A DNA stretch of 64,000 nucleotides from Eledone cirrhosa. Lineage: Eukaryota. The stretch is from NCBI GenBank assembly GCA_964016885.1, contig OZ024751.1, positions 51,770,001-51,834,000 on the forward strand, given 5' to 3'. The notes beneath the pieces were generated by a model, which saw nothing but the letters and a program-made list of their open reading frames with translations, was not told the DNA's origin and ran no database searches. This document shows, piece by piece, positions 1 to 64,000 of the stretch. The translations under genes were made by a program, and so were the position numbers. How positions within the stretch are numbered: the first letter of the stretch is position 1; each line of letters begins with the position of its first letter.

Positions 1-83
1 CCACCACCGGTGCTCCAGTATTTTCGCGTCCACGCTGCTTACCGACGGAAAAATTAAAGGCAGCACGGTCCGAGTTCGACCAT

Positions 84-752
84 ATGCTGCAGCTGGGCAT
101 TATTCGCCCATCTACGAGTCCTTGGGCTTCACCGTTACACATGGTGCCCAAGACTTCCGGCGACTGGAGACCCACTGGGGATTATAGGATGTTAAATGCC
201 ATGACCGTCCCGGATAGGTATCCCATTCCCCATATCCACGATTTTGCATCTTCACTGCAGGGGTGTAAGATTTTTTCTAAGTTAGATTTAGTGCGAGCCT
301 ACCACCAAATTCCGGTCAGGAAGGAGGATATTCCGAAAACGGCGATTACAACCCCTTTCGGATCATTCGAATTTTTTACCATGCCTTTCGGACTCAGGAA
401 CGCCGCTAGCACTTTTCAGCGATTCATAGACGAGGTCACGCGTGGTCTGGACTTCGTTTATGCTTACATAGACGATATTCTCGTCGCTAGTTCCTCTCCA
501 GAAGAGCATATGCGCCACATGCTTCTCTTATTTCGGCGACTTCAGGATTACCGCGTTCGCGTGAATCCTGCAAAGTGTGTTTTCGGTTCCACTTCCCTAC
601 ATTTTTTAGGCCACCTCATCGACGCCGAAGGTATTAGACCGCTCCCTCAGCGAGTTCAAGCCATACAGGAGTTACCTCCGCCTACTACACTTCACCAGTT
701 GCGTCACTTCTTAGGCCTAATCAATTTCTATCTTCCCTTACTGACATTTTAA
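84..752 (+). pseudogene. Gypsy reverse transcriptase domain, frame broken near 731
   Basis: [53 protein letters not shown]. The usual RRFIP segment is missing and the frame continues in another phase as [11 protein letters not shown]. Confidence 0.9.
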
Positions 753-784
753 AAAATCGTCGTAAGAAGAATGAAGACATTTCC

Positions 785-2542
785 TTGACACACGGACAGC
801 TTCAGGACTTCCAGTCTGCCAAGACAGCACTCGCTAGTTCTTCTTTGCTAGCCCACCCGGTACCAGAGGCCAAGCTTTCGCTTTGTGTCGATGCATCTGA
901 TACCGCTGTGGGAGCAGTTTTACAGCAGTCTTACGCTGAAAACCAACAACCTTTGGCATTTTTCTCGAGGAAGTTGAAACCAGCAGAAACGCGTTATAGC
1001 ACGTTTGGGCGGGAATTATTAGCCATATATCTGTCGGTGAAACATTTCTCTCATATTCTTGAGGGGAGAAATTTTACGGTTTTTACCGACCACAAACCGT
1101 TGACCTTCGCTTTGAGGGCCAAGGCCGACAGATATTCGCCCAGAGAGACAAGGCACCTGGACTACGTTTCACAATTTACAAACGATATCCAGCACATTGC
1201 CGGCTCGCACAACATAGTTGCAGACGCATTGTCACGTTTGCCAATTAGCTCCATCTCGTCATCCCAGGAGATCGACTTAGGTCGTTTAGCTGCAGACCAA
1301 CCTGCACTCCAATCGTTGGACACTCTTTCTACTGAATTTGCGACTTGCATTTTCAAATACCTGCCCTTGTCCACCACCGACAGGCAGATTCTATGTGATG
1401 TATCTACTGATGCACCACGACCACTTGTTCCTGAGACTCATCGTCGAATTGTGTTCCTGGCTTTGCACAACATTTCTCATCCAGGATCTGCTGCCACAGT
1501 TAAACTCATAACAGCCAGATTCTTCTGGCCAAATATGAGGCGCGACATTGCTGCTTGGTGCCGTTCCTGTATCGCTTGCCAGAAATCAAAGATCCATAGA
1601 CACATCCGGACTCCACTTGGTACTTTCAGTACTCCAGATGCTCGGTTCCAACACATCCACATTGACATCGTTAGACCTTGGCCATTCAGCAGTGGATATT
1701 CTTACATATTGACGTGTGTGGATCGTTTTTCAAGGTGGCCTGAGGCCATCCCTTTACAAGACATGACGGCTGAGACTGTAGCACGTGCCCTGGTATCAGG
1801 GTGGATTACCCGCTTTGGGGTACCAACTACACTCACCACAGACCGTGGTAGACAATTCGAGTCCCATCTCTTCTCTGAGCTCACAAAAATAATTGGAGCT
1901 CAACGGATTCGGACCACAGCCTATCATCCTGCTTCAAATGGAATGGTGGAACGATTCCACCGCCAATTAAAGGCCGCTCTTCGCGCCTATCCAGACTCTC
2001 AACGTTGGAGCGAGTACCTTCCTATTGTGTTATTAGGAATTCGGTCATCAATAAAGGAGGACCTTGGGTTCTCCCCGGCCGAATTAATTTACGGTGCTCC
2101 TCTAGCGTTGCCTGGGCAAATGCTTGCCCCGGTTGATCTTGCTTTCCAAGATCCGCTTTCCTACGTATCCCGTCTGCGTTCTTATTTTCAGGACCTGCCG
2201 CCGATGAATACGAGGAAGCAAATTGTAAAACCTGCGGTCCCGAGGGACATTGCCTCGTGGACCCATGTGTTCGTAAGGAACGATGCTGTGAGACCACCCC
2301 TCACACAACCATACTCTGGACCCTACCGTGTGTTAGCACGCACTGACAAACATTTCACTGTAGACGTTAAGGGGTCCAGAGAGACAATTTCGGTGGATAG
2401 ACTGAAAAGGGCACACAATGACGCTCATACACCCGAGCCACAAATACCCCAATCTTTCTCTCTTGTGCATACACCTGCTCTTTCTGCCCCACCTTCACCT
2501 ACATACAAAACTACGACCCGTTCCGGTCGGAGAGTCCACTAG
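785..2542 (+). CDS. Gypsy RNase H + integrase (HHCC, DDE, GPY/F)
   Basis: [35 protein letters not shown]; H..SHPG..C..C zinc site; HIDIV / TDRGRQF / GMVERFHR; PYSGPYRV. Confidence 0.9.
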
Positions 2543-3344
2543 CCCAAAAAGTTCTGCCAAACTATTTTTATGTGAACTGGCCATTGGAGCCTTATATTTT
2601 TTTTTTCTTGCTGTTCTTGTTATTTATTGATTTATTGTATTACAATGTACCTATCATTACCATGTCACTGGATGTATATATATGCTTTTCGTTTCCTTTA
2701 CAACGAACATTTTAAGCTATATTCTTCTATTTGCCGGTTTATAAATTTACCACGTAAATTTGCCGTTGAAAACCGCGCATTTATTAAGAATGCTTATTTC
2801 TCTGGTCGCTGGCCTCTTGACCCTTCCAGGTCAACGCATTCACAACATCAACAACAACACAGCTTCATCAACAACTAAAACCAGCAGAACAAGCCAGACA
2901 ATTTATTTCTGCAGCACTCTGCCTGTGAGAAATTCCCTTCAGAAGTTGGAAATTTCATGTTATACCACAGACCAGAAACCACCTGCATTCATTCTCTGGA
3001 ACACATTCTTTACTGCTGTCATGTAATTGCACACATGTTAACTGTATTTTAGATATTTGAACTTTTGACCTCTTCTCTTACTTTTATTACTTTGTACCAT
3101 AATTTTCATGCCTCTTACATGCTCGCCATCTTACTCCGTTCATGCTTCTTTCGATTTTTATGTTTTAAAAATCTGGCGGGAGGTAATGTAGCAAGAGTTG
3201 CCTCTCTTGTCATGACAATCTCATCACCGCTCTCTAGACAGGAAGTAGCTGGAGTTGCTTCCCTTTGGGATTGACAGACTCCCTGTTGGTCACTTCTGGT
3301 CAATTCCTATAAATCTCCTATACCAATACCAATCTCATAAATGA

Positions 3345-3605
3345 CTAACATTTAACTAATGCATAACTAATTTATAACTACATTTAACTTATGTATGACT
3401 AATTTATAACTACATTTAACTAATGTATAACTAATTTATAACTACATTTAACTTATGTATAACTAATTTATAAATATATTTAACTAATGTATAACTAATT
3501 TATAACTACATTTAACTTATGTATAACTAATTTATAACTACATTTAACTTATGTATAACTAATTTATAACTACATTTAACTTATGTATAACTAATTTATA
3601 AATAT
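3345..3605. repeat. 32-bp AT-rich minisatellite (~8 units; one more unit near 4090-4130)
   Basis: Head-to-tail TAACTACATTTAACTTATGTATAACTAATTTA with no spacers. Confidence 0.9.
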
Positions 3606-4028
3606 AAGTATGTATACGTACATACATATATGTATACAGACGTACAGTAGTATGTATATATATATACATACATGCACACATATATATGTACGTATGGATT
3701 CACCGAACATTTATTATAATGCTCGGTGTCTTTGTAAACAAACATTCCGAATTAAGCCGTACGGCTTAATTCGGAATGTTTGTTTATAATTCGGAATGCT
3801 TGTTTACAAACACACCAAGCATTATAATAAATGTTCGGTGAATCCATACGTACATATATATATGTGTGCATGTATGTATATATATATATATATACACACC
3901 GAGCATTATAATAAATGTTCGGTGAATCCATACGTACATATATATGTGTGTGCATGTATGTATATATATATACATACTACTGTACGTCTGTATACATATA
4001 TGTATGTACGTATACATACTTATATTTA
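3599..4028. repeat. Large palindrome / foldback with duplications in the right arm
   Basis: Spacer-free centre ...TTCCGAATTAAGCCGT|ACGGCTTAATTCGGAA at 3760/3761; outer ends TAAATATAAGTATGTATACG and CGTATACATACTTATATTTA are reverse complements. Confidence 0.9.
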
Positions 4029-4227
4029 AGTAACAGCCGTACTAAGAGTGAGAAATGAAATTTCGTTTCATTTTTTCCGTTTCATTTATAATTACATTTA
4101 ACTTATGTATAATTAATTTATAAATACTTCTAACTTACTTTTCACTTTTTTCTTTTATATAATAGAATTTTTTCTTGTTTATTTTTTAAGCATTCGAACG
4201 GAATAAAATTCTGAAATACCGTGATAT

Positions 4228-4506
4228 ATATAATGAAATTATTGTGTACAGGGCTCAGGTGCATTACAACTCATCAAAGGTGTATGTATAATACATAAAA
4301 TAATTGTTTCTATTTTTGGCACAAAGCCAGTAATTATTCCAGTACATTACTGGTACTTTATTTTATCGACCCCGTAAGGATGAAAGGCAATGTACAAATG
4401 TCAGGAAAGTCAACAGTGTATGAACTATGATATACATGTGTGCGTGTGTTTGGAGGAGGGGGCGGGGGATATCAGGTGTAGTGTTGGCGAATTTCAGGAA
4501 GCATGT
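4228..4506 (-). mobile_element. 3' fragment of the CR1 family seen at 30158-35317, interrupted by a SINE piece (~4300-4388)
   Basis: ATAATGAAATTATTGTGTACAG..CTCAGGTGCA.TACAACTCATCAAAGGTG and TCAGGTGTAG..TTGGCG match 30160-30475. Confidence 0.8.
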
Positions 4507-4514
4507 CGGCTAAC

Positions 4515-4760
4515 TACATTTTCCAGACTGAGGCGTTCGAGACGCATAACAGAGGTAACTGGTGATGCTCGAGGGGGCGATTGGCTGTTCCAACGCATCA
4601 TCCTCGCCATCACCCGAAGTAACATTGCGAGCGTGCTAGCTTGCCTCAAAAATTATTAGAGAGCTTTCACAGTGCTCCTCGTAATATTGTTACCTTTTGC
4701 TCTGGTAGCGGTTGGTTTGTGCACCTCTTTCGCCTGCCTTTTGTTGTATTTGATCCTACC
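4515..4760 (+). mobile_element. CRE-clade non-LTR retrotransposon 3' fragment
   Basis: RRITEVTGDARGGDWLFQRIILAITRSNIASVL resembles the CRE C-terminus (WLFQRVSLAVLRGNA at ~59480). Confidence 0.7.
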
Positions 4761-5087
4761 TGCTTATGTGTTGTTTTTTTCTCTTTTCTTTCCTTTTATA
4801 TATTATATTTGTTTGTGTTTTCGTTCTGTGGGCATTTATGATCTGAGTTCAAATCCCGCCGAGGTTAACTTTGCCTTTCGTCCTACGGGGTCGATAAAAT
4901 AAAGTACCAGTAATGTACTGGGTAATTGCTGGCCTTGTGCTTAAAATAGACACAATTATTATATTTATTATACAACTGTGAATAAAACTTTATTACTATA
5001 CAGCGTTTGTCCGCGTGCAATTAAACTGCATATAAACGTTTTATTTATAGAGTTTGGGGGCATATTAATAATTGATTATAGCTTATT

Positions 5088-6016
5088 ACTAGCAGAATGG
5101 CTCGGCGTTGCTCGGGATTTGTTCTAGGGTTCTTATATATTTTATATATATTTATCCTTATCGAGCCTCGTGAAATAAATACGTTTGTTTATATTTTGTT
5201 ATTGTGTATGCAAAAATATCTGTACACGAATATATAATTATATTTGTTAAATTATCCTGAGTCAGTTTTCTGCTTTGGTCTCTGCGGCTGGCTTGCCGGT
5301 CGCAACCTTCAATTTGCAAAGCTGTCTAAACGTAATGTTATTACTCTAAGGTAAAATACCTTATTGGGTGCTTAGCTGCACATTCCGATTGCATTCGTTA
5401 GCTTAGCTGCAGCCAGAGCTTCGATTATGCTGTACTTCCATTTGTATATATATATATATTAAAATAACAGATTAAAGTTTAAGCAAAGAATCGCTGCTTT
5501 CACCCTTAACGGGATCTTCTGAAACTAAAAAAATCAATCTGTGAACGCAGAAATAAATATTTCGAAAAAAGTTACACACTATATATATATATACACAATA
5601 ATCGTTGGCCTTGTTTGTTCATATTTTGTTTTTGTGTATGCAAAAATATCTGTCAGTGATGCATGTGATTATGTAATCGCCGGCCTTGTTTGTTTATATT
5701 TTGTTTTTGTGTACGCAAAAATATCTGTACACGAATATCTATATTAAAATAACATATTAAAGTTTAAGCAAACAATCGCTGCTTTCACCCTTAATGGGAT
5801 CTTCTGAAACTAAAAAAAATCAATCTGTGAACGCAGAAATAAATATTTCGAAAAACGTTGCAACCGAAGGAAAACAGGAAGACGATACTTTGGTTCGTGA
5901 AGACGTTCCCTGGCATAAGAATATATATATACACACACTATATATACATATATACACACACACACATTGATCGCGTCATAATGACGTAATGCAGACAGCC
6001 AGACATACAGACAGGG
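5088..6016 (+). mobile_element. Non-autonomous Helitron/Helentron-like element with internal duplication
   Basis: Starts TACTAGCAGAATGGCTCGGCGTTGCTCGGG (ACTAG plus short hairpin) and ends in ACAG-type repeats. A ~110-bp block is duplicated (5457-5570, 5743-5855) and a reverse-complement piece lies at 18461-18500. Confidence 0.55.
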
Positions 6017-6634
6017 AGTCGATAAAATAAAGTACCAGTAATGCACTGGGTAATTGCTGGCCTTGTGCCTAAAGTAGAAACAATTATAAGGGCGCGACGT
6101 TATATCTGTATCTATCTAAAAAGAAAGACTAAGAGAGAGAGATATCGCTAAATCGCCTAATGCGGTCCCTAAGGCATTAAAAATTTAAATTTTTTTTTCT
6201 CAAAACACTCACAGGACCATAAGTATTACATGTGTAAAGTTTGAAAATGTTTTTCTTAATGTTATTGCTCCTACTTAAGGTCGACTTCTAAATCAGCTGA
6301 GTGTTGCATAAACTACATCCTCGTTTCACATCTATCTAGACAATATTTTAATATGTAATCCATGTTTCATTTCTGTTGCACCTCATCTCTCTCTCTCTCT
6401 CTTTCGCCACACACACGCATAGAATCATACACACATACACATATGCAGAAAATGCGTACACAAATACGCGCACCATATACAAATCCTAAACATGCACACA
6501 TCTAAACATCATATATCCATGAATCCAAATTCCGCAGATATCAACTTTTGAGGTCGATAAAAAATATATCAGTGCAGTGCTAAGATCGATTCTTCTTCTA
6601 TATCTCTTTCTCACTTCCTCTCTATCACACACAC

Positions 6635-7277
<643 letters not shown>

Positions 7278-7340
7278 TACATATACACACACACGCGCAC
7301 ACATAAACATATCTATACACACACATACACACGATAGCAA

Positions 7341-7720
7341 CTAACAGCGCTGGGATCGAATGTGGCTTTTTAGCCCAGCCAATGATCTAAAATGTCTTGC
7401 ACAGAGTCGGCAACCAAAACATTCACTGGGAATAGCCGGCTGTGGTTGGAGTTCATGTACTTTTGCATGTCGCTTGAGCCCTCCTGCTGATTTACATTCT
7501 CTATCACGTTTGGCAAGCATGATGAGTAGCATCTCCAACAGCAGCCTCGTAGTCAACCACTGGTCTTACTTTATGACTGCGAAGATGAGTCCAGCTTTGC
7601 TTAGGCAGAGTCTCGCACAGACGCTGCATGTCAGCACCATAGGAGGACCCTCGCCGTCTGGAAGTGCAACAGCAATGCCCTTCCTCACATCCCGCTTTAC
7701 TTTCTCGTATGCGATTCGAG
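7341..7720 (-). mobile_element. RTE-like LINE C-terminal fragment with tandem C2H2 zinc fingers
   Basis: ECKSAGGLKRHAKVH and CRLCARHFRSLAGLKSHIRSQ; degenerate and frameshifted. Confidence 0.6.
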
Positions 7721-9035
7721 ATGACATACATACATACATACATACATGATGGCTGCCCTCTCGTTATCGAGTAAGGCCATTGCATGATATACCATTAGAA
7801 TTATTAATTCTATCGTGCAATGCCTGTGCGTGAAGATATTTTTTAAAGTGAGGAAAGACTGTGCACTGAGCCAATCCCACTCTCTGAGCGACAGTAGCTA
7901 TAACTCGAAAAGAAGAAAGGATCAACATCATCGGTAACTACTGTGCCGCAGGTTTTATATCGGAGTTATCCCAGTTTCCTGAGTTGCCTTTTCCTAGAAG
8001 AATGCTCTGACAAAGGCTAGGGGTTCTTCACTACCAGTGATTTAACCGCGCGATCGAGTGTCCAGCCCGACTATTTCTATGTCCCCGCGCATATACATAC
8101 ATACGTACATGTGTTTACATACGTACATATATTTACACACTTTGGGATGGCCGTTGACTCTTATGAGTTCATCCGCCCTTTGTCAGGTTTTGTTTTTTGT
8201 CCTGCAGGGTGTCCAAAATCACCCTCCTCACCAAGTAGATTTGGTGGGGTTGCCGGTTTAGTCGCCGACGCCCCGACCATGCGACAGGTTGTACTGGGTT
8301 ACATGTTACTAGTAGCATTCAAGAGTGACCCGATACATACACACACACATTACATACATACATCCATACACACACATACATATATCTTCTAATGAATACT
8401 AGACTCGAAAATCGATTAAAGATAGTTAATTTTTTTTTTTTCCACCAACAATCTATATCATAAGAGCGCTATCTGTCTGTCCCTCCGTTCGACACGCTCA
8501 CTTAGAGAGAGAGTGTGTGTGTGTATGTGTGTGTGACAGAAGGAGGGAAAAGGCGACGTCGCTCTCATGTTACAATGAAATGCGTATGTTTTTATCGTGG
8601 CTTTCAACAATATATGAAGAGTTATCTGCTCTTACATTCCTGACTCGATCTTATTTTAAAATCTTTGATGCTATAAACCGAATCATATTACAAGGTAAAT
8701 GGAAATATATTTTAGTTTTTAGTTTTTTTATTTTTACTATTATTACTTGTCTCACTAGCTCTTTTTGATTACCAACTGTAAGGAGTATTCTATACTTCCC
8801 CTTGCCTGTCATGGCTTACTAGCTCTATACGGACGTTTAAATTGAATAAATAAATAAATACATCTGTTTAAAATTTTAGTCTGCAAAACTGTGCAACTAT
8901 TAAGCCTTAGCCTCACCCCTTCCTCATATCTGAGGGCGGTCGGGGGTCATGAACTTTAATACTAGTGAGAGACCAACACTCTCTCACTAGTATTAAAAGT
9001 TACGTATTAATCAAATCACTTATTGGTCTCCTTAA

Positions 9036-9242
9036 CCCGTTAGCGTTTAAACCGGCCTAATTCTCTCACCTCTTTCTGTTCAAACCAGCCTTAACTGGCC
9101 ACTCATACCGACTTTAAGGTATTGTTTTCAAAATAAATATCAAAATCTCATAGTTTCCATATTATGTGGGATAATTCTGTGAGGTAAAGCCTTTACCACA
9201 AGAATACAATAGTATATATAGAGTAATATAAATGCTAAAGGG
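9036..9242. mobile_element. piggyBac-type MITE (family copies at ~38751-39006, 41586-41793, 53679-53889, ~58946-59140)
   Basis: TTAA|CCCGTTAGCGTTTA ... TAAATGCTAAAGGG|TTAA: TTAA target duplication and CCC...GGG termini; internal sequence shared among copies. Confidence 0.8.
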
Positions 9243-9937
9243 TTAAACATTATCCATTATACAAATCACTTATTGTTTGTTCTTGATAACAAGAAGAAAA
9301 AGAATATATATGGTATGGTGTGGTATGATATGCTATAATATATATGGTATGATATGATATAATATAGATGCAAACCTTGGAGAAACTTAAACAAAATAAA
9401 AAGTGAGTCATCATCATATTAAGTTGTTGATTATTGATCGAGGTCAACAAAAACTTTCACTTTCTATCTTTTTGTCGCTTTCATTAATATGTGAAGAGTT
9501 ATCTGCTCTTACATTCCTGTTAGTTTCCAATCTCCGACAGAGCATATCGCATCATACGACAGGTAAGTTGTGAATTATTCAGCACTATTTATCCAGAAGT
9601 TTACGACTAATTTACATATTACATGTAACTTATTTTCAATTCTTGTGTGTTTATTTTCACCTAATAGAATATTTTATTTCTCTAAAATAGTTTTCATTTC
9701 GGTAAAATTATAAAATACACGTACCTTCGATTTCAGGTGGGAGGAAATTTTTTTTTATATCTAAAATACTCGCAATCGATTTTTTTTTTCCAGGAAAACG
9801 AAGGAGGTGTCCCCCCATGGTGTTTGTTATAGGCGGAAACGTCTAGATTTGTAGAAAAAGAGGGTTAAAGGGGGCGAAGACCATTTGGTAGGAAATAATC
9901 ATACTTCCTCGTGTTTTTTTTCTTTTTTGTGTCCTAA

Positions 9938-10297
9938 CAACTAATCTGACCTCTTAGATGCTCGTAATCGACTTTTTCCCGGAAAACGGAAACCCTAACC
10001 CTAAACATAAACTTAATCCCAACCCTAAACTTAATCAGGGGAAAAATAATTATTTCCCACCAAATGCCAGGTGTGTGAATCTGCGAACTCCGATAGTCTT
10101 GCGCCTTCTTTCCCCCTCACCCTTTTTTTACAAATCTAGCTGTTTCTGACTGGTTTGGAGGTCATATTTGGAATAAAAATCGTAGCGAAAACTCCGAAGA
10201 GAGGGTGGGGGACTGATCCCGGAAAGGGGCACCCCACTCCCTTCGTTTTCCGGGGAAAAAAAGTCGATTGCGAGCATCTTGGAGGTTAGATTCGTTG
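9938..10297. mobile_element. MITE-like element with ~50-bp imperfect terminal inverted repeats and internal CCCTAA-like repeats
   Basis: 9938-9990 is the imperfect reverse complement of 10243-10297; a third partial copy lies at 9768-9815. Confidence 0.6.
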
Positions 10298-12359
10298 ATA
10301 TCACACGATAAAGAAAAAAAAAAATGAATAAAAATAATTTTTCCCATTGAAATTGAAGGGATTGTTCTATAATAATGTCTTCTTTCCTGTATCATAATGT
10401 ATTGTTTATTAGGCGGGTTGTACATGTTTTGTTCACCTGTAGCTAATTTTTCGTCCAATTACATCTCAAGGCGGGAACAAATTAAGCCTACATTGGCCCT
10501 GCGTGTTTTATAGTTGCGAAAAAAAAATGGAATTTGCGATCCTTTAAATCTTATGTCACTCCTAGCTGAAAATTGTATAGAGAGTCTTGCGTATTATTTA
10601 TGATAGACAAAAAAATTGATTTGGGGTCCTTTAAATATTCTGAGTGGAGGCTAACAGCAACCTACTCACCACACGCAAATCCGCCAGTGTCTTTGGGAAG
10701 CGAGTGATATTTTTAGTTATTTGAGAAATAAATGAATTTAACGCGATGATTTTTTTTAATAACGGTAGATTAATGAGAAGTGAAAACAAGCAGAAAAAAT
10801 TAAGATTAACATTAGTTAATCTCTCAAAACATCAACTGGTATTCGGGTTAGAATATTGATTTGTGGATACAATCAAGTTTATATTGATCGATTTTTTTAT
10901 TTATTTGTATACTATCCGAATGTATAAAGAAAAATATTGTGTGTCGCTGAGAATCGTTTTATTTCAGGTCAGAATAGCGTACTATCTTTGAAAGTTGCCT
11001 CATATTTAATCAATTATTGTTAGTCCTCCATCCTCCAATACCTACAAAAGCGCTGCGAGAATGGAATGCGTCTTGTTTTTTATGGTCACTTTAGATAGAG
11101 TTATCTGCTCCTGCATTCCTTTCATTACAACTGACGTATTTTCCACTATAGAAAATATTACACAATTTTTACATGGAAAATTTGGAAGAAAAAAGTTAAA
11201 CATAAAAACGAGTTCGCGCTAGTTTCGTATACTTTACCAGAATATTTTGTTAGTGGTTTTCTGGCATATATGATCAGTTTACTTTTAACAGATAATATTT
11301 TGTTAATAAACCGCAGTCTTATTTCTTTTGTCACTTGACAACCTTTAAAATCGCGATTATTTCAGGTGAGAGAAAATACCGATAAGCTATAAAAATTCGA
11401 TCATTTTGTTCTTATTTCTAGCATTTATGGTGTGCTGTCTTCATTATCATTCAGCCAGGATTTTTCGATGTCCTCAACATTTCGGATGTGGTCATAAGGC
11501 AACGTCTACTGAACATATCTGCAGTTCTGTAGACTCTACAAGTTTTTTTTTCCAATTACGACTTATGGTTAATTTTTTTTTTTTTTTTTTGCTCCCTATA
11601 GGGTATTGGACTAATTTTGGCGTTTCTGTAGCAAATTCGATTAATAGAGCCAAGGTTGCTAGCCTCGCGCTCCACCCCTTCTCCCTTTAAATAAATATAT
11701 TTATATACAGAGAGAGAGCGTTTACAGGAGTAGAACTATTTCATTCGTAAGTATTCATCAGGAAAGCTTTCTAGTCCTGTAGAAGCCATTTCTATATTAA
11801 ATTTTGTATATACTCTAATGTATTGAATTCTTCACTTACTGTGGTTAACCCCCGATTGAACCCGAGGTTCATATATCTACATATATATGTGTGTGTGTGT
11901 GGTGTGGTGTGTGTGTTTATCCCGGGTTCCTGATGATTTCTCCCGAATGAAACAGTTCTAGTCCTGTAGAAGCCATTTCTATATTAAATTTTTTTTTTCT
12001 TTCCTTTAAATAGTTATATGTAGTTGTGTACGTGTATACGCTTTGATCAACTATAAATAGCTTTGTGTGTGGTTGACAAGAAACATTGTATGAATAAATG
12101 AAATGATCTCGTCCAGTTTGCTGTATTCGTTTCTCATTCTTGTCTCGTATGTATGTATATAAAGACACGTATGAGTGGATGAGGAAACCCTTAATCTAAG
12201 TCTATCCCTAAATTGTGCATACGCAATTAATTCAGTGAAAATGTTATTTAGTTATTTTGAATTCAGTAAATTATTTTAACCTCAAATTCCGAAATGAATT
12301 TGAAGAAAATCCTATAAAATATAACTAGTTTTATATTCCTTCCAGTAGTTATTACTGGT

Positions 12360-12825
12360 TAAAAGTTGATGGAAGCCTTGGAGTGGGGAGACCCAAGAAG
12401 ACCTGAGATGAGATGATAAAAGCTGATCTTGCCCAATTGCACCTCTCAAAGGCAATGACACAGGACCGAGACCTCTGGCGTTACGCAGTAATACAGAAGA
12501 CCCGACTTCCCACGGGTACAAGCTGAGCATATAGACAGTATGCCCCATCCCCCCCCCCTCACTGTAAAGTGGTCGTGTAGGTGTCATGACAAAAAAGCAC
12601 CCAGTCCACACTGTAAAGTGGTCGTGTAGGTGCCACGGTAAAAAGCACCCAGTACTCACTGTAAATGAGGTTGGTGTTCGGAATGGCATCCAGCTGTAGA
12701 AATCAAGCCAAAATCAGTTCCTGTATGAGCAAGACATGGTCACCTGACCTGGCATTGCCCACAACAGGACAACCCATCTAACCCATGCTAGCATGGAAGA
12801 ATGGACGTAAAACGGTGATGATGAT
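12360..12825 (+). mobile_element. RTE LINE 3' end, subfamily B (inverted copy at 57625-58095)
   Basis: Encodes GRPKKT..MIKADLAQLHLSKAMTQDRDLWRYAVIQKTR, followed by a 3' UTR containing GGCATCCAGCTGTAGAAA and a GATGATGAT tail. Confidence 0.8.
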
Positions 12826-13822
12826 AGCGCATCTCAGCATTCTTCGGAAGTAATGCATTCACTATTTTGTTCACAAAGACAAAACATTTGCATCAATTGA
12901 TGTGAATTACATATCTAAATAACATTTAAAAATAGTTTCTCGTCTAGCTGAGAATTGCTTTATTTAAAGCCATAAAATTATATTGTTAAACGTTGAATTT
13001 TATTCAAATTAAGTATTGCTAATTCTTGGCCAATGACTGCATCAGTGTTAAAGGAGAATGGAATGTATATTTCATATAATTCAGAAACATACTTAAGAGT
13101 TGTCTCCCATAACTTCCAATAAAAAATAAGTATCGCATGTTTTAGAGTCCGGACATTAACGGACAAGGCGGCGAATTGGCAGAGTCGTTAGAACGTCAGA
13201 TAGAATGATTTATGGCAGGCATGTCACACATGCAGCCCCTAACAAGCACACCTGCGACCCACGCAAAGGTTTTAGTGTGAGCATGTTTTATCTTCGTTGC
13301 TGCACCAAAATAGCGTGAGGAAGGAATGACGGATTGCACCAGACATCGTTGATTTTTTTTTTTCATGGCAACTCGTTTGTCATCTTGTTGGCAGAGCGTA
13401 GCTGATATACACTTTCCAACCGATGGTGTGGTTTGTAGAGTGTACTTGGTGTATTTTATCGCATCATCTTGTTCCTTCCTATGATAACATTTTAAAAAGA
13501 TAGCTTTTGTTTTGTTTTTTGTTCTTTTAGTTGAAATTCCTGCAAGGGAAGACAACTAAACCAGGTAGCTCGAATAATTATCAGAACATTGTTATTGTTT
13601 GTTATGTTATTGTTGTTGTTGTTTGGAGAAGGGATAAGAAATACAATGAAAACAATCCTAAATATGTTAAAAAAATCTTTGACAAAACAAAACTTATTGA
13701 GAATATAATGTTTTGAAAATTTAATTCTTTCATAATGAAGTAGACAAATATAAACCAATATATATAATCATTGTATTGTTCTGTCATGTATTTCCTTGAC
13801 TTTCTCATAAACAAGCACACAC

Positions 13823-13860
<38 letters not shown>

Positions 13861-14241
13861 CACACGTGTGTGTGTGTGTGTGTATACATGCATATATACA
13901 CACCTATACATAGACACATGCATACATTTGCTTCCTTGTGGTTGTCCAATGAAATTAACGTTTGTGACCATCTCCTTTATTGCTTCAGTTACTGACTGTA
14001 CATTATAATTCCTGTTGACTCATATTGGGTTTACAGACATCAAAAGTAAATGTTTTGCTTGATAAGGTCAAGTGTTAGGGCTGCATGCATGTGTCTTTTC
14101 CAGTTTCTGGTGCTGAAGGAATTCCTCATCCTCCATCTCCTTTTAATAGTGAGACTTTTAAGATAAATGACAGCTAGTGGTGTCTTCAACTCTAGAAGGA
14201 TTGAGGCTGATCCTCTTCCAAGTAGCACATTTGCACACACA

Positions 14242-18550
<4,309 letters not shown>

Positions 18551-21500
18551 GACAAGACAAATGGAAAACAATTTTTTAAAGAGGAAACCTTCAAAATTAT
18601 TTATATATTTATATATATACACACTCACACACACACACACACATATTTACAAAAAAAACATGTTTTGTCTTGTTGAATGTATGCTATAATCATTGACTTG
18701 AGGTACAAGAAATTGGGACATATTATTGGTAGGGTTATAAGACTGATACACAGCCTTACTGAGATTGAATCATAAGATTACTAATTGGATGGGATGCCAG
18801 ATGATTGGACAATATGATGCTATGTCGTGTTTAATTACAGCCCTTTACAGTCTATGTTCAAATTCTGCCATGATCAACTTTGCCTTTCATTCTTCTGAGA
18901 TCTAAATTCATACCTTCTAAAGTACCAAACCAAAATAAAATGTTTAAATCCTAATTTTTTATGGTCAATAAGTCTCCACTGAAAATTATGTTTACCTAGC
19001 ATGTAATATACATATCAACTATATATTACATAGCTACCACATGTTATATAAATAGCTACTGCATGTAATATACATATCAACTATATATTACAAAGCTACC
19101 ACATGTTATATAAATAGCTACTGCTCTCATTTTAAACTTGATTGATCAGCATTAAAAAGTGACCTAATTGAAAAAGAAATCTTGATTGATTAAAAATATA
19201 ATTGAAGTATGGTTTAATCAATCAAATATACAATAGTTCCATTTTAATTGAACCCCTAGTCTATTGAGTTCTCACATAGGCACAAAGCCTCAAATTTGAA
19301 GTTGGAGGTGATCTAATTAGCCCCAGTTCTAATTTTAATACATGTTTTAATCATTAAGGTTATTTAAAAAAACTGAAAAAATTGTTTTGATATTTTTCTT
19401 CCACATTTTGAGCAGATTCCATCTATTTTGATAGTGTTGTATTGAAGATATAAGAAACTACGATTATAGTGCTGGGCTGATGATAAGATAGTATAATTAA
19501 CTTGGTTTCTAATGGATCATAATCATCTACACGAAGATGCGTGATTTTAGTTGCTACTCCACTCCTTTGGATAGGACTAAGAACCTTGATGTGACCACCT
19601 GCCCTCTCCTTCCTATCGAAAATACTAATTACATAGTTTAAAGATCTGAAGATCTGTTCTGTCCTGCCCAGAATAAAACCGAAATACCTAAAGTGGATTT
19701 TTTTTGTGGGGAGGTGGGGGCAGCAGTATTCATGGCCCTTTTCAGTGCCTCCGAGACTGGAGGGGGGGGGGGTGAAGGTGACGGTGTCCTCAAACCAGGT
19801 ATCTGGCCTGAATATCTACAACAGAGTAGACTCTGCTAAAAAGAACCCAAAATCAAGGAAGTGGTGTTAAACCAGGTAAGAGATTACGTTTACCATCAAC
19901 AAAATTTGAACTAAGAATGTAGAGAACCAGAACAAATATTGCATAGCATCCAGTTAAAGGGTCTCACAATTTTATCAATCAACAGTTACTTCAATAGCCC
20001 CTGGAAGGATAAAAGAAAGTTGACCTTGGCAAGGTTTGAATTGAGAACACAAAGAGCCAGAATAAATACTGTAAAGCATTTCATCTGATGCCCTAATAAC
20101 TCTGCCAATTCATCAATTTTGATCTCAAAATTTATAAATTGGCTATCCAAAGTTGCAAGATATGGCAGCTTTATTCTACCCTAAACAATCATATTTATGC
20201 CAATATCTTTCTATCCAATGATTTTCGACTGGCTATATTTAACATAAGTAAAATTAGATACATTTCAATCATAAAAAAATAATAGTAACCTTACTGTAAG
20301 AGTTGAGAATATTAAAAAGCATAAGAACCATATATTTCATTGTATTTTATCCAAAAAGTAATGCCAAAATCCACCTGCGACATATAATACTTTATATATA
20401 TAGGGTGACTCCAAAAATGTATAGACAAAGGCTGTGCATTCTAATAAATATTGCCTGTACAGGTAATCAAAGTGTATACAATTTTGGGGTACAATCTGTA
20501 TGTATATGTGTGTATGTATATCTATCTATACATAAATATATATAAAGTTAAGGAGCGTCTTGTATTCCGAAAACTAAGGTAACTTCAAAAGACGATTAAA
20601 AAAATATATATTAGCTAACGGGAGATAACAGAAACCCAATCAGTACACACTGTAAAGGGAGATAACTCTGCATATATAATTATTCGAACGATTTTTCTAC
20701 AACGGCCAGAACGTGGTTCATAAATTTACAACTAATTAAAATGAGACACAAGTTCGAATATATAAGTTTGTTTATAATAATAATTTCTCATCTCAGAAAT
20801 CTATCTAGCCTGATTTTAACTTGAAGTGTTAGCAATGTGATTACTATGTAAATATATATTTGTGTGACATTCATCAGTGAGGATTGTGAGGCAGGCAGAG
20901 AATGTTTACAAGTGCTTATAGAAATGTAGATATATTTTAAATTACCATATTGTTAGTTTAATTTTTATCATTCATTTATTGATACGTTTAATTTTCTGTG
21001 TATAATAAAAAATAAAAAATATATATATATATATATGGATTTTACCAGTTTTAAATTAGTAAGACCATTATTCCAAAGAGTACTCAATACATGGGAGAGT
21101 GGAGTGCAACTATATTAGTCTTTCTTTTATATATATATATATATATATTATTATATCTTTATACCACTGTCCTGAATATTAAACTGTACAAATTAAAATA
21201 GATTTGTAACATCTTTTAAAAATTGATAAATTCTGTGACTGTGACTTGCTCATACATTCCGTTGGCTCATGGTTCCTATGGCTCAATGCCCTTCCTAACG
21301 CCAACCACTTTACAATGGGTGGTGGTGGAATTTTATCATAGCACTAGCACCACCACTTTACAGGTTGGACTAGGTGGTTTTTATCACGACACTAACACAA
21401 CCAATTTATAGAGTGGGCTGGGTGAATTTTATGGTGGTACACATACATACATAGTAGAACTGGGATTGTAAAGAAATGCTTATATATATATAGTGTCATG

Positions 21501-22262
21501 AAAATGCACCCGATACACTCTGTAAGGGCACTCCACTATAGAAACCATGACTGAAAGGGCTAAAAGAACCCTTTAGTTGTGTCAAAGATACAACCTCCCT
21601 AGTGTTGATCTACACAAGAAACCCAATCAGTACACACTGTAAAGTGGTTGGTGTTAAGAAGGGCATCCGATTAGGCGGACCCTTCAATTTGTGTCAAAAG
21701 ACAACATCTCTGCACTCGATAGAACACATGATGGTGCGTAACTAGGATACAGACCCTTTGGCCTGCCTGGGAGGTCAGTACTGATTTGGTCTATGTAGAC
21801 CCGTCCAGCTTTTGCTAGCAAGGAAAGTGGACGTTAAATGATGATGGTATGTGTTTGTGTGTAGAATATGTATTTTTTTAAATATATTTAAAAATTGCAC
21901 GTTTTTTTTTCATACTCAATAATCTCTTTCACTAAAATATTAAAATGTTTCCATAGAACTTTTACACAACGTTTTACTTATTTTCAATTTGCACTAATTT
22001 ACAGAATTGTTTCTTTAAATAGAACTCAGTAACATCTACAAATGTTGTAAGACAAGTGTTCACAAATGATCTCCTCTCTAAGTCTTATGTTCTGGTGCTT
22101 CTAGCAACTTTTATAATTAAAAAAAAAACAAAGGATTTGTAGATATAGAAAATAAACAAATCCATATGAAAGACAGATGTAGATGATTGAATGTTAGGGT
22201 GTAGAAAACAAAACAACAATATATGTCCCATTATTATCTTGGAGTGGAATTGGCTTTGCTAA

Positions 22263-22298
<36 letters not shown>

Positions 22299-23701
22299 GT
22301 ATTTTACACAGCATTTTGTACAGATTGGTGATAAGAGACAAATCTCATGTACCATAAATACAAATTTTAGATGTTTATTATCCAGCAAAGTTTCTCTACT
22401 GCACTAAGTCTAACCTCATACTGATGCTAATATATTTTGTACTCCAGACTAGTCAACCTAAACAGCTAAATGTCTGTGTTGCTTAATAAAAAATATTCAG
22501 TATGTTAGTCTTCATTTTGAGAAAGTTTTTGCAATATTTACATCCAAACTATGTTTCAATCAATCTGTTTTCCAACCAAAACATAGTGTAGGTATATTGG
22601 CAATGCTAAAGATAGCACTCACACATTTAAAAATGTTAAACACTTCTAGCACTTTGATAATTTATTTATGTTTGGCCATGCTGCAGCACTACACTGTATA
22701 GTTTAGAATTTTTAAAAAGATAGGAGGTGTCAGTTGGCCCTATTCAGGAATAGTATACATACTGGATTATATCATCCTTTTTTCAGAAAGTAATATGTAG
22801 TTTGAGGGAGATTTTGTTGTTATTTCCAGCAGATGGAAGCAAACATGTAGATGCTTCCTAGCTGGCTTTTCAGTTTTGGTGGCACCAGCAACAGACTTGT
22901 ATTCCTGAAGTAGCGTGTAGTGGACGTCTATTGTGATCTCATGGTCTGCTAACACCCACTACAATTTCTTGAATATCTTGGCCAAAAAATTAACATATCT
23001 ATTGGACAATTCTCACTCTACTTCCCTACCCTCTGGAATTCCCTCCCGGTCCAATCTTTCTTGGCAGCTGTCCAAAAAAGAACATCACTCATATCATTCT
23101 TACCACTTTTGTATGGCCTGCAAAGGCTATGGGTACAGCCACTTCCTCCAGAACAAAGCATTAAAAGAAAATTTAATATGGAATAATTTGTGAACGTTAC
23201 TTCATTTAAAAACATATTTCAAAGAAAGCTTGTCTTACAACAGATGTAAATCAATATTTAAAAATAAAAAATGTTCTCTCACAATTCCTAGGAAAAGTGT
23301 TTTCATGCAGTTTTTTTGCATATGATTTCGATGGCTATTATTTTTAGTGGGGAGAGGGTTATAACTACAGTACACACACTATATGTGTATACATATATAT
23401 ATATATATATATATATAATGTGTGTGTATGTATGTATTCAGGTTTTATTGTTATTTCGACATCACTGTCTGAATATTCTAGATTCTACATATTTTTCATA
23501 GTTCCATTAACAGTTTGTAATTGTTTTTTTTTAAATAGCCTATATCCTTCCTGATCTTATGAAGCCCAACTTCTCAAAACCAGTAGTGAGCCAGTTATAA
23601 TAGGAAGTGCCCCCCCCCCCCCCCAGTAATCACAAGTACAAAGTGATAATCTAGATGTAGTACCTGTATAGTGCAGTGTTCACCATGTTTTCTTATGTGC
23701 A

Positions 23702-23732
<31 letters not shown>

Positions 23733-25420
23733 ACACACAATTGTAAATAATACTCAGAAATAAAAATAAAATTTTAATTTTTAATTCAATGAAACTGGAT
23801 ATTTACCAGTCAATGAATATGTTTACTGTTAAAAAATATATTCATATCACATTGAGAAAGCAATTATTTAAATGCAATATGTTGTTATATGTTATCATTG
23901 TAAAATGTTTAGTTGGGTCACAGTTGCTGCAACAGCCTTATTCTACTTGTTAAGTGGTTTTATATAACAAGCACAATCCACTTCAGTTGTCAGGAAAGTT
24001 ATTGTATGAGCTGACTTGCATAACAGTAATGGCCTAGTTAAATAGTTGTTGTAACTAGTTTGATTACAACAATACTAGAAACACTAGTTTTCATTACAAT
24101 TTCATTAGGTAGAGAAAAATGAAATTTACAGATCACCATTTATATGTAGGTTTAAGCAAGCCTCCCATGAGGTTGCAGCTTATAGAAAGTTTGTTTCTTG
24201 GGTGTTTTAATGACTCTAGTCCTAACATGAACAGCAACATGAAATGAAATGTGTCATCTAAGAACACAACACATCACCTGGTTCAGGAATTGAACCAACA
24301 ATAAATGATTGCGAATCCAATGCCTAAACCACTCGACCAGATACGTTTACACTGTGTAGAAGAATCATACTGACTGTTTTCAAAGTACAACAGACAGGGC
24401 TTGAAATTTCAGCATTGTAAGGAGAAACAGAAAGTGAATTGGACAATGTACGTGTCTTATTGGCCAGTGCAACAGTCACAATGCACAGTCTTAGCTCAAA
24501 CACACAATCTCCTGAGTAGATAGAACATAAGGACTGACAGCTTTGCTCAACTAAAATAGTAGACACTAATATATAATACTTTGTGTCTGGAATCAACAAA
24601 ACTTGCAATTTAACCAATTGCTTTCACCAAATTACATGTGTACAAACCTAACAATTTATAAATGATTAGAAGTATTAAGATAGAAATATTAAGTTCAGAA
24701 TGTTACAGTTCAAAAAGAAATGAAATGAAGCATCTTGCTATTTAAAGTGGAGAAAGTTTCTGTTTTACTTAGTTTTAGCTTCTTGTTATTGCTGCCAACT
24801 TGTGATGAGATAGGGATATTAATGCTGACAGTGATTACAGTAAACAGAGATTATAGTTTGGAACTGCTATTTCTCAAGACAAGATAAATTAGAACTCTTT
24901 ACTATTTAGCTTCTCACCATCCAGGAAACAGCTGTCAAGGACCATAATCCAAGTGTACCCAACCATATCGCTCCTTCAACTTTATTCGTTTGTTTCATAT
25001 AGTCAAGATGCTTCATGAATCCATCCTATATTAAAGAAAATAGAAAATATTGTATAATAAAACGAAAAATTTTGTTTAAATATATATATTTATAGGCGTG
25101 TATATGAAACCATATATTATATACATATATGCAATAAACATATGAGCCTCACTATCAAATAAATATTTTTTTCATTATGAAAAAATTATTTTCCTCTCAT
25201 TTGCTCTGTAAACATGTCCCAGATATCTCAGTAGCCGTTGAGAATGCCAGACAGATGTTTCAAGATTTGTTAATCTCTCATCAGTGACATTTACTCAACT
25301 GTTACTGAAACGAAAATAGACTATAGACTATATAGATTTTGCATGGTGAACAGAAAAAAATATTTTTCCCATTGAAATGAAGGAGGGTATTCTATAAGGA
25401 GAGGAGCAGACACTACAACC

Positions 25421-25926
25421 CATCATCATCATCATCATCAGGTTTAGCGTCCGTGTTCCACGCTTGCATGGGTTTGGACGGGGGTTTTCCCACTTGAGGC
25501 AAGAGTGGTTGTCTTGCTCGCATAGGACTGTCTGGCGGGTTTTCTACAGTTGGATGCCCTTCCTAACACCAACCACATTTACAGTGTGGGGCTGGGAGGT
25601 TTTTACCGTGTTGCCTACACGGCCACATTACAGCGTGGACTGTCTGGCGGGTTTTCTACAGCTGGATGCCCTTCCTAACACCAACCACATTTACAGTGTG
25701 GGGCTGGGAGGTTTTTACCGTGTTGCCTACACGGCCACATTTACAGCGTGGACTGTGTGTTTTTTGTCGTGACACCTACACGATCTCATTTGTTTCGGCT
25801 TGGATGTTGTGGGACCAACATAACTTTACATTGAAAGGGGCGGTGTGGGTGGGGTGGAGGTGGTGGGACGGGGGTGTGTTTTGATAGAGATGCCTACTGA
25901 CTGTAGTAGGTTTTTACTTTGTATTT
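25421..25926 (-). mobile_element. RTE LINE 3' UTR-only copy, subfamily A, with internal tandem duplication
   Basis: Near-identical to 62207-62598 and the reverse complement of 57085-57468; the block around 25525-25750 is repeated twice. Confidence 0.85.
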
Positions 25927-28900
25927 AGTTGAGTGTATTCTATAAATTTACCAAAGGATCAAGCAACGAAAGAAAGGGAGAGTGGGGGCAAACACCACAC
26001 CCCTGTTTGAGCCAGGGAACAAAATGGTAAATGTGTTACTGCGGAGAATGGCAAGAGACACCCACCCTTTCCGATTTTAAGGAGGAAATAAGCATATCGT
26101 CGGTGACAAGCATTTTCTTCTACACTTATATCACCTTCATCATCGTTTAACGTCCAGTTTCCATGCTAGCATGAGTAAGAGGCAAGTTGGGTCGGGTGAC
26201 TGTGTCTCGCTCATATAGGACTCATATAGATAATACATTTTTATAAATAAGATTTGCGTGAGACACCTTTGTCTCCAGTGAATTGCGTGTATAGCTGAGG
26301 ACGTGGGTGTTGCCTGTCAAGCTCATTGTGGTGGATGAATTTTAAATTGTTAACATACTACTCATTTCGCTGATGTTTTAGGATGAGAGAAGTCATGAAG
26401 TGTGTCATTAATACATTCTTCAAAAGAATAACAATTGTTTCTACTTTGGGCACAAGACCAGCAATTATCCCAGTGCATTACTGGTACTTTATTGTATCGA
26501 CACCGTAAGGATGAAAGGCAAAGTTAACCTTGACGGGATACGTGGCAAATAAAGCGGAAGGAAATTTTATAATCTATTAAATTAGTATATTTCAATTTTT
26601 TTTTTAACTAAGAGTAATTTTATCATCCATTTAAGGTTGATAAAAAAAAGTACCAGTCTAGAACTGGTGTCGATTCTTCCACTATATCTCTTTCTCACAC
26701 TCTTTCTAGCTTTCTCTGGGAGAAATCTGTTGTATTCAGACTTGGAGAGGGGTGGGCTCCGTCAAGTTTTAAAAAAGAAACGTCGTGTCTCATACGAGGT
26801 CTCTAAAATTTCCTTACGAGTCACGGGAACCATACATACAATTTTGATTAAATTATTAAATTTGGGATTCTTATACTAGTTGAGTACTTGGGGTCGATTC
26901 TTCCTCTATAGAAAAAAATCGGCTGTGTTCAGACCTGGAGAGGGTTGGGCTCCGCCAGGTTTAAATGTGGGTATTGCGGTGCCTCTGCGACTCCACAAGG
27001 AGTTATGGGATCTTTATCCCTTATACTAATTGACCTTCCGTTTCAAAAACAAAGTCAACACGGCTAGATTTGAACGTAAAATGTTGGCAGCTGTTTAATT
27101 GTTGGAAATTTTACACAACTTACGTAAACAGATAGTGGTGATAAAGTTTAGAGGAGAAACGGAAATTCGTGACAAATTTCTATTTTATTATATTTTTAGT
27201 AAAATAAAAGTTGACTCACAGAAAGAAGTAAATAATAAATATTGAGTGTATAAACAGTGCGAGAGAGACCTAAATCCGGTTAAACAATAAACTGAAGCCT
27301 ACTTTCAATTGGATGTTGAAACTTCATACTGTTTGTTTTAAAGCCCTTCCCCATGAGCCATCGAGGGGGGCTTCTACAATAGCAACCATCTCCTTTAAAT
27401 TACACAACAGTCCCTTTTGAAACTTGAGGCTCGGTTAAATCATAATCTAATAAAATGAAAGTATTACTTGAGTTTCGATTAAGGCGCCACGTCATTTTAT
27501 ATCACTAAAGAAAATGAACTATCACCCTCAACCCACACATCTTTAAAAAGAAGAGCAGACCTATTATTTATTATCTATAATTATAACGTCAAGAATAAAA
27601 AGTAGACGGGATGGTAATAGGAGTGTTTGAATAAGATTGACCTAGGGAAAAACATCAACCAGATCTCTTTCTATATATATATAATAGTACTAATATTATA
27701 ATAATATTAATGGGAGCAAGTAAATAACAGGGTGTTATAACGAAGGTCATGCAAAACTGTTATATATAAACTAGCTTATGTATAAACTATTAATGTATGT
27801 GTGTGTGTGTGTGTACAGTGATGGGGCGAGTATTTTCATTTTCTTCAAAAGCAATCCTACTGTCGATGATACACGAGACAAGTAGAAGCTGAGTAACAAA
27901 ATAGACATTAATTGTTTCTACTTTTGGTACAAGGCCCAATTGCCCAGTGCATTACTGGTACTTTATTTTAATAAGGCTTTCGTTGAATAAATGTGTTTCC
28001 GTTAATTCGTAAAAAGAATTTTGGTTTCCTAACACAGATACTGTCGGAAAAGCAGAAGAGGTTGTTGACAGCTGATGAGTTATCTTCTAAACGGATTTGA
28101 AACAATAGTTAAACCACATCCATCATGAGAGAGAGAGCGAGAAAGAGAGAGAGAGAGAGAAATCAAAGAACGCCTACATACTCATACAATTTTTATTTGC
28201 TGAAAATATTTCATCCATGCCGTGGGGCAGGAATCATCAGAGCTTTATAAACAAAAATACAGTGCTGAGTATAAGCTCTACCAAGCTTAGTCACATGAAC
28301 ATTAGATATACAGTACACGCTGCGTTGTCTACGTAAATATGTATATAGATATATATATACTTCAATAAAAAGATGTGTGTTCTTTTATTTAGTGACTAAA
28401 GTTGTTTAGTCTCAGGTCAGCCAGGACAGTCGAACTCTGATAAAAAGTATTCCAGTTACGACCATCCCATTTTATTTTCAGATTTTATATGCAGGACTAC
28501 ATTATATCTTATACACCATTCCCATTTTTTTTAGATGGTAGTAATGGGATGATTTAATTGATATTTCTAGCATATCGAGGACCACATAGAAGTCCCCTAT
28601 TGACAAAAAGGCAACACATTTTTTAAGGATAAGAATATATCGTTGATCAAAACCGATCCGGTATATCATATTTATTTTACTGTGTCTGGAACGTACGAAA
28701 TTAAGACCAAGAGAGATGTAAACTCGTAATATAAAGAGACATAAATAAACACCAAGTAGTTTTTCTCTGGCGCCATAGTGACATTACATTATGCATATTG
28801 CTTCACAACACTTTGTTTAATTAGAATATATATAATGTATATCATTTGGATCATTAACACAAACACACAAATACTAAAGTTTGAATAATAAATATTTATT

Positions 28901-29308
28901 TACAGATAAAATTGCTGATGCATTTAGTAATTTAGTTATATACTGTTCGTCGCTATATTAATTTATAAAGAATAAACATTTTTTCTGTTATTTTCGTGAT
29001 TTTTCAAGAAAATAAACTTTTATTCATGAAGTAAATACACTTTTTTCTTCTTTTTAAGTATGACCAGCTGTGTACATTAGAGCCCGATATTCTAAATAAT
29101 TCTTTTGTATAGAAAAAAATACGATGAGATGAATCGTTCACAAAAATAATGCAATTGTTAACTAAATTAAACTTCTGCAATCATCGTTTTAATTGTTGTA
29201 TCTATTTTTTGTTTAATTTAACAAACTTAACAGGAAGACTAACGATATGTATATAATATAGTTATATATGTGTGTGTGTGTATATATATATATATAAATA
29301 AACCTTAC

Positions 29309-29821
29309 CCATCCGCCATGATCGTTTATCCAAACATCGATCTTCCTGCATCTAAACATTTTCAACAAGATATGGTTATACTGTTCCCATGAAAGCTCCT
29401 GACGCTTTGAACGTTGATCGTCGACCAAAACGGCCAACATAGTGAAAATCATACATAAACGACTCCAGTGAAAATTTTCACGATCATCCAGAATGGACTC
29501 CACTACATCGCTGTAGGCTTTTTCTATGGTCAAATCTTCATTAACTTCGTTTAATAACTGAGAAGCATTTTTTAACAAGGTTTCTTTATATGTATTATAT
29601 ATCTCTAATATTGTTTTTCTCATACATACAATAATATCTGAGTCAGGTGTCGAAACAAAGTGCCCGTTCTTAAAATTAGAAACGACGTCTTTGATAATTA
29701 ATGAAATTAGTTTTCGAATCGACTTCAATTCTACTACAGTGAAGTTTATTTCAGTGGACATTGGAGACATAACAGACATTGAGTTAATATTACAGAAGAT
29801 ATTCGTCAAAACAGAAGCCAT
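29309..29821 (-). CDS. Divergent Bcl-2-family protein, main coding exon (Mcl-1/A1/Bcl-B-like architecture); unspliced read-through would stop at 29213 (202 aa)
   Basis: Kozak aagATGG at 29821. BH1-like SILDDRENFHWSRLCMIF (cf. NWGRIVAL) and BH2 WINDHGGW, immediately followed by the donor TGG|GTAAGG (intron from 29308), the intron position known in BCL2/BCL-X/MCL1. The downstream exon was not located. Confidence 0.85.
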
Positions 29822-29904
29822 CTTGGGGAATATTAACTGATTGTCTGTTACGACGTCCAAGAGAAAATGGAAATTAGTATTCAAACTTTGAAAATATGAG
29901 ACCT

Positions 29905-30003
29905 GCTGACAAAATTGAATGGTAGACACGATTTTATATGACTGCTTTTTCTAGGAATAAGTACGGTTGTACCGTATTATATCAACTCTGTCTCTGATTG
30001 GTT
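29905..30003 (-). promoter_or_regulatory. Core promoter of the Bcl-2-like gene: CCAAT box, STAT/GAS site, TATA box, Inr-like start
   Basis: Minus strand: AACCAATCAG (30003-29994), TTCCTAGAA (29957-29949), TATAAAA (29938-29932), and TCA with A at 29907, 31 nt from the first T of TATA. Confidence 0.7.
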
Positions 30004-30440
30004 GCTTTATTGTATACGTACACTACACATATATATGTGTGTGTGTGTGTGTGCGCGCGCACACACATACGCACACATATATATATATATATATATACGA
30101 TATATTAACAAATGGAAACTATATTATAAAACCATATTTATTTCATTATACATATTTATAATAATGAAATTATTGTGTACAGTGCTCAGGTGCACTACAA
30201 CTCATCAAAGGTGCATGTATAGTACATAGAATAATGTACAAATGTCAGGAAAATTAACAGTGTATGAGTCATGATATAATAATAATAACAATAATGAAAT
30301 ATTGTGTACAGTGCCCAGGTGCACCACAACTCATAAAAAAAGTGCACGTACAGTACATAGGGCAATGCACAAACATCAGTAAAATGAACAGTGCACGAGT
30401 CATGATACACACATGTGTGCATGTGTATGGAAGGGGTACA

Positions 30441-33205
30441 TCAGGTGTAGTTTTGGCGTATTTCGGGAAGCATGAGTGTCTTAAAGGATGCAGTGTCTCG
30501 GCAGCTAACAACTGACGCAGGCAGTTTGTTCCATGCTTCAGCAACTCTGAGCGTGAAAAAATGTCTACGAAAGTCATGGGAGCTATGTTGTTTTCTGATC
30601 TTGTAGGCATGTCCACGTGTGTTAGACACATGGAGATCAAAGAGGCGCTCAGGGTTGCAATTGGCGAGATGGTTAAAAACTTTGTGGGTATTCACCAAGT
30701 CCATTGCCAGATGTCGGAGCTTCAATGAATCCATGCCCAGGGAAGCAAGGCGTTCAGAGTATGGTAGGTGTCTGATGGAGGGTATGCGCTTGGTTGCACG
30801 TCTCTGAACAGTTTCCAGGAGGTCAATATTCTGAGCAAGATAGGGGTTCCAGACTGATGATGCGAATTCCAAGTGTGGTCGTACCATAGCTGTATACAGT
30901 TTTAAATAGATGGCTGGAGAGCGGCTAACAAAGGTCTTGCTGAGTGATGCCAAGACACCCTCGGCCTTCTTGACAATCTTAGAGACATGCTTTGTCCAAC
31001 GCAAATCGTTGCTGACAGTAATGCCCAGGTCACGTTCACAAGAGGACTTTTTGATATCAGTGTTGTGGAGGGAGTATGTGGACGCTGGATTTTTCCTTCC
31101 AAAATGCATGGTGGTACACTTGTCCACAGCCAGCTTCAGTTGCCAGTCTGTGATCCATTGCTGCATTGTGTCCAGGTCTGATTGTAGGAAAGAGTTGTAA
31201 ATTTCAGGATCAGTCCTTTTGATTTCAAGGTACAGCTTGATGTCATCTGCATATTTCAGTACCGTGGCATTCTGTAAGTTGGCATCTATGTCATTAATAT
31301 ATGCCACAAACAAAAGAGGACCAAGAACAGATCCCTGTGGTACACCAGATGACATCTCATATGGTGAAGAATGCTGTCCTAGAACCGTCACTACTTCTTT
31401 TCGGCTGAGAATGAAGGATTTCAACCAGTCGAAAAGATCATCCCTCACACCTATTGCAGAGAGTTTTGCCATAAGTCTTTTGTGTGGCACAGAATTAAAA
31501 GCCTTAGCAAAGTCAAGGTAAACAACATCCACCCATGAGCCGCTGTCAGTGATCCGGGTGATGTCCTCAAGGAACTCGATAAGCTGATCACAGCAGCTGG
31601 AGTTAGGGATAAATCCAAACTGTGAGGGCCGGATGAGGCTGTGAGAGCTCCAGAAGTTCCAAAGTGTTTCTCTGACACAGGATTCCATCAGTTTGGCCAT
31701 ACAGCTAGTAAGACTGACTGGACGATAGTTGACAGGTGACATGCGGTTGCCCTTTTTGAACAGGGGAATGACACTGGCAGTTTTCCACTGCTCCGGAGTA
31801 GCACCATTGTTGAGACAGTATTGAAAGAAGAAAGAAAGCTAGCGCAAAAGGAAATACCTGCCACGTTTGAGAAGCAGGTATGTCACACCATCAAGACCAG
31901 GGGAGGCATAGTTGCGCTTATTCTTAAGGTGACGTCGCAACATTGCAGGTGTAAATTCCATAGTTGTTATGGAATTTGATGTTAGAGATGGTGGAGATGG
32001 TACATTCTGGTTTTCAACAGTAAAAATACTTGCATAGCACTCAGCAATGAGTTCTGCGCATTCCTTGGGATCGTCAGTGATCTGGCTTGTGTGGGGATTG
32101 CGAAGAGGACCAACTGGAGAGTGAGGTCTCTGCCTTGAATGAACATATTTCCAGAACACCTTACTGTCAGGATTGGTTGCGATGCACTCTTCAAATTCAA
32201 GCACTGCCTTCTTTGTCACTTGCTTGAGATGGTTAGAAGATTTATTCCGCTTTTTTCTGTTGGCATCTGATTTATGCAGTTTATATTCCCGTTCAGCGTT
32301 CCGACGTTCTTTCCTGGCAAGTCGGACCGCTGAAGTTTCCCAAATTGCACTTTTGGGGTGGTTATTTTTCCGCTTCCGTGGCACTGATGCTGCACACGCT
32401 ATCCATATTGAGTCCAGGATGCTCTGGAGTATAGTGTTCACATCTCCAGAGTTATACATCTCATGCCAGTTTGGGCGCTGTAGCTCAGTGCAGTACAAGT
32501 TCCAATCCGCCCTCTTCCAATCAAAGCAAGCAGATTGGAGATGGCTCTGGTTTTTGTTGCTGCCCTCAAGTGCCAGATTGGCAATGATCATAGCATGATC
32601 AGAGTCGCCTAGAGGTTCCTCAGTAGTACAACTGATAACCACTTCAGGAGTAGTGGTGAAGATCAGGTCCAAAGTGTTGTCACCTCTTGTTGGAGAGGTG
32701 ACTACTTGTGACCAGTTTGAGTCCAGCACTAGTTCAAGGAAATCGTTTGCACCTTGTGGCCAACGAAAGGTTTCCCAATCGATCTCAGGATGATTGAATT
32801 CACCTGCAATAAACACATAAGTGGCTGTTTTCTTGACAGCAACTCTGAGGATATCGCAAAGCTGTGTGTCCTGATGGTAGTTTGGGGGTGCGATAAACAA
32901 CACCAAGCAGAAGTGTTGACATGGTCATACGTATGTCACAGAAAAAAACTTCTTCCTGTGATTCGTTCAAATCAACGCAAGGAATTACCGAAAAGTTTGA
33001 ACGAACGTAGACCATCACCACCACCACGGCGGTTAATGCGGTCCTTGCGGAAAAGGTTGTACCCAGTAATGCTGAAAACCCCATCACAGAGTAAGGAATG
33101 TGCCCATGTTTCCGTGACTGTGATGAAGTCGGGGTCGATGCTTCTGACGTAGGATTCGAACAGATGTATCTTGTTGCATAAACTGCGAGCATTTAAGGAC
33201 AACAA
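30441..33205 (-). pseudogene. CR1 ORF2: AP endonuclease + reverse transcriptase, frameshifted
   Basis: LSLNARSL, TVTETW, GVVYRTP, PTRG.NTLDLIFT, SDH; NYRPVSLTS, DVVYLDFAKAFNSVPH, GVPQGSVLGP, YADD, RDLGI, VRPHLEF, VQRRATK. Confidence 0.92.
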
Positions 33206-33261
33206 TTTGTACCCTGCTCGCAGTTTATGATGGTGTGTAGAGGGTGGCAGGTTGTTCTGAT

Positions 33262-34536
33262 TTAGTTTCCCAGAGTTGTAGCAGTTTTTACATTGCCAGT
33301 TATTGTGGGTAGATCACACTCAGACCAGCTGGTATCTCTCTTCCACGTTTCACCAGCCTTGATAAACTTCCAGATCTGCCCATCATCACGCAGACTAAAA
33401 CTTTCATCTTGTGCTGAGTTCCGATTCAAGGAAGCTGCAGCACGTAGCTTTGGACGTACATGGGGTGGTAGGCCTGGGCGTGTTCGGAAGGTAATCCGAT
33501 TTTCACGCCCAGCTTTAGCAGAGGCCAGATGATATGAGGTTGCCTCTGCGGGGTCCGAAAAAGACAGCATGATGAGTCTGGGTTTTGGACCAGGTCGACC
33601 AAGGCGGAGAGCACCCTTTGGGGGAACACAGCCTAGGTCTTTGGCTGAGCTGGCAGCAAATGCCTGAAGATCAGCCTTGTCCTCTGGTACCCCAATGGCA
33701 ATCACTTCATGGTAGCAGATTCCGCAGTCTTTTCAGTCTTTTCAGCAAGAGGTACAGGGAGATTCTTTAGCAAGGCATTCCGATAAGACCCCTTATTGTG
33801 GGGTCCTACCCGAATGCTTGCCTTTATTCCTGTAACTTCCCTTCTCAAAGCAGAAATCATTAGTTGCAATTCCGCAAAATCTGTACTGGTCGATTGTTGT
33901 TGTTGTTGCTGTTGTTGTTGTTGGTGATGATGATGTTCCTCCACGGGAATGGCAGGGGAAGACACAGTCGCAGGTTGTTCCTGTTGTTGTTGCTGTTGTT
34001 GGTGATGAGGATGTTCCTCCACGGGAATGGTAGGGGAAGACACAGTCACCAGTTGTTGGTGTCGGGATGTACTGGGAGCGGAAGACATGGGTTGTTGTTG
34101 TTTCTGATGTTCTCCCACAGGAATAGCAGTAGAAGCCAGTGTCATAGGTTTTTGCCGTTGTTCAGTAACAATGGTAGAGGAAGACACAGTCATTGGTTTT
34201 TGTTGTTGTTTTTGTTTTTCAATAACATTAGTGGAGGCAGGCACACAGGCCAGCTACTGAAAGGACCAGGATTTTAGCTGGACCATCTCCCATATTCCAT
34301 CCATCATAGCATTATGATGTCTCTTTTTGGGGCCTGGGATCCTCCGGAAGCCTGTGGCGCATTGAAGGCAGACAGGTTCCACATTCGATCCAGCGATTAC
34401 GGAACGAGTTTTCGGGTTCCGCACAGATATGGCAGATGTGGTTTTCTGGGCAATGTTCTATTTTGGGACATCGACCGGTTTTGTCGCATATTTCATCGAT
34501 GGATATCACCATGGCAATTTTGTTATTTCTACCCAT
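33262..34536 (-). pseudogene. CR1 ORF1 (PHD-like finger, Q/H-rich repeats, coiled coil, RRM-like domain), frameshifted
   Basis: CHICAEP..RWIECGTC; repeated TVSSP(A/T)IPVEEH..QQQ units; LQLMISALRREVTGIK; IAIGVPE and RLGRPGPKPRLIMLSF. Confidence 0.75.
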
Positions 34537-36239
34537 CGGTAGAAAAACACAGAATGTAAACAATATAGGTTTAGCGCACTTGATTACGATAGAAATAAAA
34601 TGTCTGTTTTTTTGTGTATTTTGTTTCCATTTTCCTAAATGTTGTGTGTGTACAGAAGAGTCTGTGCATGTAAACAAATAAATATGCTGCGTAAGTTAAA
34701 TGAAACGTACTGTAGAAGGCAGTTGTTTATTAACAGCGAAATAACGTTTTTTTTTCCTGATACTGCTTCTTTATAATAAACTTTCAATAATATTTTTTTC
34801 AAATTATTAACTTTCAGCTGCTAGTATATATATATAATTAAAAGGTGTATGTGGGTTAGAAGCGAAGTCAATGTTAAGAAATATTTTACCAATGTAAATT
34901 GGTAAAATTGGCCGGTATAGTGTCTCACACGAAATAGTGTGGTTTCTTTTCACGTGTGTGTATATGCATATGGTATGTATCTGTATATAAATCTGTGTTA
35001 TATTGTTGTTTATATGTTTTGTGGAGTACTTACTGCGATCCTTAAGGAATGTAGTGATTTGTTTTGTTTTTTTCCTTTTTCCCCGTCCATGTCCACACGT
35101 GGTTTGTTGGCGAAAATCAAGTCAAATTATATATACTTCGTTAAGATAATTCTATCTTGAAACTGGTACTAGTTGTCAGGGAACAGTCAAAGTAATTGTA
35201 ATAATGAATATTGTAATCCATCTGACATGTGTTTAAAGGGCAGTTTTTGGTGAAAATATTATATTTTGTTTGGTCAAGACGTGGTCAAGCGACCTTCCTT
35301 GTCGCCATTTTGGCCGGATATTTCAAGGACACCAAGTTAAATTATGGTGTGCTTTCATCAGATAAAATATAATATAGAGCAGTTTTATCCGGGAGCTTCC
35401 AACAGTAATGGTCGCATTCTTTAAGGGTATGTCAATATTTATTTATAAAACTGCTCTATATTATATTTTATCTGATGAAAGCACTCCATAATTTAACTTG
35501 GTGTCCTTGAAATATGTATAATGAAATAAATATGGTTTTATAAATATAGTTTCCATTTGTTAATATATCGTATTTTTACTCCAATAATTTGTTGAGTGCT
35601 TTATATCAGTTATAAAAATATTTGCTTGTTGTAGCCCAACAATTTAAATAGAACTTCTATATATATATATATAGAGAGAGAGAGAGGGGGGGGGAGACAG
35701 GCAGAGAGAGAGACCGACCATTCGATGAATGGGGAAATGCAGAGTGGGTATAAAGATATGTAAAACCCGAACGCTTGAAGTTAGACATGGTCTTACAGCT
35801 TTAAGAAAAAAAAATAATATACAATAATTATAACAAACCAGACTGTTAGATATCGCCTAGGCTTGCCGATATATATATATATATATTATATATTATTATT
35901 GAATATCTAACTGCCTGGTTCGTTATAATTATTGTATTTATTTTTTAAGCTGTAAGGGAATCATTCTGTCATTACCATAACAGAAGTCCGATGAGCTTTT
36001 AATTCCAGAGTCGGGCCCGATCGATACAGATCGAACCTTGAGCTGATCAATCGCGAAACGCGCGTCACACCTAAATAAATATAACGAAAATGTAACACCT
36101 TGTCCATATTATATATATATATATATATTAGAGAGTCGAGGCCGACGGCTGAGCTCTTGCCATTTTAACAACAAATTCTATATATATTATATATATACAT
36201 TATATATATATATATATATATTGTATATATTATATATAT

Positions 36240-36323
<84 letters not shown>

Positions 36324-36749
36324 ACTAATTTCACACTTACCTAATGTGTGTGTATATATATATAACTAGTTTCACACTTACCTAATGTATGTATATATAT
36401 ATATATATGCAAGCATACTTGCACATATGCACGTTCACACACACATTGTGTATGTGTGTGTATTACGTCACATACATTCGTCAACAGTCAACAACACTCT
36501 GGTCTCATTGACACAGGTCAAATTAACTAGTTCACTACATTTAATGACAAAGATTTAAAGATTTCAACATTTTGTTAACTGAACGAGTGTAGTGTTAATA
36601 CTTAGTGTGTATATATGTTTTTGTTGTTGTTGTTTTTTTTGGGGGGGGTCAGTCAAGTCATTTTTAGTAGAGAAAAGCAATGAAGAATGACATGATGCTG
36701 AATGAAAACAAAAGCAATATATACAAACACACACACACACCGACCACAA

Positions 36750-37122
36750 CTAAATATGGAATGATAGGCGATGGGGCCCCGTCACAGCCCCCGGCAGACA
36801 GAATGGAGAAGGTGTTTCCCCGGAGGACGGCAAGGGAGATGCGCTGGAAAAGCCACTCCAACTCGCGGGGCTCACACCTGCGGCTGGCCAGCTCACTGCC
36901 TATGGTGGTGAGTAGGGAGGTAGCCCTAGGGCCGAGGACACCAGAAGTCTCCACTGCCAGGAGTACAACCGCAAAACCTGTCAGAGAGCGACCCGTATTT
37001 GTGGAGTTTAGCCTCCTCAGCCCGACGTGCAGCAGAACCCAGGTTAGTTGCAGACTGCACCAGGTTACGGCTGCAGAAAGTGTCAGTGCAAGTGGCATCC
37101 CAGACGAGGGGTTTGCCACCGC
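36750..37122 (-). mobile_element. CRE-clade LINE 3' fragment (same family as 59357-61830)
   Basis: LAVETSGVLGPRATSLLTTIG..ELEWLFQRISLAVLRGN. Confidence 0.85.
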
Positions 37123-37210
37123 GAACTATTGCTATACTGGATATTTCTCATAACTTTAAGTGAGTTGAAGAGTTTGTGTTTTTTGAATGGCTAAAATTAC
37201 TGTTTAATAT

Positions 37211-37690
37211 TTCTTCTTCTTCTTCTTCTTCTTCTTCTTCTTCTTCTTCTTCTTCTTCAGCCACTTATTTCTGAGAGGGTCATGGGGGCAGAGTCCTGAA
37301 ACACTCCTTCCAGCAGGTCCTGTCAGAAGCAACCGTCTCCAACTGATCCAGCTGGATCCCCAAGTGAGACCAACCAAGCTCATGGATGTTGTCCAACCAT
37401 CTTGCTCGGGACGGAGGAGGTCTACCCCTGGGTGTCCTGCCAGTTGGTTTTGCCCATAAAATATGTCCAGCGATTCTTTCCTGGGACATTCTAACCATAT
37501 GCCCTGAGTATCAGAGTTGTGATCTCCACCGGGAGTGACTCTCTGATCTCCGAGCTAAAGACTTTATTGAGTAATGTTACTCCAAAGACCCTTAGGAGGA
37601 ACCCCATTTCGGCCATTTGTATTCGCCATCATATTCTTTCAGTCATTACCCAAGTTTCATGACCATAGGTAAGGGTTGGCACAAATACTG
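37211..37690 (-). mobile_element. RTE-1-like LINE 3' fragment with (GAA)n tail
   Basis: ILWAKPTGRTPRGRP..RWLDNI..LG..ASDR..W; a TTC run at 37211-37258 abuts its 3' end. Confidence 0.7.
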
Positions 37691-38182
37691 AATTAACTGG
37701 TACTTTTTTTATCAACCCCTCAGCACCCAACACCTAAAATTTAAAGGTGGAGTTGACCTTGGCAGTATTTAAATTCAAGGCTATTAATATATATAAATAG
37801 ATATCACAAAGACTTTTACTCCATCTTTTTATCAATTGCACCAATTAAATTATTGATATATTATCAATTTTATGATAATTCTAAAATTAAGTTTTGACTC
37901 ATTAAATATTGTTTCATTATTGTTTTATTGGTTTTCAGTGAGGTGTATAATTTAAATAAAGTCTCATTAATTAATAGATTAAATAATTGTTTCTAGCATA
38001 GGCATAAGGCCAGTAATTTGAGGGAAGAGGAAACTCAATTAAATCAACCCAGTACTTTACTGGTATTTTATTTTCTCAACCATGGAAGGATGAAAGGCAA
38101 AGCTGACCTTGGCAAGATTTAAATTCAGAATTTAATTGGTAGTGGTGGCGGTGGCAGCAGCAGCGGTAGTAGTAGTAGTAGC

Positions 38183-38238
<56 letters not shown>

Positions 38239-39129
38239 CAGAGCAGCAGCAGCAGCAGCAATAGTAGTAGTAGAAATGCGACAAAGTATTTTGAACAATG
38301 GTCTAATGGTTCTGCCTAACCACTGGCCTATTCATAGATTAAATAATGACTGAAAACTCATAATTTTCTGAGTTAATATTTCTGGCAGAGGTTAAAAAAT
38401 AGGAATATGTAAAAACAGACATACAACAATGATGATGATGATCATGATGATAATAATTGTTTCTACTTTAGGCACAAGGCCAGCATTTTTTTTTTTTTTT
38501 TTCGCGGAAGGGGATCGATTAAATCGACCCCAGTGGCTCTCTGGTCTCCAAGCTATCGAGGTACAACAATGGGTAATATTTAAATTTTAAAACCATCCCA
38601 TTCATGCAACATAGAGGAAAATAGGACTTCAGGTTATTTCTATGATAAATAAGTCAATATCATGATATATGAAATATTTCTAATTTTAGAAAGATATATG
38701 AGGCAATTGAATAGATAATATAATCAGTGAGAATTTTGATTAGTGTTTATCCCTTTAACATTTATATGTTAACCCATGCTGGCATGGAAAACGGACGTTA
38801 AACGAAGATGATGATGATGATTACTCTATATTTACTATTGTATTTTCACAGTAAAGGCTTTACCTTACATAAATATCTCACATGATATTGAAACTATGAG
38901 ATTTTGATATTATTTATTTTTGAGAACAATACCAACATCAGTTGGTTTGAACAGAAAGAAGTGAGAGAATTCTGGCCGGATATGGCCGGTTTAAATGCTA
39001 AAGGGTTATACAGGATTGACATCAAATATATTCTATTGACATGGGTTGGATAGGTCATTACAAACCATGTCAGTTCTTAGTTGGAGTTATTGTCCACCTA
39101 GACAGGTCAGGAAATCACATATTTATTAT

Positions 39130-39345
39130 AAAAGGACGATGGATTGGCAGTATCGGTAGAGCGTCGGATAACATGCTTTGCAGCATTGAGTTACGGCCCT
39201 TTGCGTTCTGAGTTCAAAATCCCGCCGAGGTTAGCTTTGCCTTTCATCCTTATGGGGTCGATAAAATAAAGTATCAGTCACGCACCGGAGGCGATTAAAT
39301 CAACTTTCCCCTCCCCTAAATTGTGCCGAAATCAGAAACCATTAT
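39130..39345 (+). mobile_element. tRNA-derived SINE, representative copy (many others, e.g. 4840-4960, 44200-44320, cluster 47985-49375)
   Basis: Box A-like TGGCAGTATCGG, box B GAGTTCAAAATCC, central TTGCCTTTCATCC..GGGGTCGATAAAATAAAGTA (MetaSINE-like domain, recalled) and an ATT tail. Confidence 0.8.
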
Positions 39346-40214
39346 ACATAGGCATGTCATATATGCATTCATATATGCCTCTATTACAAACCACACTATG
39401 TTAGTGCCACTGCTAATTAATTGTTTCTACTTTTAGCACAAGGCCAACAATTATCCTAATGTATTACTGCAAGCCTACACTATATGCAAATGAGCATCTC
39501 TTTAGATATACAATATGCAATAGTTTAATTTGACTCAGTATGAAGAGAGTAAACATTACTGAAGATTGATAAAAATCCCAAAACACTTGTGTTTGATGTT
39601 CTCACATGGCTGTTTAGGTAGCTGTGACATGATCACAGCTTAAAATACTTACTCATGATGAGAAATATATACAGTGCTGGATTTACAATTGTGCTTAGCT
39701 GTGTTTAAACACAGGGCCCTCTTAGTCCCAAAAATATTTTACCTCTTTCCGGGCCCAAGTAAGGGGCCTCATAACTTAATTAGCTCAGGGACTCATTTGT
39801 TCTAAATCTGGCACTGCATGTAATATATGTGCTTATTATACATAAACATATTGTATATACTTTCGTATATATCTCTGTTGTGAGTCATGCTATGTTAGTA
39901 CTACTACCAATGTTTATATATTCAGCATGTGCTACTAATACACTCTTTCCTCTATTTATATCTATCCTATATTCCTTACTTCCTGTTTTATAAACCAATC
40001 TTTAAGCCTATCTTATAATATTCAGCATCCTTAATATAGATACTATAAGCATTAAGGTGAAGAAAGATAAAGACCATCTTCACATGCGTAGTTAGATAAC
40101 CGTCTATCTCTGGAAATTTGCCAGAAAGTCGTAATGCTTTTTTCACAGCTAAAAGCTAAAACCAACAAATACAGAGTTGTAAATAGAAAAACAGAGTACA
40201 ACATTTACAATGAA

Positions 40215-40525
40215 TGGAAAGCACTCCATCAGTTAATACAAGTGTTCCAGTTGATCCGATCAACAAAACAGCCTGCTCATGAAATTAATGTGCAAGTGGC
40301 TGAGCATTCTACAAACACACGTACCCTTAACGTAGTTCTCAGGGAGATTCAGTGTGACACATAATGTGACAAGGCTGGCCCTTCGAATTACAGATACAAC
40401 TCATTTTGGCCAGCTAAGTGAACTGGAGCAACGTGAAATAAAGTGTCTTGCACGCTACCGGGAATCGAATTCACGACCTTACGATCATGAACCAAATTCC
40501 CTAACCACAAAGCCACACGCCTTCA
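40215..40525 (-). mobile_element. Second tRNA-derived SINE family (CORE/V-like; related heads at 49630-49800 and 58285-58420)
   Basis: Minus strand GGCGTGTGGCTTTGTGGTTAGG ... GTGAATTCGATTCCCGG ... GCAAGACACTTTATTTCAC. Confidence 0.65.
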
Positions 40526-42335
40526 CAATGAATATAAACTCATCAACTAACCAGTGGCCCAGTACTGTATCACCTTGATTATTTCTGTATAATTTGTGAG
40601 TAGAAACATTTATTTTTCATGTTTCTTGGTTTGTGTTTCTTAAGAGCTATCAAGTGCCAACCATGACAGTCCAATACACATGAGATGGCCTACAAGATAT
40701 ATTAAGTAATTTATGCTACTTAGGTGACCTAATTGGTGGTGAAAGTAGCTATAGGGAAAATACACACATACATGTATACCTACTACTACTACAGCCGTCA
40801 CTTGCAATCAACTATGACTTAGTAGTATGTACCATGCTTTTGCAAAGGATTATAGGTTCCCATGCAGTTGCAAGCCAACATAGACAACCTCTCCACTTTC
40901 CCTCCCTTGATCAAACGGAACATCCAAATGTGAGAGCAGGAAAGAAAGCAGGCTGCACCAGTACTGGATTGGTACTTTCTTTATTGATTTCAAAAGAATA
41001 AAAGGCAAAGTGGACATCTGTAGGATTTGAACTCAGAATACAGAGACCCAGAACAAATAACCAATATTCTAACAACTCTGCCAAATCAATTTGATTTACA
41101 TACATGTATACACAAGATGCAACATCACCACAATTATTATTATAGACAATTATTTTATGTACTTATGAATGAAGAGCAAATGCTGGTAGTGTTTGAACAA
41201 AGTAATGTTTTTTTGGTGGCATGCTAATTTTCTCTGTATTGTTCTAATTTTAGAATATGCACTGCTGAAGCTAGTACAATCGGTTTAAGTGTGTAGAATG
41301 TTGCTAAGTTAAGAAAGGAGTTGAAGTTGAGGGAGCTGATAGGTTTCTCCTCCTTGTGTGTGAGAATGTGTGTAAAAGGCAAGCAGTGTTAATCACGTGT
41401 AGAGTGTGTGATACTAGATACTAGTAATAAGATATTGGGATTGAATGTAGATTCAAGGAGACTGGAAAGTATGGTCTAGTGAAAGTATAAAGTCAACATG
41501 TCTGAATAGTAAATGCAAGTGGACTGAAAGAACAGTTGGCCGTTAAAATTATCAGTTAAAGTAAAACAAACTACCTACACATTAACCCTTTAGCATTTAA
41601 ATCAGCTGTATCAGGCCAGAATTCTCTCACCTCTTTCTGTTCAAACCGGCCATAACTGGCCCCCCATACTGACTTTAAGGTATTGTTCTCAAAATAAATA
41701 ATATCAAAATCTCATAGATTTGATATTATGTGAGGTAAAACCTTTTCTGTGAAAATACAATAGTAAATATAGTGTAATGTGAATGTTAAAAGGTTAAACA
41801 TGAATGACCATACACATCCAATGTCAATATTGAAATAATTGTGTCTGTTTTTGGCACAAGGTCAGCAATTTGAAGGGAAGGGAAAGTCGATTAAATCCTA
41901 CCTCAGTGCGTTACTGGTACTTTATTCTATCAACTGTGTAAAGATGAAAAGCAAAGCTAACTTTGGCAGAATTTGAACTTAGAATGTAGAAAGTCGTGTC
42001 TAAATCCTGCAAAGCATTTTGTCCAACACTTAAACAATACTACCAATCCAGCACCCTCAACATTGAAATAATAATAAAGGTGTATATAAACCCAGAGCTG
42101 GTGCTACCATTAAGGCCAACTAGAGAACTACCTAAGGTGAAAACTTCAGAGATGTGCATTACAGAACTTTAACAATCAGTTTTATACAAATTTGTATAAT
42201 TAAATGAAATACATAATAATTTCCCGATATCAATAAATTAACTACTAAATAGCTTTGCTGTGAAGCATCATTGTAGAAATATCCAAAGCAATGGATAGAG
42301 CTGTATGGTTTGATGGCCTGTTACATGATGTGCCG

Positions 42336-42471
42336 GCGGACAGTGTTGTAGGAAATGCAGGCTCAATAAGGTTATTAGAGCGGACAGTGTTGTGGGAAAT
42401 GCAGGCTCAATAAGGTTATTAGAGCGGACAGTGTTGTGGGAAATGTAGGCTCAATAAGGTTATTAGAGCGG
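42336..42471. repeat. 44-bp tandem repeat, three copies
   Basis: GCGGACAGTGTTGT(A/G)GGAAATG(C/T)AGGCTCAATAAGGTTATTAGA starting at 42336, 42380 and 42424. Confidence 0.95.
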
Positions 42472-44427
42472 CCAGAGTAAGAATTATGAACAGCCTGTTT
42501 CGTCAGCTTGCTAAATTGTAAATTAACATGACGTTCCTGTCGAAAATCTATTTTCGAGTTAACGTTTCGCTTACTATCAGATACAGATTGAGAAGGAAAC
42601 GCATGCAATAATGAAAGTATTATAAAATAAAATTGATTTTTTTTTTTTATTTATTTAAATTTCAACTACATAATAGTAATTTACATCTTCGAAAAAGAAT
42701 TTTTGGAAAAATCTCACAAAAAAAAGGCAAACACAAAAAACCCGCATTATTAAGAAATTGATGCGGTACCAAAATCGACCTCAGTGAGAGAAGGAGGATA
42801 TGGCACATACATAGATAGATACACGTAAACATATACATGCATACGTAACTTGTCACGTGCCAGTGTGTCACGAGTTATCGTTCTTAATTGTTTGGTAGAA
42901 TTTGTCTTTGGTTGGTGTTTTTATTCATATATATGTCTTCCAAGCAACACATTATTATACTCTAACATTTTATATCAACCGAAAGGAATTTATACATCAT
43001 TCCTCCTTTACACAATCAATTAAAAGATAATCATATAACATATGTAAGTTGATTTGCTATTTTATAATTTGTATTTTAAATATCATATAGCGGCTATTAT
43101 ACATTTTGTATTTTGACAACCCACCTGCTTCGGTATGTCATTTAATATTTTTTGTATTTTTTTTTTTTTTTTTTCCTTCTAACTTTTTTTAACTATTTCA
43201 ATATTGAATGGAAATAGCTTTCAAGTGTAACTATGTTCGAAAAAAAAAAGTATAATTCTATTTATGTTATGTATGTACGTTTTTAAATTTAATTTTGTAA
43301 ATCAAACTTATTACCATATTTTCTGTTAATATGTATTATTATCCTAATATCTACCACCCTTTAAATATAGCTACGATTTATTTTCATTACTATTCCTTTT
43401 TTTTTTTAGAGAGATTCTATCTTAAAATCCTTAGCGATAAGGAACTAAATTAAGTTACTAGGAATTAAAAACCTTGTTTTGTCCGATCCACTTTTTACAC
43501 ACACACCTTGATATAACAACTTTTAGATCCGTTTTTGACGTGACCTGTTTTACTTATTCATCAATATATATATTTCTTTTCTTTGTGTGTTGATCGTTGT
43601 CTGATTACGAAACTGGGAAATTCTATGTATTTTTTATTTTATTAGATATTTCATTTGTAAAGAAAAACAAACATTTTAGATTCTTCTTTGTGTGTGTGGG
43701 TGTTTATTTTTTGGTGGTGGTGTGTGTGTGGGGGGGGGGTCAAGCATTCCAACAATGACCATCTTGGTCTTTGTTGGTGGGGGATGGATACATCTAGGAT
43801 TACATAGTCAGTGTGTGCTTCCATTTTTTAAGAAGACAATGTGATTTGAGGGAGATTTGGTGGCTATTTCTAACAAGTCGAGGATAGAGTATGACTTGAG
43901 AGAGATTTGGTTGCTATTTCTAGCAAGTCGTGTTATCTCATAGAAGCTCCTTTTTATCTGTCAGCCAGCCCCTTGTCCGAAGTCATAGCGTGCTCAAAAG
44001 ACACAAGCAACAAGATACCCCTAGCCCTCTACAAGGAAAACATGTAAAATGGTAATAGATAGATTTTAGATTCTTTATGTTTCATCCTTACAACCTGTCT
44101 TACATCTTCCTAAACTGTAATAAATTGCTACTTTAGTAGATAGTTCGATACTGAAACGATGAAGAAACAAAGGTGATTTACTATCATTATTATCTACGAT
44201 CTGAGTTCAAATCCCGCCGAGGTTGACTTTGCCTTTCATCCTTACGTGGTCGATAAAATAAAGTACCAGTAATGCACTGGGTAATTGCTGGCCTTGTGCC
44301 TAAAGTAGAAACAATTATTATCTATTTGCTTCCTTGAGTAGAATTATAATTTAAACAACCAGGAGAACGATGTTAAGATCCAGGAAACCTTTCATTTATG
44401 AGCTGTTTCTGAATCTCTACGAAACCT

Positions 44428-44945
44428 TAACCCTTTTGTTGCCGTATTTCTAATGAAATGTACCGCCATCATCATCATCATCGTTTAACTTCTGTTTACC
44501 CAGTTAGAGTTGGACAAGTTGTCACAGACTATGTCAGTACCTAATTGGAGCTACTGCAAGAGAAACGCCAGTCAATCATGGCTCCAACACAAAGGAAGTC
44601 ATCATGCATTCGAATTAATTTAATTAATGAAGGATTTATTAAAATTGTAAGTTATTTAGATGGTTAAAAGGGGCAGTATTGGTTCCGACTCTCTACATTC
44701 TGAATTCAAATCCCGCCGGGGTTAACTTGGCCAAGTACTGGGGCTAATATAATCTGCTTCCTCTTCCCACTAAATTGCTGCCTTTATGCCAAAACTAGAA
44801 ACGTTTTATTTTTATGGTATTTGTAACTTAACAGAAGGTTCTTATATCAAATTATGCTAGATTATAATTTGAATAGAAACCCTTTAAAATACCTTTTTCG
44901 TAGAACCAGAGGTTGTTTTGGGTGGGTTGGTATCAAAAGGGTTAA
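44428..44945. mobile_element. Second piggyBac-type MITE family with nested SINE pieces (decayed inverted copy ~58815-59255)
   Basis: TTAA|CCCTTTTGTTGCC ... GGTATCAAAAGGG|TTAA. Confidence 0.65.
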
Positions 44946-45878
44946 GTGCAACCTACAATAGACTACTGTTCACATCTCTTGAAATATGCTGCTGCTTCAT
45001 ATAAAAACATTCTACATTGAAATACTCTCCAAACATGATTCCCTTACCAATACATTACAATCAGGCATCAAACTAGCAGATTCATTAGAGCTGAGCACAA
45101 AATGCCTGGCTCTCTGTGCACTGAGTTCAAATTCCACCCATCAAACCCAACTTTGCCTTCCATTCTTTATGGGGTTGATAGAATAAAGTATCAGTCTAGG
45201 GTGGTGGAATTGTTAGAGAATCAAAAGAAATGTTTCTGTTCTTTGAATTCTGAGTTTAAATACTGCCATTTAGGTTGTAGATTTAATAACACCATCTCCT
45301 GGCTCTTGGGTGATAGACTTAATCCTTCACTTAGTTTAACACCACTACCTGGTTCTTGGATGGTAGATTTAATCCATCACCTGGTTTAACACCACCAATT
45401 GGTCCTTTGATGGTAAACTTAATCTATCATCTAGTTTAACATCACCACCTAGCCCCTGGGTGGTACATTTAATCTGTCACCTTGTTTAACACCATCACCC
45501 CGCCCTTTGGTGCCTCTAACAGAATCCACTCTGTGGCCCTCCTTTTCTGAACTAGCAAAGTGCATGTGTGATGCCCAAGTTTCTTGCATCATGCGTAATG
45601 TCCCTCACCACACTGAACACTTTGAACAATCCTTATATGGTGGGATTTGAGAGAAATTTGACTACAATTTCCAACTGGTCAAATCTGGTCCTCCAGGCCT
45701 TACGTTAACCATTGGACCCAGTCCACAGCCAAAAGTTACCAAATAAAAAAAATGTTAAAAATCAAAAATAGACTTGGGTTTGGTTCAGTTAACAACAAAT
45801 AGTTGCCGTGTTCCTAAAATAAAATAAACACAGTTATTGTATATTTTCTAACACTTGTTTCTTTTATTATTTTCACAG

Positions 45879-45932
45879 ATTTTGAAAGATTTTCAAGTGT
45901 AAAGAAAAAAAAGCTTTTCAGAAAAACTTTTG
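45879..45932 (+). other. Putative 5' UTR exon of the BH3-only candidate
   Basis: Acceptor TTTCTTTTATTATTTTCACAG| and donor TTTG|GTAAAT, 340 nt upstream of the coding-exon acceptor. Confidence 0.4.
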
Positions 45933-46324
45933 GTAAATAAAGATATATTACAAAATTTTCTCTTGAATCTAATTTTTAAGCCAAAGAGCAACAATTTTTA
46001 ACACTTTTAAGATGGGTTGCCCAATCTATTAACCCTGCTAGTTTTGTGTGTTGAAGAAAGTAAATCTTTTCAAGAATTATATATTAGATGCAGTTAAATT
46101 ATTAGTTCTGGTTAAAAGGTTTGAATTGTGTTTGAGTTTAATCTGTGTTATTAATGACTTTTCACCACTATGACCTCTCTTAAATATTCCTAAACTTTAA
46201 TATATTGCAAGAAATAATGTAAGCTTCATTTATATTCTATATTGTTATTCTATTTCTTTCTATGTTTTGCAGTGTTGACATTTGAATATTGTGTGAAGAA
46301 TATATATAATATATATACACATAT

Positions 46325-46600
46325 ATGTCTGGACAAAATTGTTACGCGTGTTCTTCACAAATGGCTAATCCACCTGAACCAAGTATGATGATTGAAGTTG
46401 CAAATCCTGGAAATAGTTCCGAATCCAGTCCAGATGTTGACTTATATGACCAATGTGGTCAGATTCTCCGTCTCCTGGGCGACAGTTTCTATTGGATGAC
46501 CTGTGGCAGAAAACTTCAGCTGATTGCTGATAAGTTTCATTGCGTACAGGTATTATTCCGCTTAACCTTGCAGGATGCCTTGACCCGTTCACAAATTTAA
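46325..46600 (+). CDS. Candidate BH3-only protein with two tandem BH3 motifs (BMF-like); may splice out after 46549
   Basis: Strong acceptor (TTTCTTTCTATGTTTTGCAG|, exon from 46273) and in-frame stops before the ATG. P/S/E-rich N-terminus, then CGQILRLLGDSF (46454-46489) and CGRKLQLIADKF (46502-46537). Possible donor CAG|GTATTA at 46550. Confidence 0.75.
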   Translation: MSGQNCYACSSQMANPPEPSMMIEVANPGNSSESSPDVDLYDQCGQILRLLGDSFYWMTCGRKLQLIADKFHCVQVLFRLTLQDALTRSQI

Positions 46601-47748
46601 CTATGGCTGTGAAATTTTTTTATTTACAATTTTTTTTATTTTTTTTTTTATACTAAATCTATTAGGGCATTTGTATATGTAACAAAGAATATTAAGGTAT
46701 ATATATATAAAAAAAAAAAAACACACTTGATTTAATACTGTCATACAAATATTGAGATGTAACAGTTGTCTGAAATTGTTAAAATAGAGATTATTGGTTA
46801 AAACAGTTTAAAATATATACACAACACATATATTAGTTGAAAAAGCATTGCCTTGTCAAATTGTTTTTTTTTAAGGACATTTTTGTTGCTGAAACACTAT
46901 CCTGTGACTACTTGATTAAAAGAGAGAATGTTGTTGGTAAATTTTGGCATTTACTAGTTAGAAAATAGTAAAATGGATATTTTATTCAAAGAATAAATAA
47001 TATATGTATATGTGTGTACGTGTGTTTGTATGTATGTGTGTTTGTGTGTACATGTGTTTATGTATGTATTTGTAATATGTACACATAATTATATTCATAA
47101 GGCGATGCCCCATGTGACATAAACACTCAATACTAAATTTTACAGTTTTATTTGTTAACTGCTCTGTGATATTTAAAATGTCCTATATTTATTTGCATTA
47201 TTTTTAGTGATACTTTTTTAAATATTTTTTTTTTAAATTTATTTAAATACTTTCAACTTGAACAGCTGCCAACTCTATATAAAATACAATTTTATCCTGT
47301 ATTAGCATTCTGCTTAGATATTGTCAGCAGAGTGTCCACCATATAGTGCATACATGCATGTTCCCTACACATAGAAAAAAGTGTTCTAGAGAAATAGGGC
47401 AGCTTAGCTTTCAACGACTAACTGTAGTCTCCTCTACTGTCTCTTCATTAATTATTCTTCTGATCTCCTTCCCTCTTCTTCCTCTCCTAGAACTCTTACT
47501 AAACCTCTTTACTCGGTCCTCCTTCTCTCTAAGTTTCTCTTCTGTTAGAAATAAAACATTATCTAGCTAACCTCATCCAGTTGTTCATGTTCTTCTGACA
47601 AGAGGATGGGGAGAGTTTACTAAATAATAAAAAAGAAATCTACATATAATATTGATCATCCCACTCCACTTCCTTGCATAATATACTCTGATCAACAATC
47701 TAGTCAAAATACAGACTCAAAACAAATTGAGTCACTGAGCCTGAGATA

Positions 47749-47967
47749 CAAATTACTGCTAATGGCAATGCAATGCAATGCTTTGACTGCACCATAATGT
47801 AGTGTTTCAAGTGCACCAATGCACTGGTCTATTGTAAACATTGTATTGATATCAGCGTTGCAAATTACTGCTAATGGCAATGCAATGCTTTGACTGCACC
47901 ATAATGTAGTGTTTCAAGTGCACCAATGCACTGGTCTATTGTAAACATTGTATTGATATCAGCGTTG
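47749..47967. repeat. Tandem duplication (112 + 107 bp)
   Basis: Two copies of CAAATTACTGCTAATGG...GATATCAGCGTTG differing by one CAATG unit. Confidence 0.95.
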
Positions 47968-50900
47968 CATTATGTATCTTAGGCTGAGGACAGTAGATTG
48001 GCAGAGTGGTTAGAGCTTTGGACAAATGCTTAAATCCTGCCACTGTCAACTTTACTTTTCATCCTTCTGGTCAAGCATTGGAATCAATATAATTGCCTTT
48101 CTTCCCTCCAAAATTGCTGGTCTTGTGCCTAAATAAAAAAATTATTATGTAACTTAGTCTGATTTCTCAGACTCCCTGGCAGAAACTACCATATTTTAAG
48201 AGAGTATATAAGAAAGCACCCTTATTTTGAGGGAAAATATTTTGGAATAAAATTTGTGGTAGTATTTAAGTTTTTTTTATTCAATGTATAGCATACAGGC
48301 AGATTTTGTCCAAGTGCATCTAATACACTAGAAAATACTGTATATACGAGTCTGACTTCATTATAGAGTGGCTGGTATTAAGAACCAAATTGCTGGCCTT
48401 GTGCCTAAATTAGAAACTATTATTATTATTAGATTACAAAGTGTCATAGATTGGCAGAATCAAGAGGATGTCGGACAAAATGCTTTACAGCCCTCTATGT
48501 TCTGAGTTCAAATCCTGCTGAGATCAATTTGACCTTTCATCCATCCGGGTTGGATAAAATAAAGGTACCAGTTAAAGACTGGAGTTCATATAATCGACTT
48601 TCCCCTTCCCCTAAATTGCTGGCCTTGTTCCTGTGTTAGAATATTTAGTTATGTTTCTTTATGTTGAGTTCAAATCCCACTAACGTTGACATTCCTTTTA
48701 ATCCTTCCCAGCTCTTTATACTCCAAATTGAAATGCCACTAAGGTCAACTTTGCCTTTCACCCTTCTGGGGTCAGTAAAATAAATTACCACTCAAGTACA
48801 AGAGCTGATTTAATCTGCTAAACACCCCCTCCCCAATAATGTGCTGGCCTTGTGCCTAAATTTGGAATCATTGTATAAGAATAGCGGATTGGCAGAATTG
48901 TAAGAGCATTGGACAAAATACTTTGTGGTATTTATTATAAGTTTTTACATTCTGAGTTCATATCCTGCTGAGGTCAACTTTGCCTTTCATCCTTTCAAGG
49001 TCGATAAAAAAAGTACCAGTCCAATACTGGGGGTCGATTCTTCCTCTATATCTCCTCATTTTCTCTTTGGAAGTAATCGACTGTGTTCAGACCTGGAGAG
49101 GGATAGGCTCTACCAGGTTTGAAATACCTAAGAAATGCTGTCATTACAGCACCCCTATGACTTCATTTGGTGTTATGGGTCCATACATACATTATTACTA
49201 TATTTTTGGCATTTTACATTCTGAGTTGAAATCCTGTCATACTCAACTTTGCCTTTCATCCTTCCGGGGTTGATAAGATAAAGCACCAGTCATTTACTGG
49301 GGTTGATGTAATCGACTTTCCCTTTCCTCTTTCCCCCAAAATTGCTAGTCTTGTGCCTGAATTCGAAATTAATATGATTACCATGTCATTTTGTTTGGTT
49401 CCCTAAAATGTTTAGAAATATTTGTAACACCAAAGCCAAAAAAATAAAAACCAGCAAAACCTTCCTTGAAAAATTGAAATATTTAATTCTATTGAGATTA
49501 GGTCTGACGTTTTATATGAAAAAGCTATTCATTAACCATAAGCCAACTATAACATTGTCTGTTATTTACATCTTAAAAAGTTTGGAAAGATATGTTTATT
49601 GTTCACTTGACTAAACTTTACAAGTAAGATAGGGCACAAACATGGTTGTGTGGTAAAGAGGTTTGCTTTTCAACTATGTTAATTTTTGTTCAATCCCTCT
49701 GTGCAGTACCATGGGCAAGTGCCTTCCACCATAGCCTCGGGTTGACCAATGCCCCATGCAAATGAAATTTGGGTAGACAGAAACTGTGGAAGCCCATCAG
49801 AAGGAGCACTCCTATTCTTGGGTGGTAGACTTAATCTATCTCTTGGTCTAACCCCATCACTACCACCACCACCTGGCCTTTCAGTGTCATTACCAGAATC
49901 CATTCTATAGCAAACATTCATAGCCAGGTTTCTAACTTGAGGATAGCTTCTTCCCTCATCACACGCACCAGTCTTAGAGGCTTGTTAAGAGTCATGGCAC
50001 TGCCTTTCCTTGGAAGCCATGAAAATAATCATGGGTACTGCCTTTCTTCCTCTGACAGCTGTCATTAAAAAAAAAATATTCATTTGGAAAATAGGTTTTT
50101 TTTGTTTTATTTTTTTAAGAGGGCTACATCAATGCAAATAGAACATTAAATGTTAAAAACAACAAAGTTAATGAATCGTTACATTAGTCCTTAATATTTG
50201 AGAATAAAATCCCTTTGTCAAAAGGTTTTGTTTATCTCTGTATTTGTTATTTTTAAAAGCAGCCAAAATATGAAGAATAAATGTAAACATGGTTTGAAAT
50301 CCTTGCTGATATACTGGGAAAAAAAAAATGCATTTTTCTGATTGTTTTTTTTTTTATTGAAATTTCATACGAACAATACCATTCTCTATGATTATATTTG
50401 TAAGACGGGGAATTCCTATCATTCTGTATTTGTTATCATTTGCTGCTGTAAATAACCAGTATCAAACTGCTCTATCCATCGATCCAAATGAATTCTAAAA
50501 ATAAAAGCATTACAAAAAAAATCTGATTGGTTCAAACATTTTTCGTTGTTTCTCTTATTTCTTCATCATCATTTTATATCCTTATTTCTTCATCATCATT
50601 TTATGATGGGATGGGTTGTTGTCACCCTACTCAATTCTTATTCTGAGACAGACTGGAGTACAACATCTTGCTTGTACTTTCCATTTTCATTTTTGGCATG
50701 GTTTCTATAACTCAATGCTGTTCATAACACCAGTTACATAATAGAATGAACTTTGGTGCATTTTACTGTAGTGCAATATCAGATGAGATATTGTTATGCG
50801 CTTTTTGTCCTATGTTGTCTCTATTTGATTACCAACCAGTTTAGAGAGTGTACTGGTTGCATTTTATCATGGCACCTGTACTACCACTTTACAGAGGGTA

Positions 50901-53273
50901 GTAGGTGCATCTTATAATGACACCAGTATTACCACTTTACAGATTGCATTGGGTGCATGTTATCGTGGCACCAGAACTAGAAATGTTGCCTTATCCTCTG
51001 CAAAGCTAAAGAGTCCCCTCCATTGAAGGCAAATGTGATTAGAAAAGAGGAATAAGTACAAATATGAGTTTTTATATAGTAATTCCTCATTCATCATTAT
51101 TTAACGTCCGCTTTCCCTGCTAGCAAAGGTTGGATGTCTTCACAGATCAACAGTACTGAAGCAGGAGTACTGACCCCCCAGACAGGTCGGGAGTCCACAT
51201 TTTGCTTACATACAGTCCCATATTCTACCAAGTGCATTTTATCATGGCACCAGCACTAGGGGAGTTGTCATGACTTTGACACAATTGAAAGAGCCTCCCA
51301 ACCTTTGTTTAGCAAGCTTTCTATGGCTGAATACTTTCCCTCTCACCACTTTACAGTGTGTACTGGGTTTATTGTGTAGATCACCAATGCTACAGAGGTT
51401 GATGCAACCAAAGGGTCCTCTCGACCCTTTTGCCACCCAGGGTGTTCTGAGTGCATTTTTTTGCGGCACCTACCCTGGAGAGGTTGATTGTTATTGTTAT
51501 ATATTATAGAAAATGTGTAATATGGTTATATTATATTTTCTACTTGCCACTAATCATTGATTGAAACCAGTCCATATGGTGTTAATATTATAAATAATCT
51601 CATTGTTTTTACATTAACTTTGCCATGGGTTAGACAAGACCTTTTGAAGCAATATTTTACAGTTGGATGCCCTTCTTGTATTTTAGTTGCTTCTTATGAC
51701 AAAGACAGATACAATGTACCTATTCTAAATTGGATAGACACAGCTTTAATTTCAGTTGTTAGTTGAACAATACAATGGACTGATCACCTTACTAATAAAG
51801 AAAAACCAGAATTATATGTATTGTTACTGACACAATAAGTTATCTAAATCCAAACTTTGTCCATTATCATTACTCTATATTTACTTGTATTTTCATGGTA
51901 AACATGAAAATTCTGGCCGGATACAACCAGTTTAAATATAAAGTGAAAGTAAAAAGTACAAAAATTAGCAGAAATGTAAAATGACAAAACAAAGTGAGAA
52001 TAAAAATTTGTTGAAGTATAAAGTGAGAAATGGATATGCCATTCTTTACTGTTTACACACCCATGTAAGAGTGTTTATCTTGTCTAAAGTGAAAGTGAGA
52101 TAATTATGCGAGTTAAAGCCTTTTCTGGGAAAATACAATAGTATATATAAGGGCATCCAGCTGTAGAAATCAAGCCAAAATCAGTTCCTATATGAGCATG
52201 GCATGGTCAGCCGACCAGAAACTGCCCACAACAGGACAACCCGTCTAACCCATGCTAGCATGGAAGAACGGACGTAAAACGGTGATGATGATGATGATGA
52301 TAATAATAGTAATGTGAATGCTAAACGATAAATAAAATTCCTACTTTTCATCGTCTTTATCATCATCATCATCATTTTACATCCAACTATGAAAACACTT
52401 TCAGTTTTCATTTTTTTCCATTAAGGAAAATATCTTCACTTTTTGTTTTCGAAAATCCTTTAACTTTTTTTCTATGAAGGAAAAAAAAACAATTTCAGTT
52501 TTTGATTCCCTTGGAAGTGCAACATATTGAGTGACACATACAATGGCAAGCAAAATATTATAGATGAAAGACATGGGGAGTGGCTAGTGGAAGGGGAGAA
52601 ATTACTATGGTTTCCTTTCATCAAGCCTGCATACAATGGTAAGTATAACATCATAAAACACACCCAGCAAGGTGGAATTGCCAGGGCCACAATGAAAAGC
52701 ACTCAGTATAAGTACTGGTGATACAACAAAATCCCCTCAGTCCATACTGTAAGATGGTAGTGCTGGTGCCACAATGAAAAGCACCCAGTCCACCTTGTAA
52801 AGTGGTAGCGCCAATGCTACAATGAAAAACACTCTGTAAAGTGCTGGTGCCATGATTAAAAAGCACCCAGTCCACCTTGTAAGATGATAGTGGTTGGTGT
52901 TAGGAAGGACATCCAGCTGTAGAAACCATGCTGCTGCTCCTACAACAACAACGACAAGACCACCACCAACAACAACAACAATAAATATATACAACAAAAC
53001 ATTATTTTATTGATGAATTTAAATGTCAATGTGTGAATAGAAAATGGCTGGAAAAATTTTGGAGGAAGAGAATTATTATTATATTTTTTATGTATCTTAT
53101 GTATTTATTTAATACTATATATACTCATATCTGTTGTCCTCGTTGATAAGTCACATTTCCATTTTACATATAGCTTTTACAATGTGCAATGTATTTTGGT
53201 TTGAGGTTTTGTAGGTCCAATAGGTAAGTTGCATGCTGCTTTTTTCACATTATATTTTCGTGTAAAAGGTGCA

Positions 53274-53313
<40 letters not shown>

Positions 53314-53950
53314 CGATGAATTTGTTTTGCAAGGTTTTTGATACGAAATCATGTGTTGAAACAAATATTGTTATAATATTGCTAAAAATATATAATAAAA
53401 CACACTCACAGTGATTGTGTTTTATGATATATTTCTGGCAATATCAAAACAATATGACCCTCCCCAAATATAACAATATATATATAAGTATATACATATT
53501 AAGGTTAAGCAGCCAAAATATATGATAAACTTATATCTTTACATACATAGAATAGTAGTAACCTAGACTGCATAAAGGCACATATAAATTTACATATTGA
53601 GTGTGCAGACATGTACTGATACTAAATAAACACATTTCCCTGTAAATAAAAAAAAAAAAAATTGCTAAATACCTTTAACCATTTTGCATTTAAACCAGCC
53701 ATTTCCAGCCAGAATTCTATCACCTCTTTCTGTCCAAACTGGCCACTCATACATATGTTAAGGTACTGTTCTCAAAATAAATAAAATCAAAATCTCGTAG
53801 ATTTGATATTATTTGAGAAAATTATGTGAGGTAAAGTGTTTACCATGAACATACAATAGTATATATAGAGTGATGTAAATGCTAAACGGTTAACCAGTCT
53901 TCAAGCTTTGAAAACTTGTTAAAGGTCTTTAGTAATCTTTTCTTTTGCAG

Positions 53951-54076
53951 GGAAATATGAATATTAAGCATGTGTACATGTCTCCACACTCAATGTGTAA
54001 ATTTATATACACATTTATGCAGTCTCAGTTACTGCTATTTTATGTATGTATATATACAGATATAACTTTATCATAA
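53951..54076 (+). CDS. Possible terminal coding exon of the BH3-only candidate (hydrophobic tail)
   Basis: Acceptor AATCTTTTCTTTTGCAG|; the phase-0 frame is open for 41 codons (GNMNIKHVYMSPHSMCKFIYTFMQSQLLLFYVCIYTDITLS*) and is compatible with the phase-0 donor at 46550. Confidence 0.3.
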   Translation, partial: GNMNIKHVYMSPHSMCKFIYTFMQSQLLLFYVCIYTDITLS

Positions 54077-54162
54077 GTATATATAGTATATTTTATTGTC
54101 AAATGATGAATGATGACATTATTCCAGTAAGCTCTTCCTCTTTTATGTCCCTCTTATATCTG

Positions 54163-54387
54163 TTAATCATCCTGGCTGAAGTTAGTGCGTAGAGGTACAA
54201 TAGCTTGGGAGACATCTTTGGCCATTTCTGATTGAAGACTATTAGCTGCGTGGGAAAGTTGAAGTGCTGCATCGGGATGTGCAGTACCAGGTAATAGTGT
54301 GCACTCTCGCTCCAGCATTAAGGCCATTGCATCAAGTAACTCGAGAAATCCAAATGAAAGGGCAGCTCGTCGCAGACGGTTCAATTC
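54163..54387 (-). CDS. INTS14: Integrator complex subunit 14 (VWA9), last coding exon
   Basis: ELNRLRRAALSFGFLELLDAMALMLERECTLLPGTAHPDAALQLSHAA matches the recalled human INTS14 C-terminus (ELNRLRKAALAFGFLDLL..MLERECTLLPETAHPDAAFQLTHAA). Acceptor TTTTAATTTTCAG|; AATAAA on the minus strand at 54097-54092. Upstream exons were not found in the window. Confidence 0.92.
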   Translation of the reverse strand, partial: ELNRLRRAALSFGFLELLDAMALMLERECTLLPGTAHPDAALQLSHAANSLQSEMAKDVSQAIVPLRTNFSQDD

Positions 54388-54480
54388 CTGAAAATTAAAA
54401 ATTTCAAGAAGTGAAAAAAAAAATATTTTATGGAAAAACAATGTCTCTGATCGAGACAAAGCGAGAATGTATTTGAATGC

Positions 54481-54640
54481 AAATGAGAAAACTCATCGCT
54501 AGAACAATCCCACCTGGTAGGTTGCCTCTCTGTTGACTACTGGCTGCTGGTCTCTGTCCTCCAAGTCATTTTCGTCCATTGCTGTCTTTGACAGCATTTA
54601 GCTGTTTTAGCAGCTGTTCTAGCAATGAGTTTTCTCATTT
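54481..54640. mobile_element. 160-bp MITE-like element with 26-bp terminal inverted repeats
   Basis: AAATGAGAAAACTCATCGCTAGAACA versus TGTTCTAGCAATGAGTTTTCTCATTT (one mismatch). Confidence 0.7.
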
Positions 54641-55078
54641 TTATATGTATATATTTTATTTTATTTTAAATAAAGAGGAAAATAAAACAAAGAGTGGAAT
54701 TTGATAATTTGAGTTATGTATGTGTATAGGGCTATTGCTTGAATCAACTTGTATTAATTTATTTCATTCATTCCTACAATTACTATACACATTTGAGTTG
54801 CTTTGATTGTAACAATTTTCCTGTCCCATATCAGTATGTAGATATTTCTTCTCGTTTTTGTTTTCTTTGTCCAATGTCTGTTGTGTTTTCTTCCTCAATA
54901 GCTATCCATAGATAGCTATTGCAATGGTGGTGAACAGTCCTGTCTTATAAAGCATCCAAAACTATAATGATCCCCAAAAGACAACTGGTGAGTGGGAATT
55001 GCTTGTCTCTTCCAAGTTTTCTGTTTATGACATTTCTCCCATGTGTTTTTTAATGATACATGTATATATATATATATG

Positions 55079-57468
55079 CTGGAGCAGGCCTATAGTAACA
55101 TGGTGGTGGAACAGTAAGGTGGAGGAGTCAATTAAGGCCAAAAAGCAGGCTTGGAAAATATGGCGGGATGAGGGAAGTAGAGAAGACTATCAAGTGGCCA
55201 GGAGGGAAGCTAGGAGACAAGTGTACTTCGCAAGAAGGGAAGCAGAGGAAAGAAAGTTCAAGCATGTTCTACAACGTGAGGACCAAAAACGTGAGGTGTT
55301 CAGGATTGCTAGGCAATGTGTCAAGGAAAACCATGATATTGTCGGGGAGAAGTGTGTCCTTAATGATGATGGTGTACTTGCCATCACTGACGCTGATAAG
55401 AAGGTAGCTTGGAAGTGTCACTACGAAAGGCTACTAAATGAGGAGAATAAATGGGAGAAAGACAGTCTCCTCCACATCGATCCAATAGGGACCAGCAGTG
55501 TTAGTTGAAGGTAGTATAATAAGTAAGGCAATCAAAGATATGAAGACGGGTAAGGCGGCTGGGCCTTCGGAAATAGTTGCTGAAATGCTGAAAGCTTCTG
55601 GAACGGTGGGACACACCATGGTCACCCGGATAGTAAACCAAGTCATTCAGAATGGTGTTGTTCCGAAGGACTGGCGTAGCAGCATCATCATTAACTGCTA
55701 CAAGGGTAAAGGAGATGCCTTAGATAGGAGTAACTATAGAGGCATTAAATTAATCGACCAGGTCATGAAGGTCACAGAAAAAGTAATAGCGCAACTAATC
55801 AGAGAGAGAATTGATCTAGATGAAATGCAGTTCGGGTTTGTGTCAGGTAAAAGTACCAGACGCTCTTTTCATTCTACAACAACTACAGGAGAAGTACCTA
55901 GCTAAAAGTAAACCCCTATACTTAGCTTTTGTCGGCTTGGAGAAAGCCTTTGACAGAGTCCCCCGTTCCATTATCTGGTGTTGATGAATGGCTTGAGAGA
56001 GCTATACAAGCCATGTATAAAGAAACAGTCAGCAAGGTTAGAATTAACAACGAATATAGTGAAGAGTTTAGCGTAAAAGTTGGTGTTCATCAGGGCTCCG
56101 TTCTTAGCCCCCTACTATTTATTATTGCCCTTCAGGCTATAACAGTGGAGTTCAAGACCGGCTGCCCATAGGAACTCTTATACGCAGATGATCTAACGCT
56201 CATAGCTGAATCAATGGCCGAACTAGAGAAGAAATTCCAAACATGGAAGCATGGTCTAGAATCAAAAGGCCTTAAAATTAACCTGTCTAAGACTAAAGTT
56301 CTAGTTTGTAGGAAGGAAAATAGGGCACCGGTCCCATCCGGGAAATGGCCATGCTCAGTGTGTAGGAAAGGAGTAGGTAGAAACTCCATTTTATGTCCCA
56401 AATGCAAAGTATGGGTGCATAAAAGATGTAGTGGGATCACAGGTAAGCTAACTAAGAACATAGATTTACACTAGCTCATTCCATTGTACAGATGGTTCTA
56501 TAGAAATAGTGGACACCTTCCGTTACTTGGGTGACAAAATCAGCAGTGGTGGAGGGTACTCTGAAAGTACAGTAGCTAGAGTCAGAACTGGATGGAAAAG
56601 GTTCAGAGAGCTTATACCACTATTAGCCGCTAAAGGGTTCTCTCTAAAAATGAAAGGCAGGCTGTATGATGCCTGCATACGAACAGCAATGTTACATGGC
56701 AGTGAGACCTGGGCATTGTGTGCAGAGGATATACGCAGACTGGAGAGGAACGAAGCTTGCATGCTCCGCTGGATGTGTAATAGTAATATACATGAACGGC
56801 AAAGCATAAACGAACTAAGGGAAAAGTTAGAAATAAGAGGGATCAGATGTTGTTTTCTCGAGAGAAGACTACGTTGGTATGGTCATGTGATGCGCATGAA
56901 AGACAGCTGTATAAAAAAGTGCAGGGCAATAAAAATAGACGGTAGCCACGGAGTAGGCAGACCCAGAAAAACCTGGAACGGCTTGATAAATTTCGACCTC
57001 ACACACTTACACCTCTCCAAGACAATGTCACTGGACCGAGATCTTTGGCGCTACACAGTAATACAGAAGACCCGCCTTACCTAAGTACAAAGTGAAACCT
57101 ACTACAGTCAGTAGGCACCTCTAACAAAATACACCCCCGTCCCACTACCCCGACCCCATCCACACCACCCCTTTCAATGTAAAGTTATGTTGGTGCCACA
57201 ACAACCAGTCCGAAACAAATGAGGTCGTGTAGGTGTCACGACAAAAAAACACAGTCCACGCTGTAATGTGGCCATGTAGGTAACACAGTAAAAACCTCCC
57301 AGTCCACACTGTAAACGTGGTTGGTGTTAGGAAGGGCATCCAGCCGTAGAAAACCCGCCAGACAGTCCTATGCGAGCGAGACAACCACTCTTGCCTCAAG
57401 TGGGAAAACTTCCGTCCAAACCCATGCAAGCGTGGAAGATGGACGTTAAACGATGATGATGATGATGA
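55079..57468 (+). mobile_element. RTE-clade LINE, 5'-truncated and decayed, subfamily A
   Basis: TWWWN, KAAGPSEIVAEML, NYRGIKL, QFGF, GVHQGSVLSP, YADD, RLRWYGHV, GRPRKTW; frameshifts, an in-frame stop and a GAT tail. Confidence 0.92.
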
Positions 57469-58099
57469 TATATCGTCTAACCCAAGCTAGCGTGGAATGG
57501 ACGTTATATGTATATGCTGGGAGTAAACTTAGTGAAAACTAAAACAGGAGGCCGGACTGGAATGGCCAGTTCTATCCTAGGGTGAATCACTAAACATAAA
57601 TGAATATATATATATATATATATATCATCATCATCATCATCACCATTTTACGTCCGTTCTTCCACGCTAGCATGGGTTAGACGGGTTGTCCTGTTGTGTG
57701 CAGTGTCTGGTCAGCTGACCATGCCTTGCTCATACAGGAACTGATCTGGCTTGATTTCTACAGCTGGATGCCCTTCCTAACACCAACCTCATTTACAGTG
57801 AGTGCTGGGTGCTTTTTCGTGGCGCCTACACGTCCACTTTACAGTGTGGGCTGGGTGCTTTTTTGCCGTGGCACCTCCACAACCACCTTGCGGTGGGGGG
57901 TGTGGGGCATATTGTTTATATGCTTCAGCATGTACCCATGGGAGGTCGGGTACTCTGTATTACTGCGTGACGCCAGAAGTCACGGTCGTGTATCATTGTC
58001 TTTGAGAGGTGCAATTGGGTAAGGTCGGCTTTTATCACCTCATCCCAGGTCATCTTGGGTCTCCCCACTCCGCGGTTTCCATCAACTTCTAGTGCTCTG

Positions 58100-58138
<39 letters not shown>

Positions 58139-59356
58139 ATGTAAATATACATACATATATACACACACATACACAAACGTAAATATATATATCATCATCA
58201 TCATCATCATCATCATCATTTTACATTGATGATGATGATGATGATATATATATTTATATATACACATGCACACACATATACATGATGCGCTTCCTTACTC
58301 TTTCTGCCTACCAAATTCACTCTCAAGGCATTGATTAACTCAAGGTTCTAATGTGCTACACTGTGGGATAGAACCCAAGACCACATGATTGAAAACCAAA
58401 CTTCCCACACAGCCATGCCTAGTTACCTATATATATTTTCATGGAGTTTACAAATAACATGAAAACATTCTGTTTTGTATCTCCATATCAACTGAAGTAT
58501 TATCTCAGTGATATTCAATTGCTTCTATGTCACTAAACACAAAGACCAAGGACACACACATCCTGTAACAAAATAGATTTCTATATATTGATAAAGATTT
58601 ACACTAACATGTGTTTCCAGGTAAACAGCAGCTGGCAACAGTATTCATACCAACAATGAGCCAATCAATGTTTCCTAAAGTTTGAATATTTACCTGTAAA
58701 CCTCATAATTGTGTTTTTTTCTCTTCCTGGTGAAAGACTAACATATGATACATTGAACTTTACTTTTTCCTCTATCTTGTTCTGGCTTCCAAGATTTATC
58801 TCATAGGCCCTATAAAGCCTTTTGATATCAAACTACCTGAAACTACCTCTTGTTCTATGATACACAGCTGTAAATTTTAAAATGTTTATAACATATCATC
58901 ATAATTTAATGTAACAACTCTTGTTAAGTTGTTTCAAACATCAGCTTAACATTACTCTATATATACTATTATATTTTCACAGTAAAGGCTTTACCTCACA
59001 TAATTATCTCACATTTATGAGATTTTGATATTCATTTTGAGAACAATACCTTAAAGTCGGTATGAGGGGCCAGTTATGGTTGGTTTGAACAGAAAGAGGT
59101 GAGACAATGCTGGATATGGCCGGTTTAAATGCTAAAGAGTTAATAATGAGAAAGTTAGTTATAATACTAAATCCTTCCAAATTTTTGATAACTTAAAAAA
59201 ATTATTTATAAATTATAGGTAATGTTTTTCAATAGAACTATGGTAATGAAAGGTTAATCAGCACATGTATTATCAATTGGATAACATAAGTAAAAGAATG
59301 TCACAATTAATTGATAAAGAGCCACTGCATTATTACATCAATTGCATTATGATAAA

Positions 59357-61830
59357 TTTTTTTTTTTTTTTTTTTAAACACTTTAGTCTTTATTGTGTTG
59401 TATCACATGAAAGAATGGTATTTAACTAATGTATTGGTACGCGATGGGGCCCACCCACAGCCCCGGCGGACAGAATGGAGAAGGCGTTTCCCCGGAGGAC
59501 AGCAAGGGAGACGCGCTGGAAAAGCCACTCCAACTCGCGGGGCTCACACCTGCGGCTGGCCAGCTCAGCGCCTATGGTGGTGAGTAAGGAGGTAGCCCTG
59601 GGGCCAAGGACACCAGAAGTCTCCACTGCCAGGGGAACGACCGCAAACCTGTCGGAGAGCGACCGGTATTTGAGGAATTTGGCCCCCTCAGCCCGACGTG
59701 CAGCAGAACCTGGGTCAGTCGCAGACTGCACCAGGTTGCGGCTGCAGAAAGTGTCGGCGCAAGTGGCATCCCAGACGAGGGGTTTGCCACCACGGAACGG
59801 GAAGATGGTCATGCCATCTGGCATTTTTCCGTCCCCTCGATCCAGCCCCACCGGCTCGAGCTGGGAAGGGAAGCCTGCAGCGACCAAGCCATGCTTAATG
59901 ACTTCGTTGAGGGCAGCATGGCGTGGAATGCGGCCGGCACTGTGGCGACAGGAAAGCGGGTGGAGGCCGAAAGAGTCCATGGTGGAACCACAGTGACATT
60001 GGTGTGGCTGGCAGATCCGGAGGCCGAGCCTCAGGGAAACGCCGATGCGCAAGCTATGGTTGTCTAGCTGCGTGCCAGTGGAGAAGGAGGACAGGGCATG
60101 GAGCCAGGCACCACTGTAGGGTTTGGAGGCCGCACGAAAACAAGCAAGGCGGTGCTGGTCGAGCTGGCGCGTGAGCCTGTCTGAGGCCAGGCTGCACTGG
60201 ATGGCATCCCAAGTGCATTGGGGGGACTTGACGTCAACAGAGGGAGAAGGAGGAGGGACATCTACTGGGCTAAGTCTTAGCTGGTCCCACGTCTCACAGG
60301 CAGCCTCACGTTCTCTGAACACAGAGGGTTCTGTTGTGTTTTAAAGAACCCTGCTGACGAGGACGCGGCACGAGGTACCGGCGAAAGATACGCCGGCAAA
60401 GCTAGTGAGATCGGGGACCGGAGGCCAAGGCCACCATACCTAACCGGTAAAGTGGCCTGTTGCCACCCTATGTCGTCAAACTTGACGTTGCATATCCCCT
60501 CGGCTGCTGCTTGTATACAAGTATTGAGGTCAGCGAGGAGAGATGTCTGGGTGTAGCATGGAGTGCTGCGGAGTGTATAGAGGAGCTTTGGCATGGCGAA
60601 GCAGTTCCTCAGCAGAAAGAGAGCTGGGTGGCCGTCAATCAAGCCCAGTCAGCTCGTGGGAGTCTGGACCTGTTGAAGCCTGGACCTGATGGTGGAGCGG
60701 ATGGCCGGCGGGTGGATCGGTGACCCGAGGATGAGGACAACCCCCTCTTTGGGGGTCACCTGAACCTGGCGGAGAATGGACCGCACGTCCAAGACGGAGG
60801 CTGCAAAGCTCGCAGCATCGAGGTTGACGTTCACCACCTCCGACTTGGCCGAGTTGACCTGGAGGCCAATTCCCGCCAGGGCAGGAATCACCGATTGAAG
60901 GTCTTGGCAGACCGTCCGTACGGGCCCGCCCAACGTAGCATCATCCAGATACCAAACGTTGAGAGGGTCCGTGATACTCCGGGCGATGTGGTCAATACCA
61001 AGGGCGAACAGGAGGGGTCCCAAAGGGTTGCCCTGTTGGACCCCAGTAGCCAAGGGTATGACCGTATCAGCAGCTAGGAGCATGCTCGGGGCTCCATATG
61101 ACAGGTAGGCCAGCGGGTAGGCAGAGGGGGCTCGGCTGAGGCAGGCCTCGAGCAGATGATCCCGGCGTAAAGAGTTAAAGGCATTCCTCATGTCAAGCTT
61201 GACAATGAGGTGCCTGGAGTCCCTGGATGCCGGATACCGATGGGCAGCTGCTGAAGAACTGTCTGATTGCATGAGCGGCTCCCTCACAGCTGCCGGACAC
61301 GCCCACACCCAGTTGCACTGGACTAAACTCCTCACCCAGTTCGTGTGTGACGGACTTGCAGATCACCTTGGCAGCCAGCCTCCGGAAGACATTGCCCACA
61401 GCAATGGGGCGTATGCCATCCTCTTTCTTCCTGAGAGCGGTGAGGCTGGCCGAAAAGAAGAGGCCTCAGGCATAAGGGTCGAGGGCACCATGAATGAGCC
61501 TATTGGTGAGCGCCACAATTGCACTCAGAAGGTGGCGCCCGGCCTCAGTGGAGAGGGGGGATGTCAACTACTTGAGGTGGCTTGGTCGGAGACCATCAAC
61601 ACCTCCGCAGCTGCTAGCTGAGAAGGACCTGATAGCGGACATGATATCTGCATCAGTAGCCACAAAGAGCAGGTGGGGGTCGGGTGGGGTATGGGTCTGA
61701 GATCAGTGGGTGGCTCAGGGTGTTTGAGCCGCAGAGCAGCCAGGACCTCCTCGGTGGGTTGGAGGACAGTGTCCTCTGAGGCAACAACTCTGACTGCGGC
61801 CGAGACATCATCCATGATAAGCTTTGCAAA
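59357..61830 (-). mobile_element. CRE-clade non-LTR retrotransposon (RT + restriction-like endonuclease), 5'-truncated and frameshifted
   Basis: GNVFRRLAAK, KLDMRNAFNS, GVQQGNPLGP, WYLDD, LPVRYGGLG, CHCG..H.LSC, RHAALN, PDG, WDATC, VET; AATAAA and poly(A) (T-run at 59357-59375 on plus). Confidence 0.9.
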
Positions 61831-62108
61831 TATATTAAACATAATATCAGATGTGACAGATAGAGAGACAAGGAAACAGACAGACACACAGAGTAAGTTC
61901 ACAGCAGTTGTTCTAAGGAACATGTTTTACTTCAGTTATCTAGATTAACAAACAAAAACAATAACAAATAAAAAAAAACTTGCCACAGCCAATGATTTAC
62001 AGTTTAACAATGAAAGAAAAACACCCAATGACTACTTGATATACTTGTTTGTGTAAGAAAACAAATCAAGCGCCATAAACTATATATACATATTATACAC
62101 AAAGGCAC

Positions 62109-62179
<71 letters not shown>

Positions 62180-62206
62180 TGTGTGTGTCTGTCTGTATAA
62201 TATATA

Positions 62207-64000
62207 TCATCATCATCATCATCATCAACGTTTAACGTCCGTGTTCCACGCTTGCATGGGTTTGGACGGGGGTAGTCCCACTTGAGGCAAGAGTGATTGT
62301 CTTGCTCGCATAGGACTGTCTGGCAGGTTTTCTACAGTTGGATGCCCTTCCTAACACCAACCACATTTACAGTGTGGGTCTGGGAGGTTTTTACCGTGTT
62401 GCCTACACGGCCACATTACAGCGTGGACTGTGTGTTTTTTTGTCGTGACACCTACACGATCTCATTTGTTTCGGCCTCGATGGCGCGGCACCAACATAAC
62501 TTTACATAGAACGGGGTGGTGTGGATCGGGTGGGGGTGGTGGGACGGGGTGTATTTTGTTAGAGATGCCTACTGGCTGGAGTAGGTTTTACTATATATTT
62601 AGGTAAGGCGGGTCTTCTCTGTTACTGAGTACCGCCAAAGGTCTCGGTCCAGTGACATTGTCTTGGAGAGGTGTAAGTGTGTGATGTCGGAGTTTATCAG
62701 CTCGTCCCAGGTTTTTCTAGGTCTGCCTATTCCGTGACTACCGTCTATCTTTATTGCCCTGCACTTTGTTATACAGCTATCGACTTTCATGCGCATCACG
62801 TGTCCATACCAACATAGCCTTCTCTCGAGTAAACAACATCTGATCCCTCTTATCTCTAATTTATTCCTTAGTTCGTTTATGCTTTGCCGTTCACGTATAT
62901 TACTGTTACACATCCAGCGGAGCATGCAAGCTTCGTTCCTCTCTAGTCTGCGTATATCCTCTGCACACAATGCCCAGGTCTCACTGCCATGCAGCATTGC
63001 TGTTCGTATGCAGGCATCGTACAACCTGCCTTTCATTTTTAGTGAGAACCCTTTAGCAGCTAATAGTGGTATAAGCTCTCTGAACTTTTTCCAACCAGTT
63101 CTGACTCTAGCTACAGTACTTTCAGAGCACCCTCCCCCACTGCTGATTTTATCGCCCAGGTAACGGAAGCTGTCCACTATTTCTATAGAACCCTCTGCGC
63201 AATTGAAAGAGCTAGTAGTTTGTGGGCACTTGCTGCTACTTATTGCACCAGAGCACCGGCCACATGTAAAATCTATGTTCTTAGTTAGCCTACCTGTGAT
63301 CCCACTACATCTTTTATGCACCCATACTTTGCATTTAGGACATAAAATGGAGTTTCTACCTACGCCTTTCCTACACACCGAGCACGACCATTTCCCAGAA
63401 GGGACCGCCGCCTTGTTTTCTTTCCTACAAACTAGTACTTTGGTCTTAGCCAGGTTAATTTTAAGTCCTTTTGACTCTAGGCCGTGCTTCCATGTTTGGA
63501 ATTTCTTCTCTAGCTCGGCCATTGATTCCGCTATGAGTGTCAGGTCGTCTGCGTATAGGAGTTCCCATGGGCAGCCTGTCTTGAACTCCTCTGTTATGGC
63601 CTGAAGGGCAATAATAAATAGTAGTGGACTGAGAACAGAGCCCTGATGGACGCCGACTTTTACGCTAAACTCTTCACTATATTCGTTGTTAATTCTAACC
63701 TTGCTGACTGTTTCTTTATACATGGCTTGTATAGCCCTCACAAGCCATTCGTCAACGCCTAGTTTTCTAAGAGCCCACCAGATAATGGAGCGGGGGACTC
63801 TGTCGAAGGCTTTCTCCAAGTCGACAAAAGCTAAGTAGAGGGGTTTACCTTTAGCTAGGTACTTCTCTTGTAGTTGTCGTACTATGAAAAGAGCGTCTGT
63901 GGTACTTTTGCCTGACACAAACCCGAACTGCATTTCATCTAGGTCAATTCTCTCTCTGATTAGTTGCGCTATTACTCTTTCCGTGACCTTCATGACCTGG
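62207..64000 (-). mobile_element. RTE-clade LINE, subfamily A; ORF uninterrupted over the visible 464 aa (62599-63993), runs off the window
   Basis: QFGF, FVDLEKAFDRVP, GVHQGSVLSP, YADD, Cys-rich insert, YLG, GRPRKTW; 3' UTR and GAT tail. Confidence 0.95.

What the first reader, a model, noticed from the sequence alone, without database searches (positions are those of the whole stretch)
29213..46600. Putative linked apoptosis module: divergent Bcl-2-like gene head-to-head with a double-BH3 BH3-only gene
Seen: the only recognisable genes in the first 53 kb are a Bcl-2-fold gene (minus) and a small BH3-motif gene (plus), transcribed away from each other with mostly transposons in between. Known: BH3-only proteins are the ligands of the Bcl-2 groove and are hard to detect in invertebrates because only a short motif is conserved. 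Inference: this may be a co-regulated, co-evolving receptor/ligand (antidote/killer-like) pair, since both partners carry non-canonical interface residues (BH1 HWSR; BH3 IAD).
Basis: partly seen in the sequence, partly recalled or inferred. Interest (0 to 1): 0.88.

Follow-up and report, generated by a model that had tools for sequence, protein, structure and literature searches.

The report
Octopod double-BH3 gene beside Mcl-1-like paralog
An octopus-type genome carries a small conserved gene with two back-to-back cell-death trigger motifs, one closely matching human BMF, next to a fast-evolving Bcl-2-family gene; it is likely a molluscan BH3-only death trigger, but its neighbour is probably not its dedicated antidote.

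Summary
Both genes are real. It looks like a divergent Mcl-1/A1/Bcl-B-type paralog. The plus-strand ORF 46325-46600 (91 aa) holds two BH3 motifs 16 residues apart. These 28 residues are identical in O. bimaculoides and O. vulgaris (63-68% elsewhere). Consecutive accessions on one contig indicate the two genes are also neighbours in O. vulgaris.

A co-evolving private pair is not supported. 'IAD' is canonical: all 4 PDB matches are BMF peptides. The ligand is invariant while the neighbour's groove is only about 60% conserved and its BH1 glycine varies (Ser here, Arg in Octopus, Gly in distant relatives), a change linked to lost or altered BH3 binding. Start codons are 16.5 kb apart with a LINE between. 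More likely the BH3 protein antagonises the canonical NWGR proteins encoded elsewhere. Expression and binding were not tested. Its value is as a testable molluscan BH3-only candidate, although a 2022 figure already lists an O. bimaculoides candidate that may be this gene.

The parts
29309..29821 (-). Bcl-2-fold gene, coding exon 1 (171 codons, helices 1-7, degenerate BH3, BH1 HWSR, ends at BH2 GGW with a phase-0 GT donor)
   Evidence: Pfam PF00452; donor; AlphaFold2 pLDDT 76.7; best fold match zebrafish NRZ Z 17.2, rmsd 2.7, 138 aligned
25026..29308 (-).
   Evidence: spliced form seen in relatives P0009, P0017, P0021, P0007
24906..25025 (-). Bcl-2-fold gene, coding exon 2 (39 codons plus stop; helix 8 and hydrophobic tail, likely membrane anchor)
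   Evidence: tblastn 56% over 32 aa, E 6e-7; best 19-residue hydropathy 1.43
29997..35079 (-). Repeat block holding a LINE (endonuclease 31842-32924, reverse transcriptase 30444-31838, split by a stop); copies 80-97.6% identical within 200 kb
46325..46600 (+). BH3-motif gene, single coding exon, 91 aa (79 aa from the second ATG, as in one O. vulgaris isoform)
   Evidence: single copy in the genome search
46454..46489 (+). First BH3 motif, residues 44-55 (L-x-x-L-G-D-x-F)
   Evidence: no BH3 peptide matched it in the PDB search
46502..46537 (+). Second BH3 motif, residues 60-71 (L-x-x-I-A-D-x-F), BMF-like
   Evidence: 4 of 4 PDB matches are BMF, 10 of 17 residues identical, E 0.1-0.35
42501..43500 (+). 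CpG-rich patch with a donor-like site at 43044: candidate promoter and non-coding first exon of the BH3 gene (inferred, untested)
   Evidence: CpG o/e 1.45 and 1.06; donor scan; acceptor-like sites ending at 45878 and 46272
54166..54492 (-). 3' exon of INTS14, the BH3 gene's other neighbour (tail to tail, 7.6 kb)
   Evidence: PF20504 E 6.8e-32; further INTS14 exons in L015

Best explanation
The plus-strand gene encodes a small conserved protein with two tandem BH3 motifs that likely acts as a BMF-like BH3-only death trigger by binding the ordinary pro-survival Bcl-2 proteins encoded elsewhere in the genome, while its neighbour is likely a fast-evolving Mcl-1-type paralog with a weakened groove rather than its dedicated antidote. 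Shown: both gene structures, their conservation, the motif match, adjacency in a second species. Inferred: each motif folds as a helix into a Bcl-2 groove (Leu and Phe buried, Asp salt-bridged to the BH1 Arg), frees Bax/Bak and permits mitochondrial permeabilisation; the two motifs arose by tandem duplication of a 16-residue unit and now differ in partner preference, as mouse NoxaA and NoxaB do; the neighbour, like mouse Boo, has drifted toward reduced BH3 binding or a non-apoptotic role in octopods. The linkage is probably inherited gene order; why it first arose is not resolved.
For: BH3 region 28 of 28 identical vs 43 of 63 and 40 of 63 elsewhere (Fisher p 2.5e-4 and 5e-5, region chosen after seeing the motifs). 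Second motif matches only BMF peptides among 177,635 PDB sequences. Atlas neighbours with a family are BMF, PXT1, NOXA, BIM, BIK (scores 0.78-0.85, a lead only). The genome has NWGR proteins on C2 and C10 (my labels Bcl-xL-like and Mcl-1-like are from recall). An O. bimaculoides BCL-2-class protein bound the BID peptide in an assay (PMC8282340, passages). Neighbour: closest own paralog is the Mcl-1-like gene (49.3 vs 28.0 bits); closest PDB sequences A1 and BCL2L10; groove 30-33 of 53 identical among octopods; BH1 Gly replaced by S or R. Boo (SWSQ) binds no BH3 (PMC3542614, passages); Gly-to-Arg was judged unlikely to leave a functional groove (PMC8998228, passages).
Against: The neighbour keeps the BH1 Arg in 12 of 12 rows; Boo lost both Gly and Arg; a 2026 preprint reports that Bcl-xL G138A still binds BAD (10.64898/2026.06.23.733989, passages); six distant rows keep HWGR. 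So the Ser form may still bind. Adjacency is hard to call chance: with at least 6 Bcl-2-fold genes (plus this one) and about 25,000 genes (recalled), an immediate neighbour is expected at roughly 0.0005 per BH3 gene. The BMF matches are not individually significant (E 0.1-0.35), Pfam finds no family for the protein, the BMF HMM does not pick the locus from the genome, and the first motif matched no BH3 peptide. Some BH3-only proteins are anti-apoptotic (BNIP5 preprint, passages). The tree did not resolve the deep placement of the neighbour.
Confidence: 0.55

Rival explanations
1. The linkage is functional but not exclusive: the neighbour was, and in Gly- or Ser-bearing lineages still is, one real receptor for one of the two motifs, and the genes share regulation; the groove was lost secondarily in Octopus (Arg).
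For: Adjacency improbable by chance (estimate above) and kept in O. vulgaris; head-to-head orientation; HWGR in six distant rows and invariant Arg.
Against: Gene order among octopods is expected to be conserved for any neighbours (recalled); 16.5 kb and a LINE between start codons; the BH3 gene lies closer to INTS14; the ligand did not change when the groove did; whether the distant relatives have the BH3 gene at all is unknown (one search found only the Octopus cluster).
Confidence: 0.2
2. One reading: a private, co-evolving killer/antidote pair in which both interfaces carry matching non-canonical residues.
For: Adjacency and orientation; divergent BH1.
Against: IAD is canonical; ligand invariant across S and R grooves; each gene single-copy, with no sign of an expanding selfish cassette; no strict BH3 gene candidate within 100 kb of the two canonical paralogs.
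Confidence: 0.1
3. The small protein is real but is not a pro-death BH3-only protein: the motifs serve an anti-apoptotic (BNIP5-like) or unrelated helical interaction.
For: No family-level HMM match; single motifs occur at chance level; Cys at the first hydrophobic position in both motifs; conservation extends past the motifs; no basic or long hydrophobic tail seen.
Against: Two full consensus motifs in register, both invariant; BMF-only matches; 8 of the 10 best Atlas family hits share a family or clan.
Confidence: 0.12
4. The BH3 ORF is not a translated gene.
For: No transcript was examined here; the orthologs are predicted, 'hypothetical' proteins.
Against: Same 91-codon frame without indels in three species whose neighbouring gene is only 57-60% identical; conservation peaks on the motifs; two annotated isoforms in O. 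vulgaris.
Confidence: 0.03

Closest known systems
Vertebrate BMF (BH3-only)
   Same: Second motif shares 10 of 17 residues with the BMF peptide, including RKLQ, IAD and FH; acidic, Ser/Pro-rich N-terminus; BH3 on one exon.
   Different: 91 aa; two motifs; no PF15185 match; no clear dynein-light-chain TQT motif (motif recalled); orthology not shown.
Mouse Noxa and human BNIP5 (two BH3 motifs)
   Same: Two BH3 motifs in one small or disordered protein; NoxaA and NoxaB differ in partner (PMC2871139); BNIP5 has two candidate BH3 domains (preprint).
   Different: Here the motifs abut at a 16-residue period with 6 of 12 identical residues; no sequence match to Noxa beyond an Atlas lead (0.83).
Mcl-1 / A1 / Bcl-B (BCL2L10, NRZ, Boo) group
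   Same: Bcl-2 fold (NRZ Z 17.2), two coding exons split at GGW (PMC8998228), degenerate own BH3, tail anchor, BH1 Gly-to-Ser as in Boo.
   Different: His for Asn in BH1; Arg retained (Boo lost it); about 20% identity; a second, more canonical Mcl-1-like gene exists on C10; margins between subfamilies are small.
Candidate lophotrochozoan BH3-only proteins of Suraweera et al. 2022 (PMC8998228 Fig. 5)
   Same: The legend lists O. bimaculoides, bivalves and Lottia among potential BH3-only proteins.
   Different: I saw only the legend; the figure is not held and the supplement files are binary, so I cannot tell whether it is this gene. The passages read mention no tandem motif or linkage.
Human BCL2L13-BID neighbouring genes
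   Same: Two Bcl-2-family genes side by side without being a private pair (recalled; one search confirmed only the 22q11.21 position of BCL2L13).
   Different: BID has a Bcl-2-like fold; the gene here is a short motif protein.

Membership tests
BH3-only proteins | BH3 consensus (hydrophobic-small-x-x-Leu-x-x-hydrophobic-small-Asp-x-hydrophobic) | tested here: met
   Two motifs fit the consensus quoted in PMC2871139; Cys at the first hydrophobic position
BH3-only proteins | No other BH motif or Bcl-2 fold | tested here: met
   91 aa, no Pfam Bcl-2 match at E up to 10
BH3-only proteins | Motif under purifying selection | tested here: met
   28 of 28 identical vs 63-68% elsewhere, three species, protein level only
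BH3-only proteins | Intrinsically disordered outside the motif | not tested
   Composition suggests it; the fold job could not be run
BH3-only proteins | Binds a pro-survival groove and promotes death | not testable with these tools
   Needs binding and killing assays
BMF orthologs | BMF-type BH3 sequence | tested here: met
   4 of 4 PDB matches are BMF, E 0.1-0.35
BMF orthologs | Match to the whole BMF family model (PF15185) | tested here: not met
Multi-motif Bcl-2 family | Bcl-2 domain and helical fold | tested here: met
   PF00452 above cut-off; Z 17.2, rmsd 2.7, 138 aligned to NRZ
Multi-motif Bcl-2 family | Pro-survival-type gene structure: intron after BH2 GGW, tail anchor on last exon | tested here: met
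Pro-survival BH3 receptors | BH1 xWGR motif | tested here: not met
   HWSR here, HWRR in five Octopus-type rows, HWGR in six distant rows; Arg kept in 12 of 12
Mcl-1/A1/Bcl-B subfamily | Phylogenetic placement | tested here: inconclusive
   Best scores point there but margins are small and the tree is unresolved
Linked killer/antidote pair | Conserved adjacency | tested here: met
   O. vulgaris consecutive accessions; one further species only
Linked killer/antidote pair | Compensating change in both interfaces | tested here: not met
   Ligand invariant while the groove changes
Linked killer/antidote pair | Shared promoter, co-expression, specific binding and rescue | not testable with these tools
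   No RNA could be examined; complex prediction unavailable

The most novel reading that the evidence does not exclude
A bivalent BH3 protein: on one continuous helix the two motifs would sit 24 A apart and 160 degrees rotated, so it could clamp two Bcl-2-fold proteins at once, for example its groove-altered neighbour and a canonical partner. The locus, with INTS14 and a DNAAF4-like gene beside it (human chromosome 15 genes like BMF, BCL2A1 and BCL2L10; positions recalled), could be a surviving ancient BMF-Mcl-1 linkage that makes this a true BMF ortholog and dates BH3-only genes of the BMF/BIM type to the bilaterian ancestor.
Probability: 0.12. Interest if true: 0.8.

Novelty: new member of a known kind. 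Interest (0 to 1): 0.45.

Why it matters
Papers from 2017 and 2022 state that BH3-only proteins have not been identified in molluscs (PMC5550854; PMC8917759), and a 2022 review lists only untested candidates (PMC8998228). A short, invariant, BMF-like double motif in octopods gives two peptides that can be assayed against the octopus's own Bcl-2 proteins. That would test whether molluscs have the three-tier apoptosis switch and whether BH3-only genes are homologous or convergent across animals. The neighbour offers a natural Gly/Ser/Arg series at the key groove position. The killer/antidote reading, which drove the first score, is the least supported part.

Tried and rejected
A fold of the BH3 protein and Foldseek searches could not be run. 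First word-index search for the Bcl-2 exon found nothing; phmmer found 3 hits, one a spurious repeat protein, P0008, which I dropped. BMF HMM over the genome: 4 matches, all under cut-off, none here. An internal donor-like site after the second motif was considered; conservation continues in frame past it, so the single-exon ORF is preferred. Origin of the BH3 gene from the neighbour's own BH3 helix: no likeness seen (that helix lacks the Asp). A BH3 gene beside the other two paralogs: none within 100 kb each side (2 and 0 motif hits in short low-complexity frames; one loose double from a DNA duplication). Tree unresolved at depth, long branches. Earlier scan findings: none. Literature searches listed no paper on this gene pair; subscription papers are not covered, and the Fig. 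5 sequences of PMC8998228 could not be seen.
Full report
Setting. The window is G000:C11:51,770,001-51,834,000 of a 3.0-Gb genome. The named relatives of both genes are all Octopus proteins, so I call it an octopod.

The Bcl-2-fold gene. An open frame on the minus strand starts at ATG 29821 and scores 32.5 bits to Pfam Bcl-2, cut-off 31.4. phmmer over 1.84 billion representatives gave 3 hits, two real (58% and 38% identity) and one repeat protein that I dropped. Their clusters and a profile search gave O. bimaculoides XP_014772509.1, O. sinensis XP_029646365.1, O. vulgaris CAI9733863.1 and unnamed records about 35% identical, probably other cephalopods (inferred). The relatives located a second exon at 25025 (E 6e-7). 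Exon 1 ends at GGW|GTAAG (29309), exon 2 follows a pyrimidine-rich AG, and the product is 210 aa with a hydrophobic tail. This two-exon plan is typical of pro-survival Bcl-2 genes (PMC8998228, passages). AlphaFold2 gave pLDDT 76.7; the best of 48,161 chains was zebrafish NRZ (Z 17.2, rmsd 2.7, 138 aligned), then BOK (14.9). By sequence profile, mouse A1 (33.4 bits) and NRZ (32.7) lead other Bcl-2 proteins (29.2 or less) narrowly. A genome search found 6 other Bcl-2 matches from 7 candidates, a lower bound since it missed this gene. The one I label Mcl-1-like (C10) is the closest paralog, 49.3 bits vs 28.0 for the Bcl-xL-like one on C2 (labels from recall). The tree left deep nodes open.

The BH3 gene. 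ORF 46325-46600 encodes 91 aa, single copy. The one candidate found is O. bimaculoides A0A0L8HHP9 (78%, full length); its cluster holds two O. vulgaris isoforms of 91 and 79 aa. Residues 44-71 carry two BH3 motifs 16 residues apart, 6 of 12 residues alike, suggesting a tandem duplication (DNA 21 of 48). These 28 residues are identical in all three species, against 43 of 63 and 40 of 63 elsewhere. Single motifs are at chance level in 464 kb (3 vs shuffle mean 2.15); the double occurred once and in 0 of 20 shuffles. In 400 kb around two paralogs one loose double arose from a 36-base DNA duplication without a start codon. The second motif matched 4 PDB sequences at E up to 10, all BMF peptides (10 of 17 identical; E 0.1-0.35); the first matched no BH3 peptide. 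Pfam gave no family and the BMF model did not find the locus. Atlas neighbours with names were BMF, PXT1, NOXA, BIM and BIK at 0.78-0.85, a lead only.

The linkage. In O. vulgaris the accessions are consecutive (CAI9733863.1; CAI9733864.1 and 865.1) on a contig of the same length, so adjacency is conserved in one more octopod; orientation was not visible. Here the start codons are 16,504 bases apart. About 60% of the gap is repeated DNA, including a LINE beginning within 350 bases of the Bcl-2-like ATG, with copies up to 97.6% identical nearby. CpG-rich patches at 28.5-30, 36.0-36.5 and 42.5-43.5 kb suggest separate promoters, but starts were not mapped. The local order is EFR3, Bcl-2-like, BH3, INTS14, a CS/TPR gene I read as DNAAF4 (both domains under cut-off), BAZ1A (94 selected frames scanned). 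No BH3 gene candidate lies within 100 kb of the C10 or C2 paralogs. By a rough count, an immediate Bcl-2-fold neighbour is expected at about 0.0005 per BH3 gene (6 genes; gene total recalled), so the linkage wants an explanation, but three octopods share too much gene order to show selection for it.

Co-evolution. IAD is the BMF sequence and fits the consensus in which that position is G, A or S (PMC2871139, passages). HWSR is odd, but it is not fixed: five Octopus-type rows have HWRR and six distant rows HWGR; the Arg is kept in 12 of 12. The groove segment (residues 74-126) is 30-33 of 53 identical among octopods while the ligand has not changed at all. A private pair would be expected to show compensating change; an invariant ligand fits conserved partners better. 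Mouse Boo (SWSQ) binds no BH3 (PMC3542614, passages), and a Gly-to-Arg BH1 in Trichoplax was judged unlikely to be functional. Against a blocked groove: Boo lost the Arg too, and Bcl-xL G138A kept BAD binding in a 2026 preprint (passages). So the Ser form may bind weakly and the Arg form probably does not (inferred). An O. bimaculoides BCL-2-class protein did bind BID BH3 in an assay (PMC8282340, passages), so canonical receptors exist.

Mechanism. Most likely (0.55) the small protein is a stress-induced BH3-only antagonist whose two motifs bind the canonical pro-survival proteins with different preferences, as NoxaA and NoxaB do, and the neighbour is a Boo-like degenerate paralog. Rivals: functional linkage with real but non-exclusive binding (0.2); non-death or anti-death role like BNIP5 (0.12; preprint passages); private killer/antidote pair (0.1); not a gene (0.03). 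Geometry allows a bolder reading: 16 residues on one helix is 160 degrees and 24 A, so two grooves might be engaged at once.

What is known. Li et al. 2017 (PMC5550854, passages) and Witkop et al. 2022 (PMC8917759, passages) say no BH3-only protein is known in molluscs; a squid survey named only Bnip3 (PMC9389742, passages); a 2024 lophotrochozoan study treated multi-motif members in the passages seen (PMC11463336); a 2020 review cites flatworm BH3-only proteins (PMC7022251, passages). However, Suraweera et al. 2022 call them 'potentially present in Lophotrochozoa' (sections 7 and 8) and the Fig. 5 legend lists O. bimaculoides. The figure is not held and the supplements are binary, so this gene may already be a listed candidate. 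Seven searches listed no paper on the tandem motif or the gene pair.

Verdict. Real genes, ordinary family, useful candidate; the co-evolving pair is not supported. Expression and binding remain untested. New member of a known kind; interest 0.45.

Noticed in passing
L046:1-2046 minus, continuing into L045 (G000:C11 about 51.72 Mb): EFR3 homolog (PF21052, E 2.7e-27) in one open frame of at least 682 codons; EFR3 genes are usually multi-exon (recalled), so this may be a retrocopy or an intron-lost gene.
   Followed up: no
window 54166-54492 through L015, L017-L018, L021-L025: Neighbour order INTS14, DNAAF4-like, BAZ1A, then a possible CUEDC2-like exon in L027 (label recalled, no Pfam match). 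INTS14 and DNAAF4 lie on human chromosome 15 with BMF, BCL2A1 and BCL2L10 (recalled), a lead for ancient linkage.
   Followed up: partly
window 35310-35510 and 35790-35955: Two short inverted-repeat (MITE-like) elements seen by eye, beside the strongest CpG patch; also 30100-30160 is the reverse complement of about 35510-35570, flanking the LINE block.
   Followed up: no
window 3-2539 plus: LTR-retrotransposon-type pol region (reverse transcriptase, RNase H, integrase by eye), in two frames.
   Followed up: no
window 14000-18500: About 4 kb of nearly pure TA microsatellite (GC 0.1-15% per kb).
   Followed up: no
L005 (C11:30.94 Mb): A Bax-like exon whose BH1 also has Ser at the Gly position (THSR), so this substitution is not unique to the window gene in this genome.
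   Followed up: no
L090:7779-7928 minus: A 36-base tandem duplication that reads as two BH3-like cores in a 49-codon frame without ATG, about 57 kb from the Bcl-xL-like exon; taken as chance.
   Followed up: yes

Follow-up and report, generated by a model that had tools for sequence, protein, structure and literature searches.

A candidate BH3-only protein of octopods with two tandem BH3 motifs, encoded head-to-head with a divergent Bcl-2-family gene

The BH3 motif is short and known to give false positives; it is recognised by four hydrophobic positions, a Leu and an Asp, and two BH3-like motifs have been predicted in Hrk and Nr4a1 (PMC6927658). According to a 2014 review, mouse Noxa (Pmaip1) stands alone among BH3-only proteins in having two BH3 regions (PMC4905168), which are thought to derive from a tandem duplication (PMC4905168; 10.64898/2025.12.08.692849). 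In the 'double-bolt' arrangement of Bim and PUMA, two segments of one BH3-only chain bind the same partner, the second being a C-terminal membrane-binding sequence (PMC6414199, PMC10185343). The oyster has a Bax/Bak-type effector pathway that works through BH3-dependent contacts, and the same 2017 study treated a BH3-only protein, which had not been identified in Mollusca, as an open question (PMC5550854). A 2022 survey considered BH3-only proteins 'potentially present' in Lophotrochozoa (PMC8998228, section 2.4), and the legend of its Fig. 5 lists candidates from Octopus bimaculoides, oyster, scallop and limpet. The accessible text of a 2024 paper treats BH3-only proteins in general terms only (PMC11463336), and for the bobtail squid the accessible text of PMC9389742 names only Bnip3. 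For the other papers named in this paragraph, too, our statements follow the accessible portions of their text.

We analysed a stretch of 64,000 nucleotides from Eledone cirrhosa (the window) that contains a 91-amino acid open reading frame, running from ATG 46325 to TAA 46598-46600 as a sequence-only reading of this DNA had claimed. Its length lies within the 54-198 range for BH3-only proteins (PMC7022251). The BH3-only class itself is known; what would be new is the close packing of two BH3 motifs in one exon. The resemblance to mouse Noxa lies in a small BH3-only protein (103 aa in Noxa) with two BH3 motifs and in a Noxa cluster (0.83) in the Atlas list described below. However, mouse Noxa is described as a whole-gene duplication with its motifs on different exons (PMC4905168, accessible text), whereas the octopod motifs share one exon and are separated by a 4-residue linker. 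The octopod pair is also kept in three octopods and a more distant relative, with no detected sequence homology to Noxa and no p53 site found. EGL-1, the Hydra and schistosome BH3-only proteins and the computational candidates in Fig. 5 of the 2022 survey are similarly short, with BH3 on a single exon, and are predicted to be disordered, as is the N-terminal third of the octopod protein, but tandem BH3 motifs go unmentioned in section 2.4 and the figure legends of that survey (PMC8998228). As in Bim and PUMA, two putative binding segments lie in one chain; unlike theirs, the second octopod segment is a full BH3 consensus. Among the papers listed in the literature searches, which left most subscription journals outside, none described the octopod protein or a tandem BH3 with a 16-residue offset. 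The O. bimaculoides candidate of the 2022 survey may be the same protein, which would then perhaps already be listed there.

The features of the window are collected in Table 1. The acceptor that the sequence-only reading had placed before 46273 is present; from there to the start of the reading frame no ATG occurs except 46325 itself. The 42501-43000 stretch is CpG-rich (17 CpG, observed/expected 1.45) and is followed by a GTAAGT donor, making it the best candidate for a predicted promoter and non-coding first exon; the donor scan gave an alternative candidate at 44647. Four sequencing runs behaved as genomic DNA, with contigs continuing across the predicted donor and repeats at high depth; they contain no joint for the predicted intron, which counts neither for nor against splicing. 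A genome search gave one real copy of the tandem-BH3 reading frame, and the next-best matches, at E 3.56 (with an internal stop) and E 4.2, were judged to be chance. Further reverse transcriptase-like fragments were seen by eye at about 55-57 kb and 59-63 kb, and about 4 kb at roughly 14400-18200 is a near-pure TA-type repeat with a GC content of about 5%.

Table 1. Positions of the candidate tandem-BH3 gene, its Bcl-2-family neighbour and other features of the window
Feature	Position	Strand	Basis
LTR retrotransposon pol fragment, RNase H and integrase domains	638-2542	+	Pfam
Predicted exon 2 of the neighbour: rest of BH2, hydrophobic tail, stop	24906..25025	-	Acceptor scan and translation
Exon 1 of the neighbour, a divergent multidomain Bcl-2-family gene; BH1 is HWSR; ends GGW, then GT donor	29309..29821	-	PF00452, 33.1 bits (cut-off 31.4)
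Endonuclease and reverse transcriptase ORFs of LINE type, lying between the neighbour and the tandem-BH3 gene	30441-32924	-	Family scan
Predicted promoter and putative non-coding exon 1, donor GTAAGT at 43044	42501..43049	+	CpG content and donor scan
Pyrimidine tract and acceptor AG (46271-46272); predicted exon start 46273	46250..46272	+	Sequence
Candidate tandem-BH3 BH3-only protein, single-exon ORF	46325..46600	+	ORF and orthologs
N-terminal CxxC (C6, C9)	46340..46351	+	Invariant in 4/4 sequences
P/S/E-rich variable segment, predicted disordered	46361..46453	+	AF2 pLDDT <50; most substitutions here
BH3 motif A, CGQILRLLGDSF(Y), C44-Y56 (C44, L48, L51, G52, D53, F55)	46454..46492	+	Sequence, conservation, docking model
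Linker YWMT, four residues, fixes the 16-residue register	46490..46501	+	Invariant in 4/4 sequences, no indel
BH3 motif B, CGRKLQLIADKF(H), C60-H72, BMF-like (C60, L64, I67, A68, D69, F71)	46502..46540	+	PDB matches, conservation
Tail 72-82, moderately hydrophobic, possible membrane-targeting segment	46538..46570	+	Mean hydropathy 1.2 over 11 residues
Candidate poly(A) signal, first AATAAA past the stop	46992..46997	+	Sequence

The protein carries two tandem BH3 motifs offset by exactly 16 codons, as had been proposed, and both show the BH3 hallmarks of four hydrophobic positions, an invariant Leu, and a small residue with Asp. A strict BH3 pattern, composed after the motifs had been seen, matched only these two places among the 127,996 six-frame codons of the window, and two such matches were present in 2 of 100,000 shuffled proteins. 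A looser pattern matched two further, unrelated places in the window. Compared with itself without gaps, the protein matches best at lag 16 (score 38, reached by 1 of 2000 shuffles), and the lag-16 self-matches of the two Octopus orthologs were reached by 0 and 1 of 2000 shuffles. A third repeat at +32 was dismissed by eye, the spacing between Leu and Asp being wrong. The motifs follow the P/S/E segment that had been described as disordered-looking, and 21 of the 31 residues from 13 to 43 are indeed P, S, E, T, D, Q, N or G. Behind them, the tail is too weak for a transmembrane helix (best 19-residue window 1.0).

The sequence-only reading had also cited a 48-nucleotide period in the DNA as evidence of internal duplication. 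At lag 48, 20 of 39 bases are identical, where synonymous resampling with only the amino acids kept predicts 21.1 ± 1.9 (P = 0.80), and codon-shuffled reading frames equalled the lag-48 match at some lag in 494 of 500 cases with a 36-nucleotide window and 251 of 500 with a 42-nucleotide window. The period is therefore no separate DNA evidence. Internal duplication retains its support at the protein level, in the lag-16 match and more clearly in the distant relative described below, whose two motifs share 8 of 13 residues with a self-score reached by 0 of 1000 shuffles, but finds none in DNA identity. If the repeat did arise by duplication, it would be old enough for its silent sites to have been randomised.

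A word-index search yielded one candidate and one match, the O. bimaculoides entry UniRef A0A0L8HHP9, which is 91 aa long, uncharacterized and 78% identical (71/91). Two O. vulgaris predictions, CAI9733864.1 and CAI9733865.1, fall in the same cluster, with lengths of 91 and 79 aa; the full-length one is 75% identical to the window protein (68/91) and has 86 residues in common with its O. bimaculoides counterpart, so that the window protein probably belongs to a separate octopod lineage. The 79-aa prediction starts at M13 and is thus without the CxxC. The gene had been thought probably unannotated; orthologs are already predicted in two Octopus species, though only as uncharacterized proteins. 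Residues 44-71 are unchanged in the three octopods: none of these 28 columns varies, whereas 23 of the 63 others do (Fisher P = 5e-5), and an invariant run as long as this was obtained in 25 of 20,000 shuffles. On its sequence conservation, the locus is a conserved octopod gene.

When 1.84 billion cluster representatives were searched exhaustively at E <= 0.001, two matched: the O. bimaculoides protein and a distant relative (P0006; E 6.8e-10, 39-41% identity to the window protein) from a Logan cluster of two members, on 15 and 2 short contigs. P0006 has the two motifs at the 16-residue spacing, joined by the YWMT linker, and an N-terminal CxxC as well. Its motif A retains C44, L48, L51, D53 and F55, all residues of that motif being invariant in the three octopods, and L48, D53, F55, L64, A68, D69 and F71 are invariant in all four sequences. 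The h1 position is Cys in both motifs of the window protein, with Tyr instead in motif B of P0006. P0006 and the window protein are identical at 11 of 14 BH3-role positions versus 8 of 18 others. The flanks of the CxxC vary while the CxxC itself stays, and it could bind metal or sense redox. An extra N-terminal 36 residues of the sequence P0007 resemble intron read-through; since the first Met of P0006 is Leu in P0007, the true start is probably the Met aligned with 46325. No longer homolog was found among 410 candidates, and a metagenome scan for the protein gave none from 240 pattern matches. The sequence-only reading had asked for an orthologous reading frame with conserved L and D in related species, and it is found with both motifs in two Octopus species and P0006. 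With two matches in 1.84 billion representatives, the lophotrochozoan scope first given to the protein is too wide, and its range so far appears to be the octopods and the lineage of P0006.

All similarity scores were weak (E 0.14-1.3; Atlas scores below 0.9). Motif B had four PDB matches at E <= 10, all of them BMF BH3 peptides (8iqm_B, 8iqk_B, 5tzq_C and 2vog_B; E 0.14-0.45) with 9 of 13 residues identical. The five PDB matches of motif A were myosin light chains without the Asp and were treated as chance, as were WD40, Brat and metallo-beta-lactamase matches; in matches of this sort D53 or the BH3 register was missed or several weak repeats were summed. Among the matches listed in the Atlas, seven clusters were named, comprising BMF (three rows), PXT1, Noxa, Bim and Bik, at scores of 0.78-0.85, which, being below 0.9, are leads only; a search with residues 36-91 among clusters without names reached 0.78 at best and was uninformative. 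At E <= 10, Pfam returned no family for P0001, P0003, P0005, P0006 or P0007, and the PMAIP1 (Noxa) profile was not matched. The BMF profile PF15185 gave no match either, and genome-wide searches with the BMF and Bim-BH3 profiles missed the tandem-BH3 locus. The description of the second motif as BMF-like thus holds for motif B alone; there is no PF15185 match, and motif B of P0006 is less like the BMF peptide. BMF itself has one BH3, whereas the likeness of the octopod protein is limited to one of two. Orthology to BMF or to Noxa is not supported by these sequence comparisons. A PF00452 match was also absent, and the protein appears to be without BH1, BH2, BH4 or a Bcl-2 helical bundle, its 91 residues being modelled with a single helix.

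AlphaFold2, run with four sequences, predicted coil over residues 1-36 and one helix over 37-88, at low overall confidence (pLDDT 53.5, pTM 0.23); residues 1-9 and 11-35 were coil with pLDDT below 50, and the helix had a modest pLDDT. Residues 36-84 were then modelled with two copies of the exon-1 protein of a Bcl-xL-like gene of the same genome (L003), without the helix after GGW. BH3 with Bcl-xL is a textbook pair, and peptides and disordered chains lie outside the calibration of the tool, so the complex score of 0.68 may show likeness to solved BH3:Bcl-xL structures and not binding. Three controls, two with swapped partners and one with a swapped receptor, gave at most 0.11. Of solved pairs, 51 of 78 attain the 0.68 mark, and of mismatched pairs 2 of 108 (39 of 65 and 2 of 126 for eukaryotes). 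The runs agreed in at least 62% of contacts, with a partner pLDDT of at least 64. In the model, motif A occupies the Bcl-xL-like groove in the canonical register, with D53 on R92 of NWGR, G52 on G91, R92 and A95, L48 on L82, and F55 on F49, G91 and V94. Confident contacts numbered 149 in run 1 and 141 in run 3 (partner pLDDT 79) versus 68 in run 2 (pLDDT 64). Interface residues were printed for motif A only, and the extra contacts in runs 1 and 3 would fit motif B in a second groove.

Taken together, conservation, the BMF-peptide match of motif B and the canonical docking model argue for the BH3-only reading, and we put the probability that the octopod protein acts as a BH3-only sensitizer at roughly 0.72. 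On this proposal, the gene would be transcribed from a first exon near 43 kb, and the protein would have a disordered N-terminal arm (1-35) ahead of the predicted helix over 37-88. Both motifs may be used, each of which would become helical on entering a pro-survival Bcl-2 groove, and neutralisation of the pro-survival proteins would free Bax/Bak-type effectors. The weakly hydrophobic tail may bring the protein to membranes. This proposal does not explain why the YWMT linker and the CxxC equal the BH3 residues in conservation.

The invariant linker suggests that the register of the two motifs matters. In an ideal helix, an offset of 16 residues places the face of motif B 24 Å along and about 160 degrees round from that of motif A (128-192 for 98-102 degrees per residue), so that a 1:2 complex with two Bcl-2 molecules bound simultaneously would be possible. 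We therefore propose, tentatively and at well under even odds, a bivalent BH3-only protein in which one continuous helix with two full BH3 epitopes on near-opposite faces clamps or cross-links two Bcl-2-family molecules. These could be two pro-survival proteins, or one pro-survival protein and one effector.

Potential partners are encoded in the same genome. A genome-wide profile search found PF00452 over the cut-off at three of four matched loci, besides the neighbour gene in the window. L003 encodes a Bcl-xL-like protein with its best PDB matches to Bcl-xL, and L004 reads as a second full BH3-BH1-BH2 exon, apparently Mcl-1-like; there are two partial PF00452 matches besides these. Another Bcl-2-family exon, with THSR in BH1, lies at about 30.9 Mb of the contig that holds the window, roughly 21 Mb distant (L005, 1459-1761, minus strand). 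The neighbour itself (24906-29821, minus strand) lies head-to-head with the tandem-BH3 gene, 16.5 kb upstream. It has the marks of a multidomain Bcl-2 gene, namely PF00452, an intron after GGW and a tail on a separate exon, the join of the exons being predicted; its position agrees with the conserved intron site at GGW given in the accessible text of PMC8998228. The neighbour lacks a clear BH3 and was missed by the genome-wide PF00452 search. No homolog scored in a word-index protein search (0 of 17 candidates), and the gene is possibly fast-evolving or unannotated. Ten open reading frames were scanned between the two genes, a scan in which small exons could be missed; two encode LINE reverse transcriptase/endonuclease and eight belong to no family. 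The chance of such proximity, calculated post hoc with 5-10 Bcl-2 genes assumed, is about 0.6-1e-4 by distance and 0.3-1e-3 by gene rank. No p53-type site was found between the two genes, and neither of the two loose p53 matches in the window is near the tandem-BH3 gene.

The main competitor of the bivalent arrangement is a BH3-only protein in which one motif binds a groove and the other copy is a membrane-targeting or second-site segment, as are the C-terminal sequences of Bim and PUMA. Since this arrangement falls within the BH3-only reading, its probability overlaps with the one given above; we regard it as somewhat unlikely. The printed interface of the model involves motif A only, motif B runs directly into the hydrophobic tail, and second, non-BH3 binding sites are described for Bim and PUMA (PMC6414199, PMC10185343, accessible text), but L, D and F are invariant in both motifs of all four sequences, the match to BMF peptides belongs to motif B, and the contact counts of 149 and 141 against 68 fit a second docked groove, although residues were printed for motif A only. 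A real gene whose product binds a target other than Bcl-2 through an unrelated amphipathic helix repeat is, in our estimate, improbable. It would accommodate the absent family match, the weak E-values and the conserved non-BH3 features CxxC and YWMT, yet conservation in P0006 concentrates on BH3-role positions, and the BMF-peptide match together with the partner-swap and receptor-swap controls speaks against it.

Marginally less probable still is a groove binder with a role outside cell death, or one dedicated to the divergent head-to-head neighbour. The proximity of that gene, with only retroelement or family-less reading frames in between, and the failure to find a p53-type site between the two genes would suit such a role. 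A Ser at the Gly position of NWGR may, from mutagenesis of Bcl-xL, narrow the groove, and the BH1 of the neighbour has Ser at exactly this position, which counts against a dedicated pairing. A chance reading frame with no gene is largely refuted and very improbable: the reading frame is short, single-exon and set in an AT-rich, repeat-rich region, but three octopods have it intact at equal length, and a relative at about 40% identity preserves the frame.

On the BH3-only reading, the gene is a concrete and conserved candidate, open to tests with peptides, for the upstream layer still missing from molluscan mitochondrial apoptosis. The protein would be a cell-death trigger of a kind without experimental demonstration in molluscs in the literature searched. 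The motif pair is held in a fixed register across species, which suggests a use for both motifs; the protein may be a natural bivalent inhibitor of Bcl-2. If the bivalent reading is true, octopods would have a molluscan BH3-only protein together with a binding geometry that has no description in the literature found.
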